Assembly: GCA_964538855.1 (NCBI GenBank)
Contig: CAZIEY010000002.1
Span: 1,709 to 65,708 of the forward strand
DNA: 64,000 nt
Source: an uncultured Candidatus Saccharibacteria bacterium
Lineage (GTDB): Bacteria > Patescibacteriota > Minisyncoccia > Phycocordibacterales > JAACPR01
Direction: 5' to 3'
In this document: piece by piece, positions 1-64,000 of the stretch
How positions within the stretch are numbered: position 1 is the stretch's first letter
How the letters are laid out: each line of letters opens with the position of its first letter
Notes under the pieces: generated by a model
The model's input: the letters and a program-made list of their open reading frames with translations, nothing else
Told to the model about the DNA's origin: nothing
The model's database searches: none
Made by a program: the position numbers and the translations under genes

Positions 1-50
1 TACACTGCATAATAAAAACATAGTATACTTATTCCGTAACTACTACACAC

Positions 51-542
51 ATGCGCCTCACATCCACTCTCACAAATCGTTCTGGCCAAGTCTTAGACGT
101 GGTATATAACGACCTCAATAATGAATCAGAATTAGGCGATAAGAAAATTAAGCTGGTTCACGCATATTGTTTTTGTGGCGATAAATTGGTGCTTGTATAT
201 GACGAAGCAAAAAAGTATTGGACTCCACCAGGTGGAGGTGTTGAAGTGGGCGAAGACGTCAGGACTGCCGTCGCACGTGAAGTCAAAGAGGAATCTAATA
301 TGAAAGTTTTGAAACAGCAGATTATCGGGTGCCAAGACGTATTTGAACCTCAAGGTATTTCGTCGCAGACGCGTTCCGTGTGTATTGTCGAACCTTATGG
401 CCCATTTCTCGGCGATCCCGACGGTGACATTACTAAAATTGAATTAATTGACCCCGCCGACTATAAAAAATATTTCAACTGGGGCGAGATTGGCGACCAT
501 ATTATGCGGCGGGCGACGGAGTTGAGGGAGGGAATGAAATAG
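51..542 (+). CDS. NUDIX hydrolase
   Basis: Nudix box GGGVEVGEDVRTAVAREVKEESN (GX5EX7REUXEEXGU) in the translation. Confidence 0.7.
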   Translation: MRLTSTLTNRSGQVLDVVYNDLNNESELGDKKIKLVHAYCFCGDKLVLVYDEAKKYWTPPGGGVEVGEDVRTAVAREVKEESNMKVLKQQIIGCQDVFEPQGISSQTRSVCIVEPYGPFLGDPDGDITKIELIDPADYKKYFNWGEIGDHIMRRATELREGMK

Positions 543-557
543 AGAATTTTAAAATTT

Positions 558-599
558 CTTGAGATTTTCTTTATAAAGATTTTAGACCAAATCCGTATA
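558..599 (+). promoter_or_regulatory. Conserved promoter-like module, copy 1 (aattttaRaatttcttRa..ttttctttataaagattttag-N10-tataATG), -10 abutting the start codon
   Basis: About 45 bp is near-identical to 36690-36735 and 11712-11771. TATAAT overlaps the ATG, so the transcript is likely leaderless. Confidence 0.5.
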
Positions 600-1010
600 A
601 TGGGATGCGTGAATGATTTTGATACTTGGAACAAAAAGAAGAAAGAAATTAGTGCGAGTCTAATCTATAAACACCCAAAAGCTCAAGAAATATGGCATTG
701 TCGTGTCGGTATCAATGTCGGGTGTGAGATATATGGCAAAGGCTCAAATTATGTTCGGCCTGTTTTGGTTATAAATGACGACGGTGAAGATAATTTTATT
801 GGAGTTCCGCTCACATCAAAAATCAAAAATACAAAATATTCACGCGTGATTCGCGAAGAAGGAGGAAAACTCGCTACAGCATTGACGTATCAAATCAGAT
901 CTTTTGATAAAAGGAGACTGATAGAAAAACATAGTACTCTATCAGATGCAGAATTTGATTTGGTATGTCAAACGGTAAAAAGGTTAGTCAATTTAAAACG
1001 ACCCAATTAA
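600..1010 (+). CDS. PemK/MazF-family endoribonuclease toxin-like protein (paralog 1), with no adjacent antitoxin ORF
   Basis: EIWHCRVG...VRPVLVIN...IGVPLTSK...QIRSFDKRRL matches the PemK/MazF pattern (GEIW..RPvlVis..vvvPiTs..qirtiDk.Rl). It is 70% identical to the 36736-37149 ORF. Confidence 0.65.
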   Translation: MGCVNDFDTWNKKKKEISASLIYKHPKAQEIWHCRVGINVGCEIYGKGSNYVRPVLVINDDGEDNFIGVPLTSKIKNTKYSRVIREEGGKLATALTYQIRSFDKRRLIEKHSTLSDAEFDLVCQTVKRLVNLKRPN

Positions 1011-1068
1011 GGGTCGTTGGGCTCTTGCGAGCAAAGATGGCCAATCCATCCTAGAACAATATTATATC
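1001..1068 (+). repeat. Conserved 3' element of three consecutive hairpins (CGACCC-aattaa-GGGTCG spanning the stop codon; GCTC-ttgc-GAGC; GATGG-ccaat-CCATC), copy 1
   Basis: Near-identical to 37135-37205. The first stem differs between copies by compensatory changes (CGACCC/GGGTCG versus ACGACCCC/GGGGTCGT). Confidence 0.5.
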
Positions 1069-1116
1069 AAAAAATTTTTACGAAAGTCAATCCAGCCCGT
1101 ATGATATAATTTTCAT

Positions 1117-1629
1117 ATGAATCCAACATCAGAACCCATTCCAGAGTTCGGCATTAAACGCGACAACGAAGAGAGACGCGACGGCGGTTGTGGCATTGTT
1201 TTTGATCCGACGACGCAATTATTTGCGATCGGCCTCCAACATGCCGACAATGTGCATCGATTATTTTCAGGAGGCGTCGATGCGAACGAAGATTTAAAAG
1301 CCGGCATTCTGCGCGAAGTCGTCGAAGAAAGCGGCTTGCACGATTTTGCATACACCGAAGAAATTGGCAAAGCCTTTGCTCATTATTACAACTCGCTTCG
1401 CAAGGTGAATCGCGTCGCACTCGCAACTTGTTATTTGGTGGTGTTGCGCAGTGCCGATGTGCGGCCTGTGCAATTAGAAGCTCACGAACAATTTTCGCTC
1501 GCGTGGATATCGGGGGATGAATTGCTCGCAGATTGGAAACGCCGCGATACCGACGAGGGATATGGCCACTGGATTTATTTTATGGAAAAGGCGATTGTGC
1601 GCTTGCGTGAGTTGGGGTATGTGAAGTAG
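1117..1629 (+). CDS. NUDIX hydrolase (second paralog)
   Basis: Nudix box GGVDANEDLKAGILREVVEESG. Confidence 0.65.
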   Translation: MNPTSEPIPEFGIKRDNEERRDGGCGIVFDPTTQLFAIGLQHADNVHRLFSGGVDANEDLKAGILREVVEESGLHDFAYTEEIGKAFAHYYNSLRKVNRVALATCYLVVLRSADVRPVQLEAHEQFSLAWISGDELLADWKRRDTDEGYGHWIYFMEKAIVRLRELGYVK

Positions 1630-1641
1630 GGTGGGTGGTTA

Positions 1642-1681
1642 TAGTTAAAGTTGCAGCGGGAAATTTAACTATGAGTTTTTA
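1642..1681 (+). terminator. Hairpin TAGTTAAA-N14-TTTAACTA followed by a T-run; a partial direct repeat tatagttaaagttgc follows
   Basis: 8 bp inverted repeat plus tgagttttta directly after the NUDIX stop. Confidence 0.4.
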
Positions 1682-1749
1682 TAGTTAAAGTTGCCTCGAT
1701 TTTTACTTAAATATCTACATCTTATTTTTAAATCTGGTATAATTTCGGC

Positions 1750-1953
1750 ATGAACCATACTATTAGATGCAAAAATCCAAAATGCGGTAAGATTCTAAAA
1801 AAGATCGGACCTTTTGCTACCGTTAAACCAGAAGGCCAACCAGCTCAGAAATATGACGGTACAGTAACTCTTATTTGCCCAGATCCCGATTGCTCTGAAT
1901 TTAACGTTACAATTAAAGTGCCTGAGAGCGAATATCTCAATATTTTACAATAA
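1750..1953 (+). CDS. Small zinc-ribbon protein resembling phage Mu Com (C-x2-C ... C-x4-C), directly upstream of hsdM
   Basis: IRCKNPKCGKILKK...LICPDPDC resembles Mu Com IRCxxCnKLL. An extended -10 tggtataat lies 9 nt upstream of the ATG. Confidence 0.5.
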   Translation: MNHTIRCKNPKCGKILKKIGPFATVKPEGQPAQKYDGTVTLICPDPDCSEFNVTIKVPESEYLNILQ

Positions 1954-2002
1954 AACAGCTTTACACATGTAAAGTTGCTTTATTTTTTGCATATGCTACC
2001 AT

Positions 2003-3805
2003 GTGGGTATGTCTATCGATAAAACAAAATTTATTACTCCAACTCAACTAGCCAAGATGTTGGGTATTACTCGTGTTGCTGTTCATCAGAAAATTAAAAA
2101 AGGGGACATCAAAGCTGAGAATGTCGGCGATTCATCAAAACCAACTTTCCTAATTCCTAAAGACTCATTACCTGCTGAAATACGCGAACGTATTGAGAAT
2201 GAAAAAAAGAAAATAACTGAAAGTGTGATTGGAAAAAATATTCAACATCACGATCTCAATTTTGAAAAAGAACTATGGGCAGCTGCAGATAAGCTTCGTG
2301 GAAATATCGATGTTTCCGAATATAAAAATATCGTCCTCGGATTACTTTTCTTGAAATATATATCCGACGCTTTCTATAAACGTCGCGAAGAACTTGATGC
2401 GCTAACCCGCGATCAAAAGAACGAAGATTTTTATGTTAAAGATGACAAAGCTCGGGCGCAAATTCTGGAAACAAAAGATTTCTATAAAAGTGCCGGTGTG
2501 TTTTATGTCCCCGAAAAGTCACGATGGGAATATTTGCAAACAAAAACAATGCAATCTGATATTGGCCAGGTGCTTGATAAAGCCATGGATTATATCGAAG
2601 AAGATAACCGAGCTGAACTTGAAGGTGTACTTCCAAAGATTTATACACGAACAACGCTTGATCATTCTGTTATTGGTGAGCTCGTAAATATATTCTCTCG
2701 TATTTCATTCGATCACAACTTTGATCGAGAAAAAGATATTCTCGGACGCATCTACGAATACTTCCTTGGTCAGTTTGCTTCATCTGAAGGAAAACGAGGA
2801 GGCGAATTTTTTACACCTAGATCAATCGTCAAATTACTCGTTGAAATTCTTCAGCCTTACGAAAATGCACGCGTATTAGATCCTGCTTGTGGTAGTGGTG
2901 GGATGTTTGTCGCTATGGGTGAATATCTACGCAATCACAGACAGGATGCATCAAAGCTTGCGATCAATGGGCAAGAAAGTAATCAAACAACACTTCGTCT
3001 TGCAAAGATGAATCTTGCAATTCGAGGACTCTCTGGAAAGATTGAACTCGGAAATACTTATTATCAAGACAAGTTTCCTCACCTGCAGGCAGATTTCGTG
3101 ATTGCAAACCCTCCCTTTAACGGAGAGTGGGAACCATCAAAGCTTTCTGATAATGATCCACGTATCACTCTCGGCACACCACCAAGTGGAAACGCAAACT
3201 TTATGTGGGTGCAACATTTTGCACACCACCTTGCACCAAATGGTTTAGCCGGGTTTGTTATGCCAAACGGAGCACTTGCCGTATCTGGTAAAGAAGGAGA
3301 GCTTCGCAAAAAGCTCATCGAAGAAGATCTTGTTGAGGTAATTATTTCTTGTCCATCAAAGCTTTTCTATAACGTATCTCTTCCCGTATCTTTATGGTTC
3401 TTGGCAAAGAATAAGAGTGGTGACCGTTTCCGAAAACGATCCGGTGAAACATTGTTTATTGATGCTCGAGATACATTCGAACAGATTTCACGTAAGCAGG
3501 TTGTGTTTAATCCAGAACATATAGAGAAAATCTCTAACACCGTGCGTGCGTGGCGTGGAGAAAAGGATGCGGGAAAATACGAAGATGTATCTGGATTCTG
3601 TAAGTCGGCATCTCTAGAGGAGATAAAAAAGAATGGATATGTTCTTACCCCTGGTCGTTATGTTGGACTTGCAGATGTAGAAGACGATGGAATTTCATTT
3701 GAAGAGAAGATGAAAAAACTTTCATCTGAACTTCGGAATGCTTTTGTGAAAGGTCGTGATCTGGAAAAGGAGATTGAGAAGAATTTAAAAGAATTAGGAT
3801 TCTAA
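2003..3805 (+). CDS. hsdM: Type I restriction-modification N6-adenine DNA methyltransferase subunit M with an extra N-terminal HTH (excisionase/AlpA-like) domain of about 85 aa
   Basis: LWAAADKLRG (HsdM_N), the NPPFNG catalytic motif and the FxGxG AdoMet region. N-terminal ITPTQLAKMLGITRVAVHQKIKKGDIKAENVG is HTH-like. Confidence 0.9.
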   Translation: MGMSIDKTKFITPTQLAKMLGITRVAVHQKIKKGDIKAENVGDSSKPTFLIPKDSLPAEIRERIENEKKKITESVIGKNIQHHDLNFEKELWAAADKLRGNIDVSEYKNIVLGLLFLKYISDAFYKRREELDALTRDQKNEDFYVKDDKARAQILETKDFYKSAGVFYVPEKSRWEYLQTKTMQSDIGQVLDKAMDYIEEDNRAELEGVLPKIYTRTTLDHSVIGELVNIFSRISFDHNFDREKDILGRIYEYFLGQFASSEGKRGGEFFTPRSIVKLLVEILQPYENARVLDPACGSGGMFVAMGEYLRNHRQDASKLAINGQESNQTTLRLAKMNLAIRGLSGKIELGNTYYQDKFPHLQADFVIANPPFNGEWEPSKLSDNDPRITLGTPPSGNANFMWVQHFAHHLAPNGLAGFVMPNGALAVSGKEGELRKKLIEEDLVEVIISCPSKLFYNVSLPVSLWFLAKNKSGDRFRKRSGETLFIDARDTFEQISRKQVVFNPEHIEKISNTVRAWRGEKDAGKYEDVSGFCKSASLEEIKKNGYVLTPGRYVGLADVEDDGISFEEKMKKLSSELRNAFVKGRDLEKEIEKNLKELGF

Positions 3806-3812
3806 AAATATT

Positions 3813-4622
3813 ATGAAAGAAAATACATTTGAAACAATTAAAAGGGTGGATGATAACGGTAAAGAATACTGGGCATCTAGGGATCTTGCTAAAGTTTTAG
3901 AATATAGTGATTACCGTAATTTTTTAGGCGTTATTGACAAGGCGAAAATTGCTTGTGAAAACAGTGGCGTGGTTATCCACAAGCATTTCGTCGAAGCCAA
4001 CGAAATGGTTCCTATTGGATCTGGTGCGGAAAGGATGACAGATACTGTGCATCTCTCTCGCTATGCATGCTATCTTATTGTACAAAATTCTGACCCTACA
4101 AAAGTTGTCGTTGCAAAGGGTCAGACTTATTTTGCAATTCAAACTCATCGGCAAGAAAAGACAGATAGTTTAGCTGAGGATAATAATCGAGTCTTCTTGC
4201 GCGAAGAAATGAAGAAACATAATACTGGTTTAATGCAAACTGCATCACTGGCAGGGGTTGAAAGCTTCGCCATCTTTCAGAATGCTGGTTATAAAGGTTT
4301 GTACGGTGGACGTACTATGCAAGATATCCATACTGAAAAGAAATTGACTAAATCACAAAAGATTCTTGATCATATGAATAGTGAGGAACTAGCTGCAAAT
4401 CTATTTCGTGCCACGCAAACAGATGCAAAAATAAAACGTGAAAATATAAAAGGACAAGGAAATGCAAATCTTGCGCACTATGAAGTTGGACAGAAGGTTC
4501 GTAACACTATCGCTAACCTTGGTGGAACCATGCCAGAAGATCTTCCTACTCCTGATGCTATTGGAAAAGCTCAAACGAGGATAAAGAAGTCAAAAAACAA
4601 GAAACTTACTGATGGGAAATAG
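3813..4622 (+). CDS. DinD-like (DNA-damage-inducible protein D, Bro-N domain) protein, embedded between hsdM and hsdS
   Basis: FETIKRVDDNGKEYWASRDLAKVLEYSDYRNFLGVIDKAKIACENSG...VHLSRYACYLIVQNSDPTKVVVAKGQTYFAIQTHRQE aligns closely with E. coli DinD. Confidence 0.7.
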   Translation: MKENTFETIKRVDDNGKEYWASRDLAKVLEYSDYRNFLGVIDKAKIACENSGVVIHKHFVEANEMVPIGSGAERMTDTVHLSRYACYLIVQNSDPTKVVVAKGQTYFAIQTHRQEKTDSLAEDNNRVFLREEMKKHNTGLMQTASLAGVESFAIFQNAGYKGLYGGRTMQDIHTEKKLTKSQKILDHMNSEELAANLFRATQTDAKIKRENIKGQGNANLAHYEVGQKVRNTIANLGGTMPEDLPTPDAIGKAQTRIKKSKNKKLTDGK

Positions 4623-4631
4623 AAAGCCAAT

Positions 4632-5732
4632 ATGAGTAAATTAATAGAACAAATAAATAAAGAAAAAAGAGAAATGACTCTAGGCGATGTTGTTACTTTT
4701 CATCGAGGTTATGACTTACCTTTAAATGAAATAAAACCAGGTTCATATCCTGTTGTTTTTTCTAATGGACGAAGAGAAAACCATGCTGAGTTTAAAGTTA
4801 CGGGCCCGGGAGTATTTACTGGGCGTAGTGGATCTTTGGGTGGTATTTTTTATGTTGAAGAAAATTATTGGCCCCACAACACAACTCTCTATGTAAGTAA
4901 TTTTCACGGTAATGATCCAAAGTATTGCTACTATTTTTTGTCGTCATTTGATTTCGCAAAATTTAATGCAGGTACTGGTGTTCCTACTTTAAATAGAAAT
5001 CACATTCACGGAATACCTGTAAAAATACCAGATCTTCCAACTCAAAAGAAAATTGCTGAAATCTTGAGTGCGTACGATGCAAAGATTGAGAATAATAATC
5101 TTATCATTAAGAAACTTGAAGCGACCGCTCAAACGTTATTCGACGAATGGTTCATAAACTTTCGATTCCCTGGATACGAGAAGGTGAAATTTGTTGATAG
5201 TGAAATGGGAGAAATCCCCGAGGGATGGGAAGTTTTAAAACTTGGCGATATTTTTGATATTAAATATGGCAAGAATTTGCCGACCTCAAAAATAAGTAAA
5301 GAAGGTAATTTTCCAGTTTACGGCGCTGGCGGAGTTATAGGTTTTTATGAAAAGAAAAATGTTGATGAAAAAGTGATTTTGATTACATGTAGAGGTAATG
5401 GTAGTGGAACTATATGGAGAACAAATGGAGAAGGTTTTGTTACAAATAATTCATTTATGATCCTGCCTAAGAAGAATTTTAATTACTTTAATTTCATATC
5501 TATATATTTTTTATTTAAGAACAGTAATGTTTCTGCGGCGTTGTCTGGGTCAGCACAGCCACAAATAACGATAGATGGATTAAGTCCTATTCAAACTATA
5601 TTTCCTGATAGAAATTTATTAGAGTCTTTTCAAAAATTGACAACAGTTATGTTTGATTTAACGGATGAGTTACTTGAAGAAAACATTTCTTTAAGGTTGC
5701 AGAGAGATCAATTATTAGCAAAATTAATTTAA
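4632..5732 (+). CDS. hsdS: Type I restriction-modification specificity subunit S (two target-recognition domains)
   Basis: Two TRD-like halves separated by the conserved coiled region (KIAEILSAYDAKIENNNLIIKKLEATAQTLFDEWF). Operon context. Confidence 0.85.
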   Translation: MSKLIEQINKEKREMTLGDVVTFHRGYDLPLNEIKPGSYPVVFSNGRRENHAEFKVTGPGVFTGRSGSLGGIFYVEENYWPHNTTLYVSNFHGNDPKYCYYFLSSFDFAKFNAGTGVPTLNRNHIHGIPVKIPDLPTQKKIAEILSAYDAKIENNNLIIKKLEATAQTLFDEWFINFRFPGYEKVKFVDSEMGEIPEGWEVLKLGDIFDIKYGKNLPTSKISKEGNFPVYGAGGVIGFYEKKNVDEKVILITCRGNGSGTIWRTNGEGFVTNNSFMILPKKNFNYFNFISIYFLFKNSNVSAALSGSAQPQITIDGLSPIQTIFPDRNLLESFQKLTTVMFDLTDELLEENISLRLQRDQLLAKLI

Positions 5733-5736
5733 ATAT

Positions 5737-6348
5737 ATGACGAATATTGAAATAATATTAAAATTCACAGAATTATTACTTGCATGGCCAGTAACCGCTT
5801 TAGTTTTAGGTATTGTATTTATACTATATTTTAAAAATGAAATTAAAACTTTATTAAAATCTAAAAAAGTGAAAGTCGGGAATGTTGAATTTGATCAAAC
5901 CCTACAATCAGAAGAAGTTGAAGATAAAACTTCTAAAGATATAGAGCAGCCAGTAAATGGGCAGTATTTTTCTGATGAGCAAATTTCTCAACTAGGCCAA
6001 ACTATAAATAATCTTGAAAATGATTCAACACAAAAAAACCAAAAAATAAATGAACTTACAGCACTAGCTGTTCAATTAAATGAAAGAGCAGAAACATTTG
6101 AATTTTTGTATCTGAATACTTTTTTAGTCATGAATTCAAAAATTGCACTCAAACACTGGTTTAAAGATGGTTCAACCAAAGATTATTTTATGAGTAGTTA
6201 CCCTTTACCGGAAGCAATTGTAGATAAAAACCAAGAATTAAGTGCAATATTTAACGTGCTACTTGTAAATAATCTAATTGAGCAAGTTGGAGAAATATTT
6301 AGAATAAATGAAAAAGGTAAAAAATTCTTAGAAAAGATCGGAATGTAA
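5737..6348 (+). CDS. Hypothetical protein with an N-terminal TM helix, embedded between hsdS and hsdR
   Basis: ORF with 4 nt spacing to both neighbours. N-terminal hydrophobic LLLAWPVTALVLGIVFILYF. No recognisable motif. Confidence 0.5.
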   Translation: MTNIEIILKFTELLLAWPVTALVLGIVFILYFKNEIKTLLKSKKVKVGNVEFDQTLQSEEVEDKTSKDIEQPVNGQYFSDEQISQLGQTINNLENDSTQKNQKINELTALAVQLNERAETFEFLYLNTFLVMNSKIALKHWFKDGSTKDYFMSSYPLPEAIVDKNQELSAIFNVLLVNNLIEQVGEIFRINEKGKKFLEKIGM

Positions 6349-6352
6349 ATTT

Positions 6353-9300
6353 ATGAACCCACTAAACGAAAACAATTTAACAGAGCAATCACTTATCGAA
6401 TGGCTACAAGGTCAGGGCTATGAGTATGTCTACGGTCCAACAATAGCACCAAATCAACCTAACGCGGAGCGCGAGGATTTTCGAGGTGTTGTACTCAAGA
6501 ATCGACTTCTTACTTCTGTACGCCGATTCAACCCACAACTTCCTGCGCTACAAGCAGAACAAGTTGTTGACGATATCGCGGGATATCACAATGCTGATGC
6601 AATGATCGGTAATAAGGAAATGTTCACTCTTATTACTGAAGGGATGAAAAAAACATGGCAAGAGGACGGTATAGAAAAAACAGAAGTTGTTAAGCTTATT
6701 GATTTTGAAAATGTTGAAGCAAACGATTTCTTAGTAACAAATCAGTTTACCGTTCAGGGTGTAGAGAATGTTTGCCGTCTTGATGGTGTTATTTTTGTGA
6801 ATGGTATTCCACTCTCAGTTTTGGAACTCAAAAGTCCCGTGCGTGAAGAAGCTTCAATTGGTCAGGCGTATCGAGATGTGGAGTACTACAAAAAAGAAAT
6901 TCCAAAGATGTTTTTGTATAACCAAGTGCTTTGTTTGTCTGATCTTACAGAAGCTCGACATGGAACAATTTCTTCTTCGTGGGAACGATACGGAACATGG
7001 AAAGGTATGAATTCGGAGATAGATGCTCCAAGCAGTGTTACGGAACTCGAGGTTCTTGCAAAAGGTCTTTTTGATAAAAAACGACTTCTCGACCTCGTTC
7101 AAAACTTCATAGTTTTTGAAGCAGATGGTGACGGTGATGCAGTGACTTACACAAAGAAGATGGCTTTATATCACCAGTACTACGGTGTAAACAAAACAAT
7201 CGATAGCACTGTGCGATCAGTTGGTGGAGAGCAAGATCGAAAGATTGGTGTCTTTTGGCACACACAAGGATCTGGAAAGTCACTCTCAATGGTTTTTTAT
7301 GTGAACAAGACAAAACGTATTCCAGAACTTAAAAGCCCTGCGTATGTTTTTCTCACTGACCGTGAAGATCTAGACGACCAACTCTTTAAGACATTTAGTC
7401 GTACAGGATATAGCACTCTTGCTAAACGAGCATCAAGTATTAAGGATTTGAAAGATAAGCTCACCCATCTTGGAAGTGAACTCATTTTTACCACTATTCA
7501 GAAATTCCAAGATGATCCTGATGCGAATAATGTTTTAAGTGAACGAGAAAATATTATCGTTCTTACTGATGAGGCACACCGAACGCAATACAGTATGCTC
7601 GCAGGTAATGTGAGACAGGCTTTGCCACAAGCAAGCTTTTTGGGTGTGACAGGAACTCCACTTTCAAACCATGATAAAAACACAATGCGTGTTTTCGGTG
7701 ATATTGTGAGTTCATACAAAATCGGACAAGCAGTAAAAGATAAAGCGACTGTGCCGATTTATTATGAAGGTCGCCTTGTTCCACTCCATTTGGCGGATAA
7801 ATTTGTAGACAGTAAGTTAGATGAAATTCTCGGAGAGATTGTGGTGGATGAAAAAGTAAAAGCTCGTAAAGAATGGGCGGTACTTGAAGAAGTTGTTGGT
7901 GCACCAAGTCGTATAAAAGAAATCGCAAGAGACGTTGTCGCTCACTTTAATAATCGCCCAATTAATGGTAAGGCGATGGTTGTTACTATGAGTCGTTCAA
8001 TTGCAGTCGCGATGTATAATGCCATAAAAGAAATTTCAGGAAGTCCGGAATGCGCGGTGATTATTTCTGGTATGGATGATTTTTCTAATCAAATTCAATC
8101 AGAGCATGATGTAAAGAAGCTCGAGAAGAGATTCAAGAAAATTAATGATCCGTTACGTTTGGTGATTGTATGTGATATGTGGCTAACAGGTTTTGATGTG
8201 CCAAATTTACACACGATGTATCTTGATAAGCCTCTTAAAAATCATGGATTAATGCAAGCAATTGCACGTGTAAATAGAGTATATAAAGATAAACCAGGTG
8301 GATTGATTGTGGATTATATTGGTATTGCCGAAAATTTAAAAAAGGCACTTGCTGTGTACGACAGTGATGTACAAAAAGAGGCAATGATTCCATTGGATGA
8401 AGTTATATTTGAAATGAAACAACTTCATGGAGAAGTTGCGTTATATTTTTCAGCAGTCGATTTTATTGGCTGGCGAGCAAAGAAGGGGGTAGAGTTGGTT
8501 GAATTTTTTCAGCACGCACTTAACGAAGTTATTTCCGAGAATGGTCGTTTATCAGATGAACGAAAAATGAGATTCATTGGTTTGGTTTCAAAATTATCTC
8601 GATTGCATGCACTTGTAATGCCTGCCGAACCAGCAATGAGTATTACGGGTGATGTGCGATTCTTCCAATCAATTAGCGAGTCTGTCAGCAAACAGACTTT
8701 TATACCTGGAATTATTTTTCCAGAAGCAACCGAGAGTGCTATCCGTAGTTTGGTGCATGATTCTGTACAAGCTGAAGGTGTGATTGATTTATTTACGAAA
8801 GCAGGAGAAGAGAGAAAAAAAATTTCAATTTTCGATGCGCGTTTTGCTGATGAAATCAATAAGACAAAATATAAAAACTTGGCAATTGACACGATTCGAA
8901 GAATGCTCGATGAGGAGATAAAAGTTCGTTCTCGTGTTAACAAGGCGCGCTATGAGTCTATGCTTACATTACTGACAGAACTTATCGCAAAATACGAAAA
9001 TAATGTGATTAGTTCTGCGGAAATTATTAAACACTTATTACAAGTTGCTGCAGAAATTAAAGAACTCGATAAGGAGAGCGAGGAGTTGGGCTTATCTTCT
9101 GATGAAGTTGTATTTTATGATACTCTTACTAGCGATCCAGAATTAAAAAAAGCAGGAATTGATATTAAAGAGTTCGTGAAAGATCTAACGAAGCGGGTTC
9201 GAAGAGATTTAACTATTGATTGGACTAATAATGAAACGATTAAAGCACGTATTCGTCAAAATGTTCGCCTGCTGATTATTCAAAAAGGTGTATCTGATAT

Positions 9301-9376
9301 GGTCCACACAGAACGTTTAATCGAATCGATTTATCAGGAAACTGTCAGGGTGTATAGGGAATATGTTCCGGCATAA
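6353..9376 (+). CDS. hsdR: Type I restriction enzyme endonuclease subunit R
   Basis: DEAH-box helicase motifs (TGSGKS-like FWHTQGSGKS, VLTDEAHRTQ), 1007 aa, operon context. Confidence 0.9.
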   Translation: MNPLNENNLTEQSLIEWLQGQGYEYVYGPTIAPNQPNAEREDFRGVVLKNRLLTSVRRFNPQLPALQAEQVVDDIAGYHNADAMIGNKEMFTLITEGMKKTWQEDGIEKTEVVKLIDFENVEANDFLVTNQFTVQGVENVCRLDGVIFVNGIPLSVLELKSPVREEASIGQAYRDVEYYKKEIPKMFLYNQVLCLSDLTEARHGTISSSWERYGTWKGMNSEIDAPSSVTELEVLAKGLFDKKRLLDLVQNFIVFEADGDGDAVTYTKKMALYHQYYGVNKTIDSTVRSVGGEQDRKIGVFWHTQGSGKSLSMVFYVNKTKRIPELKSPAYVFLTDREDLDDQLFKTFSRTGYSTLAKRASSIKDLKDKLTHLGSELIFTTIQKFQDDPDANNVLSERENIIVLTDEAHRTQYSMLAGNVRQALPQASFLGVTGTPLSNHDKNTMRVFGDIVSSYKIGQAVKDKATVPIYYEGRLVPLHLADKFVDSKLDEILGEIVVDEKVKARKEWAVLEEVVGAPSRIKEIARDVVAHFNNRPINGKAMVVTMSRSIAVAMYNAIKEISGSPECAVIISGMDDFSNQIQSEHDVKKLEKRFKKINDPLRLVIVCDMWLTGFDVPNLHTMYLDKPLKNHGLMQAIARVNRVYKDKPGGLIVDYIGIAENLKKALAVYDSDVQKEAMIPLDEVIFEMKQLHGEVALYFSAVDFIGWRAKKGVELVEFFQHALNEVISENGRLSDERKMRFIGLVSKLSRLHALVMPAEPAMSITGDVRFFQSISESVSKQTFIPGIIFPEATESAIRSLVHDSVQAEGVIDLFTKAGEERKKISIFDARFADEINKTKYKNLAIDTIRRMLDEEIKVRSRVNKARYESMLTLLTELIAKYENNVISSAEIIKHLLQVAAEIKELDKESEELGLSSDEVVFYDTLTSDPELKKAGIDIKEFVKDLTKRVRRDLTIDWTNNETIKARIRQNVRLLIIQKGVSDMVHTERLIESIYQETVRVYREYVPA

Positions 9377-9384
9377 AGTTTTTA

Positions 9385-9825
9385 ATGACATTCGAACACT
9401 CACAAGATAAAATTTTCTTCGCACAACTGCTCGCCGGCGGTTCTGTTAATGTGCTCGAACAAAAATATAGCGAACTATTCGATTTTCGAAATCCGCTTAT
9501 AAAACGAAAAGAGTTCAACGCTATTCGACCAAATCTTCTAAAAAGTTTAGTCGAAAAATACGGTCATACATGTCAGCTGCATATTCACCCGGAATGTAAT
9601 TCTGACGGTGCATTGGAAGTCGATCATATTATCCCTTTATCAACCAATGTCCTGAATAAAGAAATTCGACATATGCAACGTATTCCACCTGCAAAAGTTC
9701 CAGCGCAAAGCTTTGGTTCTAACAACATAAAAAATATGGCGTTAGCTTGTCCTAGATGCAATTCTCGAAAAAAACATAGAATTCTCGCCGAACTTACAGT
9801 GAAACTTTTGCAATTGCGGTTTTAA
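9385..9825 (+). CDS. HNH endonuclease
   Basis: HIHPECNSDGALEVDHIIPLS...N...LACPRCNSRKKHR (HNH motif with zinc-binding Cys pairs). Confidence 0.7.
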   Translation: MTFEHSQDKIFFAQLLAGGSVNVLEQKYSELFDFRNPLIKRKEFNAIRPNLLKSLVEKYGHTCQLHIHPECNSDGALEVDHIIPLSTNVLNKEIRHMQRIPPAKVPAQSFGSNNIKNMALACPRCNSRKKHRILAELTVKLLQLRF

Positions 9826-9846
9826 AATACGAGGTATCATATCCCC

Positions 9847-10338
9847 ATGATCCTCTTCCTCTCCGGCTCTATCAACTCTGGCAAATCGACGGTGGCGCGA
9901 TTGTTGGTGGAACGTGTGCCTCGAACGGCGCTTGTCGAGATTGATGTGGTGCGAGACATGGTGCCGTGGATGCCGCTTGAGGACTCGATTCCTCTCAATT
10001 GGACGAATGCAATGTCGCTCATTCGCAATTTTGTCAAAGCCGACTGCAACGTCGTTGTGCCGTATCCGCTGTCGCTCGCAAATTACGAACGGGTCATGCG
10101 CGAGCTTGCCGACATCGCTGTGCAAATGCATGTGGTGACGCTTGCTCCTCGCAAAGACATTGCTCTCACAAATCGTGGCACCCGCGAGCTGGACGATTGG
10201 GAACGCGGACGCATCGAATATCACTACAACATCGGCATCAATGCGCCTGCGTTTGGTCACATCATCGACAACTCGGCTCAGACGGTGGAGGAGACGGTGG
10301 GGGAAATATTACAATTACTGCGGCTTGTAAATATATAA
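9847..10338 (+). CDS. Small P-loop NTPase (kinase/zeta-toxin-like AAA_33 fold), GC-rich
   Basis: Walker A GSINSGKST near the N-terminus. The segment is markedly GC-rich relative to its neighbours. Confidence 0.5.
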   Translation: MILFLSGSINSGKSTVARLLVERVPRTALVEIDVVRDMVPWMPLEDSIPLNWTNAMSLIRNFVKADCNVVVPYPLSLANYERVMRELADIAVQMHVVTLAPRKDIALTNRGTRELDDWERGRIEYHYNIGINAPAFGHIIDNSAQTVEETVGEILQLLRLVNI

Positions 10339-10361
10339 TGGTGTGATGATATAATGCTTAT

Positions 10362-11258
10362 ATGGAACAATTTCCCACACCCCGCAAAGAATCTGGTATA
10401 AATCGCGTTGTTGGTTTTGAGAGTGAACCACAGGCAGAGCAGATGGCAACGTCATTTTTTCGACGTAGATTCGAGCACAATCAAATAATACCGGGATATG
10501 AAATTGAACAAACTGCTGAACAGGCTGAACTCATCAATCGTATGAATGTTCAGGTAAGAGATTTTTTGAAACGGTACGGAATTGATTCGATTGATATTAC
10601 CGCACAGAATATTCATATTATAGATAAGCCTAAATTTACACCAGAAGAAATTCGTCAATTAAAAGATGGACCCGGAGATGTGGTTGGTTATCATGATCCC
10701 GAACGACAGTGCATTGTTGTAATGCAGGATTATAATGAAGATAAAGCAAAATTTTTTCGGATACTTGTGCATGAAATGTTTCATATGCAATCTTTTGTAT
10801 CGTATCAGAAAACTACTCGTGAATGTGCAGAGATTGGTTTGGCAAAGGGTGATGTGGAAGCTCAGCTTACGATGCGTCGATCAGGTTTTTCTATACGAAA
10901 AGCAGATAGTGATACAATTTTGTTTAATAAATTAAATGAGGCCATAATCACAGAGCTTGAAATTTTGTTTGTTCAAGAGTATTTATCGACCTGGCCAGAG
11001 CTCGCGGATGGTCGGCGTGTCGAGACGCTTACATATGCATACAGCAAAGAGTGTGCCCAATTGCGTGAATTAATCTCGGAATTATTTGAGAAAAATAAAG
11101 ATATATTTAATTCGTCGGATGAAGTGTTCAGAATGTTCGTCGATGCAACTATGACGGGAAGGTTGCTTCCTATAGCTCGTCTTATCGATACGACTTTTGG
11201 TGCGGGTGCATTCCGCAAGTTAGGCCAAGATACCCAGAGGGAATTAGGGAAAAAGTGA
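10362..11258 (+). CDS. Hypothetical protein with an HExxH zinc-metallopeptidase-like motif
   Basis: ILVHEMFHMQSF contains HEMFH. Confidence 0.4.
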   Translation: MEQFPTPRKESGINRVVGFESEPQAEQMATSFFRRRFEHNQIIPGYEIEQTAEQAELINRMNVQVRDFLKRYGIDSIDITAQNIHIIDKPKFTPEEIRQLKDGPGDVVGYHDPERQCIVVMQDYNEDKAKFFRILVHEMFHMQSFVSYQKTTRECAEIGLAKGDVEAQLTMRRSGFSIRKADSDTILFNKLNEAIITELEILFVQEYLSTWPELADGRRVETLTYAYSKECAQLRELISELFEKNKDIFNSSDEVFRMFVDATMTGRLLPIARLIDTTFGAGAFRKLGQDTQRELGKK

Positions 11259-11354
11259 TTATTGGCATAACACAGAAATTGTGTCTAAAAGTCGCTTCCA
11301 TCAAAAAACTATGGTAGTGTTTTTAATAGGTTCATAACCAGAAAGGAAATTCCC

Positions 11355-11621
11355 ATGCCTTTGTATATCATGATTCCGTTATGCGTGTTGGGTTTGTTCA
11401 TTATCGTGCTATTCGGCCCTTATTTATGGCTACCTACCATTATAAGTTTGATTATCGTGGTTGTCTCCGCACTCCTGTCACATTGGACAGGCATCTCATA
11501 CAATTACCTAAGTGCAGGATTCGTAGCCCTATTTATAGGGTATGTGTGGCTCTATAGACGCTGGACATTACGTGCCGGACTCCGCAAACTCAGGGAGTCC
11601 CGTGCCAGACGACGGGGGTGA
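11355..11621 (+). CDS. Small membrane protein (2-3 TM helices) with an Arg-rich C-terminus
   Basis: Hydrophobic segments. RBS-like gaaaggaaa upstream. Confidence 0.4.
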   Translation: MPLYIMIPLCVLGLFIIVLFGPYLWLPTIISLIIVVVSALLSHWTGISYNYLSAGFVALFIGYVWLYRRWTLRAGLRKLRESRARRRG

Positions 11622-11654
11622 AAACCGCGCTTCTCAGTTTCTCATCGTCACATT

Positions 11655-11700
11655 TCTGACCCACTTGTCTCCGGACAGGTGGGTCGCTTTCATTTTTACA
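11655..11700 (+). terminator. Rho-independent terminator (GACCCACTTGTC-tccg-GACAGGTGGGTC plus a T-rich tail)
   Basis: 12 bp stem with one mismatch, followed by gctttcattttta. Confidence 0.5.
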
Positions 11701-11711
11701 TAATAAAAAAA

Positions 11712-11771
11712 TTTAGAATTTCTTTAACTTTTCTTTATAAAGATTTTAGCTCGCATCAGTATAATGACACG
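11712..11771 (+). promoter_or_regulatory. Conserved promoter-like module, copy 3 (same about 45 bp element as 558-599 and 36690-36735)
   Basis: aatttagaatttctttaacttttctttataaagattttag-N10-tataATG. Confidence 0.5.
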
Positions 11772-12157
11772 ATGCGCAAGCAGGCCAATAACTTTGCTTT
11801 CATTGATGCTCAGAATTTAAATTTGGGTATTGCATATTTGGGTTGGAGATTGGATTTCGAGAAATTCCGAATATATTTATCAGAGAAATATTCAGTGAGA
11901 AAAGCTTATTTATGCATCGGATATATTCCAGGAAACGAAATTTTATACACTAGATTGCAACATATGGGATACGTATGTATTATCCAGCGACGGTGACTTC
12001 TATTGCTTAGTTGAATATCTGTTGAGAGAAAATAAGTTAGAGATGCTTTTGGTTCCAGATGAGAGAAGGTATTCTGGCCTACTCAAAAAACTGAGTCAGC
12101 CCGATAAAAATATTTTTGAATTTCTGAATCGAAAGCGACCGCAGCTCGAATTAAAAT
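11772..12157 (+). pseudogene. NYN (LabA-like/PIN-like) nuclease domain gene interrupted by an apparent +1 frameshift near 11940-11975
   Basis: Frame A carries FIDAQNLNLGIAYLGWRLDFEKFRIYL...CIGYIPGN and stops at 11996. Frame A+1 continues DTYVLSSDGDFYCLVEYLLRENKLEMLLVPDE... to 12157. Together they reconstitute a complete NYN domain. Confidence 0.5.
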
Positions 12158-12281
12158 GAAAAGGCTTTGCAAGGGACGGAACCTTTGCAAAACCTTTTCG
12201 TCGTGATGTGTTAAATATAGCAAAAATTTCACAAAAGTCAATCCAGCCATTTCAGATAAAAATAGTGCTAAAATACACAAT

Positions 12282-12752
12282 ATGAAAATCGAAACAATCG
12301 TCGAGCCAAACGAACGTATTTCTGCAATCGCGCAACGATATATGGAAATTGTGGCCGCTACATTGCCGGGCAGACACATTGAAATGGTCGGAGCTATGGC
12401 AGTGCCGATGGCTGGCCGCCCGGAATTGGATATTTTAATTATCACCGATGATATTGAAGGGGACGCTGTAACACTAGAGACAGTCGGTTTCGGATCAAGA
12501 GGTGTTGGCGATGATGCGCTGTATTTAAAACAAATGGTCGAAGGTGTCGAAGTAACCGTGCAAATTATGCGTCCTGATAATGCTTTGATTCCTATACTAC
12601 GAGGCACCGTCAAATTGTTGCGTGATGATCACGAATTACGCAATCGTTACGGAGCATTCAAGAAAACATTGTCTGGTTTGCCGCGTGATGAATATAAAAA
12701 GAAAAAAGTTGCATGGATGACAGAAAACGTGTTGCCGAGGATAGGGAGATAA
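12282..12752 (+). CDS. GrpB-family (UPF0157) nucleotidyltransferase-like protein
   Basis: HIEMVGAMAVPMAGRPELDILIITDD matches GrpB hIGSTsvpGlaAKPiIDI. Confidence 0.55.
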   Translation: MKIETIVEPNERISAIAQRYMEIVAATLPGRHIEMVGAMAVPMAGRPELDILIITDDIEGDAVTLETVGFGSRGVGDDALYLKQMVEGVEVTVQIMRPDNALIPILRGTVKLLRDDHELRNRYGAFKKTLSGLPRDEYKKKKVAWMTENVLPRIGR

Positions 12753-12773
12753 TCTTTTTGATATACTTTTACT

Positions 12774-13283
12774 ATGAAAAACATATTCATCACCGGAATT
12801 TCTGGCACCGGGAAAACCACTCTTGCGCGCATTTTGCATGACAAAGGAATACCTTCGATTAGTATTGATGAGGTCCCTGGGCTTTGCTCATGGGTGAATC
12901 GTGCGGATGGTACTACCGTAGATTATGAGGCAGTACTCGATCAAACATTCATCGATGCACATATGTGGGTGTGTGATGTCGCAAAACTCAAACGTCTTTT
13001 AGCGGAACGCGATGGATGTGTCGTGTGTGGTCACGCTGAAAATCAGACGGATTTTTTCGGTCTGTTTGATAAGGTTCTTTTATTACAATGTTCTCCTGAA
13101 AATTTCTTGAGCAGAATTATGCAACGAACCGATAATGATTTTGGTAAAGACGAGACTGCGCAGAAATATTTGCTCGATACCTACAAAGATTTCGAGGAAC
13201 ATATGCTCGCGAGTGGAGCTGTTGCAATTAACGCTGACCGGTCGATTGAAGAGGTTATTGCGAGTGTGGTTGCCGAGTTTTAA
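12774..13283 (+). CDS. P-loop NMP-kinase-like ATPase
   Basis: Walker A GISGTGKTTL at the N-terminus, about 169 aa. Confidence 0.55.
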   Translation: MKNIFITGISGTGKTTLARILHDKGIPSISIDEVPGLCSWVNRADGTTVDYEAVLDQTFIDAHMWVCDVAKLKRLLAERDGCVVCGHAENQTDFFGLFDKVLLLQCSPENFLSRIMQRTDNDFGKDETAQKYLLDTYKDFEEHMLASGAVAINADRSIEEVIASVVAEF

Positions 13284-13346
13284 AAAACTTTACGATATTA
13301 TATCCCGCTCTCTCCGCAAAAAAGACATGTTATACTATTTCAAATT

Positions 13347-13661
13347 ATGAGCACGTTACTGATCTTATTTTTAGCGGGAACCATTTTAACTATCGGTGAT
13401 TTGCTGGCAGGTAGATGGATTGTATCGAACAGTAAAAATACATATATCGCAGTATTAGTATCGTATATGATCGGCTTGAATTTTTTGGTGTGGAGTTATA
13501 AATTCGAAGATATCGCAGTGGCTTCCATCACAATGGAGATTTTTAATATTATGACGTTGACGTTGGCAGGAATCTTTTTGTTTAAAGAGAGAATTACAAA
13601 GACGGAACTTGCGGGGATATGTATTGGGCTGATCGCCGTGATAATTTTGGAAATCGCATGA
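13347..13661 (+). CDS. SMR/DMT-family 4-TM half-transporter (pair member A)
   Basis: 104 aa with four hydrophobic helices. Paralogous to the next ORF and similar in pattern to EmrE. Confidence 0.55.
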   Translation: MSTLLILFLAGTILTIGDLLAGRWIVSNSKNTYIAVLVSYMIGLNFLVWSYKFEDIAVASITMEIFNIMTLTLAGIFLFKERITKTELAGICIGLIAVIILEIA

Positions 13662-13999
13662 GAAAAAAGACGCGTAAAAACCCGCTGCTGTTGTTGCTTT
13701 CAGGAGGACTTTTTCTGACTATCGGAGATATTTTTGCTGCATGGTGGGTTAAGGGGCAATTCGGTCCTTTCTATGTTTTGATAATGCTATTCTATTTAAT
13801 GGGAATGGTGCTGTTGGTACGAAGTTACAAAACCGAAGATATTCCAGTCGCGTCCCTCATTCTCGTGATTTTCAATGTAGTGATTTTGTCCTTTGCGGGT
13901 GTTTTTCTCTTCGACGAGACTATAAACTCGCTTAAAATCTTTGGAATTTTGCTGTGCTTCGTGTCTCTATATTTGTTGGAATTTGGTAAAACAAAATAG
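13658..13999 (+). CDS. SMR/DMT-family 4-TM half-transporter (pair member B), ATGA overlap with the upstream gene
   Basis: MRKKTRKNPLLLLLSGGLFLTIGD... is paralogous to 13347-13661. Start chosen at the ATGA overlap. Confidence 0.55.
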   Translation: MRKKTRKNPLLLLLSGGLFLTIGDIFAAWWVKGQFGPFYVLIMLFYLMGMVLLVRSYKTEDIPVASLILVIFNVVILSFAGVFLFDETINSLKIFGILLCFVSLYLLEFGKTK

Positions 14000-14035
14000 T
14001 GAACATGTTACAATATTGTTTGTAACTTTATATAT

Positions 14036-14455
14036 ATGAAAATCATCAACACCATTTTAAAAGTCGTGCTCAGCCTTTTATTAATTTCACCGATTCTTGG
14101 CGTGCTCGGAGTTTTTCCAGAGCCGACCGCAGACATGTACACTAATGCCGAAGCATTCACATTCATCACTATTTTGATGAAAACGCATTACATCGTTGTG
14201 ATGGAAGCCGTCGTATTTTTGCTCGCGCTCATATCATTGTGGACGAATCGTGTCGCGCTTGCCGGACTTTTGTTGTTGCCGTTATCACTCAATATCGTAG
14301 GCTTTCACGCATTTATGGATGGAGGACTTTTCACTGCGGGTGCAATCATGGGTAATGTACTTTTGGTGCTCAACCTGTATTTCTTGTGGCAAAGCCGTGC
14401 TGAAATCATGCCGCTCATTTGCAAAAAGGACGCGGTGTCACAAACGATTGCATAG
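14036..14455 (+). CDS. Hypothetical membrane protein (4 TM)
   Basis: Hydrophobic helices, no motif recognised. Confidence 0.4.
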   Translation: MKIINTILKVVLSLLLISPILGVLGVFPEPTADMYTNAEAFTFITILMKTHYIVVMEAVVFLLALISLWTNRVALAGLLLLPLSLNIVGFHAFMDGGLFTAGAIMGNVLLVLNLYFLWQSRAEIMPLICKKDAVSQTIA

Positions 14456-14473
14456 TACAAATATTCTGTAAAA

Positions 14474-14737
14474 ATGTTTTACGTTTATATTCTCTCATGC
14501 GCCGACGACACATTATATGTCGGCTCGACCGGTGATATTGCAAAGCGTCTGCATGCGCACAATCACACAAAATCAGGAGCTCATTACACCAAAATTCGTC
14601 GACCTGTCAGACTCGCATATTCGCGTCGATTCAGAACGTATGCGCGGGCGAGGGCAACAGAGGCGGCCTTGAAACGACTGACTCGCGCAGAAAAATTAGC
14701 GTTAATTTCTAAGACGGATCTTGTAGTATCAAAATAG
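14474..14737 (+). CDS. GIY-YIG nuclease family protein (UPF0213-like)
   Basis: FYVYILSCADDTLYVGSTGDIAKRLHAHN. Confidence 0.7.
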   Translation: MFYVYILSCADDTLYVGSTGDIAKRLHAHNHTKSGAHYTKIRRPVRLAYSRRFRTYARARATEAALKRLTRAEKLALISKTDLVVSK

Positions 14738-14780
14738 TACTCACTAGAATTAGAGTGCATGTATTTGGGGGATTTGTTTT

Positions 14781-15728
14781 ATGAGATATAATTACTATAT
14801 GTCATTAGATAATCCTGAAGATCAGTCGCAATCATCACGCCGTGAAAGTATTTTTGGAAAAATACAACTCACAGTATTATTAGGCTCCATTGATAAGTTT
14901 AATATAGAACTTGCTGAAGTCCTGATGAAAAGATCATTGCTATCTGCTATAGAAGATTCAGGGCTTCGCGAAAAAGAAACTGCATTGTTACAGCAAAAGT
15001 TGCGACAATCAATGGATATTCAGACAAGCATTATAGATAGTTACAATGGTTATTTTCGTGACATAGGGTTTACACTAGTTCCGGAGACAGATTCTATTTC
15101 CATCCGTCTCGATGATGCGAAACTGTTTGTAGGATATGTGCAATATAGAGCTGCGCAACGTGCGATGCTACCCCTCGCTGAACAGGATACAAAAGAAATT
15201 CAAGATATTAAAAATTTAATAGATAGGGCTATATTTCACGCCGAGAGTACTATGCTGGAATCAGCTGATGATGCAACACTTGAATTATTAGCATATGGTC
15301 AGAATATTGTTGATGTGTATAAAACAATTTCTCCGGACGATTCATGGTCGCGGATGAATCAATTGAGTGAATATACACGTTACGCTAAATTGGGGTGCAT
15401 ACGTGAATTTATACGTGCTGAAAAATTAGGCTTACTAAAACCAATTGATATGAATGGGTATTTGCTGCGATGGCATACAGATGCGACGGCTAAAGTTTTG
15501 CAAGAACGTTGGGACGCAGTATTGGAAACTTTGCATATGATATATTTGAATGAAAATGCACGTGCCGAATTATATGAGACTGCATTGAAGAATGCGCGTA
15601 TTGCTTTGAATATTGCATTAAATGATTTGACGCGTATTGAAGCCGGTGATGCTCTCTATAAACCAGAATACGCTCGACCGTTATTGCCAGTCATACAATC
15701 AATCAAAGCACAATTGAAAGATTTTTAA
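14781..15728 (+). CDS. Hypothetical protein
   Basis: Long ORF with consistent codon usage and no recognisable motif. Confidence 0.4.
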   Translation: MRYNYYMSLDNPEDQSQSSRRESIFGKIQLTVLLGSIDKFNIELAEVLMKRSLLSAIEDSGLREKETALLQQKLRQSMDIQTSIIDSYNGYFRDIGFTLVPETDSISIRLDDAKLFVGYVQYRAAQRAMLPLAEQDTKEIQDIKNLIDRAIFHAESTMLESADDATLELLAYGQNIVDVYKTISPDDSWSRMNQLSEYTRYAKLGCIREFIRAEKLGLLKPIDMNGYLLRWHTDATAKVLQERWDAVLETLHMIYLNENARAELYETALKNARIALNIALNDLTRIEAGDALYKPEYARPLLPVIQSIKAQLKDF

Positions 15729-15762
15729 ATATGTTGGTTTCTCTATCTGATATACTATACCC

Positions 15763-16158
15763 ATGCAAACATACAACTGGTACTCTACATTGATAAAGCC
15801 GACCTGGGCGCCACCTTCATGGTTGTTTGGTCCAGTGTGGACTGTGCTCTATGTTATTATCGCGCTGTCGTTTGGTAAAGTTTTTCTCATGGTCGCCCGG
15901 CGAGAAATTCCTGCGTGGGTAGCGTTGCCATTTGTGCTCAACCTGATTTTTAATTTTGCGTTCACGCCGATTCAATTTGGTTTGCGAAATAATGTACTCG
16001 CTGCGATTGATATTTTACTCGTGCTCGGCACATTAGTGTGGGCAATATTTGCAATTTGGCCTCACGCCCGCATCGTCGCGTATGCGCAAATCCCGTACTT
16101 GCTTTGGGTGTCGTTTGCGACAGTGTTGCAATTAACAGTGATGTGGCTTAATAAATAA
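15763..16158 (+). CDS. tspO: TspO/MBR family tryptophan-rich sensory protein
   Basis: KPTWAPPSWLFGPVWTVLYVIIA signature, 5 TM, 131 aa. Confidence 0.75.
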   Translation: MQTYNWYSTLIKPTWAPPSWLFGPVWTVLYVIIALSFGKVFLMVARREIPAWVALPFVLNLIFNFAFTPIQFGLRNNVLAAIDILLVLGTLVWAIFAIWPHARIVAYAQIPYLLWVSFATVLQLTVMWLNK

Positions 16159-16159
16159 A

Positions 16160-16603
16160 ATGATTAATTTTGATTTTGTCGGATTGCTTGTGATGATTGT
16201 GGGTTTCATTATCGGACTTGGTGCCGTGACAGTTATTGATATTCACGGATTTTTGGGTAGAAAATCTGCGTATTGGACCGAAGCAACAACGCGCACTCAC
16301 AAAGTGACCAAGCCCCTCATTTGGCTCGGTATATTGCTTGCGATAATCGGAGGTGCGATGTTGTACCGTCACGAATCATTGTCTGGCATTCCGCTTTATC
16401 ACGCGATCGCGGCCTGCGTTTTGATTTTGAACGGACTTTTTCTGTCATTTCATGTGAGCCCTTTTTTATTACAACGCGAACGCGAGGGACGTCAGACCGA
16501 ACTTTTGCCAGCGTCACTACAAAATAAAATTGTCGTAAGCTTTATTATCTCAGCGACCTTGTGGTGGGGAAGTTTGGTGTTGCTTGTGTCTTATATAGTA
16601 TGA
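16160..16603 (+). CDS. Hypothetical membrane protein
   Basis: Multi-TM ORF. Confidence 0.4.
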   Translation: MINFDFVGLLVMIVGFIIGLGAVTVIDIHGFLGRKSAYWTEATTRTHKVTKPLIWLGILLAIIGGAMLYRHESLSGIPLYHAIAACVLILNGLFLSFHVSPFLLQREREGRQTELLPASLQNKIVVSFIISATLWWGSLVLLVSYIV

Positions 16604-17601
16604 TTCCGGAATTTCACGCTACAAAAATTTGCACCGAATTTGATTTGGGCCCGTACGTTTCTTCCTCTCGCATTGATCGAGGAGTGCTTAACACAAATTA
16701 TTCACTCACAACTTCCAAAGGAAAGTTTTTTATAAAATCAGTACGAGCGAAATCCGTGAAATCATTGCCCGGTATTCGTAGTGTAGAATTATTTATGAAA
16801 CAGAATAGTATTCCGGCTATTTGTATGCTCACGAATTGCACGGGCAGTGAACACGTGCTTATCGACGGCAACGCGTATACCGTGTACCCATTTGTGGAAG
16901 GTATTCATAAGGAGATATATACTGACGATGATTTTTATCGCGCGGGTGTTATGCTCGGTAAAATTCATTGTGTGACAGCAGGACTCCCTAAACCAGATAA
17001 TGTGTTAGTGACGGATTATATTCGCCCTCATGATGAAAAGTTGCGAAATATTTTATTAGAACATAAAAAACAGATTGAGGAAAAAGAAAATCGAGATACT
17101 ATCGATGAAAAGTTCTTGAAATTAATTAACGCAAAATTGGACGCACAAGGTGTAATTTCAGAGATCCATATACCAAATGATATTGTCGTGCATGGAGATT
17201 TTCATATGAGCAATATTTTTCTTGATCCTGTACATTCTGAAATTATCGGTGTATGCGATTGGGAAAAAACGGAGTTTGCACCGAGTATGTACGAGCTTGC
17301 GCGTTCAGTTCTCACTATCGCAAAATTTGGAGGAGTTGATGAACAGGAGTCGCTTCGGAGGGCAGAACGAGTGCTGTCTGGATATGCTTCGGTAAGAAAA
17401 TTCACCACGCAAGAATTTATGGATGGTTTGCACATGCGACTACGCCGTATCGCATTCTCGAAATGGCTCGAGGTGAAATATTATTGCGATCATGACAGTC
17501 GAGCTAATCATTTCATTGAATCTGACACTCGTTTGGTGGAGATGTTTACACACCAAGGATATTTTGAGAAAGTGCGGGAAATTGCACAAAGGATTTTATA
17601 A
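16600..17601 (+). CDS. Phosphotransferase (APH/choline-kinase-like) family protein
   Basis: VVHGDFHMSNIFLDP ... GVCDWE (Brenner/APH catalytic and DxE-like motifs). Start chosen at the ATGA overlap. Confidence 0.55.
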   Translation: MIPEFHATKICTEFDLGPYVSSSRIDRGVLNTNYSLTTSKGKFFIKSVRAKSVKSLPGIRSVELFMKQNSIPAICMLTNCTGSEHVLIDGNAYTVYPFVEGIHKEIYTDDDFYRAGVMLGKIHCVTAGLPKPDNVLVTDYIRPHDEKLRNILLEHKKQIEEKENRDTIDEKFLKLINAKLDAQGVISEIHIPNDIVVHGDFHMSNIFLDPVHSEIIGVCDWEKTEFAPSMYELARSVLTIAKFGGVDEQESLRRAERVLSGYASVRKFTTQEFMDGLHMRLRRIAFSKWLEVKYYCDHDSRANHFIESDTRLVEMFTHQGYFEKVREIAQRIL

Positions 17602-17614
17602 GAATTGATATAAT

Positions 17615-18262
17615 TTGTTTATGAACATCACAAAACTAGGTCATTGCTGTCTTCTTATCGAAATCGCTGGTAAACGTGTGCTCACCGATCCGGGCGCATG
17701 GAGTACTTTGCAAAATGATGTGCGCGATATTGATCTCATTCTCATTACGCATGAACACGCGGACCATCTGCATATTGAATCGCTTGAACAAGTTCTCAAA
17801 AATAGTCCGCAGGCAAAAATCGTAACGAATTCGTCGGTAGGGAAATTGCTCGCGGCGAAATCGATTCCATTTCAAGTGCTCGAAGATGGTGGGCAGGCGA
17901 TGGTGTGCGATATCGCGCTCGAAGCGTTCGGCACTGCGCACGCTGAAATTTTTGCGGAACTTGGTCAGGTGCAAAACATCGGGTTTTTCATCAATGAAAA
18001 ATTATTTTATCCAGGTGATGCATTTACGTCGCCGGGCAAACCTGTGGATGTTCTCGCGCTCCCGATTGCGGGACCTTGGACAAGCTTTAAACAAGCGATG
18101 AATTACGCGATCGAACTACATCCTCGTGTCTGTTTTCCTGTGCACGACGGCATGCTAATTTCGGATCGCCCTGGCCCAACCTATCGATTGCCTCCGCAAA
18201 TTCTCGCGGCTCATGGAATTGAATTTGTGGTGATTGGGGTGGGGGAAACTAAAAATCTATAA
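17615..18262 (+). CDS. MBL-fold metallo-hydrolase
   Basis: LILITHEHADHL (HxHxDH motif). Confidence 0.7.
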   Translation: MFMNITKLGHCCLLIEIAGKRVLTDPGAWSTLQNDVRDIDLILITHEHADHLHIESLEQVLKNSPQAKIVTNSSVGKLLAAKSIPFQVLEDGGQAMVCDIALEAFGTAHAEIFAELGQVQNIGFFINEKLFYPGDAFTSPGKPVDVLALPIAGPWTSFKQAMNYAIELHPRVCFPVHDGMLISDRPGPTYRLPPQILAAHGIEFVVIGVGETKNL

Positions 18263-18307
18263 TAGTTGGCGAACCTTCAATTTTTTGCTACATTTTTCGC
18301 ATCGTAG

Positions 18308-18394
18308 GGAGAGATGGCTGAGTGGTTGAAGGCACTCGATTCGAAATCGAGCATGGGGGAAACTCCATCGAGGGTTCAAATCCCTCTCTCTCCG
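18308..18394 (+). tRNA. tRNA-Ser (anticodon CGA), long variable arm, no encoded CCA
   Basis: Acceptor GGAGAGA/TCTCTCC, anticodon stem CTCGA/TCGAG with loop TTCGAAA, T-loop TTCAAAT. Confidence 0.85.
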
Positions 18395-18492
18395 CACAAC
18401 AACGAGCGAGCATAGCGAGCGACTATGTTTGTGCGAGAAGTGCAGCTAATAGTGGAGCGTGCTGCCTCCGCAAAAAATGATATAGTAGTTTC

Positions 18493-19338
18493 GTGAAAAA
18501 AATCTCTCCCATCGTTATTCGAAATTTCAATCGCACACTCCGCGCGTTTTATAAAAAGAACCGGCGCGATTTACCGTGGCGACGCACCACCGATCCGTAC
18601 AAAATTTTGGTCTCGGAAATTATGTTGCAACAGACCCAAGTGTCGCGTGTTATTCCAAAATATGATGCGTGGCTTGCTCGATTTCCGAATTTCAAAAAGC
18701 TCGCTGCCGCGTCATTGTCGGATGTGCTTTTGATGTGGAAAGGTTTGGGTTACAATCGCCGCGGCTTGGCACTGCATAAAATCGCGCAAATTTTAATCGC
18801 GGAAAAACGTTCGCTCCCACGCACTACAGATGAATTGGTTGCGTTGCCCGCCATCGGTCCGAACACCGCCGGATCAATTATGGCTTTTGCGTATAATGAG
18901 CCGACTATTTTTATAGAAACAAATGTACGCACGGTTTTCATTCATCATTTTTGGAAAGCCGCTTCGCGCCGCAAACCAACCGACAAAGAAATTTTGAAAC
19001 TGGTCGCTCAAACTATCGATAGAAAAAATCCTCGCGAATGGTATTACGCGTTGATGGATTATGGTACTCACTTAAAAAAGACAGTGGGCAATAAAAGCCG
19101 CGAAAGTGCCACATATCGAACTCAGTCTCGTTTCAAGGGCTCGAATCGGGAATTGCGCGCTGCGATTTTATTTGCACTGCACGAGAAACCTCGTAGCGAA
19201 AAATGGCTCGTGAAAAAAGTTGCATCGAAACTCGATCACTCGGCAGAAGTCGCCGCAGTTAAAGTTTTTGAAAATCTCACCGCACTCTCGCGAGAAGGTT
19301 TTATTGAAAAGGTGAGGAAGAATTGGAGGGTGAAATAA
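18493..19338 (+). CDS. HhH-GPD family DNA glycosylase (MutY/EndoIII-like)
   Basis: LPWRRTTDPYKILVSEIMLQQTQV and the HhH LPAIGPNTAGSIMAFAY. Confidence 0.65.
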   Translation: MKKISPIVIRNFNRTLRAFYKKNRRDLPWRRTTDPYKILVSEIMLQQTQVSRVIPKYDAWLARFPNFKKLAAASLSDVLLMWKGLGYNRRGLALHKIAQILIAEKRSLPRTTDELVALPAIGPNTAGSIMAFAYNEPTIFIETNVRTVFIHHFWKAASRRKPTDKEILKLVAQTIDRKNPREWYYALMDYGTHLKKTVGNKSRESATYRTQSRFKGSNRELRAAILFALHEKPRSEKWLVKKVASKLDHSAEVAAVKVFENLTALSREGFIEKVRKNWRVK

Positions 19339-19339
19339 A

Positions 19340-19392
19340 AACCACCGCACGCAGCCCGGGTTGAGCTGTGTGCGGTGTTGTAGGCAAGCCCA
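19340..19392. terminator. Bidirectional terminator hairpin between convergent genes
   Basis: CACCGCACGCAG-N-CTGTGTGCGGTG stem flanked by A-run and T-run. Confidence 0.45.
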
Positions 19393-19395
19393 TTT

Positions 19396-20274
19396 TCAGG
19401 CGGGCGTTGTCGCGACCTCCTGGAAACGGTTGATGATCGAAACCTCGGAGTTTCCATTCCTGGTGTTGATGAATTTCACCGCCAAAGAAACTCGATTGTC
19501 CGGGTTCAGCAATTCCCAAAACATTCGCGCCACCTGGTCGGGGTTTTCCCCAACGATCGGTACCAGGTAAGGTTCCCCTTGAAACGACGGAAGAGGGTTT
19601 CCGTCCCTCAAATAGGTAGTGATGCAAACACCTTCTCCACCTGCAATAGGGGGATAGCTGTACTCAATTTTGGTGCAGTAGTTGTCTTCTCCGAGCGGGT
19701 TCGTCTTACGCAAGATTGCAATTCTTGCGCAGTGATTTCCTTTGTAGTCGAAGGAAGTGACCCCTGTGATGCGAGGTGTGTAGTTCGGCTTGTCAGGCTC
19801 GTACGTCCAGTCCCTCAATGCTTCCAGGAGCGAGATCTGGGTATTGGCTGCAAGTGCGCTAACCACCGGGTTTGTTTGATGTCCATTGCTGACCACACAA
19901 TGTCCATGGGCGTAGCCCATGGCATCGTAGATGATTAAACTCGGATCCTTTACTTTACTCGGATCCGCAGCTTTCGTCGATAGACCGTGTCCGTTGGATA
20001 CGAACACCCGGTTTCGGCTGTCGCTGCTTCGTCCCATGATCCAATAGATCTGAATGGCGATTCCTAGATCACTCGCGCTCGTCCCCAAAACCATTCCTCG
20101 TCCGGGGTAGGAGTTCTGTCTCAGTGCTTCGAGATTTTCTGCTGGTGTACCCATAATGATGAACTGTCCTTTCGTCAAACATCGCAGAAAATCTGCGATT
20201 TGCTTTTTTAGCGGGGGAGCTTCCCGTCTGAAATCAAGATTACAATATTGCGAACTTTTGTAAAGACGTCGCAT
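19396..20274 (-). CDS. IMP cyclohydrolase PurO-like protein, GC-rich
   Basis: GRGMVLG...IMGRSSDSRNRVF...SNGHQT...NYTPRITGV parallels archaeal PurO (GRFLVVG...SSRSFPNRV...TNGSHT...YNTPRIAGI). GC is visibly above the surrounding genes. Confidence 0.5.
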   Translation of the reverse strand: MRRLYKSSQYCNLDFRREAPPLKKQIADFLRCLTKGQFIIMGTPAENLEALRQNSYPGRGMVLGTSASDLGIAIQIYWIMGRSSDSRNRVFVSNGHGLSTKAADPSKVKDPSLIIYDAMGYAHGHCVVSNGHQTNPVVSALAANTQISLLEALRDWTYEPDKPNYTPRITGVTSFDYKGNHCARIAILRKTNPLGEDNYCTKIEYSYPPIAGGEGVCITTYLRDGNPLPSFQGEPYLVPIVGENPDQVARMFWELLNPDNRVSLAVKFINTRNGNSEVSIINRFQEVATTPA

Positions 20275-20297
20275 TTTTCTGCTACTATATATTACAT

Positions 20298-20537
20298 ATG
20301 AAAAACATAATCACAGAAATTCTCGGTTGGTATGGGGTTATCGCAATTGTCGGCGCTTATATGTTGCTAAGTTTCGATTTCGTCGGCAGCAATTCAGTAG
20401 TTTTCCAAGTTTTGAATTTGACTGGTGCGATCGGAATTGTTGTTGATGCGATTGAAGACAGGAATATACAGCCCGCAGTTCTTAATATTATTTGGGCACT
20501 TGTCGCTCTTATCGCACTTGTTAAAATCCTTCTGTAA
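20298..20537 (+). CDS. Small membrane protein (2 TM)
   Basis: Hydrophobic 79 aa ORF. Confidence 0.35.
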   Translation: MKNIITEILGWYGVIAIVGAYMLLSFDFVGSNSVVFQVLNLTGAIGIVVDAIEDRNIQPAVLNIIWALVALIALVKILL

Positions 20538-20640
20538 GCCGTATTTTGCGGGTATGCATCGGGCAATTTTTAAAGCTTGATTTTATTTTGCCGCGTGTGT
20601 AGTATTTATTTTTGGTCGTACTTTGGAGGAGGTGTCATCA

Positions 20641-20921
20641 TGGTAGTACCCTTGAAGGGTTTGACTCGTCGTGGACGACTAGCCAAGCCCATCCACATCT
20701 TTCCCGGAGATCAAGTCGTCTTTGCGCAATCTGCTTTTGACCGTCGGATTGTGCAGGGTGATGATCTCGTTTACACCGTCGATCGTGTGGAGGAGATTCC
20801 GCCCGAACAAAGAAACGGGGCGGGACACATGTACTGGGTGTATCTCCGCGGGATGGGGTGCAAGGTATCCGGCGGGTTCCTGCGCAAACCACGCACACCC
20901 GTCGAGATCAAAAAAAGATAG
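20641..20921 (+). CDS. Hypothetical small protein, GC-rich, with a strong RBS
   Basis: ggaggagg 6 nt upstream of the ATG at 20641. A terminator hairpin AGGGAGG-N-CTCCCT plus T-run follows at 20913-20950. Confidence 0.4.
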
Positions 20922-20986
20922 GGAGGACTACCACTCCCTGCTTTTTTATTTTAGGAAACATTTTTTGGTATACTACTTTGTAATCC

Positions 20987-22120
20987 ATGCTCGAAAAACT
21001 TCGCTCCTCACCATATCTCAAGATTCTTCTTTTCTTCGTATCATTCGTATGGTTCTTGAGATTTTCAGGAACAGCGTTGCCTGTGTACTTTATAAAAAGC
21101 GGACTCACATTTCCACAGATTTCATTTGGTATTACACTTTCGATTGTGGGACAGTTGTTCGGTGTAGTGTTGCTCGCTCGTCTCAAGATAATAAATCGCC
21201 ATGCGTGGTATGTCGCGCTTTGTTTATATATCGTCACCTTCTGTCTCTACGTCGTCGCACCGTTCTCTGGATTTTATTTCACCGCGGCATTTTTATCTGG
21301 AATTGGATCCATCTTTTTCTACGGCCCGTACGGTTTATCGATGTTTTCCATTTTACCTCGCGATAAAACTGGATCGGGAAGCGCAATGTTTTTTAATTTG
21401 CTTGTGCTCGTCGGAATTATCGCTCCAATCTTTTCTGCGATCGTTGCTGGCTGGTCAATGTACACACTTCTCGGTCTCTCGATATGTTTCGCAGTGCTCG
21501 CAGGATTCTTTACTCGTTTACCGGCACCTGTTCGTGTAGATTTTTCTTTGCGTGAATCTCTTGTTGAAGTTCGTAATTTACGATTACCGATTTTTCTGCA
21601 TGGCATACATGAATCAATGAGCTATATCATTCCACTTTTCACCCTCACACTTTTGCCAGAGTTTTTAGAATTTGGAAGTTTCGGTACGGCTATGGCACTT
21701 GTCGGTGTGGTTGCCAGTCATGTCGTTGGGAATTTTTCAGATAGGCTCAAAACAAAGAAGAGACTCGTTTCACTTTGTGCGTTTGCACTCGCCGGAGTCT
21801 CTGTGCTCTATGCGTTTCCAATCTTCAAAACTGGAATCGTGCTGTGGGCTGCACTTAATATTGTGAATAATATTGTCGATCAAATTTACGATCAAACTTC
21901 GGTTGCATTTATTTTGGATCAAGCCTCGTCACTTGTGAAATCTATTTTTGGAAGGGAATTATATATGAATGTAGGTCGGCTCGTAGGGATGTGTATTGCA
22001 TTTCTCGGCTTCCTTTTTCCGCCGTTTCTACCGTACGCAATTATTATTTTTGCACTCGCCATGTGTGGATTTGGTGTTATTGTGATGAAGATGAAACAGA
22101 CTGAGAAAACTCTGGTATAA
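20987..22120 (+). CDS. MFS-like transporter (about 12 TM)
   Basis: Repeating TM helices, 377 aa. Confidence 0.5.
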   Translation: MLEKLRSSPYLKILLFFVSFVWFLRFSGTALPVYFIKSGLTFPQISFGITLSIVGQLFGVVLLARLKIINRHAWYVALCLYIVTFCLYVVAPFSGFYFTAAFLSGIGSIFFYGPYGLSMFSILPRDKTGSGSAMFFNLLVLVGIIAPIFSAIVAGWSMYTLLGLSICFAVLAGFFTRLPAPVRVDFSLRESLVEVRNLRLPIFLHGIHESMSYIIPLFTLTLLPEFLEFGSFGTAMALVGVVASHVVGNFSDRLKTKKRLVSLCAFALAGVSVLYAFPIFKTGIVLWAALNIVNNIVDQIYDQTSVAFILDQASSLVKSIFGRELYMNVGRLVGMCIAFLGFLFPPFLPYAIIIFALAMCGFGVIVMKMKQTEKTLV

Positions 22121-22127
22121 TTTACGC

Positions 22128-22652
22128 ATGGATCGCTTCTTTGTATCAATTATTACTATCGGAATTGTTTTCGGTGCCCTTGTTTTTCTTTTTGGAATAC
22201 GAGCCACCGAAAATATCGACGCGTCTTTTTCAGCAAGGTTCGAATATAGCCCAGAATATTTGTTTGATTTTATTAGCGATGTTTCAAAATATCCGGATCG
22301 CAAAAAGGACATAGAGAGTCTTGAAGTACTTAAACGTCAAGGTCAAAAAATCGTCGCGTGGCGCGAAAATTATAAAAATGGTACATGGCTAGAATACGAT
22401 TTAGTTCGAGAAACCTACCCAAAAATATTTGAGATTGAATTGGTAAATAGTTCCAATGATCATACCGCGTTGATTACATATTCACTCGGTGAGACCGACG
22501 GATTCACAGAAATCGTTTTGACTGAAAAAGGGAAAATCGAAAACACCTTTAGGCGGGGATTGCGTTCGCTTTCCGGCGATGATTCATTTCTTGAATCACA
22601 AATCAAATGGCTTCGCGTCGCAATTCAAACCGAACAAATTAATCGACCATGA
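22128..22652 (+). CDS. Hypothetical protein with an N-terminal TM anchor
   Basis: ORF overlaps the next gene by 4 nt. Confidence 0.4.
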   Translation: MDRFFVSIITIGIVFGALVFLFGIRATENIDASFSARFEYSPEYLFDFISDVSKYPDRKKDIESLEVLKRQGQKIVAWRENYKNGTWLEYDLVRETYPKIFEIELVNSSNDHTALITYSLGETDGFTEIVLTEKGKIENTFRRGLRSLSGDDSFLESQIKWLRVAIQTEQINRP

Positions 22653-23149
22653 CCCGCATTTCTTTTGACAGACTCATAGAGCTCGCATTTGATACCGCAC
22701 TCGCATATTTTGTTTTTTTCTTTTCTCTCGCTTCGGTTCCGTATGCACAGGCTTTGTGGGAACAAACCGCTCAGATTGGAAAAGCTTTCGATGTAAAAAA
22801 TTATGTAGTTATTGCTGAAGCCAGAGTGCAGGTTGAAGTTGTCGACTCTGATACAAAGCGCGAAAAAGGTCTTTCTGGCAGAACTTCTCTAAAACCTGGT
22901 ACTGGAATGTTATTTGTATTCGACGAGTCTGCGAAACACAGTATTTGGATGAAGGACATGCTTTTTCCAATCGATATAATTTGGATCGCTGACAATATGC
23001 AAGTTATCCATTTGGAAGAAAATATTTCTCCAGATACTTTCCCATTAGTTTTCGAACCTAGTCGTCCAGCTTTGTACATTCTAGAAGTTCCCGCAGGATT
23101 TGTTTCTGAAGAAGGAATCAAAAACGGGGATTTGCTCACGGTGTTTTAA
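22649..23149 (+). CDS. DUF192 (COG1430) domain protein
   Basis: GLSGRTSLKPGTGMLFVF...IWMKDMLFPIDIIWI matches the DUF192 pattern. Confidence 0.6.
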   Translation: MTRISFDRLIELAFDTALAYFVFFFSLASVPYAQALWEQTAQIGKAFDVKNYVVIAEARVQVEVVDSDTKREKGLSGRTSLKPGTGMLFVFDESAKHSIWMKDMLFPIDIIWIADNMQVIHLEENISPDTFPLVFEPSRPALYILEVPAGFVSEEGIKNGDLLTVF

Positions 23150-23163
23150 TGTGATATAATATT

Positions 23164-23518
23164 TATGTGTATTGAGCAACCGCTCTTTCAGGACATCGCA
23201 AGATTAAATGAAAGGGAGGAAAGTCCGAACACATGCGTGAATTGTGCTTCGGCACAATTCACGCAGGACGGTAGTGGGTAACACCCACCCGCAGCAATGC
23301 GCGAGGTGCGAGCAGTGACGCCGGGCTCGAAAGAAAACGGCATCCATGACGCAAGTCACGGATGAATCTGCGTGGTAACACGTGGGGTGAAACGGCAAAA
23401 TCCTTACTTATGTGCAAGGCCGAGCTGCACTTGATGCAGAGCGCCGCAAGAACCGGTTGGTAACAGCCGGTCCAGACAGATGGTTGCCTAAACAGAATTC
23501 GGCTTATAGATACACAAC
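23164..23518 (+). ncRNA. rnpB: RNase P RNA (bacterial type)
   Basis: GGAGGAAAGTCCG (P4 5' strand), GGGGTGAAACGG (P10-12 region) and ACAGAATTCGGCTTAT (P4 3' strand). The P1 helix is TGTGTAT...ATACACA. GC-rich relative to the flanks. Confidence 0.75.
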
Positions 23519-23612
23519 ATGAAAAGCGTTCCGCACAAACGGGGCGTTTTTCTTTTATGCCCATCCCGTGTGCGTATGTGCTTTCATCGTGCGATAAATC
23601 GGGCTATAATAA

Positions 23613-25958
23613 ATGGGTATGGAACACAACACAAGCAATTGGGGCGCGCGTTTTTTCGCGTCACTACCAGTATATATTATTATAATAATGACTTTTTTAT
23701 TACCAATCATCTTCCTTCCAACAAAGGTTGTTGATGTCCTCACTGTAAAAGCCGGACTTGTGCTGATTGCAACTTGTCTCGCTCTGTTTATTTGGGCTAT
23801 CAGTCGTCTAAAGGGTGATATTGCTCAGGCTCCTTTTAATTTAATGACCTTATCGCTTGTACTTATTCCTATTACTTATGTCGTTTCCGCATTTTTCTCC
23901 TCGAGTCGTCAGGTGTCTTTCCTAGGGCGTGATTTTGGTTTTGATGGTGCGCTTGTACTCGCGGTGTTATTTGTGCTCACTATTTTTGTATCGTTGATGT
24001 GTAAGGATAAAAAGATCGCGAGTAAAGTTACGGCTGCAGTCTGGATTTCCGTTTTCATTACTATTGTATTTCATTTGTTGCACATAATCTTTGCAGAGTC
24101 GTTTCCTGCGCTTGGATTTTTCTCTGAAGCATCCTCTAATACTATTGGTCGATGGTATGATTTGGGTTTAATTGCAGGAGTCGGTGCTGTAGTCTCTCTC
24201 GCTACGCTTGAACTATTCAATTTTATCAAACCAGTTCGCGTGGTATTGTACGCGCTACTCGCAGTTAATGTAGTGATGATGGCAGTGGTAAATTTTCCTT
24301 TGCTCTGGATTATTGTCGGTATCGTCTCTCTCATTTTCTTCGTGTACTTTCTTTCGGTCTCAAAAGCGCAAGTTTCAACTGCCCCACGAGAAATTCCTGT
24401 CGCGTCACTCGTTACTTTCATTATTTCCGCTGTATTCATTTTTGGGGGGACACAGATTGATAACTATCTTTCCAAATTTCTCCAGATCTCGTATCTAGAA
24501 GCGCGACCTTCTTTCTCTGCCAACTTTGACTTGATCAAAGGGGAACTTAAGGAAAATCCTATTGTAGGGTCAGGACCAGCTATGTTTGATGTTGCGTGGG
24601 TTACTCACAAGCCAATGGATTTTAATCTTACCGAATTTTGGAATGTGGATTTCCGATATGGTTACGGACTCATCCCAACGTTTGTAGTCGCAGGTGGAAT
24701 CTTGGGGGTTCTCGCGTGGCTATTTTTCTTCGCGATATATCTATATTACGGAGCAAAATCTCTGTTCAAACCAATCGCAGATCAGGTGTCTCGTTATGTT
24801 CTCGTGTCTTCATTTTTGACCTCCTTCTTCTTGTGGGTTGTTTCATTTTTCTATGTCCCAAGTTTTGTGATCGTAACCCTTACTCTTATTTTTACCGGAA
24901 TTTTCATCGGTTCATTATATCGAGAGGGTATTATTAATGTGAAAACATACAATACTAATATGAATCCTCGAACGGGATTTGTGTATGTATTTCTTTTGGT
25001 GGTAGTGATGCTTGTATCACTTGCCGGTTTGTGGCACTTCACTACGCGAATTATTGCGAGCATACACTATCAAAAGGCTATTTCTTCGGTCGATATTGAA
25101 AGTGCTCAGACACACATAATTCGAGCGGTGCAATTATATCCAATTGATACATATCTAAAGACGTTGTCTGAAATCGGTACGATTCGACTTCGTGAAGTTG
25201 TTCAAAATACAAATAAATTACCAGAAGCCGATCAGATGGTCGTATTCCGAAATACGCTCGGTTCGACAGTACAAGCGATTCAAGCAGCGATTGATTTTTC
25301 TCCGAAAAATTACACGAATCATGTTCGACTCGGAGAAGTTTTTGAAAGCCTTATTCCGCTTAATGTGGCAGACGTCTATGCTGCGGCAAAGGATTCTTAT
25401 AACAAGGCTCGCGAGTTGAATACAAAGAGTCCTGCGATTGTGCTTGCGCTTGCACGACTAGAAGTTGCGAATAAAGATAATAAAGTCGCACGTGAATTGA
25501 TTGCTGAGGCTCTTAAATTAAAAGGGAATTATACTGACGCGATTTTCCTTCTTTCTCAAATTGATGTGAGCGAAGGTAATATTAAACAGGCAATTATCAA
25601 TGTTGAACAAGCTACAATTGTTCGACCAAACGATCCGCTCGTATTCTTCCAGCTTGGATTGCTCAGATACCAAAATAATGATTTTGTCGGTGCATCTTCA
25701 GCATTTAAAAATGCAGTTATGCTTAATGACGAATATGATAACGCGAGATATTTCTACGGGCTCGCACTCGATCGATCAAAGCAAAAGCCTGAGGCAATCG
25801 CTCAGTTCGAAATTTTGAGCAAGAAATATCCTAATAATGAACAAATCAAATTTATTCTGAAAAATCTTAACGGAGGATTTTCTGCTCTCTATGGTTCAGC
25901 GGATCCAAACGTAACAAATCCAGAGGATGGAGAGGAACTGCCAATTGACGAAGAATAA
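23613..25958 (+). CDS. Polytopic membrane protein (Wzy/O-antigen-ligase-like) with C-terminal TPR repeats
   Basis: More than 10 TM helices followed by TPR-like repeats (AxxxYxxAxxLNP-like) in the last 250 aa. Confidence 0.45.
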   Translation: MGMEHNTSNWGARFFASLPVYIIIIMTFLLPIIFLPTKVVDVLTVKAGLVLIATCLALFIWAISRLKGDIAQAPFNLMTLSLVLIPITYVVSAFFSSSRQVSFLGRDFGFDGALVLAVLFVLTIFVSLMCKDKKIASKVTAAVWISVFITIVFHLLHIIFAESFPALGFFSEASSNTIGRWYDLGLIAGVGAVVSLATLELFNFIKPVRVVLYALLAVNVVMMAVVNFPLLWIIVGIVSLIFFVYFLSVSKAQVSTAPREIPVASLVTFIISAVFIFGGTQIDNYLSKFLQISYLEARPSFSANFDLIKGELKENPIVGSGPAMFDVAWVTHKPMDFNLTEFWNVDFRYGYGLIPTFVVAGGILGVLAWLFFFAIYLYYGAKSLFKPIADQVSRYVLVSSFLTSFFLWVVSFFYVPSFVIVTLTLIFTGIFIGSLYREGIINVKTYNTNMNPRTGFVYVFLLVVVMLVSLAGLWHFTTRIIASIHYQKAISSVDIESAQTHIIRAVQLYPIDTYLKTLSEIGTIRLREVVQNTNKLPEADQMVVFRNTLGSTVQAIQAAIDFSPKNYTNHVRLGEVFESLIPLNVADVYAAAKDSYNKARELNTKSPAIVLALARLEVANKDNKVARELIAEALKLKGNYTDAIFLLSQIDVSEGNIKQAIINVEQATIVRPNDPLVFFQLGLLRYQNNDFVGASSAFKNAVMLNDEYDNARYFYGLALDRSKQKPEAIAQFEILSKKYPNNEQIKFILKNLNGGFSALYGSADPNVTNPEDGEELPIDEE

Positions 25959-25961
25959 TTT

Positions 25962-27638
25962 ATGGTTCAGCGATTTATTGGTTTAATTACACGCGAAATA
26001 AGTGGTCTCCATGAGGCCGCTTATTTGCTTGCAATATTCGCTTTTTCGTCACAATTTTTAGGGCTCATCCGTGACCGTATTTTGGCAGGAAGATTCGGAA
26101 CTTCTGAAATTTTGGATGTATATTACGCGTCATTCAGAATTCCTGATCTAATATTTGTGGTTGTTTCGGCGCTCGTTTCCGCGTCAGTGCTCGTTCCGAT
26201 TTTTTCGAGTAATCTTGAACATCGTGATGTTCTCAAGCGATACATCGACAGTCTCTTTAGTATTTTTGCCGCATTCATTTCGCTTATCATTATTATCTCA
26301 ATAATCTTCACACCGTTTTTGTTAAAGTTTGTCGCACCTGGTTTGATGCAAAGTTCTCTGTTGCCAGAATTAATTCTGTATACTCGAATTTTGCTTCTCT
26401 CTCCACTTTTACTCGGAGCCTCGCAGTTGTTTGGTGGTATTGTGCAGTCTTATAAAAAGTTTGTTTTGTATGCCATTAGCCCGATTTTGTATAACGCTGG
26501 CATTATCGTCGGTGTCATATTTTTCTATCCGATTTTTGGGACTATCGGATTGATTTTTGGTGTCTGTCTCGGCCTGGTGTTTCATTTATGTATTCAATTG
26601 CCGACAGTGGCGCAATTTGGGTTGCTTCCACGTTTTAATTTTCGTCCAGACATGGCGATTGTTAAAAAAGTTTTTCTGCTCTCGCTTCCGCGAACCATCA
26701 CGCTGGCTTCATCACAAATCACGTTGATTGTGTTACTCGCGCTTGCTTCAAAAATTTCTCAGGGTTCAATTACTATTTTTAATTTCGCTTACAATTTACA
26801 GTCGGTGCCACTTGCAGTGATTGGGGTGAGTTATTCTCTCGCAGCTTTTCCAACACTTTCCAAATTATTTAGTGAAGGGAATCTCGAAAAGTTTATTGCA
26901 CAACTCGTTAACTCAGCACGTCATATTATTTTCTGGTCGTTGCCAGTGATTGCGCTTTTCATTGTTTTGCGTGCCCAAATTGTTCGAACCGTTCTTGGCG
27001 CGGGCGAATTTAATTGGAGCGATACTCGTTTAACTGCAGCAGCTCTCACATTGTTCATTATATCCGTTCTTGCACAGAGCCTTATTTTGCTTTTTGTACG
27101 AGGATATTATTCAGCGGGACAGACTCGCAAACCACTCGTTATAAATATCTTTTCTTCAATTTGTACTATAGTGATCGCGTATTGGTTAATTGATGTATAT
27201 CGCGCACATGGTTCAATGCAATTCTTTTTCGAAAGGGTACTACGTGTAGAAGGCGGTCTCGATACAACCATTTTGATGTTACCACTCGCATTTTCAATCG
27301 GAACTATGTTGAACGTTATTTTGTTGTGGATTTCCTTCGAAGCAAATTTCTCTGGTTTTTCCAAAAATCTTGCTCGGCCTTTTTTCCAAAGTTTGTTTGC
27401 ATCCCTCGGTACAGGATTTGTTGCATACTTTTTTCTTCAAATTTTTGATGATATTTTTAATCTCGAGACATTATTCGGTGTGTTTGCCCAAGGGCTTTTC
27501 GCAGGACTTCTTGGAATTGCAGCCGGAATAAGTATTCTGATGCTTTTTAACAACCGCGAATTCAAGGAGGTTACGGTAGCGATGCATCACAAGATTTGGA
27601 AGACACCAGTCGTGGCCGCTGGACAAGAAGAGCTTTAA
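25962..27638 (+). CDS. murJ: Lipid II flippase MurJ
   Basis: N-terminal ISGLHEAAYLLAIFAFSSQFLGLIRDRILAGRFGTSEILDVYYASFRIPDLIF is typical MurJ/MviN. 14 TM. Confidence 0.8.
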   Translation: MVQRFIGLITREISGLHEAAYLLAIFAFSSQFLGLIRDRILAGRFGTSEILDVYYASFRIPDLIFVVVSALVSASVLVPIFSSNLEHRDVLKRYIDSLFSIFAAFISLIIIISIIFTPFLLKFVAPGLMQSSLLPELILYTRILLLSPLLLGASQLFGGIVQSYKKFVLYAISPILYNAGIIVGVIFFYPIFGTIGLIFGVCLGLVFHLCIQLPTVAQFGLLPRFNFRPDMAIVKKVFLLSLPRTITLASSQITLIVLLALASKISQGSITIFNFAYNLQSVPLAVIGVSYSLAAFPTLSKLFSEGNLEKFIAQLVNSARHIIFWSLPVIALFIVLRAQIVRTVLGAGEFNWSDTRLTAAALTLFIISVLAQSLILLFVRGYYSAGQTRKPLVINIFSSICTIVIAYWLIDVYRAHGSMQFFFERVLRVEGGLDTTILMLPLAFSIGTMLNVILLWISFEANFSGFSKNLARPFFQSLFASLGTGFVAYFFLQIFDDIFNLETLFGVFAQGLFAGLLGIAAGISILMLFNNREFKEVTVAMHHKIWKTPVVAAGQEEL

Positions 27639-27659
27639 TTTATAGGATTCCTTGTACAC

Positions 27660-36735: not shown

Positions 36736-37149
36736 ATGGGGTGCATGAAAGATTTTGATAGTTGGAATATCAAGAAAAAGCTTATTAATAAACACAAATC
36801 TCTTCAGCATCCTAAAATAGGTGAAATTTGGTGGTGTCGAGTTGGGCTTAATATTGGAGGTGAAATATACGGTAAGAGTATCGATTACGTGAGACCAGTT
36901 CTTGTTATAAATTGTGAGGGTGATGAGAATTTTATCGGTGTCCCGCTGACTTCTAAAATAAAAAATAGAAAATATGCTTGTGTTATTATGGAAGATGACG
37001 GGACACTTGCGACAGCGTTAGTGTATCAAATTAAATCTTTTGATAAGCGAAGACTGGTAGAAAAGCATAGTACCTTATCGAATGAGTATTTCAATAAAGT
37101 CCTTGAAATTATTAGGATTTTGATCGGTAAAAATTTAACGACCCCGTGA
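36736..37149 (+). CDS. PemK/MazF-family endoribonuclease toxin-like protein (paralog 2)
   Basis: EIWWCRVG...VRPVLVIN...IGVPLTSK...QIKSFDKRRL. Paralog of 600-1010. Confidence 0.65.
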   Translation: MGCMKDFDSWNIKKKLINKHKSLQHPKIGEIWWCRVGLNIGGEIYGKSIDYVRPVLVINCEGDENFIGVPLTSKIKNRKYACVIMEDDGTLATALVYQIKSFDKRRLVEKHSTLSNEYFNKVLEIIRILIGKNLTTP

Positions 37150-37205
37150 GGGGTCGTTCGGCTCTTGCGAGCAAGGATGGTCAATCCATCCTAGACCACT
37201 ATTAT
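37135..37205 (+). repeat. Conserved three-hairpin 3' element, copy 2 (ACGACCCC-gtga-GGGGTCGT with the stop codon in the GNRA loop; GCTC-ttgc-GAGC; GGATGG-tcaat-CCATCC)
   Basis: Aligns with 1001-1068. Its 3' end abuts the stop of tsaD on the opposite strand. Confidence 0.5.
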
Positions 37206-38395
37206 ATCGCGGTAGATGATAAAGTCAAATTTCCCTCAGCTTTAATTTCCGGACAAATTTTCGTCACGACGCGTTGCGCTTTCAAAAACCCAGCAATTGC
37301 GATCATTAACGCATTGTCGGTTGTTGCGTGCATTTCCGGAATGAGAACTTTGACGCCGTCGGCTTCTAATTTTTTAAAGGTTGCACGAATGTGAGTGTTT
37401 GCAATCACACCACCGCCGATAATTAGAGTCTGTGCACCATGTTCGTGCAGCGCGCGTTTCGTTTTTTCAAATAATACTTCGGTGACGGCGTCTTCGAATT
37501 CGCGAGCAATATCTTTTTGAGTGGCTTCATCCACGTTGAATTTTTGTTGCAAATCAGGTTTCGCTTTTTGATCGGTTAAATAATAGAGCACCGCCGTTTT
37601 GAGGCCAGCAAAAGAAAAATCAAAATCCTTGCTATGAATCATCGGACGAGGAAATTGCGCAGTGTGCAGTAATTTCTCCTCACGTGCCCGCGCTGCCAAT
37701 TTCGAAATTTGTGGACCACCAGGATATGACAAGCCCAATAATCGCGCCACTTTATCAAACGCTTCGCCAACTGCATCATCGCGTGTTTGTCCGATTAATG
37801 CGTAGTCGCCCCAATTTCGCACCAAAATCAATTCGGTGTGACCTCCGGAAATCAAAAGTGCCACCGCAGGGAAGGCAAAATTATGCATATGCTCATCCTC
37901 TTTCAAAACTGACACGATGTGACCTTCCATATGATTTGTCGGCATGAGGGGAATTTGCCACATGTATGACAGCGCACGCGCCACGTTAATGCCAACCCAT
38001 AATGCAGGCTCGAGTCCTGGTCCTGACGTCACTGCAATTACATCAATGTTTGGTTTTTTAATGCTCGTTACAAATTCAAAAAAAGTTTCAGCAAGGCCTG
38101 GATATGGTGACAAAATGTCGCTGATTTTTGCCCGCTGTTCGTTGGATGGTAATGTGCGGAGTTCTTCTTCCATTTCAGTTTCCTGAAGAAGCGCATGCAA
38201 AAGGGGAATGATATTTCGGGCATGCTCACGCTTTGCAATAGTTGGCATGACGCCACCGAATGGTTTGTGGGCTTCAATTTGCGAATTGACGACTGTGCCG
38301 AGTGTTGTATATGAAAGCTCGCTCCCATTCACGGTTGCTTCTATCAAGGCGAGAGCGGTTTCATCACAACTGGTTTCAATCCCGAGGATTTTCAT
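37202..38395 (-). CDS. tsaD: tRNA N6-adenosine threonylcarbamoyltransferase
   Basis: MKILGIETSCDETALALIE and Kae1/TsaD family motifs. Confidence 0.85.
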   Translation of the reverse strand: MKILGIETSCDETALALIEATVNGSELSYTTLGTVVNSQIEAHKPFGGVMPTIAKREHARNIIPLLHALLQETEMEEELRTLPSNEQRAKISDILSPYPGLAETFFEFVTSIKKPNIDVIAVTSGPGLEPALWVGINVARALSYMWQIPLMPTNHMEGHIVSVLKEDEHMHNFAFPAVALLISGGHTELILVRNWGDYALIGQTRDDAVGEAFDKVARLLGLSYPGGPQISKLAARAREEKLLHTAQFPRPMIHSKDFDFSFAGLKTAVLYYLTDQKAKPDLQQKFNVDEATQKDIAREFEDAVTEVLFEKTKRALHEHGAQTLIIGGGVIANTHIRATFKKLEADGVKVLIPEMHATTDNALMIAIAGFLKAQRVVTKICPEIKAEGNLTLSSTAI

Positions 38396-38396
38396 G

Positions 38397-38469
38397 TGCG
38401 CGGTGAGGGACTCGAACCCCCGGCATCAACAACGTCAATGTTGCGCTCTACCAACTGAGCTAACCGCGC
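38397..38469 (-). tRNA. tRNA-Val (anticodon GAC)
   Basis: Reverse complement: GCGCGGT TA GCTC AGTTGGTA GAGC G CAACA TTGACGT TGTTG ... GGGGG TTCGAGT CCCTC ACCGCGC A. Confidence 0.8.
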
Positions 38470-38521
38470 ATAAAAAACAGATTATCAGAAAAAATGGTCA
38501 AAGTCGAGCCAGAAAACCGAT

Positions 38522-39355
38522 CTAATTTTTTGAAATCAATTCGTCAAACTTTTGAATCATAAAACCAGTCACCGGTCCAATTTTTCCATTTCCGATTTTT
38601 TTGCTATCGATTTGAATGATTGGCGCGATTTTGATTTTACCAGACGAAGTAATGAGAACCTCATCAGCATTGATGAGTTCGTGCATAGTCACGTCACGTT
38701 CTTCTACGGGGATTTTATTTTTACGTGCCAACTCAATTACTACTTTGCGCGTAATTCCTTGTAGTACGTTGTTTCGAGGTGTGAGTAATTTTCCGTTCGA
38801 AACAATAAAAATATTTGAAGTCGAACATTCGAGTACGAGATTTTTGTCGTGATAAAGTACTTCTGCTGCACCAGCCTTGTCGATTTTATTTTGAAGTTTT
38901 ACTGCGTGAACATAGGCGCTTGTCTTTGCGACCGGAGTCTCGCGTTGATATCTTTCTGTAATCAATTTTGCGCCATTCGGATATTTTACGAGCGCTGGGA
39001 TTTGTAAATCCTCGACAATAATTGCAAAATTTTGATTACCTTCAAATCGAATGTGATTAGAACTTTTGCCGCCAGTGAGGATGAGTCGAAATGCCGCGTC
39101 CTTCATTTTATTTTTTTTCATCAACTTCATCACTAGTACGTCGAGCTCAAACACAGTGATTGGAGGAGTGAGACCGAGTTCTTTTGCGGAATTAGTGAAG
39201 CGCTTGAAATAATCAGCGAGGCGGAATGGTCGTCCGTTGTAGGTTCGGAAATAATCAAACACAGCATGTCCTCGAATAACACCAATATCATCGAATGGGA
39301 AACCAAACTTTTTTGATTCCACGATTTTGCCGTTGTAAAAGCAGTACTTTTTCAT
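38522..39355 (-). CDS. Class IV aminotransferase (branched-chain/D-amino-acid aminotransferase family)
   Basis: Fold-type IV pattern. C-terminal GITRKVVIELARKNKIPVEERDVTMHELINADEVLITSSGKIKIAPIIQID. Confidence 0.6.
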   Translation of the reverse strand: MKKYCFYNGKIVESKKFGFPFDDIGVIRGHAVFDYFRTYNGRPFRLADYFKRFTNSAKELGLTPPITVFELDVLVMKLMKKNKMKDAAFRLILTGGKSSNHIRFEGNQNFAIIVEDLQIPALVKYPNGAKLITERYQRETPVAKTSAYVHAVKLQNKIDKAGAAEVLYHDKNLVLECSTSNIFIVSNGKLLTPRNNVLQGITRKVVIELARKNKIPVEERDVTMHELINADEVLITSSGKIKIAPIIQIDSKKIGNGKIGPVTGFMIQKFDELISKN

Positions 39356-39447
39356 GACGGTAATTATAGCGGATTTTGCGAGTGGGGGGCACTTGCTTTT
39401 TATGAGGAAGTATGATACTATTTTAAATCAGAAAGGAGGGCCAAAAA

Positions 39448-39570
39448 ATGCCCATCCCCCTGCACACGTTGCCACCGTGGTTTGGACTTGGACCGGATGA
39501 AGAAGATCCAAAGCCTTGGTGGCAGTTGGGTACTCCCTGGAACTGGAGATCGGTCAGCGACCAAGGCTGA
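39448..39570 (+). CDS. 40-aa Trp/Pro-rich micro-ORF (MPIPLHTLPPWFGLGPDEEDPKPWWQLGTPWNWRSVSDQG) with a consensus RBS, GC-rich
   Basis: AAAGGAGGG sits 7 nt upstream of the ATG. GC is visibly above the genome background. A strong terminator follows. Confidence 0.35.
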   Translation: MPIPLHTLPPWFGLGPDEEDPKPWWQLGTPWNWRSVSDQG

Positions 39571-39589
39571 TTCCTTTTCGGGGTTTCCC

Positions 39590-39632
39590 TGACCGCGGCT
39601 GACCCTTTGGGCGCCGCGGTTTTTTCTGCCTT
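39590..39632 (+). terminator. Rho-independent terminator (CCGCGGC-N12-GCCGCGG plus TTTTTTCT)
   Basis: 7 bp perfect GC stem and a T-run. Confidence 0.6.
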
Positions 39633-39690
39633 ACTTTCTTGCCAAACCCTCTTTGCATTTTTCGCACTTTTTTGCTACTATTTTTGCCAT

Positions 39691-39762
39691 GGCCCTATCG
39701 TCTAACGGCTAGGACAGAGCCTTTTCAAGGCTTAAATCAGGGTTCGATTCCCTGTAGGGTCA
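39691..39762 (+). tRNA. tRNA-Glu (anticodon TTC)
   Basis: GGCCCTA TC GTCT AACGGCTA GGAC A GAGCC TTTTCAA GGCTT AAAT CAGGG TTCGATT CCCTG TAGGGTC A. Confidence 0.8.
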
Positions 39763-39767
39763 CAAGT

Positions 39768-40484
39768 ATGAAACATCACCGTATTCTTTTAAAATTATCA
39801 GGTGAGCAGTTTGCAGGAGAAAAGAAGTTTGGTATTGATACACATTTTGTTGCGGAGCTGGCGCAGGAATTGCAGAGCGTGGTAAAGAAAACAAAAGTTC
39901 AAATCGTAGTCGTCATTGGCGGTGGAAACTTTTTACGAGGTGCGACAATGGCAGGTGAACAGAATATGGTCGAGAGGGCAACCGCTGATTACATGGGAAT
40001 GCTCGCAACTATCATGAACGGTATGGCACTCGTGGATATTTTAGAACATTTCGGTCAGCCGGCGCGTCTCCAAACACGCCTTCATATCAATGCGGTGGCC
40101 GAACCTTACATCCGTCGTCGAACATTACGACATCTGGAAAAAGGTCGAGTTGTCATCGTTGCCGGTGGGACAGGGAATCCGTATTTTACTACAGATACCG
40201 CAGCTGTTTCGACTGCGATTGAACTTGGTTGCGATATTGTGCTCAAGGCTACAAAAGTGGACGGAGTCTACAACAAAGACCCAAAGAAATTTTCGGACGC
40301 AGTAAAAATTTCAAAAATCTCTTTCCTCGACGCGTTGCGCGATGAAAATATCAGGGTAATGGATAACGCGGCGCTGTCTCTCGCGATGGATAATAGATTA
40401 CCAATTCGAATTTTCGACCTATTGAGCAAGGGGAACATTCAAAAAACGGTAGAAGGAAAATCTGTTGGAACTTTGATTAGTTGA
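39768..40484 (+). CDS. pyrH: UMP kinase
   Basis: RILLKLSGE ... VVIGGGN ... AAGGTGNPYFTTDTAA. The ORF-track start lies upstream inside the tRNA, so the start was trimmed to the ATG at 39768. Confidence 0.85.
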   Translation: MKHHRILLKLSGEQFAGEKKFGIDTHFVAELAQELQSVVKKTKVQIVVVIGGGNFLRGATMAGEQNMVERATADYMGMLATIMNGMALVDILEHFGQPARLQTRLHINAVAEPYIRRRTLRHLEKGRVVIVAGGTGNPYFTTDTAAVSTAIELGCDIVLKATKVDGVYNKDPKKFSDAVKISKISFLDALRDENIRVMDNAALSLAMDNRLPIRIFDLLSKGNIQKTVEGKSVGTLIS

Positions 40485-42987
40485 CACAGCTCACCGATTT
40501 GATTTGTTCTAGCACTTTTGCATCCATGATCGCACCATTGTGTGCGATACCTCTGACTGCCATGAATTTGGATAGGGCGGTGACTGTTGTTCTGCCGTAA
40601 TAACCATAGGAAGCTCCAGCTGGCATGACTAGGTAACCTCCGTTTACAAGAAATCGTTGAACTTGGCCTACGTATTCGTTTTCTTCTCCGAAATAAAGGG
40701 TTCTTGGAAGGTCGACACAGGCTTCATTCGAATTTGTGGTTACAACTGGTGTTATGTTAGCTACGGGGACAACCGGTGCTGTGTAAGTTTGAGCCGGAGC
40801 ATTGTAGACCGGACTATTGACATAGCTTCCACCCATAATCGCCGCTCTTGTTTTTGGTCCAAAATACCCAGTATCTGGTGTAATACCACGCGCTTTCTGC
40901 CAATTTCCAAGCGCTGTTTTGGTAAGCTCTCCGAAATATCCCTTGTTCACTCCTGCTGGGATTATGAGATATCCTGTAGATATGAGGAAATCTTGAAGTG
41001 CAATAACATCTTCACCTTGCGAACCCATAGTCAGGTCTCGATAGAAGGAGTAGTTGGATGTCTGTGAGTTTGAGGTTGTAGAGTTGTTATTGTTCTGAAC
41101 CTCGTTATCTTTAACTCGTACTGTCACATCATCGTCCTCTCCGTCATCGCTCACTCTGATAGTTGGACAGGTATCTTTTGCTTTTTCACCTTCACCGTCT
41201 TCCACTGTAACTTTAATTTTATAACTTCCTTTTTTGTCGAAAGAAACTGTTTGGTCAGCACTATCCTTGTCAAAATTGTCAGCTTTTTTATAATCACCAG
41301 ACCATGTTCCGTCGTAAGGGGTTGTACCACCAGAAACTTCAAGCCAAATATCGGTATCTTCGTCTACTGCAGGTGTAGTATCAGAGACTTTACATTCTAC
41401 TTCCAGTTTACCAGACGATATTGGTGATTTTGTGCCATATGTAGTTGTAGTCGCGGTATTTGTTGTGCTCGTACATTTTCTAGTAATCTCATCTACCTTG
41501 TTTGCAAATGTTTCAGCGATACTATCATAACCAGCCACGCTGTAATGTGTGCCATCATTGTCAAATCCGGTGAAGTCTACAACAGAAACATACGATCGAG
41601 TTTGTGCGAGTGTACTAATTCCTGTTTTGTAGATTCCCAAAGGACGAGTTGCTGCCCAACCGCCTTTCGCAGGAGTTTCAGGTTTCGCCACAATAATTTT
41701 CGCATTTGGCAATTTTGTATGAATAGTATCGAGTAATGTGCCAAGTGCAGTGACCTTGCTATTTGCTACAGCGTCGCTGACCGGTGTTCGGCTACTGACA
41801 GGGTTTACTGCAACCCACATATCATTACTACCCACGAGCAACAAAATGACATCGGGATTGTATGTAGTGAAAGAGTTTGCGTCTACAACTGATTGAAGTT
41901 GTGCAATTCCTTTGCCTGAATAACCCTCGTGTTGATTATCGCTGAATCCATTACCATTGCTCTTCGAGCCAACCATATCCACAGTGTAACCCTTCGCAGT
42001 TAATTTTTCTTTGAAAGCTTTTCTATATGCAAGGTTATTTGATCCTTCAATTCCTTCTGTGTTTGAATCACCCATTGCCATGATTTTGAGACTTTTGTTG
42101 GTGTTTGTGTCTGTTTGTCCGATAGGGCAGGAGTTACCAGGTTCATTGATTGGTGTAGTTTGTTTGCTAATTTCTTCGGCTGATTTTGCTTCTAGAGCCG
42201 CAGCAATTTCAGCATTCGTATAAAATTTCCCCTTGATTCCTTCGGTTCTTTGTCCTGCATTTTTTATGAGCCATACCCAGATACCTTCTGGTACTGCTGC
42301 TTCCACTGCTGCAGGGCCTCCATATGATGAACCGGGTTTCGAATACCGGTAATGTGGTCGATGTCCGTTTGCATTACCAGTAAAACGACCAGCCTCCACC
42401 TTGGTTATATTTGGCTCAGATCCTTTATAGAGTTGAACTCGAATCACTTGACCCATAAGTGATGTTGGTAGAAGAGATACTGCGTTACCATCACTATCAG
42501 ATTTTGGTTTCCATAGAAAGCTTTCAGAGTACGTTGTATCTTCTTCGTCACCCTCGGCATTGATTAGACTTTCACAAATTTCATTTTTTTTGTCTGACTC
42601 TTTCTGCGAAACAGATGCATGACCTACTTTGCTGTAGACGAATGCTTTACCTGTACTTTTTTTATGATCGTCTTCTAGTTCCGATAGGGGTTTGGAGAGG
42701 CATTCCTGAGCCTTTGCTACCAATGCTGCTGCAGAGCTTTTTTTATCTACTTCCAAAGGGCTTATCCCAAATAGATCCCCATCGTTTATTGCGCCAGGAA
42801 TTAAACTTAAACCTCCTGTGGGTATCACGAGTGCTGCTCCGACCCAGTCGAGTGCATCGTCAATATCACCTTTACTGACCTTGAATCCACCAACTGAAAA
42901 TGCATTCGCTATGTTATTTACTGTTGGTAGTGACAAAAATACTATAATAAAAAATGATAAGAACAGGTATTTTGATAAAATTTTCAT
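40477..42987 (-). CDS. Secreted multidomain protein: signal peptide, SGNH/GDSL hydrolase domain, and two C-terminal peptidoglycan-binding (PG_binding_1) domains
   Basis: N-terminal MKILSKYLFLSFFIIVFLSLP. IMAMGDSNTEG (GDS block). Two C-terminal repeats of the ...LQ.FL...GYL......GYFG..T..AL..FQ... type. Confidence 0.55.
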   Translation of the reverse strand: MKILSKYLFLSFFIIVFLSLPTVNNIANAFSVGGFKVSKGDIDDALDWVGAALVIPTGGLSLIPGAINDGDLFGISPLEVDKKSSAAALVAKAQECLSKPLSELEDDHKKSTGKAFVYSKVGHASVSQKESDKKNEICESLINAEGDEEDTTYSESFLWKPKSDSDGNAVSLLPTSLMGQVIRVQLYKGSEPNITKVEAGRFTGNANGHRPHYRYSKPGSSYGGPAAVEAAVPEGIWVWLIKNAGQRTEGIKGKFYTNAEIAAALEAKSAEEISKQTTPINEPGNSCPIGQTDTNTNKSLKIMAMGDSNTEGIEGSNNLAYRKAFKEKLTAKGYTVDMVGSKSNGNGFSDNQHEGYSGKGIAQLQSVVDANSFTTYNPDVILLLVGSNDMWVAVNPVSSRTPVSDAVANSKVTALGTLLDTIHTKLPNAKIIVAKPETPAKGGWAATRPLGIYKTGISTLAQTRSYVSVVDFTGFDNDGTHYSVAGYDSIAETFANKVDEITRKCTSTTNTATTTTYGTKSPISSGKLEVECKVSDTTPAVDEDTDIWLEVSGGTTPYDGTWSGDYKKADNFDKDSADQTVSFDKKGSYKIKVTVEDGEGEKAKDTCPTIRVSDDGEDDDVTVRVKDNEVQNNNNSTTSNSQTSNYSFYRDLTMGSQGEDVIALQDFLISTGYLIIPAGVNKGYFGELTKTALGNWQKARGITPDTGYFGPKTRAAIMGGSYVNSPVYNAPAQTYTAPVVPVANITPVVTTNSNEACVDLPRTLYFGEENEYVGQVQRFLVNGGYLVMPAGASYGYYGRTTVTALSKFMAVRGIAHNGAIMDAKVLEQIKSVSCVN

Positions 42988-43049
42988 GAAATTTGCGAAT
43001 TAAATAATAATGGATTTTAACCATTGTATTATAACCCCAAATTGAATAT

Positions 43050-43982
43050 TTATTTAGTTTTTAACCACACATAGATGTCTTCAAGAGCGCGCACTGCGTC
43101 ACCAGCTGCGATGTTATTTTGGTGGTATAAAATGTTGGTACAATCTCCAGCTGCCCAAACACCGTCGACTGATGTACGCTGATTCCAAGGGTCAATAACA
43201 ACAGTGCTGTGCTCGTTAGTTGCGACGAGGTCTTTGACAAAACCGATGGCTGGAACTGCGCCAATCTCAACAAAGATGCCGCCAATAGGTATGGTAGTTT
43301 TCTCACCGGTCTTGTTATTTCTATATGTAAAGCCGTTTACCATGAAATCACCGTGTATTTCTGTGACTTCGGCGTTGGTGATGATTTTGAAATTTGGATT
43401 TTTCTCGAGTGTCTCTACGGTGATCGGGTCGGCGCGGAATTCATCACGTCGATGCATCAGTGTAACTGTTTTTGCATAAGCGAGTAATTGCGCTGCGCTT
43501 TCAAATGCAGAATTCCCACCGCCAAGTACCACTACGTCTCGGTCACGGAAAAGTGGTCCGTCGCATGAGGCGCAATAAGTCAGGCCTTTGTGTTCGAATT
43601 TATCGGCATTAACCGCCTCGATTTTTCGTCGATTAGATCCAGTGGCAACGAGCACAGCTTTGGTCTCATAAGTATCTTTTGCGGTAGTGACTACAAAATG
43701 AGAATCTTTTTTTTGAACTCGATCCACGCGTTTGCCTGTTACGATTTTTACGAAATCACCTGCATATGCACGTGCATGAGCCTCAAATTTTTTGGCCAAG
43801 TCAAAACCAGGGATTTTAATTTCACCAACCCAATTTTCAATTCCGTCTGAAACGATACTTTGCCCTCCAAATGTTTCTGTAATGAGAAGGGTTTTTAATT
43901 GTTTTCGCGCCGCATATACCGTCGCTGCTGTTCCTGCCGGTCCACCACCGATAATTATGAGATCGTAAATCATGAGCGCCAT
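43050..43982 (-). CDS. trxB: Thioredoxin-disulfide reductase
   Basis: IIIGGGPAGTAA (FAD), CASCDG redox centre, and a GGGNSA NADPH motif. Confidence 0.85.
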   Translation of the reverse strand: MALMIYDLIIIGGGPAGTAATVYAARKQLKTLLITETFGGQSIVSDGIENWVGEIKIPGFDLAKKFEAHARAYAGDFVKIVTGKRVDRVQKKDSHFVVTTAKDTYETKAVLVATGSNRRKIEAVNADKFEHKGLTYCASCDGPLFRDRDVVVLGGGNSAFESAAQLLAYAKTVTLMHRRDEFRADPITVETLEKNPNFKIITNAEVTEIHGDFMVNGFTYRNNKTGEKTTIPIGGIFVEIGAVPAIGFVKDLVATNEHSTVVIDPWNQRTSVDGVWAAGDCTNILYHQNNIAAGDAVRALEDIYVWLKTK

Positions 43983-44004
43983 TTTACCACAGTCTTGTCT
44001 GTAA

Positions 44005-44126
44005 ATAAAATAGAAAAACTCTAAATTTTGAAAGTCTGGTTGAGCACAAAAAACAAATCACACTCTTGTTACAGAGCGTGATTGTGCGACCCGAGGACTT
44101 CAAAATTTAGAGTTTTTCTATTTTAT
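44005..44126 (-). repeat. Hairpin-enclosed structured element, family 2 copy 1. A 30 bp perfect outer stem encloses the conserved internal-loop motifs AGTCTGGTTGAGCA / GCGACCCGAGGACT and an inner hairpin that reads as an intrinsic terminator on the minus strand
   Basis: ATAAAATAGAAAAACTCTAAATTTTGAAAGTC...GACTTCAAAATTTAGAGTTTTTCTATTTTAT. Located at the 3' end of ftsZ. Confidence 0.55.
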
Positions 44127-45310
44127 TACTTCCGATGACGTCGTAAAAATGATGGAACTGCACCCCATTCGTCGTTGTCATCTTCGGTGACGAGTGCCTT
44201 AGTTTCTTTTTTTTCAACTGGCTCACTTCGTTTTTCAACATTCAAAGAGTTAAAGATGCGACCTCCGGTAGCAGGAGCCTCTGCGATCGGCTTCACTTCT
44301 TCAACTGGTTTTGGTGTTGTGGTACCAAATAATGAACGTTTTGTGGTGTTTGCGCCATCAGGAAAGCCTGCTGCGACAATAGTAACTTTGATGTCACCTT
44401 TCTTCAATTTATCGTCATTAACGGTTCCGAAAATAACACGTGCATCTTCGTCCATTGATTCGGTGATAATTTTTGCAGCTTCTTGAATTTCGTGCATAGT
44501 CAAATCTTCACCACCTGCAATAGAGAAGAGAATGCCTTGAGCACCATTAATAGAAACGTCGAGGAGTGGGGAATTAATTGCCATTTTCGCAGCTTCTTGA
44601 GCGCGATTCTCTCCGTTTGCAATACCAACACCCATGAGTGCAGAACCAGAATCCTTCAAAATAGTTCGCACATCGGCAAAGTCGATGTTGATTTTTCCAG
44701 GAGTTGTAATCAAGTCAGAAATACCTTCAACGGCTTGGCGCAACACGTCATCACACATTGCAAATGCATTTGATGCTGTTGTTTCTTTTGAAATTTGGTT
44801 TAACAGTCGATCGTTTGGAATTACAATAATCGCATCCACTTCTTTTTTGAGTTCAGCGAGAGCTTGCTCAGCGATTTTCATTCGGTGCTTACCTTCAAAG
44901 AAAAATGGTTTTGTTACTACTGCAACAGTAAGTGCATTCGATTCGCGAGCGATTTGCGCCGCGACAGAAGAAGCGCCTGATCCGGTTCCACCACCAAGTC
45001 CGCATGTGAGGAAGACCATGTCGGCACCTTTGATTGCTTCTTGAACTTCTTCTTTCGTTTCTTCGATTGCGCGTCGGCCGATTTCTGGATTCATTCCAGC
45101 ACCAAGACCTTTGGTCAAGTTTTTACCAATGTGAATTTTTTTCTTTGCAAGAGATCCGTGTAAATCTTGCGCGTCGGTATTGATCGCAATAAAATCTACG
45201 CCTTTGACCTTGCTATTAATCATGTGATTAATAACGTTGAGACCGGAACCTCCTACACCAACAACTTTGATGCGTGCAAATGTCTCGATTTCTGGTTTAA
45301 CTTGTGGCAT
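44126..45310 (-). CDS. ftsZ: Cell division protein FtsZ
   Basis: GGGTGSG tubulin signature, IKVVGVGGSG. Start placed at MPQVKPE. The ORF track extends further upstream from an alternative TTG with poor RBS spacing. Confidence 0.9.
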   Translation of the reverse strand: MPQVKPEIETFARIKVVGVGGSGLNVINHMINSKVKGVDFIAINTDAQDLHGSLAKKKIHIGKNLTKGLGAGMNPEIGRRAIEETKEEVQEAIKGADMVFLTCGLGGGTGSGASSVAAQIARESNALTVAVVTKPFFFEGKHRMKIAEQALAELKKEVDAIIVIPNDRLLNQISKETTASNAFAMCDDVLRQAVEGISDLITTPGKINIDFADVRTILKDSGSALMGVGIANGENRAQEAAKMAINSPLLDVSINGAQGILFSIAGGEDLTMHEIQEAAKIITESMDEDARVIFGTVNDDKLKKGDIKVTIVAAGFPDGANTTKRSLFGTTTPKPVEEVKPIAEAPATGGRIFNSLNVEKRSEPVEKKETKALVTEDDNDEWGAVPSFLRRHRK

Positions 45311-45410
45311 ATGATGTATGTAATAAAATAAGTAGTAAAAAATCTTTAAACTCTTCCCCAAGAGCTCCTTATATCATAACGCACTGAAACTTTTACGCAA
45401 CCTAGACAGG

Positions 45411-46667
45411 TTATGGTAAGAATTTCTTAAACCAGTTTGTGATAATGCCCAAAATACGTTTAAACGACAACTTAGAAAATGATTTGCCTGCAGGATATTC
45501 TGCATCCATAGAGAGACCGTAGACACATAAACCATAGGCTACTGACCATGTCGAGTCCTTGATCTTTAGTCCTGTTGTTTGCACGTTTTTTAAATCGTCA
45601 CCATTTGAAATGACACTCGCGATTCGCGACGGTAATTTGAGAGTAGCTTTGGCGAGGTCTCCGACAGTGGTGAGACCTGATCCACCACCAGTCAGGATAA
45701 TTCCTGCGGGCAGTAATCCGCTGCGCTCAATCTTTTTTAGCTGTGCATCGATAAGATCGAATACGTCAGATAAGCGTGATGAGATAATACTTTTAATTTT
45801 ATTTTCCGGACTCTTTTTGGCGGTTTCAGGTATCGAATAATGGTCTTCGCGGCGTTTGGTTTTTTCAGCTTCATCAAGAGAGATTTGCATACCAAGTGCA
45901 ATATCATTTGTGATGTCGTTTGAGCCGACTTTAAAAATTTCCATACTGATTGGTACGTCCTCTTCGTAGACAATCATAGAGACGGTTTCCGCACCGATAT
46001 TCACAAGAACACACCCTGCGATTCGCTCTGTCTTTGAAAGGTTCGCGATTCCGGCGGCGAGCGGTGCCGCGACTGCGTCGATAATTTCAATCCCTGCGTT
46101 TTCTACTGCTTCGATTAATTCGGCGACGTGATGAGAGAGGCAGTTAATATACATAATTTTAGCCTCTAATTTGTTTCCCTTCATTCCGACAGGGTCACCA
46201 AAAACAGCCTTGCCGTCGATTTTGTATTCAATCGGTATAGTGTGAATTATCTGTCTGTTCATCGCAACAGCGGGTGGGATGAGCCGGGTACTTTCTTCGG
46301 CTACTTTTTCTAAATCAAGTTCTGTAATTTCCGCGTCTGCTCTGGAGATAATGATATTGCCGGTGCTCGTATAGCTTCCTAGACCAATACCACCAATAGA
46401 AATAAAGGCGCGTTCGATAGTAATTCCAGATGATTTTTCGGCCTGCTTGACTGCCTTACGAATACTTCGAATCGCATCGTGCTGGTTAATGATGTAGCCG
46501 TGTCGAAGTCCTTTTGATTCGGCGTAGCCAAGCCCAATAATTTTAGGTAAGGAGTTACTTTGATGCGCATTTTCGGCAACAACAACTTTGACCTGATAGG
46601 TCCCAATATCTATACCAACTGAAAATGTATTCCTCATTGCTGTATATTCTACAACAGAATTGGCCAA
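45411..46667 (-). CDS. ftsA: Cell division protein FtsA
   Basis: Actin-like ATPase, N-terminal FSVGIDIGTYQVKVVVAE, adjacent to ftsZ. Confidence 0.8.
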   Translation of the reverse strand: MANSVVEYTAMRNTFSVGIDIGTYQVKVVVAENAHQSNSLPKIIGLGYAESKGLRHGYIINQHDAIRSIRKAVKQAEKSSGITIERAFISIGGIGLGSYTSTGNIIISRADAEITELDLEKVAEESTRLIPPAVAMNRQIIHTIPIEYKIDGKAVFGDPVGMKGNKLEAKIMYINCLSHHVAELIEAVENAGIEIIDAVAAPLAAGIANLSKTERIAGCVLVNIGAETVSMIVYEEDVPISMEIFKVGSNDITNDIALGMQISLDEAEKTKRREDHYSIPETAKKSPENKIKSIISSRLSDVFDLIDAQLKKIERSGLLPAGIILTGGGSGLTTVGDLAKATLKLPSRIASVISNGDDLKNVQTTGLKIKDSTWSVAYGLCVYGLSMDAEYPAGKSFSKLSFKRILGIITNWFKKFLP

Positions 46668-46688
46668 TGCAATAAAAAGTTTTCAAGG

Positions 46689-47069
46689 TTAAGAGAATTT
46701 CTTTAAAAATTTCTGCTCGAGAGCATCCATTTTTTTACCATGATCAAGACCGAGGAGATGCAACATCCCATGTATCAAAAGATAGATACATAACTTTTTA
46801 TAGGGCATTTCGAACTGGGTAGTTTGTTGCTCAACCTTTCGCAAGTTCAAAAAAATTTCACCAGATTTTTTGTCGAGCGGAAAAGAAAGCACATTGGTCG
46901 CGTAGTCTTTTTGGCGGTAGGTACGGTTGATGTTGCGGCAGCGTTTGTCTCCAATAAAAACAATAGAGAGGGAATAGTCTTTACCTAAAATTTCCTGCGC
47001 TATTGTAGACAAAAACAACTCGCTTGCGGGCGAATTGCGTCTGGTGAAATTGTTCACGGATAGATTCAT
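46689..47069 (-). CDS. ybeY: rRNA maturation endoribonuclease YbeY
   Basis: HGMLHLLGLDH zinc-binding motif. Confidence 0.8.
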   Translation of the reverse strand: MNLSVNNFTRRNSPASELFLSTIAQEILGKDYSLSIVFIGDKRCRNINRTYRQKDYATNVLSFPLDKKSGEIFLNLRKVEQQTTQFEMPYKKLCIYLLIHGMLHLLGLDHGKKMDALEQKFLKKFS

Positions 47070-47320
47070 TATTTCTTTGCTCCCTTTTTTCGAGTATCAG
47101 CGATTTTTCCAAGCTTGAAAAGTCTGTTGTATTCAGCTGCTTTTCTCAACACAATTAATCGCTTTTTCTTTTTAACGTAATCTGATTTGACTCGTTCTGC
47201 GTATCGAATAGATCGAACACGAGGGAGAACACCAGATTCCTGGACTCGTCGAGTAAAACGCTTGATCATGCTCAAGCTGCTTTCGTTTTTCTTTTTTACT
47301 ACTTCTACGTTTGATGCCAT
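47069..47320 (-). CDS. rpsU: 30S ribosomal protein S21
   Basis: LSMIKRFTRRVQESGVLPRVRSIRYAERV parallels E. coli S21 [27 protein letters not shown]. Confidence 0.55.
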   Translation of the reverse strand: MASNVEVVKKKNESSLSMIKRFTRRVQESGVLPRVRSIRYAERVKSDYVKKKKRLIVLRKAAEYNRLFKLGKIADTRKKGAKK

Positions 47321-47350
47321 AATGGGGAATACTTTACCATAACCCGATTT

Positions 47351-48523
47351 TTATTTCAAGCTTTTGAGATGTGTAACGAGTTCTGGGATCGGAATGCTCT
47401 GTTGGAAGCGACCTTGGGAATCTTTGACGATCACGCTCTTATCGATAGCTTCTTTATGACCAATAATGAGCATAAATTTAGATTTTACTTTGGCAGCATA
47501 TTGAAGTTGCGAAGAAAGTTTGTCTCGTACAATACGATGCTTGACTTGAATGCCTTCTTTGTGAAGTAATTCAAGGACACTGAGCGCAACAACTTTAGCG
47601 CGATCTCCAACTTGAATAAGGAAGAAGTCATTTTCGTTTTTCCCATTGAGACTTTTTTCGGTAACCGTTTTATTTTTTTGAAGCCACACGTTTGCACTCA
47701 TCGCAGAGATTTCGCGTCGTGCACCAAGTTTTTTTGCGAGCATGTTGTAACGAGAACCAGCAGCGAGGACTTTTCTCGTATCGGTATCAACGATGTGGAA
47801 AGTGGTATGGGTAGAATAATTAGGATCTCCGAGAATGCTTGAATTGATTTCGTACGGCATATCAAAAGATTCCAAATATTCAATAATTTCTTTGAATTTT
47901 GCACGACCTTCTTCATTCAAAAAGTCCATCGGTTCCGGTGCGTGCTCTTTTAAAATCTTGCAATTATCGCCACCTTGGGTAATCAAGGTGTGTAGACCAT
48001 CTTTGAAATATTGTCGGCATGTTGCGTTCAAGAGACTGATATTTTTGCGGAAAAACCCTGTGGCCTCGCGATTAAATTGTGTTTGAGTTTCCTTGCCTCC
48101 CATGTTGTTGATGAGGAGGGTAATATTATCTGATCCATCTTCTCGCAAAATTGTTTGGATAGTTTTAATCATTAGTGCATCCGCGATGCTTTTTTCAGCC
48201 CCTAAAATGTGAAGACTGATTTGTTCTTCGCCTGGTCGCTTGCGCAATTTATCGTGATCACCAACAGCTGGCCCATCGAAATATCGGAAAACAGGTGCAG
48301 AGCCAGTTTCTTTTTCGCTATCCCTATATTCGATAACGAGTTGACCAACCTCTTCCATTGCTGGCATGTATTCATCGAGATATTTTTTCTCTTTTTTGTG
48401 CTCAGCGCATAGCTTGATAGTTTCGCTTGTAACATGGAGCTTTGATTCCAAAGTAAAGCCAAAATGCTTGGCTACCGTAGCCGCCTTTAGAAAGCTTGTG
48501 TTTTTGGTTTTTTTTGTTGTCAT
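47351..48523 (-). CDS. Histidyl-tRNA synthetase-like protein (HisRS/HisZ family), divergent and short
   Basis: GSRYNMLAKKLGARREISAMSANV resembles HisRS motif 3 (GGRYDgL...G...PAvGFA). C-terminal anticodon-binding-like domain. Motifs 1 and 2 are weak. Confidence 0.45.
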   Translation of the reverse strand: MTTKKTKNTSFLKAATVAKHFGFTLESKLHVTSETIKLCAEHKKEKKYLDEYMPAMEEVGQLVIEYRDSEKETGSAPVFRYFDGPAVGDHDKLRKRPGEEQISLHILGAEKSIADALMIKTIQTILREDGSDNITLLINNMGGKETQTQFNREATGFFRKNISLLNATCRQYFKDGLHTLITQGGDNCKILKEHAPEPMDFLNEEGRAKFKEIIEYLESFDMPYEINSSILGDPNYSTHTTFHIVDTDTRKVLAAGSRYNMLAKKLGARREISAMSANVWLQKNKTVTEKSLNGKNENDFFLIQVGDRAKVVALSVLELLHKEGIQVKHRIVRDKLSSQLQYAAKVKSKFMLIIGHKEAIDKSVIVKDSQGRFQQSIPIPELVTHLKSLK

Positions 48524-48525
48524 GT

Positions 48526-49107
48526 TTATAAGTTAAGTTTACCCGGCAAATAATCGATAGTGCTCAAGGGGAGTAGTCGTACAAATGCTCGACCGATGAT
48601 TGTATCTTTTTTAATTGGTCCAAAATATCTCGAGTCGAGGCTGTTTTTGCGATTATCACCCATCACAAAGAGTTCGTCAGGTAATAGTGTCCATTCCGCG
48701 GTAAAACTGAAATCCTTGGTGATGTTTTGTTCGTCGAGTTTTTCAAATTCATTTGCTCCGACTTTTTTGATGAAAATTTCGTTACTTACAATTTTCACTG
48801 TTTCGCCAGGCAATCCGATGATGCGCTTGATGAAAAATTTCGAAGTGTCGCCTGCGTAACGGAAGATGACAACGTCTCCACGGGTTGGATTGTTGAACTT
48901 GTACGAAAGCTGATCAACGATAATGTATTGTCCGTCTGTAAAAGTCGGATCCATCGAAGCCCCACTCACAATGAATGGTTGAGCGACAAAGTAGCGGATA
49001 GGGAGCACCACAAAGACGATGAGTAAAACAAAATGCCATAGGTCGCGCATCGACCATTTTGTTCCTTGTTTTACTTCGTTTTCTGAGGTGGAGTTGGTTG
49101 TTTCCAT
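48526..49107 (-). CDS. lepB: Signal peptidase I
   Basis: SGASMDPT (Ser nucleophile) and GDNRKNSLDSRYFGP. Confidence 0.8.
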   Translation of the reverse strand: METTNSTSENEVKQGTKWSMRDLWHFVLLIVFVVLPIRYFVAQPFIVSGASMDPTFTDGQYIIVDQLSYKFNNPTRGDVVIFRYAGDTSKFFIKRIIGLPGETVKIVSNEIFIKKVGANEFEKLDEQNITKDFSFTAEWTLLPDELFVMGDNRKNSLDSRYFGPIKKDTIIGRAFVRLLPLSTIDYLPGKLNL

Positions 49108-49191
49108 AAACTTTTGCCTATTTTACTATATAATGGTGTTTGAAACAAATTTATAAGAAAACGACGCCTCGAGCGTATCACAACAGAAACA

Positions 49192-49779
49192 ATGTATTAC
49201 ATCATCGGTTTAGGAAATCCAGACGCAGAATATGAAGGCTCACGACACAATATTGGTCGTGACATTGTGCAAAAGCTCGCTAAAAAAATCGGCGCGGACG
49301 ATTTTGAATTTAATAAAAAAATAAATGCACAGGTGAGCGAGGGAAAAATCGGTAAAGAAAAAGTCATGATGATTTTGCCTGACACGTATATGAATAAATC
49401 AGGTAACGCATTAAAGTCAATTATCACAAGTGCAAAGAAAGCCGAGTCAATGATGGTTGTGTACGACGATTTAGATTTACCCATCGGCGGAATGAAAATC
49501 AGTTTCAATAAAAGTGACGGCGGACATCGCGGCGTGATGTCTATTATTAAGGCAGTGAAAACTCAAGCCTTCCCACGTTTGCGCATCGGTATTTCTCCTG
49601 CAACAGCGTCTGGTAAATTGAAAAAACCTCATGGGGAAGAGGACGTGGTTAAACATGTGCTCGGCAAATTCAGCCCAAAAGAACAAGAAGCTCTCAAAAA
49701 AGTTATCAAAGACTCAGTCGAAGCATTGTCGGTGTCAGTGACTGACGGATATTTGATTGCATCGAATCGATTTAATTAA
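49192..49779 (+). CDS. pth: Peptidyl-tRNA hydrolase
   Basis: YYIIGLGNPDAEYEGSRHNIG. Confidence 0.85.
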   Translation: MYYIIGLGNPDAEYEGSRHNIGRDIVQKLAKKIGADDFEFNKKINAQVSEGKIGKEKVMMILPDTYMNKSGNALKSIITSAKKAESMMVVYDDLDLPIGGMKISFNKSDGGHRGVMSIIKAVKTQAFPRLRIGISPATASGKLKKPHGEEDVVKHVLGKFSPKEQEALKKVIKDSVEALSVSVTDGYLIASNRFN

Positions 49780-49797
49780 TATAATAATAAAAATAAT

Positions 49798-50679
49798 ATG
49801 GAAAACCAAGAAAATCCGAATAGTATGCCACCGGTTGGTGGTCAACCAGAAGGGATAGAAGGAATGGAGTCCGCCGAATATTTGCGTGCCACATATTATT
49901 TTGCAGAGCTTATTCACACGATTGATCGTGGGGGTATTACTGTTACAATGTCGGAGATTCCAACTTCAATTGATGCTCAGAGAAGTGCGAATCAGGCATA
50001 TTGGAGACCAAACAATGAAAAACTTTTATTACCTAATCAAATAAATGTTGTTGATTCGTATATTCTAAAGATGGGAATTACTATGTACGATGACAGTCCA
50101 AAAAACTATGCATTGGACCCTCAAAATCCTAATCCGGATAAAATCAAGTATATCGGGGTCTTCACACCATGGAGGATTACACAAGGTGCAGAACCAAAAA
50201 TAGAGGTTTGTTTTCATCTCGAACAACTTCAAAAATGCATACACAATCAAAATCATGAGCCAGAGAAGCGATGCGTGGATCTTCTAGATAAGATAATGAA
50301 ATTACTTTCCGAAGAGAGTAGGCGTATTTCAGCTGCCGTTGAGAATCCTGTTGCGGTAAATCGTGAATCGTTGATTACTAAAATACGAAAAGAAATGGAG
50401 GTGCTGGTGCAGGCTATAGAAGCGGCTGAAGTTCCTGAAGATGATATGCCAAGATTTATAGAAATAAAACGCAGCTTTTTTCGAGCACAGTTACCAGTTT
50501 ACAAGATGTTAGGGGTTATGTGGAATAATGGATTTTTGACTAATGCAGAATATGAAGGGTTTACTAATGAGCTCACAACTATTAAAGACCTTGCAAGAGC
50601 GAAGTATTCCGAAGACAGAATTGATGCATATATCGAAGAACAGAAACACAAAGAAAAGAAACAGCAATCACCTCAATAA
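49798..50679 (+). CDS. Hypothetical protein
   Basis: ORF only, 293 aa. Confidence 0.4.
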   Translation: MENQENPNSMPPVGGQPEGIEGMESAEYLRATYYFAELIHTIDRGGITVTMSEIPTSIDAQRSANQAYWRPNNEKLLLPNQINVVDSYILKMGITMYDDSPKNYALDPQNPNPDKIKYIGVFTPWRITQGAEPKIEVCFHLEQLQKCIHNQNHEPEKRCVDLLDKIMKLLSEESRRISAAVENPVAVNRESLITKIRKEMEVLVQAIEAAEVPEDDMPRFIEIKRSFFRAQLPVYKMLGVMWNNGFLTNAEYEGFTNELTTIKDLARAKYSEDRIDAYIEEQKHKEKKQQSPQ

Positions 50680-50689
50680 TTTCAGATTA

Positions 50690-50810
50690 AAAATAAACTA
50701 AAACCCTAATTTTAAAAGTCTGGTTGAGCATCAACACAAAACGCACATTCATTGTTGAATGTGCGTGATGCGACCCGAGGACTTTAAAATTAGGGTTTTA
50801 GTTTATTTTG
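50690..50810 (-). repeat. Hairpin-enclosed structured element, family 2 copy 2. A 29 bp perfect outer stem of different sequence encloses the same conserved motifs AGTCTGGTTGAGCA / GCGACCCGAGGACT. The inner hairpin reads as the rpsA terminator on the minus strand
   Basis: AAATAAACTAAAACCCTAATTTTAAAAGTC...GACTTTAAAATTAGGGTTTTAGTTTATTT. The 3' arm overlaps the last codons of rpsA. Confidence 0.55.
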
Positions 50811-51901
50811 GTCGTAAGCGTCATCTTCTGATCCTTTGCATCAAACAAAGTGATTTTGAATTGATATGTCTTACCGAGTTCCATTTTTTCCTTCAATTCG
50901 GCTGGAGTTCCAAATTCAGAGATATGTACCAATCCGGCCACACCTTCTTCGATTGAAACGAGCGCGCCGTGTTTGTTGTGCTTGATAACAACACCTTTGA
51001 GCACGTCGCCTTTTTTGTATTTCTTGCCAGCTTCAGTCCAAGGATTTTCCTTGAGAGCTTTGATAGAAAGAGAAATCTTGTCGTTTTTAACTTCGATAAC
51101 CTGTACTTTGACTTTGTCGCCGACAGAGTAGTGTTGTCGAGGATCTTCCACGAGTGACCAGTCGATTTCAGAGATGTGCACAAGACCTTCGAGGTTCTGT
51201 GCAACTTTCACAAAGATACCGAAATCAACGACTCCTGTAACATCACCATCGAGAATATCACCAACTGTGTATTTCCCAATTGGTTTTGATTCAGCAGATT
51301 TTGAAGTGCTTTCGCCACCAGAATTTTTCTCTGAGAAAATCAATTTGCCGTCCTCTGGAGTAGCCCCGATAACAGACACTGCCAATTCCTTGCCGATTAA
51401 TTTTTTAAGTTCTTCCAAGATTCGGTTCTTATCACCGTCAGTTACGCGAGGGTAGTGATCAGCATTCAATTGTGAAGCTGGCAAAAATCCTTGCAAACCT
51501 TGCCATGACATAATCAAACCACCCTTGTTTGCGTCGGTCACAGTCACACCAACGATTTTCTTTGACTTAATTGCGTCTTCGACTTCGCCCCAGATCAAAG
51601 CCTGTCGAGCTTCCTTGAGAGAAAGTTCGATGTAACCGTCGGCATTTCGAATGTCGACTACTTTTGCTTTGATTGTGTCACCAACGCGAATTTTTCGAAT
51701 CACGTCGCGAGACATAATGTATTCTCGACCGAAAATAATTCCAGTTCCGAATGGTGGCAAGTTTACAAACACAGCTGCTTTACCGAGTCCAATCACAAGA
51801 CCTTCAACCATATCTCCCTCTACTGGGGGATTAGTCAAATTGGTCACTACCTTTTTCATCGCTGCACTTCCTCCTACCATCTCTATCAAATCGTTTGTCA
51901 T
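50798..51901 (-). CDS. rpsA: 30S ribosomal protein S1
   Basis: Four S1-domain repeats (GxV.G.V..i..fGaFV...g..GLvHiSe). Confidence 0.8.
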   Translation of the reverse strand: MTNDLIEMVGGSAAMKKVVTNLTNPPVEGDMVEGLVIGLGKAAVFVNLPPFGTGIIFGREYIMSRDVIRKIRVGDTIKAKVVDIRNADGYIELSLKEARQALIWGEVEDAIKSKKIVGVTVTDANKGGLIMSWQGLQGFLPASQLNADHYPRVTDGDKNRILEELKKLIGKELAVSVIGATPEDGKLIFSEKNSGGESTSKSAESKPIGKYTVGDILDGDVTGVVDFGIFVKVAQNLEGLVHISEIDWSLVEDPRQHYSVGDKVKVQVIEVKNDKISLSIKALKENPWTEAGKKYKKGDVLKGVVIKHNKHGALVSIEEGVAGLVHISEFGTPAELKEKMELGKTYQFKITLFDAKDQKMTLTTKIN

Positions 51902-52114
51902 TGTAATTTTGAAGCTGACTAATTCTGTGTGCGAAACTATCGGGACAAAACACAGGGTTATTAGCGCGCTTGGGTTTTATTAATAAAGTACAATACGGGG
52001 CATTATACATGGGTTTGAGGGGGTTTTCTAGCTTGACAATACGATTATGATATGATTCTATTAATAACTAAGGATGTGTCGCATTAAGCGATATTTCCAA
52101 AACTAGGAGCTCTT

Positions 52115-52369
52115 GTGAAATGTGTCGCCACATTGTTGATAATCTTTTGCTGTTTTAACGCTGATGCCAAATGGGGCGGTGTCAGCGAAAAAGCACGCGA
52201 GGAGAGAAAAGCGAGGATTGCTGCTGAGGAACGAAAGGTATTTTATGCAAAAGTTCGTTCTCAAGTCCCAATCTTCATTGGAAAGGCTCTTTGGGTCATT
52301 CCGTTGGGGGCACTCGTGGCTTTTTCACTCTATGGGTGCTGGGTCACCATGCGTAACCGATCTCCTTAG
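52115..52369 (+). CDS. Small hypothetical protein with an N-terminal signal peptide and a C-terminal TM
   Basis: ORF only. Confidence 0.3.
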   Translation: MKCVATLLIIFCCFNADAKWGGVSEKAREERKARIAAEERKVFYAKVRSQVPIFIGKALWVIPLGALVAFSLYGCWVTMRNRSP

Positions 52370-52469
52370 GGGGGTATGCGGGCTCAGCCTGGGATTTAAC
52401 AGTTGGTCGCCACAACGGGACCAACTTTTTTAATTGCTAAAAAAATAAAAACCGCATATAATTCTCTTC

Positions 52470-53102
52470 ATGATAATCACATCCCAAGGACTCGAGTGTA
52501 TTAAAATTCAGCACGGTGACACCACAGTCGCATTTAATCCACCTTCAAAAAAATCGAAACACAGCGGAACTTCTTTTGGTGCAGATGTTGTACTTATCAC
52601 TGCAAATCACCCAGATTTGAACGGCGCGGAAATGGCTTCACGAAATGACAAAGAGGCATTCGTGGTCAAGGGACCGGGCGAATACGAATCAGCGGGACTT
52701 TTTATACGCGGATATTCTTCAAAAACAAATTATGGTGGACAAGAGCGAATCAATACTATATATACAGTCACTATTGATGGCATCAACGTGGCATTTCTCG
52801 GAGCGCTCGATCAAACCGAATTGGAACCAGAAGCAAAAGAGGCACTCGGCGAATCTGACGTGTTATTTGTGCCAATTGGCGGCGACGGAGTTCTAAGTGC
52901 TTCGGCTGCATATGAAATGGCGTTTAAACGCGAGCCAGCCATTATTATTCCGATTCACTACGGCGTGGTCGGTGAGAAAGATGCTCTCAAGGAATTTTTG
53001 AAAGAGGCTGGTGTGTCGAATTTAAAACCTGTCGACAAATTGACACTCAAGAAAAAAGATTTGGAAGGAAAGAAAGGAGAGATTGTGGTGATTTCGGCTT
53101 AG
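52470..53102 (+). CDS. MBL-fold metallo-hydrolase
   Basis: VLITANHPDLNG and a beta-lactamase-fold pattern. Confidence 0.55.
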   Translation: MIITSQGLECIKIQHGDTTVAFNPPSKKSKHSGTSFGADVVLITANHPDLNGAEMASRNDKEAFVVKGPGEYESAGLFIRGYSSKTNYGGQERINTIYTVTIDGINVAFLGALDQTELEPEAKEALGESDVLFVPIGGDGVLSASAAYEMAFKREPAIIIPIHYGVVGEKDALKEFLKEAGVSNLKPVDKLTLKKKDLEGKKGEIVVISA

Positions 53103-53125
53103 ATAATATTAACTTTACAATCAAG

Positions 53126-53344
53126 ATGCTTTCACGTTGGCTTGAAAAAACTCGACAAAAATCTGACGAAGAAAAGCGATTTGTGGCACTCGTGATTTCT
53201 TTTGTTATTACTGCTTTTATTTTCGCTGGTTGGCTATTTTTCATTACAAACACATATAGCAATAGTAAGGAAAGTGTTGCATCACGTTCAACTGCTTCAC
53301 CGATTCAGTCTGTGAAAAATATCTTTAAAAACTTGGTGGAATAA
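53126..53344 (+). CDS. Small membrane protein
   Basis: Single TM, 72 aa. Confidence 0.35.
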   Translation: MLSRWLEKTRQKSDEEKRFVALVISFVITAFIFAGWLFFITNTYSNSKESVASRSTASPIQSVKNIFKNLVE

Positions 53345-53378
53345 AAAAGTGATTTGTGATATAATACCCAAATAATTT

Positions 53379-55841
53379 ATGGCAAAAGACGATCAAAAAC
53401 CACAAACTCACGAGGAAATCCACGGCAAAATGATCGCAGCACCGGTGACTGTCGAGATGAAGAAATCGTATCTGGACTATTCGATGTCTGTGATTACAGA
53501 CCGTGCTTTATCGGATGTGCGTGATGGTTTAAAACCTGTGCACCGTCGAATTTTGTATTCGATGTTCAAAACTGGTCTTGTTCCAACAGCGCGATTTAAA
53601 AAATCCGCGACAGTAGTCGGAGATGTGCTCGGTAACTATCACCCTCATGGTGACATGTCAGTGTATGATGCGATGGTTAAAATGGCACAGCCGTTTGTGA
53701 TGCGCTATCCGCTCGTACTTGGCCAAGGTAACTTCGGTTCTATCGACGGTGACAACGCTGCGGCGTATCGTTACACCGAATCAAAAATGAGCAAGCTCGC
53801 TGCTGAATTTTTGCTTGATATCGACAAAGAGACCGTTGATTTCAGACCAAACTTCGACGCAACGAAAAAAGAACCAGTTGTTTTGCCTTCGACTGTGCCG
53901 AATTTGCTTTTGAATGGAACACTCGGAATCGCGGTTGGTATGGCATCAAATATCCCTCCGCACAACTTGCGCGAAATTGTCGACGCGACTATTTATATGG
54001 CCGACAATCCAAAAGCAACGACCGAAGACCTTCTTCAATTTGTGAAAGGTCCTGATTTTCCAACAGGCGGCGTCATTTTTAATCAAACTGATATTCGCAC
54101 TGCATATGCGACGGGGCGTGGTGGTGTCGTCTGTCGCGGTGAGGCTGAAATTGTCGAAGAAAAATCTGGTGCAAGCCAGATTATCATCACTTCGATTCCG
54201 TATCGTGTGAACAAAGCCGAAATGATTTCAAAAATCGCTGAATTGCACCGCGATAAAAAAATTGAGGGAATTAAGGGGCTTCGTGACGAATCAACCGAAG
54301 ACATTCGCGTAGTTATTGATATTAAATCATCAGCACACCCACAGAACGTTTTGAATTTTATCTACAAACACACTCAGCTCGAGGAAACTTTCCATTACAA
54401 TATGGTCGCTCTCGTCGATGGTGTTCCTCAAACTTTGTCGCTTCGAAATATTTTGGAAGAATTTTTGAAACACCGTGTAGAGGTAGTGACTCGTCGAACC
54501 AAATTTGAATTGAAAAAAGCTGAGGCTCGCGAACATATTTTGCTTGGTTTGAAAAAAGCACTCGATCACATCGACGAAATCATTAAATTGATCAAGGCTT
54601 CGAAAGACACTCCGACTGCGCACGAAAATTTGATGAAGAAGTTCAAATTTAGCGCGATCCAGGCCACTGCGATTTTGGAAATGAAGTTGCAAAAATTGGC
54701 TGGTCTCGAACGTAAGAAAATCGAAGATGAATTGGCTGCGGTGCAGGCGCTCATCGCTGACCTACGGGCGCTTCTTGCAAGCAAGACAAAAATTCTCGCA
54801 CTCATCAAAACAGAATTAAAAGTAATTTCTGAAAAATATGGTGACGATCGTATGACCAAGGTTTTGAAACACGGCGTGAAAAATATCTCTCTCGAAGATT
54901 TAATCCCTGACGAAACCAGCGTGTTGGTTTTGACAAAAGGCGGCTACATTAAACGCACAAATCCAGACGAATTCCGCCAGCAAAAACGGGGTGGTGTGGG
55001 TGTCATTGATATGGACACAAAAGACGAGGACTTCGTGCAGATTTTCTTGAATGCAAATACTCATGCCGATCTTCTTTTCTTCACCGACTACGGTCGTGTG
55101 TATCAAATGAAAATGTACGAAATTCCAGAAGGAAAACGTTCAACAAAAGGGAAATCAATAATGAACTTCCTCACCCTCGCAGCTGACGAACAGATTACAT
55201 CTATTTTGCCAATGCCGAAAAATGTAAAGTCCGGTGAATTTGCGGTCATGATGGTGACACGTGATGGTGTTGCAAAAAAAGTAGAAGCAGAGAATTTCCA
55301 TGACGTGCGCAAGAGCGGAATCATCGCAATTAAATTAAACGACGATGATCGACTTGTGTCTGCTTCGTTCGTCTCAAAAAATGACCAAACGATTGTGGTC
55401 ACTTCGGGTGGGCAATCAATTCGTTTCAAGTCTTCTGACATTCGCGAAATGGGACGCAACGCTGCGGGTGTTCGTGCGATGAAACTTGGCAAAGGTGACG
55501 TTATCATTAGCGCACTTCCAGTATATAAAACAGAAGGAAAACAGGACTTGCTCGTCTTTTCTGAAAATGGATACGGAAAACAAACTCCGCTTGATGAATA
55601 CAAAGTTCAAAACCGCGGCGGATCTGGCATTAAGACTGCAAAAGTCACACCGAAAATCGGAAAAATCATGTCTGCCGCCGTTGTTACAAGCGAAACTCAC
55701 GAAGTGGTTGCGATGTCTCAAAAGGGTCAAGTCATTCGCATCAATGTCGAAGAAATTCCAGAACTTGGTCGTCAAACCCAGGGTGTGCGTGTGATGAAAT
55801 TACGTGATGGTGATAAGATTGCTTCTCTTGTCTGTCTCTAG
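53379..55841 (+). CDS. gyrA: DNA gyrase subunit A
   Basis: [12 protein letters not shown] and [11 protein letters not shown] (active-site Tyr), 820 aa. Confidence 0.9.
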
Positions 55842-55857
55842 GGTATAATTCGGGTAC

Positions 55858-56385
55858 ATGTTTGTAACACCCGAAGACATAATTTCACAATTTCACATTG
55901 ATCCTGGCATGTCTGTCGCAGACCTCGGTTCGGGCGCGGGATTTTACAGTATCTTATGCGCAAAAACAGTCGGACCAAGCGGTCGTGTGTATGCTGTTGA
56001 TGTTCAAAAGGATCTTCTACAAAAGATTCAGGCAGAAGCTTCTGCGCAGGGTGTGCACAATATTAAATTGGTATGGGGTGATTTGGATCACAAAAATGGC
56101 ACTACTCTCGGCGACGTTTCTGTTGATCGAGTTTTGATTATCAACACTCTTTTTCAAATCGAAAACCGTGATGAAATGATTACCGAGGCGTGTCGCATTT
56201 TAAAACCGAAAGGGAAATTACTCTTCGTTGATTGGACTGATTCGTATGGCGGTATGGGTCCTCAATCAAAAGATATTATCAAGTACGATGTAGCTCGAAC
56301 TATGTTTGAGCACGATGGGTTTGAATTTGATCGAGATCTGAACGCAGGAGATCATCATTACGGAATTGTCTTTAAAAAATCATGA
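55858..56385 (+). CDS. Class I SAM-dependent methyltransferase
   Basis: VADLGSGAGFYS (motif I). Confidence 0.65.
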   Translation: MFVTPEDIISQFHIDPGMSVADLGSGAGFYSILCAKTVGPSGRVYAVDVQKDLLQKIQAEASAQGVHNIKLVWGDLDHKNGTTLGDVSVDRVLIINTLFQIENRDEMITEACRILKPKGKLLFVDWTDSYGGMGPQSKDIIKYDVARTMFEHDGFEFDRDLNAGDHHYGIVFKKS

Positions 56386-57701
56386 AAGAAAAATTATCAA
56401 CATTTCAAATTATTTTATTCGTAGTCCTCGGTTTCGCGATACTCATCGGAGTGCTGGTGTTTTCTTTTCAGCGTAGCAAGAGCGGGAATCAGACCGTGAA
56501 TGTGACTATGTGGGGTATGGTGCCGAATGAGATTATTATCACTTTGACTGATAAAATGAATGAGGCACATCGCGATTCAATTAATTTAACTTACACTCAA
56601 ATCCCACCTACAGAATTCGAATCGAAATTAGTCGAAGCGCTTGCGTCTGGAACTGGGCCAGACTTGGTGGTCTTTAATAATGATTTACTCGTGAAGCACG
56701 AAAACAAGCTCGCAAATATTACTTATGATTTTTATCCTCAGAAAACTTTCAAGGACACGTTTATTGGGGCCGGAGACATTTTGCTCAAAACTGATGGTAT
56801 TTCGGGCTTACCGTGGATAGTCGATCCGCTCGTGATGTATTATAATCGCACTATTTTGAATAATGAGGGTATCGCAGTGCCACCGAAATATTGGGATGAA
56901 TTTTTAGCGCTCGTACCGGCTCTTGTGAAGAAGGATTCTACGTTTAACTTGTCTCGTTCGGCGGTTTCTTTCGGAGAATTCCGCAATGTAAAGAACGCTC
57001 GCGAGATTTTTGCTACACTCGTTATGCAGGCGGGAAATCCAATCATTAGTCGAAATTTTTCACCAGCTGACACATTCGAACGAACGGCATTCATTTCTAC
57101 TTTCTCTGATCGTCTCGGTTTTAGTTTAGTTCCAGCCGAAGCAGCCCTTGCGTTCTTTACTCAATTTTCAAATCCGTCTAAAACTTCGTACTCGTGGAAT
57201 CGTGCTCTGCCAAATTCTGAAGATATGTTTTTGTTAGGTGACCTCGCATTTTATTTTGGTCGAGCAAGCGAATACGAGACGCTTCAACGCAAAAATCCAA
57301 ACCTGAATTTCGACGTTGCGATGATGCCGCAATCTCGTTCTACCGATCAGAAAACTGTTTACGCAGATTTGAGCTTTATTGGCCTTATTAAAAACTCTCC
57401 TAATTTACAAGCTGCATTTAATGCTGCGTTTCTTTTAACTAATTCTGAAAATATTAAAATCTTTTCTGATATAAGTAATTTGCCGCCAGTCCGTCGCGAT
57501 CTCTTGGTCAGTAGAAATGATAATGCAGCACTTCAAACCTTCTATTCTTCGGCCTTGATCGCACAACCGTTTGTTGACCCTAGTGTCGCAGATACCACTC
57601 GAATTCTCACTGATATGGTAGAATCAGTGGTATCAGGTCGCACAGGCGAGTCAGAATCAGTTCTACGCGCTGGTAGCGAATTGAAAAATTACTTGAAATA
57701 A
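56382..57701 (+). CDS. Extracellular solute-binding protein (ABC-transporter substrate-binding family 1) with an N-terminal anchor
   Basis: Signal anchor followed by the SBP-family-1 pattern. Confidence 0.55.
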   Translation: MKEKLSTFQIILFVVLGFAILIGVLVFSFQRSKSGNQTVNVTMWGMVPNEIIITLTDKMNEAHRDSINLTYTQIPPTEFESKLVEALASGTGPDLVVFNNDLLVKHENKLANITYDFYPQKTFKDTFIGAGDILLKTDGISGLPWIVDPLVMYYNRTILNNEGIAVPPKYWDEFLALVPALVKKDSTFNLSRSAVSFGEFRNVKNAREIFATLVMQAGNPIISRNFSPADTFERTAFISTFSDRLGFSLVPAEAALAFFTQFSNPSKTSYSWNRALPNSEDMFLLGDLAFYFGRASEYETLQRKNPNLNFDVAMMPQSRSTDQKTVYADLSFIGLIKNSPNLQAAFNAAFLLTNSENIKIFSDISNLPPVRRDLLVSRNDNAALQTFYSSALIAQPFVDPSVADTTRILTDMVESVVSGRTGESESVLRAGSELKNYLK

Positions 57702-57703
57702 TT

Positions 57704-58111
57704 ATGAAAACTTCTCACAAATTATCCCTGGTCCTCGTGAATATCTTTTTCTTTATATTTTTACTTTCTCCTCTCGTGCTACAAGCATCAACTACTTTAC
57801 CCGAAGATTGCCGGGGGCTAGTTTGCTGCTCAGACCCATCAGATTGCGATTTTGATGCTTTGATTTACACTATCGGCCATATCATTAGAAAGGTTCTAGA
57901 GATTGCTTTTGTATTTATCGCAGTAATGTTTGCGTACGCAGGGTTTAAATACATGACTTCTCAGGGTGATACGGGGCAAATCAAGGCGGCGCATGACATG
58001 TTTAGAAATGCTGCGGTGGGGATGATTATTACTTTGTGCTCGTTTTTAATTATAGAATTGATTACATCGACATTAGGTTTGGATGAATCAATTATTAAGT
58101 TGGTAAAGTAA
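57704..58111 (+). CDS. TrbC/VirB2-like pilin paralog 1
   Basis: Signal peptide then two TM helices separated by a short polar loop (FAYAGFKYMTSQGDTGQIKAA). Confidence 0.5.
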   Translation: MKTSHKLSLVLVNIFFFIFLLSPLVLQASTTLPEDCRGLVCCSDPSDCDFDALIYTIGHIIRKVLEIAFVFIAVMFAYAGFKYMTSQGDTGQIKAAHDMFRNAAVGMIITLCSFLIIELITSTLGLDESIIKLVK

Positions 58112-58113
58112 AT

Positions 58114-58500
58114 ATGAAAATCAAAACACTACGAGACAAGTTCAATAATATTGCAGCGCTATTGGTCTGTTTCCTTGCTCCCTCAGTAGCCGGCGCCAGC
58201 GAATCAGGAGGATTTGTTTTTAAAAACCCCATCTCAAAAGGAGATGATATTTATGTGTTAATCAAATCTCTTCTCGACGTTGTGGTAAAAGTTGGTACTT
58301 ACATCGTCATTGTAATGGTGATATATTCCGGATTTCTATTCGTCAAAGCGCAGGGTAACGAGAGCGCAATTAGCGAGGCTAAAAGTACTTTCTTCTGGAC
58401 GGTTATTGGCGGTGTTGTCCTCATCGGAGCAAAAGTCCTCGCGGGAGTTGTATGTAATACCGCCGTTGGTCTCGGTGCCGCGGTAAATTGTAGTATATAA
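58114..58500 (+). CDS. TrbC/VirB2-like pilin paralog 2
   Basis: Same architecture (IYSGFLFVKAQGNESAISEAK). Confidence 0.5.
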   Translation: MKIKTLRDKFNNIAALLVCFLAPSVAGASESGGFVFKNPISKGDDIYVLIKSLLDVVVKVGTYIVIVMVIYSGFLFVKAQGNESAISEAKSTFFWTVIGGVVLIGAKVLAGVVCNTAVGLGAAVNCSI

Positions 58501-58509
58501 TATAAAAAC

Positions 58510-58845
58510 ATGAACTTATTTGGAATTGCGGCAATTATACTGGGAATTATTTACGAGCTAGTTCCTCTTGCGATCGGAGTGGCAGTTCTCTATTTTTTGT
58601 GGGGATGCCTAAAATATGTAAAAGCTTCTGATGGTGAAACACAGGGCGAAGCTAAAAATATGATTACACACGGCATAATTATATTGTTCGTTATGGTTTC
58701 CGTCTGGGGGTTAGTGAATTTGATTGGAGAGACGTTTCAAATCGGTCCTCTGAATTTACGAAGTGAAACTGTAAATGTTGGTGGGGGTCTAGGAGGTGGT
58801 ACGACTTCTAGTAAAAGAATTTTTTGTTACGGACAAGGTTGTTAA
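58510..58845 (+). CDS. TrbC/VirB2-like pilin paralog 3
   Basis: LYFLWGCLKYVKASDGETQGEAKNMITHGIIILFVMVSVWGLVNLI. Confidence 0.5.
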   Translation: MNLFGIAAIILGIIYELVPLAIGVAVLYFLWGCLKYVKASDGETQGEAKNMITHGIIILFVMVSVWGLVNLIGETFQIGPLNLRSETVNVGGGLGGGTTSSKRIFCYGQGC

Positions 58846-58854
58846 TAAAAATAT

Positions 58855-59160
58855 ATGCCAAAACCATCAGGACAAGTTGCCACAAATTTAACCTTCGCAG
58901 GAATTGTAGATCTTGCAGTCTATTTACTACAATTTGTTGTGTGGATATTAATGGCGCTTGCTCTTTTGACCTTTTTATACGGACTCATGAGATACATGTT
59001 GAGTTCTGGCGACGATGGTGCACGATCAGAGAGTCGGCAATACATTATTTATGGAATACTGGGTTTGTTTGTGATGGTTGCAATGTGGGGGTTGGTCTCT
59101 GTATTAACAACTACCTTTATTCCGGGCGGTGATGTAGTCATTCCGGTCCTTCATGTGTAA
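58855..59160 (+). CDS. TrbC/VirB2-like pilin paralog 4
   Basis: LTFLYGLMRYMLSSGDDGARSESRQYIIYGILGLFVMVAMWGLVSVL. Confidence 0.5.
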   Translation: MPKPSGQVATNLTFAGIVDLAVYLLQFVVWILMALALLTFLYGLMRYMLSSGDDGARSESRQYIIYGILGLFVMVAMWGLVSVLTTTFIPGGDVVIPVLHV

Positions 59161-59247
59161 TAGCGCGACTGTTTATTTCTTTTTGTGCGGGTCTAAAATG
59201 TTGCTATAATAAAAGGGTATAGGATTTTATTAATTATAAATAATTAC

Positions 59248-59616
59248 ATGAAAAGAATTTCGACAGTTAATTTTGTGGCGGCTGCGATGTTTGCACTGAT
59301 GCCAGTAGTGACATTTGCGCAATCTTCAGGCCAAGGAGTTTTTAATATCTTGACATTGTTCTCAAGAATCGTTTCTGCATTGATTCCAATTGTCATCGGT
59401 ATCGCAGTTTTGATGTTTCTATGGGGTGTTCTCAAGTACGTTACTGCAAGCGATGAAGATGGTCAAAAGGAGGCAAAGACTACTATGATTTCTGGTATCG
59501 TAGTATTGTTCGTGATGGTGTCAATTTGGGGACTCGTCAACATTTTGGGTGATACTCTTTCTCTCAACAAGACTGCTCCACCACCTCCACAAATTCCTGG
59601 ATTCCAGTCTCGATAA
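59248..59616 (+). CDS. TrbC/VirB2-like pilin paralog 5 (clear signal peptide ...VTFAQ|SSG)
   Basis: VLMFLWGVLKYVTASDEDGQKEAKTTMISGIVVLFVMVSIWGLVNIL. Confidence 0.55.
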   Translation: MKRISTVNFVAAAMFALMPVVTFAQSSGQGVFNILTLFSRIVSALIPIVIGIAVLMFLWGVLKYVTASDEDGQKEAKTTMISGIVVLFVMVSIWGLVNILGDTLSLNKTAPPPPQIPGFQSR

Positions 59617-59628
59617 AATTGGTAATGT

Positions 59629-59871
59629 ATGGATGCCTTTCTGCAAAAATTGCTAGACACTATTATTAACCCGCTTATTACGTTGTTGTTTGCGTGTGCA
59701 GTCGTTTATTTCGTCTGGGGTGTATTCAATTACATCAAAGGCGAAGATAATGGTGGTGACCGCGAGACAGGCACAAAACACATAATGTGGGGGATAATCG
59801 GACTGTTTATTATGGTGTCTGCATATGCGATTGTTCAAATTGTAGGAAGAACATTCTTGATCATTCCGTAG
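59629..59871 (+). CDS. TrbC/VirB2-like pilin paralog 6 (no signal peptide)
   Basis: VVYFVWGVFNYIKGEDNGGDRETGTKHIMWGIIGLFIMVSAYAIVQIV. Confidence 0.45.
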   Translation: MDAFLQKLLDTIINPLITLLFACAVVYFVWGVFNYIKGEDNGGDRETGTKHIMWGIIGLFIMVSAYAIVQIVGRTFLIIP

Positions 59872-59894
59872 TAGCAGAATGGGTTCGTAGAAAA

Positions 59895-59945
59895 AGCAAT
59901 TAAAAAAGCCGCGTGAGTGTCTGTCACACACTACGCGGCTTTTGC
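59895..59945. terminator. Bidirectional terminator (CCGCGTGAGTGT-N-ACACACTACGCGG flanked by A-run and T-run)
   Basis: Hairpin between convergent genes. Confidence 0.5.
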
Positions 59946-59972
59946 TTCACACAGCGATTCAATTTGGGGTTT

Positions 59973-60491
59973 TCACCTCTCCTTGTATCGCAGTGTGAAG
60001 GAAGATGCTGGACATCTTTCAGGCACTTTGGCCTGTAGGAGATCCGTCACCTTGTCGAGCCCCACGTCCCAACGGACATAAGGACTGTCTTCCGTCCAGC
60101 GGTCACCCTTATCCGCTGGGGTCCACTGCTCGCCACGTGAATTTCGCATGTGGCGTTGGTCCGAGCTAACCGGAACCCAGTGGGTGATCTTGTTGCCATT
60201 GGTATCCACGCGGATGCTTCCGGCCCGAAGCAAGACCACGTTCCCAGAGTCCGTCCCAACCTCTTGTCGGTTGGTTTCGTACTCCTTGACTTCACCTGGG
60301 AGGATGAGGTCTGAGATGGAGGTGGGCAGGGGTTTGGGTGCAGGCGGAACCACCCCCACCTGCACCTTTGTCGTAATCGTGGATGTCGGTGGTGGTGGGG
60401 TCATCAACCATGAGACGAAATTCGGCCCATAGATGAGTGCAGTCAGCAAGATGACGCTGACACTGAACCATTTCAACTTAGAACCTTTCAC
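59973..60491 (-). CDS. Hypothetical secreted/anchored Pro-rich protein, GC-rich
   Basis: N-terminal TM/signal, then a PPPPTSTITTKVQVGVVPPAPKPLP linker. GC is visibly above the genome background. Confidence 0.4.
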   Translation of the reverse strand: MKGSKLKWFSVSVILLTALIYGPNFVSWLMTPPPPTSTITTKVQVGVVPPAPKPLPTSISDLILPGEVKEYETNRQEVGTDSGNVVLLRAGSIRVDTNGNKITHWVPVSSDQRHMRNSRGEQWTPADKGDRWTEDSPYVRWDVGLDKVTDLLQAKVPERCPASSFTLRYKER

Positions 60492-61672
60492 TTTCCACCT
60501 TCCTTGCCTTGTTTGCGTCTACGACTCATCACTTCGCCCGCAAGCCTTGCCACATCTTCGGGGTTGGTAAGACTGACACTTTCAAGTCCGCGAAGCTCGA
60601 GGATATCCTTCCGGATATCTCCGATACCTGTCGAGATTTGCGCCTGTTCTAGCCAATATTGCCGTTCCTTGCGACCCTCTTCAGTCTTGGCTAAGTTGTT
60701 GATGTTGTCTCCTGCTAATTCTGACGCAACTTCGATTAGTTTCTTTGCAAGTGCGATGTCTCCGAGAACCTTTTTGTATTCAGGTTCCCAGTCCACCTTT
60801 TTATAGAGCACTTGCTTTATTTTCACGCCAAGTGTGCGAGTCATGTCTGTCAAATGTGCAATAACACTCACTCCGATCTCAGAGGTTTTATTCATTAGAT
60901 AATCGGAGCTTTTGGTTTTTGCAAGTTGCCCTGCATACTCTGCGGCAGCATTTTCAAGTACATCAGTGACGTACTCTACTCGTTTTGCCTCGATCGGGTT
61001 GATTTGGGCGTACAGCTGTACTTGGTTTGCATCTGGATCAGGTTCCCAGATAAGCATCTGTTCCCCGACCACATTCGCAGCCCCACTTGCTGGTTCCCAC
61101 TCAAAACTCTGTTCCGGAGTATTGTGTTTTCGTAACTCAACCCATTTTTCTTCGGACAATTTCTTGATGTGGATTAACCAAGCAGTTATCCTACCTGCTT
61201 TACCGATCAAGTACATCTGTATTCCTGTAACAGAATCCTTCTTCCCAAAAAAACGATCTTGGAACAAAGGGATTTTGTTATTATCTGGAGTACAGATGAG
61301 CATGGTCATGATCGCGAACACGGCACTCGTGCTCAAAATAAATGCCCATCGGCACAAATGCACGGCAGTCGGTATTTTGTGCAGAATGATACCCGAGAGT
61401 AGCATTCCGACGAAGACCGAGACTCCGCCAATGACGACCCAAGGGCCGGATTGGTCCATCTCATTTTTCGTTTGGTTTTTTCGGACACTGGTAACATATG
61501 CTACCAGACTGATCACGAGTGCGATCAGTGAGAGAATAATCCAGAAGTTCATGTCAGGTTTCCTTTGCGTCGGTTTTCTCAAAGATCTCGAGGAATTGAA
61601 CCTCGTTTCGGGCAGAGCAAGACGCTCTTCCGATACTCGTGCATTATAGCACACATTATTGACATCTGTCAA
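60488..61672 (-). CDS. Hypothetical membrane protein (possibly SPFH/band-7-like C-terminal domain), GC-rich
   Basis: Multiple N-terminal TM helices. The C-terminal half is a charged coiled region. ATGA overlap with the downstream gene. Confidence 0.4.
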   Translation of the reverse strand: MTDVNNVCYNARVSEERLALPETRFNSSRSLRKPTQRKPDMNFWIILSLIALVISLVAYVTSVRKNQTKNEMDQSGPWVVIGGVSVFVGMLLSGIILHKIPTAVHLCRWAFILSTSAVFAIMTMLICTPDNNKIPLFQDRFFGKKDSVTGIQMYLIGKAGRITAWLIHIKKLSEEKWVELRKHNTPEQSFEWEPASGAANVVGEQMLIWEPDPDANQVQLYAQINPIEAKRVEYVTDVLENAAAEYAGQLAKTKSSDYLMNKTSEIGVSVIAHLTDMTRTLGVKIKQVLYKKVDWEPEYKKVLGDIALAKKLIEVASELAGDNINNLAKTEEGRKERQYWLEQAQISTGIGDIRKDILELRGLESVSLTNPEDVARLAGEVMSRRRKQGKEGGK

Positions 61673-61774
61673 TCTACGTGTTCTCCTTATTTTAAGGCCT
61701 TAAAACCAGCTTTTGACTGTTGTGCAGGAGAGAGGACTTGGTCACGAATCACTAAGCTTTTTTTACACAGTTAA

Positions 61775-61812
61775 TAAAAATCACCCACCAAAAAGGTGAG
61801 TGATTTTTATTA
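61775..61812. terminator. Terminator hairpin (AATCACCCACC-aaaaa-GGTGAGTGATT plus T-run)
   Basis: Imperfect 10 bp stem flanked by an A-run and a T-run. Confidence 0.45.
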
Positions 61813-61815
61813 ATG

Positions 61816-61896
61816 TGCACGAGAGAGGACTTGAACCTCCAAGGATTGCTCCACTAGTTCCTAAGACTAGCGCGTATACCATTCCGCCACTCGTGC
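61816..61896 (-). tRNA. tRNA-Leu (anticodon TAG), long variable arm, CCA not encoded
   Basis: Reverse complement: GCACGAG TG GCG GAATGGTATA CGC G CTAGT CTTAGGA ACTAG ... GGAGG TTCAAGT CCTCT CTCGTGC A. Confidence 0.75.
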
Positions 61897-61930
61897 ATGC
61901 GTTTTGTTCGGCCGCCGCCGTAAAAACGTG

Positions 61931-62003
61931 TCCACCCAGTAGGATTCGAACCTACGACCTTCCGCTTAAGAGGCGATTGCTCTACCAACTGAGCTATGGA
62001 TGG
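61931..62003 (-). tRNA. tRNA-Lys (anticodon CTT), CCA not encoded
   Basis: Reverse complement: CCATCCA TA GCTC AGTTGGTA GAGC A ATCGC CTCTTAA GCGGA AGGTC GTAGG TTCGAAT CCTAC TGGGTGG A. Confidence 0.7.
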
Positions 62004-62050
62004 AATCCCTACAAGAGTAACAGAGAAAACGACTTCCGACAAGAAGGAGT

Positions 62051-62740
62051 TTACTTTTTGGAGTCAGATGCTTCGTAATGCCAGTGCCATGGTTCATGAA
62101 CAATACCGGACTGATTATCTTTTGGGTATGATTCGAAAAAACCAAAATGTGCCGCATGTGCCAAAAGCCACGCGTATTCTTTGGTGGTTGCAAATTTTGA
62201 TTCGGGTCCGGTGTTTGGAGTGTCACCTTCGATCATGACGTCGATTGCCTGATGATCCGGGGCGCCGTGTTCGCTGTATCCGGGGATTGCAACGCTTTTC
62301 AAAGTTTTCGCGATATCAAAATTATTAGCGCGTAAATTCCATAGAAAAACAATTGTTTGATATGCAGGGGACCGATAGCCTGAAAAAATAACAATCTTTT
62401 TTCCGATTTCTTGTTGCATGGCAGCATTCATATTTTGAAAAGCAAGTAGGACGGGTTCTGGTAACAGCTGCTCGCCATATGATTCGGGAACGAGCTTGAT
62501 ATTTTCTGGAACTGGTTGTAGGTCAAAGTATTGTCCCTGGAATCCGTATTCACGCGGGTCGATTTTAAGGAGGGAATGGATATATTCTTGAACGTCTTCA
62601 TCAAACGGCGACAAAAGATCAGGGAAGTCCATCGTTGCTCGTTCGTGTGGAGTTTTTCGGATTTTATTTATTGTGTCGATAATCCGCGTGACACGTTTGT
62701 GGTCAGGAGTCTGTAGAACTTCGTTATGATATTCATCCAT
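62051..62740 (-). CDS. D-Ala-D-Ala carboxypeptidase (peptidase M15B, VanY-like)
   Basis: SGYRS, GYSEHGAPDHQAIDV and EPWHWHYE motifs. Start trimmed to MDEYHNEV because the longer ORF runs through the tRNA genes. Confidence 0.65.
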   Translation of the reverse strand: MDEYHNEVLQTPDHKRVTRIIDTINKIRKTPHERATMDFPDLLSPFDEDVQEYIHSLLKIDPREYGFQGQYFDLQPVPENIKLVPESYGEQLLPEPVLLAFQNMNAAMQQEIGKKIVIFSGYRSPAYQTIVFLWNLRANNFDIAKTLKSVAIPGYSEHGAPDHQAIDVMIEGDTPNTGPESKFATTKEYAWLLAHAAHFGFFESYPKDNQSGIVHEPWHWHYEASDSKK

Positions 62741-62825
62741 GGTGCCCGAGGAGGGACTTGAACCCTCATCCCTTGCGAGACACAATTTTAAGTCGTGCGT
62801 GTATACCATTCCACCACTCGGGCAA
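62741..62825 (-). tRNA. tRNA-Leu (anticodon TAA), long variable arm, CCA encoded
   Basis: Reverse complement: GCCCGAG TG GTG GAATGGTATA CAC G CACGA CTTAAAA TTGTG ... GAGGG TTCAAGT CCCTC CTCGGGC A CCA. Confidence 0.75.
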
Positions 62826-62849
62826 ATTTCTGTAATTTTTTTACAGGAG

Positions 62850-62919
62850 GTGCGGGTGGGGATTGAACCCACGTATGGCAGTTTTGCAAACTGCAGCGTT
62901 ACCACTTCGCCACCGCACC
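62850..62919 (-). tRNA. tRNA-Cys (anticodon GCA), discriminator U
   Basis: Reverse complement: GGTGCGG TG GCG AAGTGGTAA CGC T GCAGT TTGCAAA ACTGC CATAC GTGGG TTCAATC CCCAC CCGCACC T. Confidence 0.7.
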
Positions 62920-62924
62920 ATTAT

Positions 62925-63260
62925 TTATATTTTGATATCAGGATTTTCTGACATTGCTCTCCGGATTTTTTCGCCTTGGTCGAACACAAAATCGAATTGA
63001 GGAATTTTGCCGAGACGCGTCTTTGTTTTGACAAACTCCTTGAAATCACGGCGTTTGCGCTTTAAAAAATCAAGCACCGCGTCGACCTTGTGGTCTGGGA
63101 AAACTGTAACAAAAATTGTGCATTTTTGAAAGTCCCCAGACGCAGTAACGTTAGTAACAGTAATAAGCGATTGGTGATTTGACTCCATTTGAATAAAATC
63201 CGAAGCCACTCGTGTAATTACTTCTTTAAATTTATCATCGCGAAAATCAGGGGTATGCAT
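62925..63260 (-). CDS. rbfA: Ribosome-binding factor A
   Basis: KFKEVITRVASDFIQ...LITVTNVTASGDFQKCTIFVTV matches the RbfA pattern. Start trimmed to MHTPDF to avoid overlap with infB. Confidence 0.6.
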   Translation of the reverse strand: MHTPDFRDDKFKEVITRVASDFIQMESNHQSLITVTNVTASGDFQKCTIFVTVFPDHKVDAVLDFLKRKRRDFKEFVKTKTRLGKIPQFDFVFDQGEKIRRAMSENPDIKI

Positions 63261-63264
63261 ATGT

Positions 63265-64000
63265 TTATTTCTTAACAATTTCAAATGCTTCGATTTCGTC
63301 GCCTGGCGCAATTTCGATTTTAGCTTCGATAGAGGTGCCAAATTCCGATCCTTCAATTACGCTTGTGGCGACTGCTTTACTTTGTTGCAAACCCTTGATT
63401 ATACCGCGGCCGATTTCTTCGTCGCGTCGCATAATTTTAATTTGATTACCGGTTTCAATGACACCTTCTTTGACTCGACCACCGAGCACCTGATTATTTT
63501 TTGAAGCATTAAAAATTTTGAGCACTTTGAAAATTCCTTTGCGTTCTTCAACTTCGACACGCGGACGCATTTCTTCGGCAGTCTTTTTCACCCAATCCGT
63601 CAATTCGTAAATGATGTTGAATACATTGATAGAAAGACCAGTTCGTTCTTTAATGTTCTCGGCTTGTTTATCAATTTCAATTCCAAAACCAACAATCAGC
63701 GTATTTTCATTAGTTGCGGCGATTTTCGCGTCCTTTTCTCCGATATTTCCGGTTCCGCTATACACGATTTTCAATTCGGCGCTGAGCAATTTGATTTTTC
63801 CAAGTTCGTATTCAATTGCTTCGATGGAACCTTGGGTGTCGGCTTTGATGATGACAGGTACGATAAAATTGTCCGCGTTTTCAATATGCTTAAGAGTTGG
63901 AATTTTCTTAATGCCTTCGGAACACGACGCGCAATATTTTTCAGCCTCCTTTTTTGTATCAAAAGTTTGGAAGGTAAGTCCAACACCTGGCAAATCGTTC
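63265..64000 (-). CDS. infB: Translation initiation factor IF-2, C-terminal part (gene continues beyond the window end)
   Basis: IF-2 C-terminal domains (VIIKADTQGSIEAI..., beta-barrel II). The N-terminus lies off-window. Confidence 0.75.
   Translation of the reverse strand, partial: NDLPGVGLTFQTFDTKKEAEKYCASCSEGIKKIPTLKHIENADNFIVPVIIKADTQGSIEAIEYELGKIKLLSAELKIVYSGTGNIGEKDAKIAATNENTLIVGFGIEIDKQAENIKERTGLSINVFNIIYELTDWVKKTAEEMRPRVEVEERKGIFKVLKIFNASKNNQVLGGRVKEGVIETGNQIKIMRRDEEIGRGIIKGLQQSKAVATSVIEGSEFGTSIEAKIEIAPGDEIEAFEIVKK

Follow-up and report, generated by a model that had tools for sequence, protein, structure and literature searches.

A large part of bacterial diversity falls to the Patescibacteria, bacteria that live attached to other microbes. 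In the one genetically tractable species, few systems have been demonstrated to be essential; the T4SS with its pilin array is one of them, and its role there has been called 'completely unknown' (PMC11665869). Quinonero-Coronel et al. [quoted passage not shown] In Southlakia epibionticum ML1, six tandem, divergent PF18895 genes of about 125–140 aa (SEML1_0014–0019), some of which also match PF04956, are all essential by Tn-seq (PMC10633639, PMC12857230), and they adjoin, and are divergent from, VirB4, VirB6 and PrgI genes, with no SBP gene. Further comparisons are offered by Agrobacterium VirB2, RP4 TrbC and F TraA, which are small proteins of diderm hosts with a leader peptide, a two-helix hairpin and a short charged loop; the T4SS operon that encodes them usually has just one major pilin, which is often cyclised. 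The T4SS of Bartonella and Anaplasma have several divergent VirB2 copies in tandem, which have been read as antigenic or host-range variation (cited in PMC12102498), and in Mycoplasma ICEs the NF045849 family ('Mbov_0395 family pilin-like conjugal transfer protein') comprises small two-helix proteins of a monoderm T4SS, with one gene copy on the mobile element.

We describe here a chromosomal array of six pilin-like genes in a 64,000-nucleotide stretch of DNA from a Paceibacteria-class Patescibacterium, referred to below as the window. The array itself is of the already published kind, tandem divergent VirB2-like pilins of Patescibacteria, and with six tandem genes at pairwise identities of 16–53% it resembles those of PMC12102498. 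What seems to be undescribed is the genomic context, an array that is detached from T4SS genes, joined to an SBP and a methyltransferase, and composed of paralog classes in a fixed order, with one candidate major subunit among them. The preliminary description had delimited six consecutive ORFs of 80–135 aa, and these coordinates were reproduced exactly, with all six on the plus strand (Table 1). It had also pointed to multiplied VirB2/TrbC-like pilins as a hallmark of systems for cell contact or transfer, and in epibiotic Patescibacteria such multiplication is a published feature (PMC12102498, PMC10633639).

Table 1. Features of the array and its surroundings (positions are those of the window).
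Feature	Coordinates	Strand	Remarks
Signal peptidase I gene	48526–49107		
Small SAM-dependent methyltransferase	55858–56385	+	175 aa; PF13847/PF13649/PF08241, E 3e-18 to 2e-13
Family-1 extracellular SBP	56382–57701	+	439 aa; PF13416 E 3.6e-22; PF01547 E 5.7e-14
Pilin-like gene array	57704–59871	+	six ORFs
Pilin-like gene 1 (ORF1)	57704–58111	+	135 aa; signal peptide, Cys-rich N-terminal stretch, two-helix hairpin
Pilin-like gene 2 (ORF2)	58114–58500	+	128 aa; signal peptide and hairpin
Pilin-like gene 3 (ORF3)	58510–58845	+	111 aa; no signal peptide; Gly-rich, Cys-containing C-terminal tail
Pilin-like gene 4 (ORF4)	58855–59160	+	101 aa; no signal peptide; middle slot
Extended -10 promoter-like element TGCTATAAT	59202–59210	+	direct reading; in the 87-nt gap, 38 nt ahead of the ORF5 start codon
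Pilin-like gene 5 (ORF5)	59248–59616	+	122 aa; signal peptide, hairpin, Pro-rich tail
Pilin-like gene 6 (ORF6)	59629–59871	+	80 aa; bare hairpin, no signal peptide
GC-rich inverted repeat GCCGCGT...ACGCGGC	59908–59939		flanked by an A-run and a T-run; inner stem is the listed minus-strand terminator-like site at 59930–59910

The TrbC/VirB2-type pilin architecture initially proposed for these proteins found support when each paralog was compared with the PF18895 (T4SS_pilin) and PF04956 (TrbC/VirB2) profiles, whose gathering thresholds are 26.6 and 27.9 bits respectively. Five ORFs pass PF18895 (ORF2, 28.7 bits; ORF3, 28.3; ORF4, 36.9; ORF5, 37.5; ORF6, 41.3), ORF1 scoring below the cutoff at 21.2 bits (E 3.2e-4), and ORF2, the most TrbC/VirB2-like of the set, also passes PF04956 at 33.8 bits. 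All 75 of the ORF5 homologs with a domain call carry PF18895. The remaining PF04956 scores are sub-threshold for ORF6 (18.3), ORF5 (16.8) and ORF1 (11.8), with no match for ORF3 and ORF4, and the sole NCBIfam match, to NF045849, is likewise sub-threshold in all six (15.6–32.9 bits, cutoff 40; E 1.2e-5 for ORF1, and the 32.9 bits belonging to ORF6). The likeness to VirB2, TrbC and TraA in size, leader, hairpin and loop is accompanied by differences: five ORFs fall below the PF04956 threshold and three have no leader, and Foldseek against the PDB retrieved none of these structures, its best E-value being about 2 with generic helical hairpins; a profile search against PDB sequences found nothing. 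The type IV pilin class III signal (G/F-x-x-x-E) is absent from all six ORFs, which have two helices each as opposed to the single N-terminal helix of type IV pilins. Overall, the interpretation of these products as putative TrbC/VirB2-type pilin-like proteins is supported.

The six proteins are paralogous, as had been suggested, although to different degrees: ORF3–6 are clear paralogs with mutual identities of 30–53% (BLASTP E 1e-13 to 1e-28; 53% between ORF3 and ORF5, and 31–38% for ORF4 with ORF3, ORF5 and ORF6), whereas ORF1 and ORF2 are distant, with about 20% identity at E-values of about 1e-5 to 1e-6. Matches of ORF1 to ORF2, ORF4, ORF5 and ORF6 have E-values from 1e-6 to 5e-5, and the ORF2–ORF3 comparison is by itself non-significant by BLASTP. 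Two hydrophobic helices and a short polar loop are found in every ORF by hydropathy, and also in AF2 models of ORF5 (pLDDT 78.8; helices 7–26, 30–66 and 70–105) and ORF6 (pLDDT 79.3; helices 3–40 and 44–78), and the loop motif F/Y-W/Y-G-x-L/F-K/R-Y...D/G..G....K is visible in the alignment of the six. The claim that all share a signal peptide holds for ORF1, ORF2 and ORF5, the leader-like N-termini of which end in ...LQA/S, ...AGA/S and ...TFA/Q respectively, but not for ORF3, ORF4 and ORF6, whose N-termini coincide with the first helix or lie just ahead of it, with no space for a longer upstream ORF.

Homologs and the 80 related loci all derive from Patescibacteria/Paceibacterota MAGs, and three of the related genomes are classed as Paceibacteria in Table S1 of PMC12102498. 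The paralog class order (1, 2, middle, 5, 6) is kept in 56–63 of 66 full arrays, with class-1-like genes in first place in 56, class-2-like genes in second place in 61, class-5-like genes penultimate in 63, and class-6-like genes last in 62. The middle slot occupied here by ORF3 and ORF4 is variable, and relatives have one to three genes there or one protein of two or three fused pilin modules. Positional orthology persists even against a genome with a GyrA only 70% identical. Comparison with strain L004, whose DNA is 88–93% identical, gives dN/dS values of 0.029–0.073 across the six ORFs (0.054 for ORF1, 0.073 for ORF2 and 0.058 for ORF4), against 0.015–0.033 for S1, GyrA and other flanking genes. 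All six are under purifying selection, and with dN/dS of 0.03–0.07 these ORFs are therefore real, constrained genes. Diversifying selection among the six, for which a test had been suggested, is not seen in whole-gene dN/dS, which does not exceed 0.07, and a recent diversifying amplification was rejected on these values together with the fixed class order. This sets the array apart from the tandem VirB2 paralogs of Bartonella and Anaplasma, to which it is similar in arrangement. The combination of fixed class position over 66 genomes and strong purifying selection argues for distinct roles rather than interchangeable variants, and points to the pilin genes being an ancient, ordered set of putatively distinct subunits, and not a variable repertoire.

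The array lies directly downstream of an ABC-type SBP gene, as the preliminary description recognised, and the two are separated by 2 nt. The SBP start is in turn overlapped by the methyltransferase stop, the methyltransferase being the first gene of a conserved methyltransferase–SBP–pilin unit. Of 67 related loci whose upstream sequence is long enough, 66 have an SBP homolog and 64 have it immediately before the array, with a gap to the first pilin gene of median 2 nt and maximum 146 nt (65 loci); in 64 of 65 loci the methyltransferase immediately precedes the SBP (median gap 14 nt). GyrA and the methyltransferase gene can be separated by insertions (13 of 60 loci), yet the gap between SBP and array never exceeds 146 nt and has a median of only 2 nt, and we therefore consider the array and the SBP gene to constitute an operon. 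Judged from this layout, the array is translationally coupled to an anchored family-1 SBP and a small methyltransferase. The N-terminus of the SBP is a membrane anchor with a conserved ...S-x-F-Q-I-I-L... start, and no ABC permease or ATPase partner adjoins its gene. Among relatives, conservation extends over the entire block between S1 and the array.

The intergenic gaps across the array are 2, 9, 9, 87 and 12 nt, and the only long one, before ORF5, contains the promoter-like element TGCTATAAT, which was unlisted by a consensus scan, its -35 being poor. Across 76 loci, the median length of the gap preceding the penultimate pilin gene is 103.5 nt, compared to 9 nt for the other gaps, and raw motif counts in it, taken without a chance control, are 36 of 76 for TATAAT and 15 of 76 for TGnTAnAAT. 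ORF5 is also 99% identical to its L004 ortholog, with a dS of 0.12 as against 0.4–0.9 for its neighbours, and the signal peptide is kept in 90% of ORF5 orthologs. Because of the upstream gap of about 100 nt, TGCTATAAT, the lowest dS, the ortholog identity and the retained signal peptide, ORF5 looks like a candidate major subunit. Beyond ORF6, the inverted repeat separates the array from the convergent gene and is likely a bidirectional terminator. The GC-rich two-gene island said to follow the array is indeed there, with minus-strand genes of GC 0.56 and 0.46 relative to 0.416 for the window; no integrase is present, and its interpretation as an integrated mobile element is not supported. In relatives this slot holds extremely divergent genes of similar size and orientation.

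A Pfam scan of plausible-gene ORFs of at least 120 aa, other than those nested in or overlapping longer annotated genes, found no VirB4, VirB3/PrgI, VirB6, VirB8, TrsD or coupling protein in the 64-kb window, in agreement with the earlier remark that VirB4 and VirB6 are missing. No T4SS genes were found in a further 1.7 kb to the left and about 7 kb to the right of the window, reached via identical proteins, which leaves any T4SS gene at least 57 kb away from the array in one direction and about 11 kb in the other. In 80 related genomes, likewise, a scan of ORFs of at least 330 aa, a size above that of the smaller VirB3/PrgI and VirB8, found nothing like VirB4 or a coupling ATPase up to 10 kb from the array. 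A query of the protein collection with pCF10 PrgJ returned Firmicutes relatives only. Three array-bearing genomes, all of them incomplete MAGs, could be matched to Table S1 of PMC12102498, which scores Zambryskibacteria 46_25 as VirB4-positive and Taylorbacteria 51_15 and Parcubacteria Greene0416_79 as VirB4-negative. Unlike TrbC/VirB2 pilins, the array thus has no VirB4-containing T4SS gene cluster around or beside it, and unlike that of S. epibionticum it is part of an SBP and methyltransferase operon. The gene neighbourhood does not support a link to a T4SS machine.

The reading that we favour, and which we think is probably correct, is that this is a chromosomal array of the VirB2/TrbC superfamily (PF18895) encoding subunits of a VirB4-built surface structure for host contact. 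Sequence and comparison indicate that the six genes are co-transcribed with the methyltransferase and the membrane-anchored SBP, with an internal promoter ahead of ORF5. Each product is predicted to form a helical hairpin in the cytoplasmic membrane, inserted after cleavage by signal peptidase in the case of ORF1, ORF2 and ORF5 and directly in that of ORF3, ORF4 and ORF6. ORF5 would be the abundant major subunit and the other five position-specific minor or accessory subunits, and the set would not serve as a pool of interchangeable antigenic variants. From what is known of the family and from the literature, an ATPase machine of VirB4 type, with its genes at another place in the genome, may extract the hairpins, and the extracted hairpins may form a surface filament or conduit for contact with the host on which the cell depends. 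We would guess that the SBP works at the same surface structure, in the capture or recognition of host-derived glycans. To our knowledge, no Patescibacterial T4SS has been observed to form a pilus. Essentiality for epibiotic growth is an established finding for the S. epibionticum array only.

Several other models were considered. Small two-helix proteins of the conjugation systems of Gram-positive bacteria and Mollicutes are assumed to be membrane-resident parts of the channel, and the array products could be 'pilin-like' parts of this type in a monoderm T4SS channel that never forms an extended pilus. The next best family after PF18895 is in fact the NF045849 family of Mycoplasma ICEs, matched below threshold; ORF6 has a weak match to Maff2; the Patescibacterial VirB4 clade nests in MPF-FATA, in which no pili are known (PMC12102498); and many family members are single polypeptides of 2–17 fused modules, which are easier to reconcile with a membrane oligomer than with a filament. 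Nevertheless ORF2 passes the TrbC/VirB2 model itself, one subunit appears to be highly expressed from its own promoter, as is typical of the major subunit of a polymer, and pCF10 PrgF has no significant profile similarity to these proteins (hhalign probability 2%) and was rejected as a homolog. We regard the channel model as unlikely. Next to no credence can be given to the proposal that the array encodes small membrane proteins of some unrelated kind, be they holins, bacteriocin immunity proteins or toxin-antitoxin membrane peptides. Size and two hydrophobic helices are all that speaks for it, but none of the six has a PHROGs match at E ≤ 0.01, no holin or immunity family is among their Pfam and NCBIfam matches, and no phage or bacteriocin genes are nearby, the surroundings being core chromosome. 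A lack of TrbC/VirB2 similarity with a holin-type match in its place, which the preliminary description had named as the outcome that would overturn its assignment, did not occur, and the profile results effectively refute the holin, immunity or phage reading.

A further model dispenses with the T4SS, and places the array and the SBP in a surface or membrane assembly that binds or imports host-derived sugars. The archaeal 'bindosome', in which pilin-type machinery assembles sugar-binding proteins, is a loose analogue. This model, which we consider very unlikely, is consistent with the constant position of the SBP gene immediately upstream of the array, with the lack of an adjoining ABC permease or ATPase, with the absence of large T4SS ATPase genes within 10 kb in the 80 genomes, and with the VirB4-negative scores of two of the three matched genomes. 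However, with the S1-to-array block conserved as a whole, the SBP linkage could be the inherited synteny of one lineage, and since VirB4 occurs in 80% of Patescibacteria genomes, its absence here can be put down to incompleteness of the MAGs. Moreover, in S. epibionticum the array lies beside T4SS genes and lacks an SBP, and the SBP here lacks the type-IV-pilin-like class III signal that would back the bindosome analogy, having only its conserved S-x-F-Q-hydrophobic anchor. A bolder version, which we hold to be quite unlikely, is that the VirB2-like proteins of a single large lineage of Paceibacteria have left the T4SS cluster and have become a fixed 'bindosome-like' module of five to seven subunits, co-expressed with the methyltransferase and an anchored SBP of oligosaccharide type. 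The module would build a surface fibre or membrane assembly, perhaps without VirB4, to display or serve the SBP in the capture of host material.

Returning to the array as a set of VirB2-like subunits, its position suggests that surveys confined to the virB4 neighbourhood undercount arrays of this type. The locus leaves the overall picture of the Patescibacteria unchanged, and adds usable facts for Paceibacteria, their most species-rich class: the subunits are ordered and distinct, one of them is apparently the major subunit, and the set is inseparable from an SBP gene. It thereby supplies concrete candidates for hetero-oligomer structure prediction, proteomics and cryo-ET.

The array of six consecutive plus-strand ORFs (ORF1 to ORF6, in gene order) reported in the preliminary description is borne out, with products of 135, 128, 111, 101, 122 and 80 residues separated by gaps of 2, 9, 9, 87 and 12 nt in an operon structure. 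ORF3 to ORF6 are evident paralogs, mutually 30–53% identical (BLASTP E 1e-13 to 1e-28), and ORF1 and ORF2 are far more distant, at ~20% identity and E values of ~1e-5 to 1e-6. Each product is built from a pair of long hydrophobic helices with a short polar loop between them, and this loop contains the motif originally noted. AlphaFold2 models of ORF5 (pLDDT 78.8; helices 7–26, 30–66 and 70–105) and ORF6 (pLDDT 79.3; helices 3–40 and 44–78) support a plain helical hairpin as the predicted fold, with an additional signal-peptide helix in front of it in ORF5. The signal peptide thought to be common to the array is confined to ORF1, ORF2 and ORF5, which carry an N-terminal leader; the start codons of ORF3, ORF4 and ORF6 lie at or just ahead of the first helix, and these ORFs cannot extend upstream because preceding stop codons leave no room. 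Relative to the sister strain L004 (MAG GCA_964412465.1; DNA 88–93% identical over the locus), dN/dS is 0.029–0.073 for the six ORFs and 0.015–0.033 for S1, GyrA and the remaining flanking genes, and on this evidence of purifying selection the six are real genes.

The proposed TrbC/VirB2-type pilin identity is supported. ORF2 to ORF6 score 28.3–41.3 bits against Pfam PF18895 (T4SS_pilin; gathering score 26.6), ORF1 falls narrowly below at 21.2 bits, and ORF2 also passes PF04956 (TrbC/VirB2) with 33.8 bits against a threshold of 27.9. A PHROGs search matched none of the ORFs, which rules out the competing holin or phage identity. The outcome favors the original interpretation, and the underlying observation is confirmed apart from the signal-peptide detail. 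Searched against 1.84 billion representative proteins, the PF18895-type family profile matches 46,632 clusters (50% identity, E ≤ 1e-3), and the family includes many single polypeptides of 2, 3, 5–11 and up to 17 tandem pilin modules (P0212, of 1775 aa, P0243, P0255, P0261 and others in the sequence collection); a check of the T4SS survey PMC12102498 turned up no reference to poly-pilins of this kind. The middle slot of related arrays likewise contains two- or three-module fusions, versus separate genes in the window.

Related loci were taken as the best 80 of at least 574 confirmed matches in a single-pattern scan of GTDB genomes. These and the ORF5 homologs all come from Patescibacteria MAGs, with labels that include Paceibacterota, Parcubacteria, Taylor-, Zambryski-, Wolfe- and Nomurabacteria (class Paceibacteria for the three loci matchable to Table S1 of PMC12102498), and each of the 80 has a tandem array unless cut by a contig end. 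When every pilin gene in the 66 complete arrays is assigned to whichever of the six window ORFs it matches best, ORF1-like genes come first in 56 arrays and ORF2-like genes second in 61; ORF5-like genes are penultimate in 63 and ORF6-like genes last in 62, with one to three ORF3/4/5-like genes between the second and penultimate. This positional orthology is kept relative to a genome with GyrA merely 70% identical, and the paralogs are not interchangeable: their class order is fixed.

Only ORF5 has a long gap ahead of it, and the gap before the penultimate gene has a median of 103.5 nt (76 loci) versus 9 nt for the remaining gaps; in the window it contains a candidate extended -10 element, TGCTATAAT. 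The signal peptide is retained in 90% of ORF5 orthologs versus 17% for the last gene, and ORF5 dS relative to L004 is only 0.12 (neighbors 0.4–0.9), a pattern that very strong expression would produce. We infer that ORF5 is the major subunit and the remaining pilins accessory subunits. In many relatives (e.g. L015, L018, L019, L020, L024, L034, L035 and L040) the same gap has a TATAAT box and, within ~10 nt, a conserved hairpin (GACTTTT...AAAAGTCG / AAAGGTCGCTTA) that is absent from the window and its closest relatives; judged from sequence, the major-pilin transcript would begin with this putative stem-loop, which may stabilize the mRNA or serve as a regulatory element.

The array is coupled to a solute-binding protein gene (SBP), a homolog of which is present in 66 of the 67 loci with enough upstream sequence and lies directly upstream on the same strand in 64. 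The median gap is 2 nt from SBP to the first pilin gene (maximum 146 nt) and 14 nt from the methyltransferase gene to SBP (65 loci each), whereas the interval between GyrA and the methyltransferase gene takes insertions of 0.3–2.2 kb in 13 of 60 loci, so that methyltransferase, SBP and pilins form a tight unit. SBP belongs to PF13416 (E 3.6e-22) and has a conserved N-terminal membrane anchor, with no adjacent permease or ATPase in its neighborhood. The small SAM-dependent methyltransferase, tied to the unit as closely as SBP, could be a housekeeping enzyme or a modifier of an array component. One of two similarly sized Lactamase_B_3 genes belongs to a conserved S1/Lactamase_B_3/GyrA block, which precedes the array in 59 related loci.

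Within the regions scanned, the array is detached from T4SS machinery. A Pfam scan of the window (plausible-gene ORFs of at least 120 aa, leaving aside those nested in or overlapping longer annotated genes) detected no VirB4, VirB3/PrgI, VirB6, VirB8 or coupling protein, in agreement with the earlier report that VirB4 and VirB6 are absent. The content is that of ordinary core chromosome (type I restriction system, MurJ, LepA, ValRS, FtsZ/FtsA, signal peptidase I, S1 and GyrA), and the ~7 kb past the right end contain only IF-2, DUF4446, an aminotransferase and ClpB. No VirB4- or coupling-ATPase-like ORF of at least 330 aa lies within 10 kb of the array in the best 80 of the at least 574 matches. 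The survey PMC12102498 scores 2,417 of 3,035 Patescibacteria assemblies as having VirB4; among three array-bearing genomes matched to its Table S1, all incomplete MAGs, VirB4 is scored in one and not in the other two. Using pCF10 PrgJ as a query for Patescibacterial VirB4 returned only Firmicutes proteins. The partner machine is the weak point of the T4SS-pilin reading.

In the most probable mode of action, the hairpins insert into the membrane, those of ORF1, ORF2 and ORF5 following cleavage by a signal peptidase, a type I gene for which is present in the window. By analogy with VirB2/TrbC and the Southlakia epibionticum system, a VirB4-type machine encoded elsewhere would then build from them a filament or conduit at the cell surface for host contact. 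It is quite possible, if on balance unlikely, that the proteins instead have a membrane-resident, non-pilus role in a monoderm-type T4SS, as suggested by the sole NCBIfam match (sub-threshold, to NF045849, a Mycoplasma ICE 'pilin-like conjugal transfer protein'), the MPF-FATA ancestry of Patescibacterial VirB4 (PMC12102498) and the abundance of fused multi-module proteins in the family; a 2025 review (PMC12857230) describes these T4SSs as unique among monoderms in their potential to make pili. We consider it rather improbable that pilin-like proteins assemble independently of a T4SS and act with SBP, since the linkage may reflect inherited synteny in one lineage, and in S. epibionticum six PF18895 genes (SEML1_0014-0019) adjoin T4SS genes and have no SBP (tables of Wang et al., PMC10633639), whereas the window array is SBP-coupled and detached from such genes.

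The GC-rich two-gene island downstream of ORF6 is a hypervariable slot. Window and L004 DNA are 88–93% identical on both sides of the segment between 60033 and 61546, and the slot proteins are only 51% (small) and 22% (larger) identical, with dN/dS of 0.38 for the small gene. The more distant relative L003 has slot genes alike in size and orientation and with no BLAST similarity, and a detectable homolog occurs in only one of the best 80 of at least 574 loci. The larger protein is helical at its N terminus and matches SPFH/Band_7 weakly and phrog_200 ('lipoprotein') with E 4.7e-7; its equivalent in the related locus L071 passes Band_7 at 38.9 bits. Beyond the slot, a VanY-type D-Ala-D-Ala carboxypeptidase gene is flanked by two tRNA pairs, and its true start must lie further downstream because the longest ORF overruns the Leu-TAA and Cys tRNA genes; the protein is 252 aa in the sister strain, and at least one public call is over-extended (284 aa, L089). 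Two PemK/MazF-type toxin genes, 36 kb apart, have an identical profile alignment range, and one adjoins the type I restriction-modification system.

Coordinates of features in the window and of fused pilin genes in related loci
Feature	Position	Strand	Remark
PemK/MazF-type toxin gene	600-1010	+	136 aa
hsdM	2003-3805		type I restriction-modification system
Bro-N protein gene			same system
hsdS			same system
hsdR	6353-9376		same system
HNH	9385-9825		same system
Lactamase_B_3 gene	17615-18262	+	215 aa
PemK/MazF-type toxin gene	36736-37149	+	137 aa
Signal peptidase I gene	48526-49107		
Lactamase_B_3 gene	52470-53102	+	210 aa; S1/GyrA block
Methyltransferase gene	55858-56385	+	
SBP	56382-57701	+	
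ORF1 to ORF6	57704-59871	+	
Slot gene, small	59973-60491	-	
Slot gene, larger	60488-61672	-	likely true start Met near 61552
tRNA Leu-TAG/Lys-CTT	61815-62003	-	
VanY-type gene	62051-62905	-	longest ORF
tRNA Leu-TAA/Cys-GCA	62740-62919	-	
Middle-slot fusion, L003/L011	8525-9589		2 or 3 modules
Middle-slot fusion, L013	7917-8945		2 or 3 modules
Middle-slot fusion, L037	9160-9888		2 or 3 modules

Tandem VirB2-like pilin arrays are already published for Patescibacteria, with 441 arrays of 2–11 genes (identity mean 25%, maximum 54%) described by Quinonero-Coronel et al. 2025 (PMC12102498), who place their greatest abundance in Microgenomatia and Saccharimonadia and whose map shows arrays 'near virB4'. 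In the portion of their Table S3 available to us, every PF18895-based VirB2 call is flagged near virB4 and virB4-distant calls come from CONJScan profiles only, as in a Nomurabacteria example with T_virB2 and two 'PrgF' hits (genes 786-788) and VirB4 as gene 545. Neither solute-binding proteins nor gyrA are mentioned in that survey, and our literature search found no paper tying SBP to VirB2 arrays in Patescibacteria. Because of this silence, and with at least 574 GTDB matches, the detached SBP-coupled form may be under-reported, as far as the available part of the survey tables indicates. The genomic context of the array is apparently undescribed and strongly conserved.
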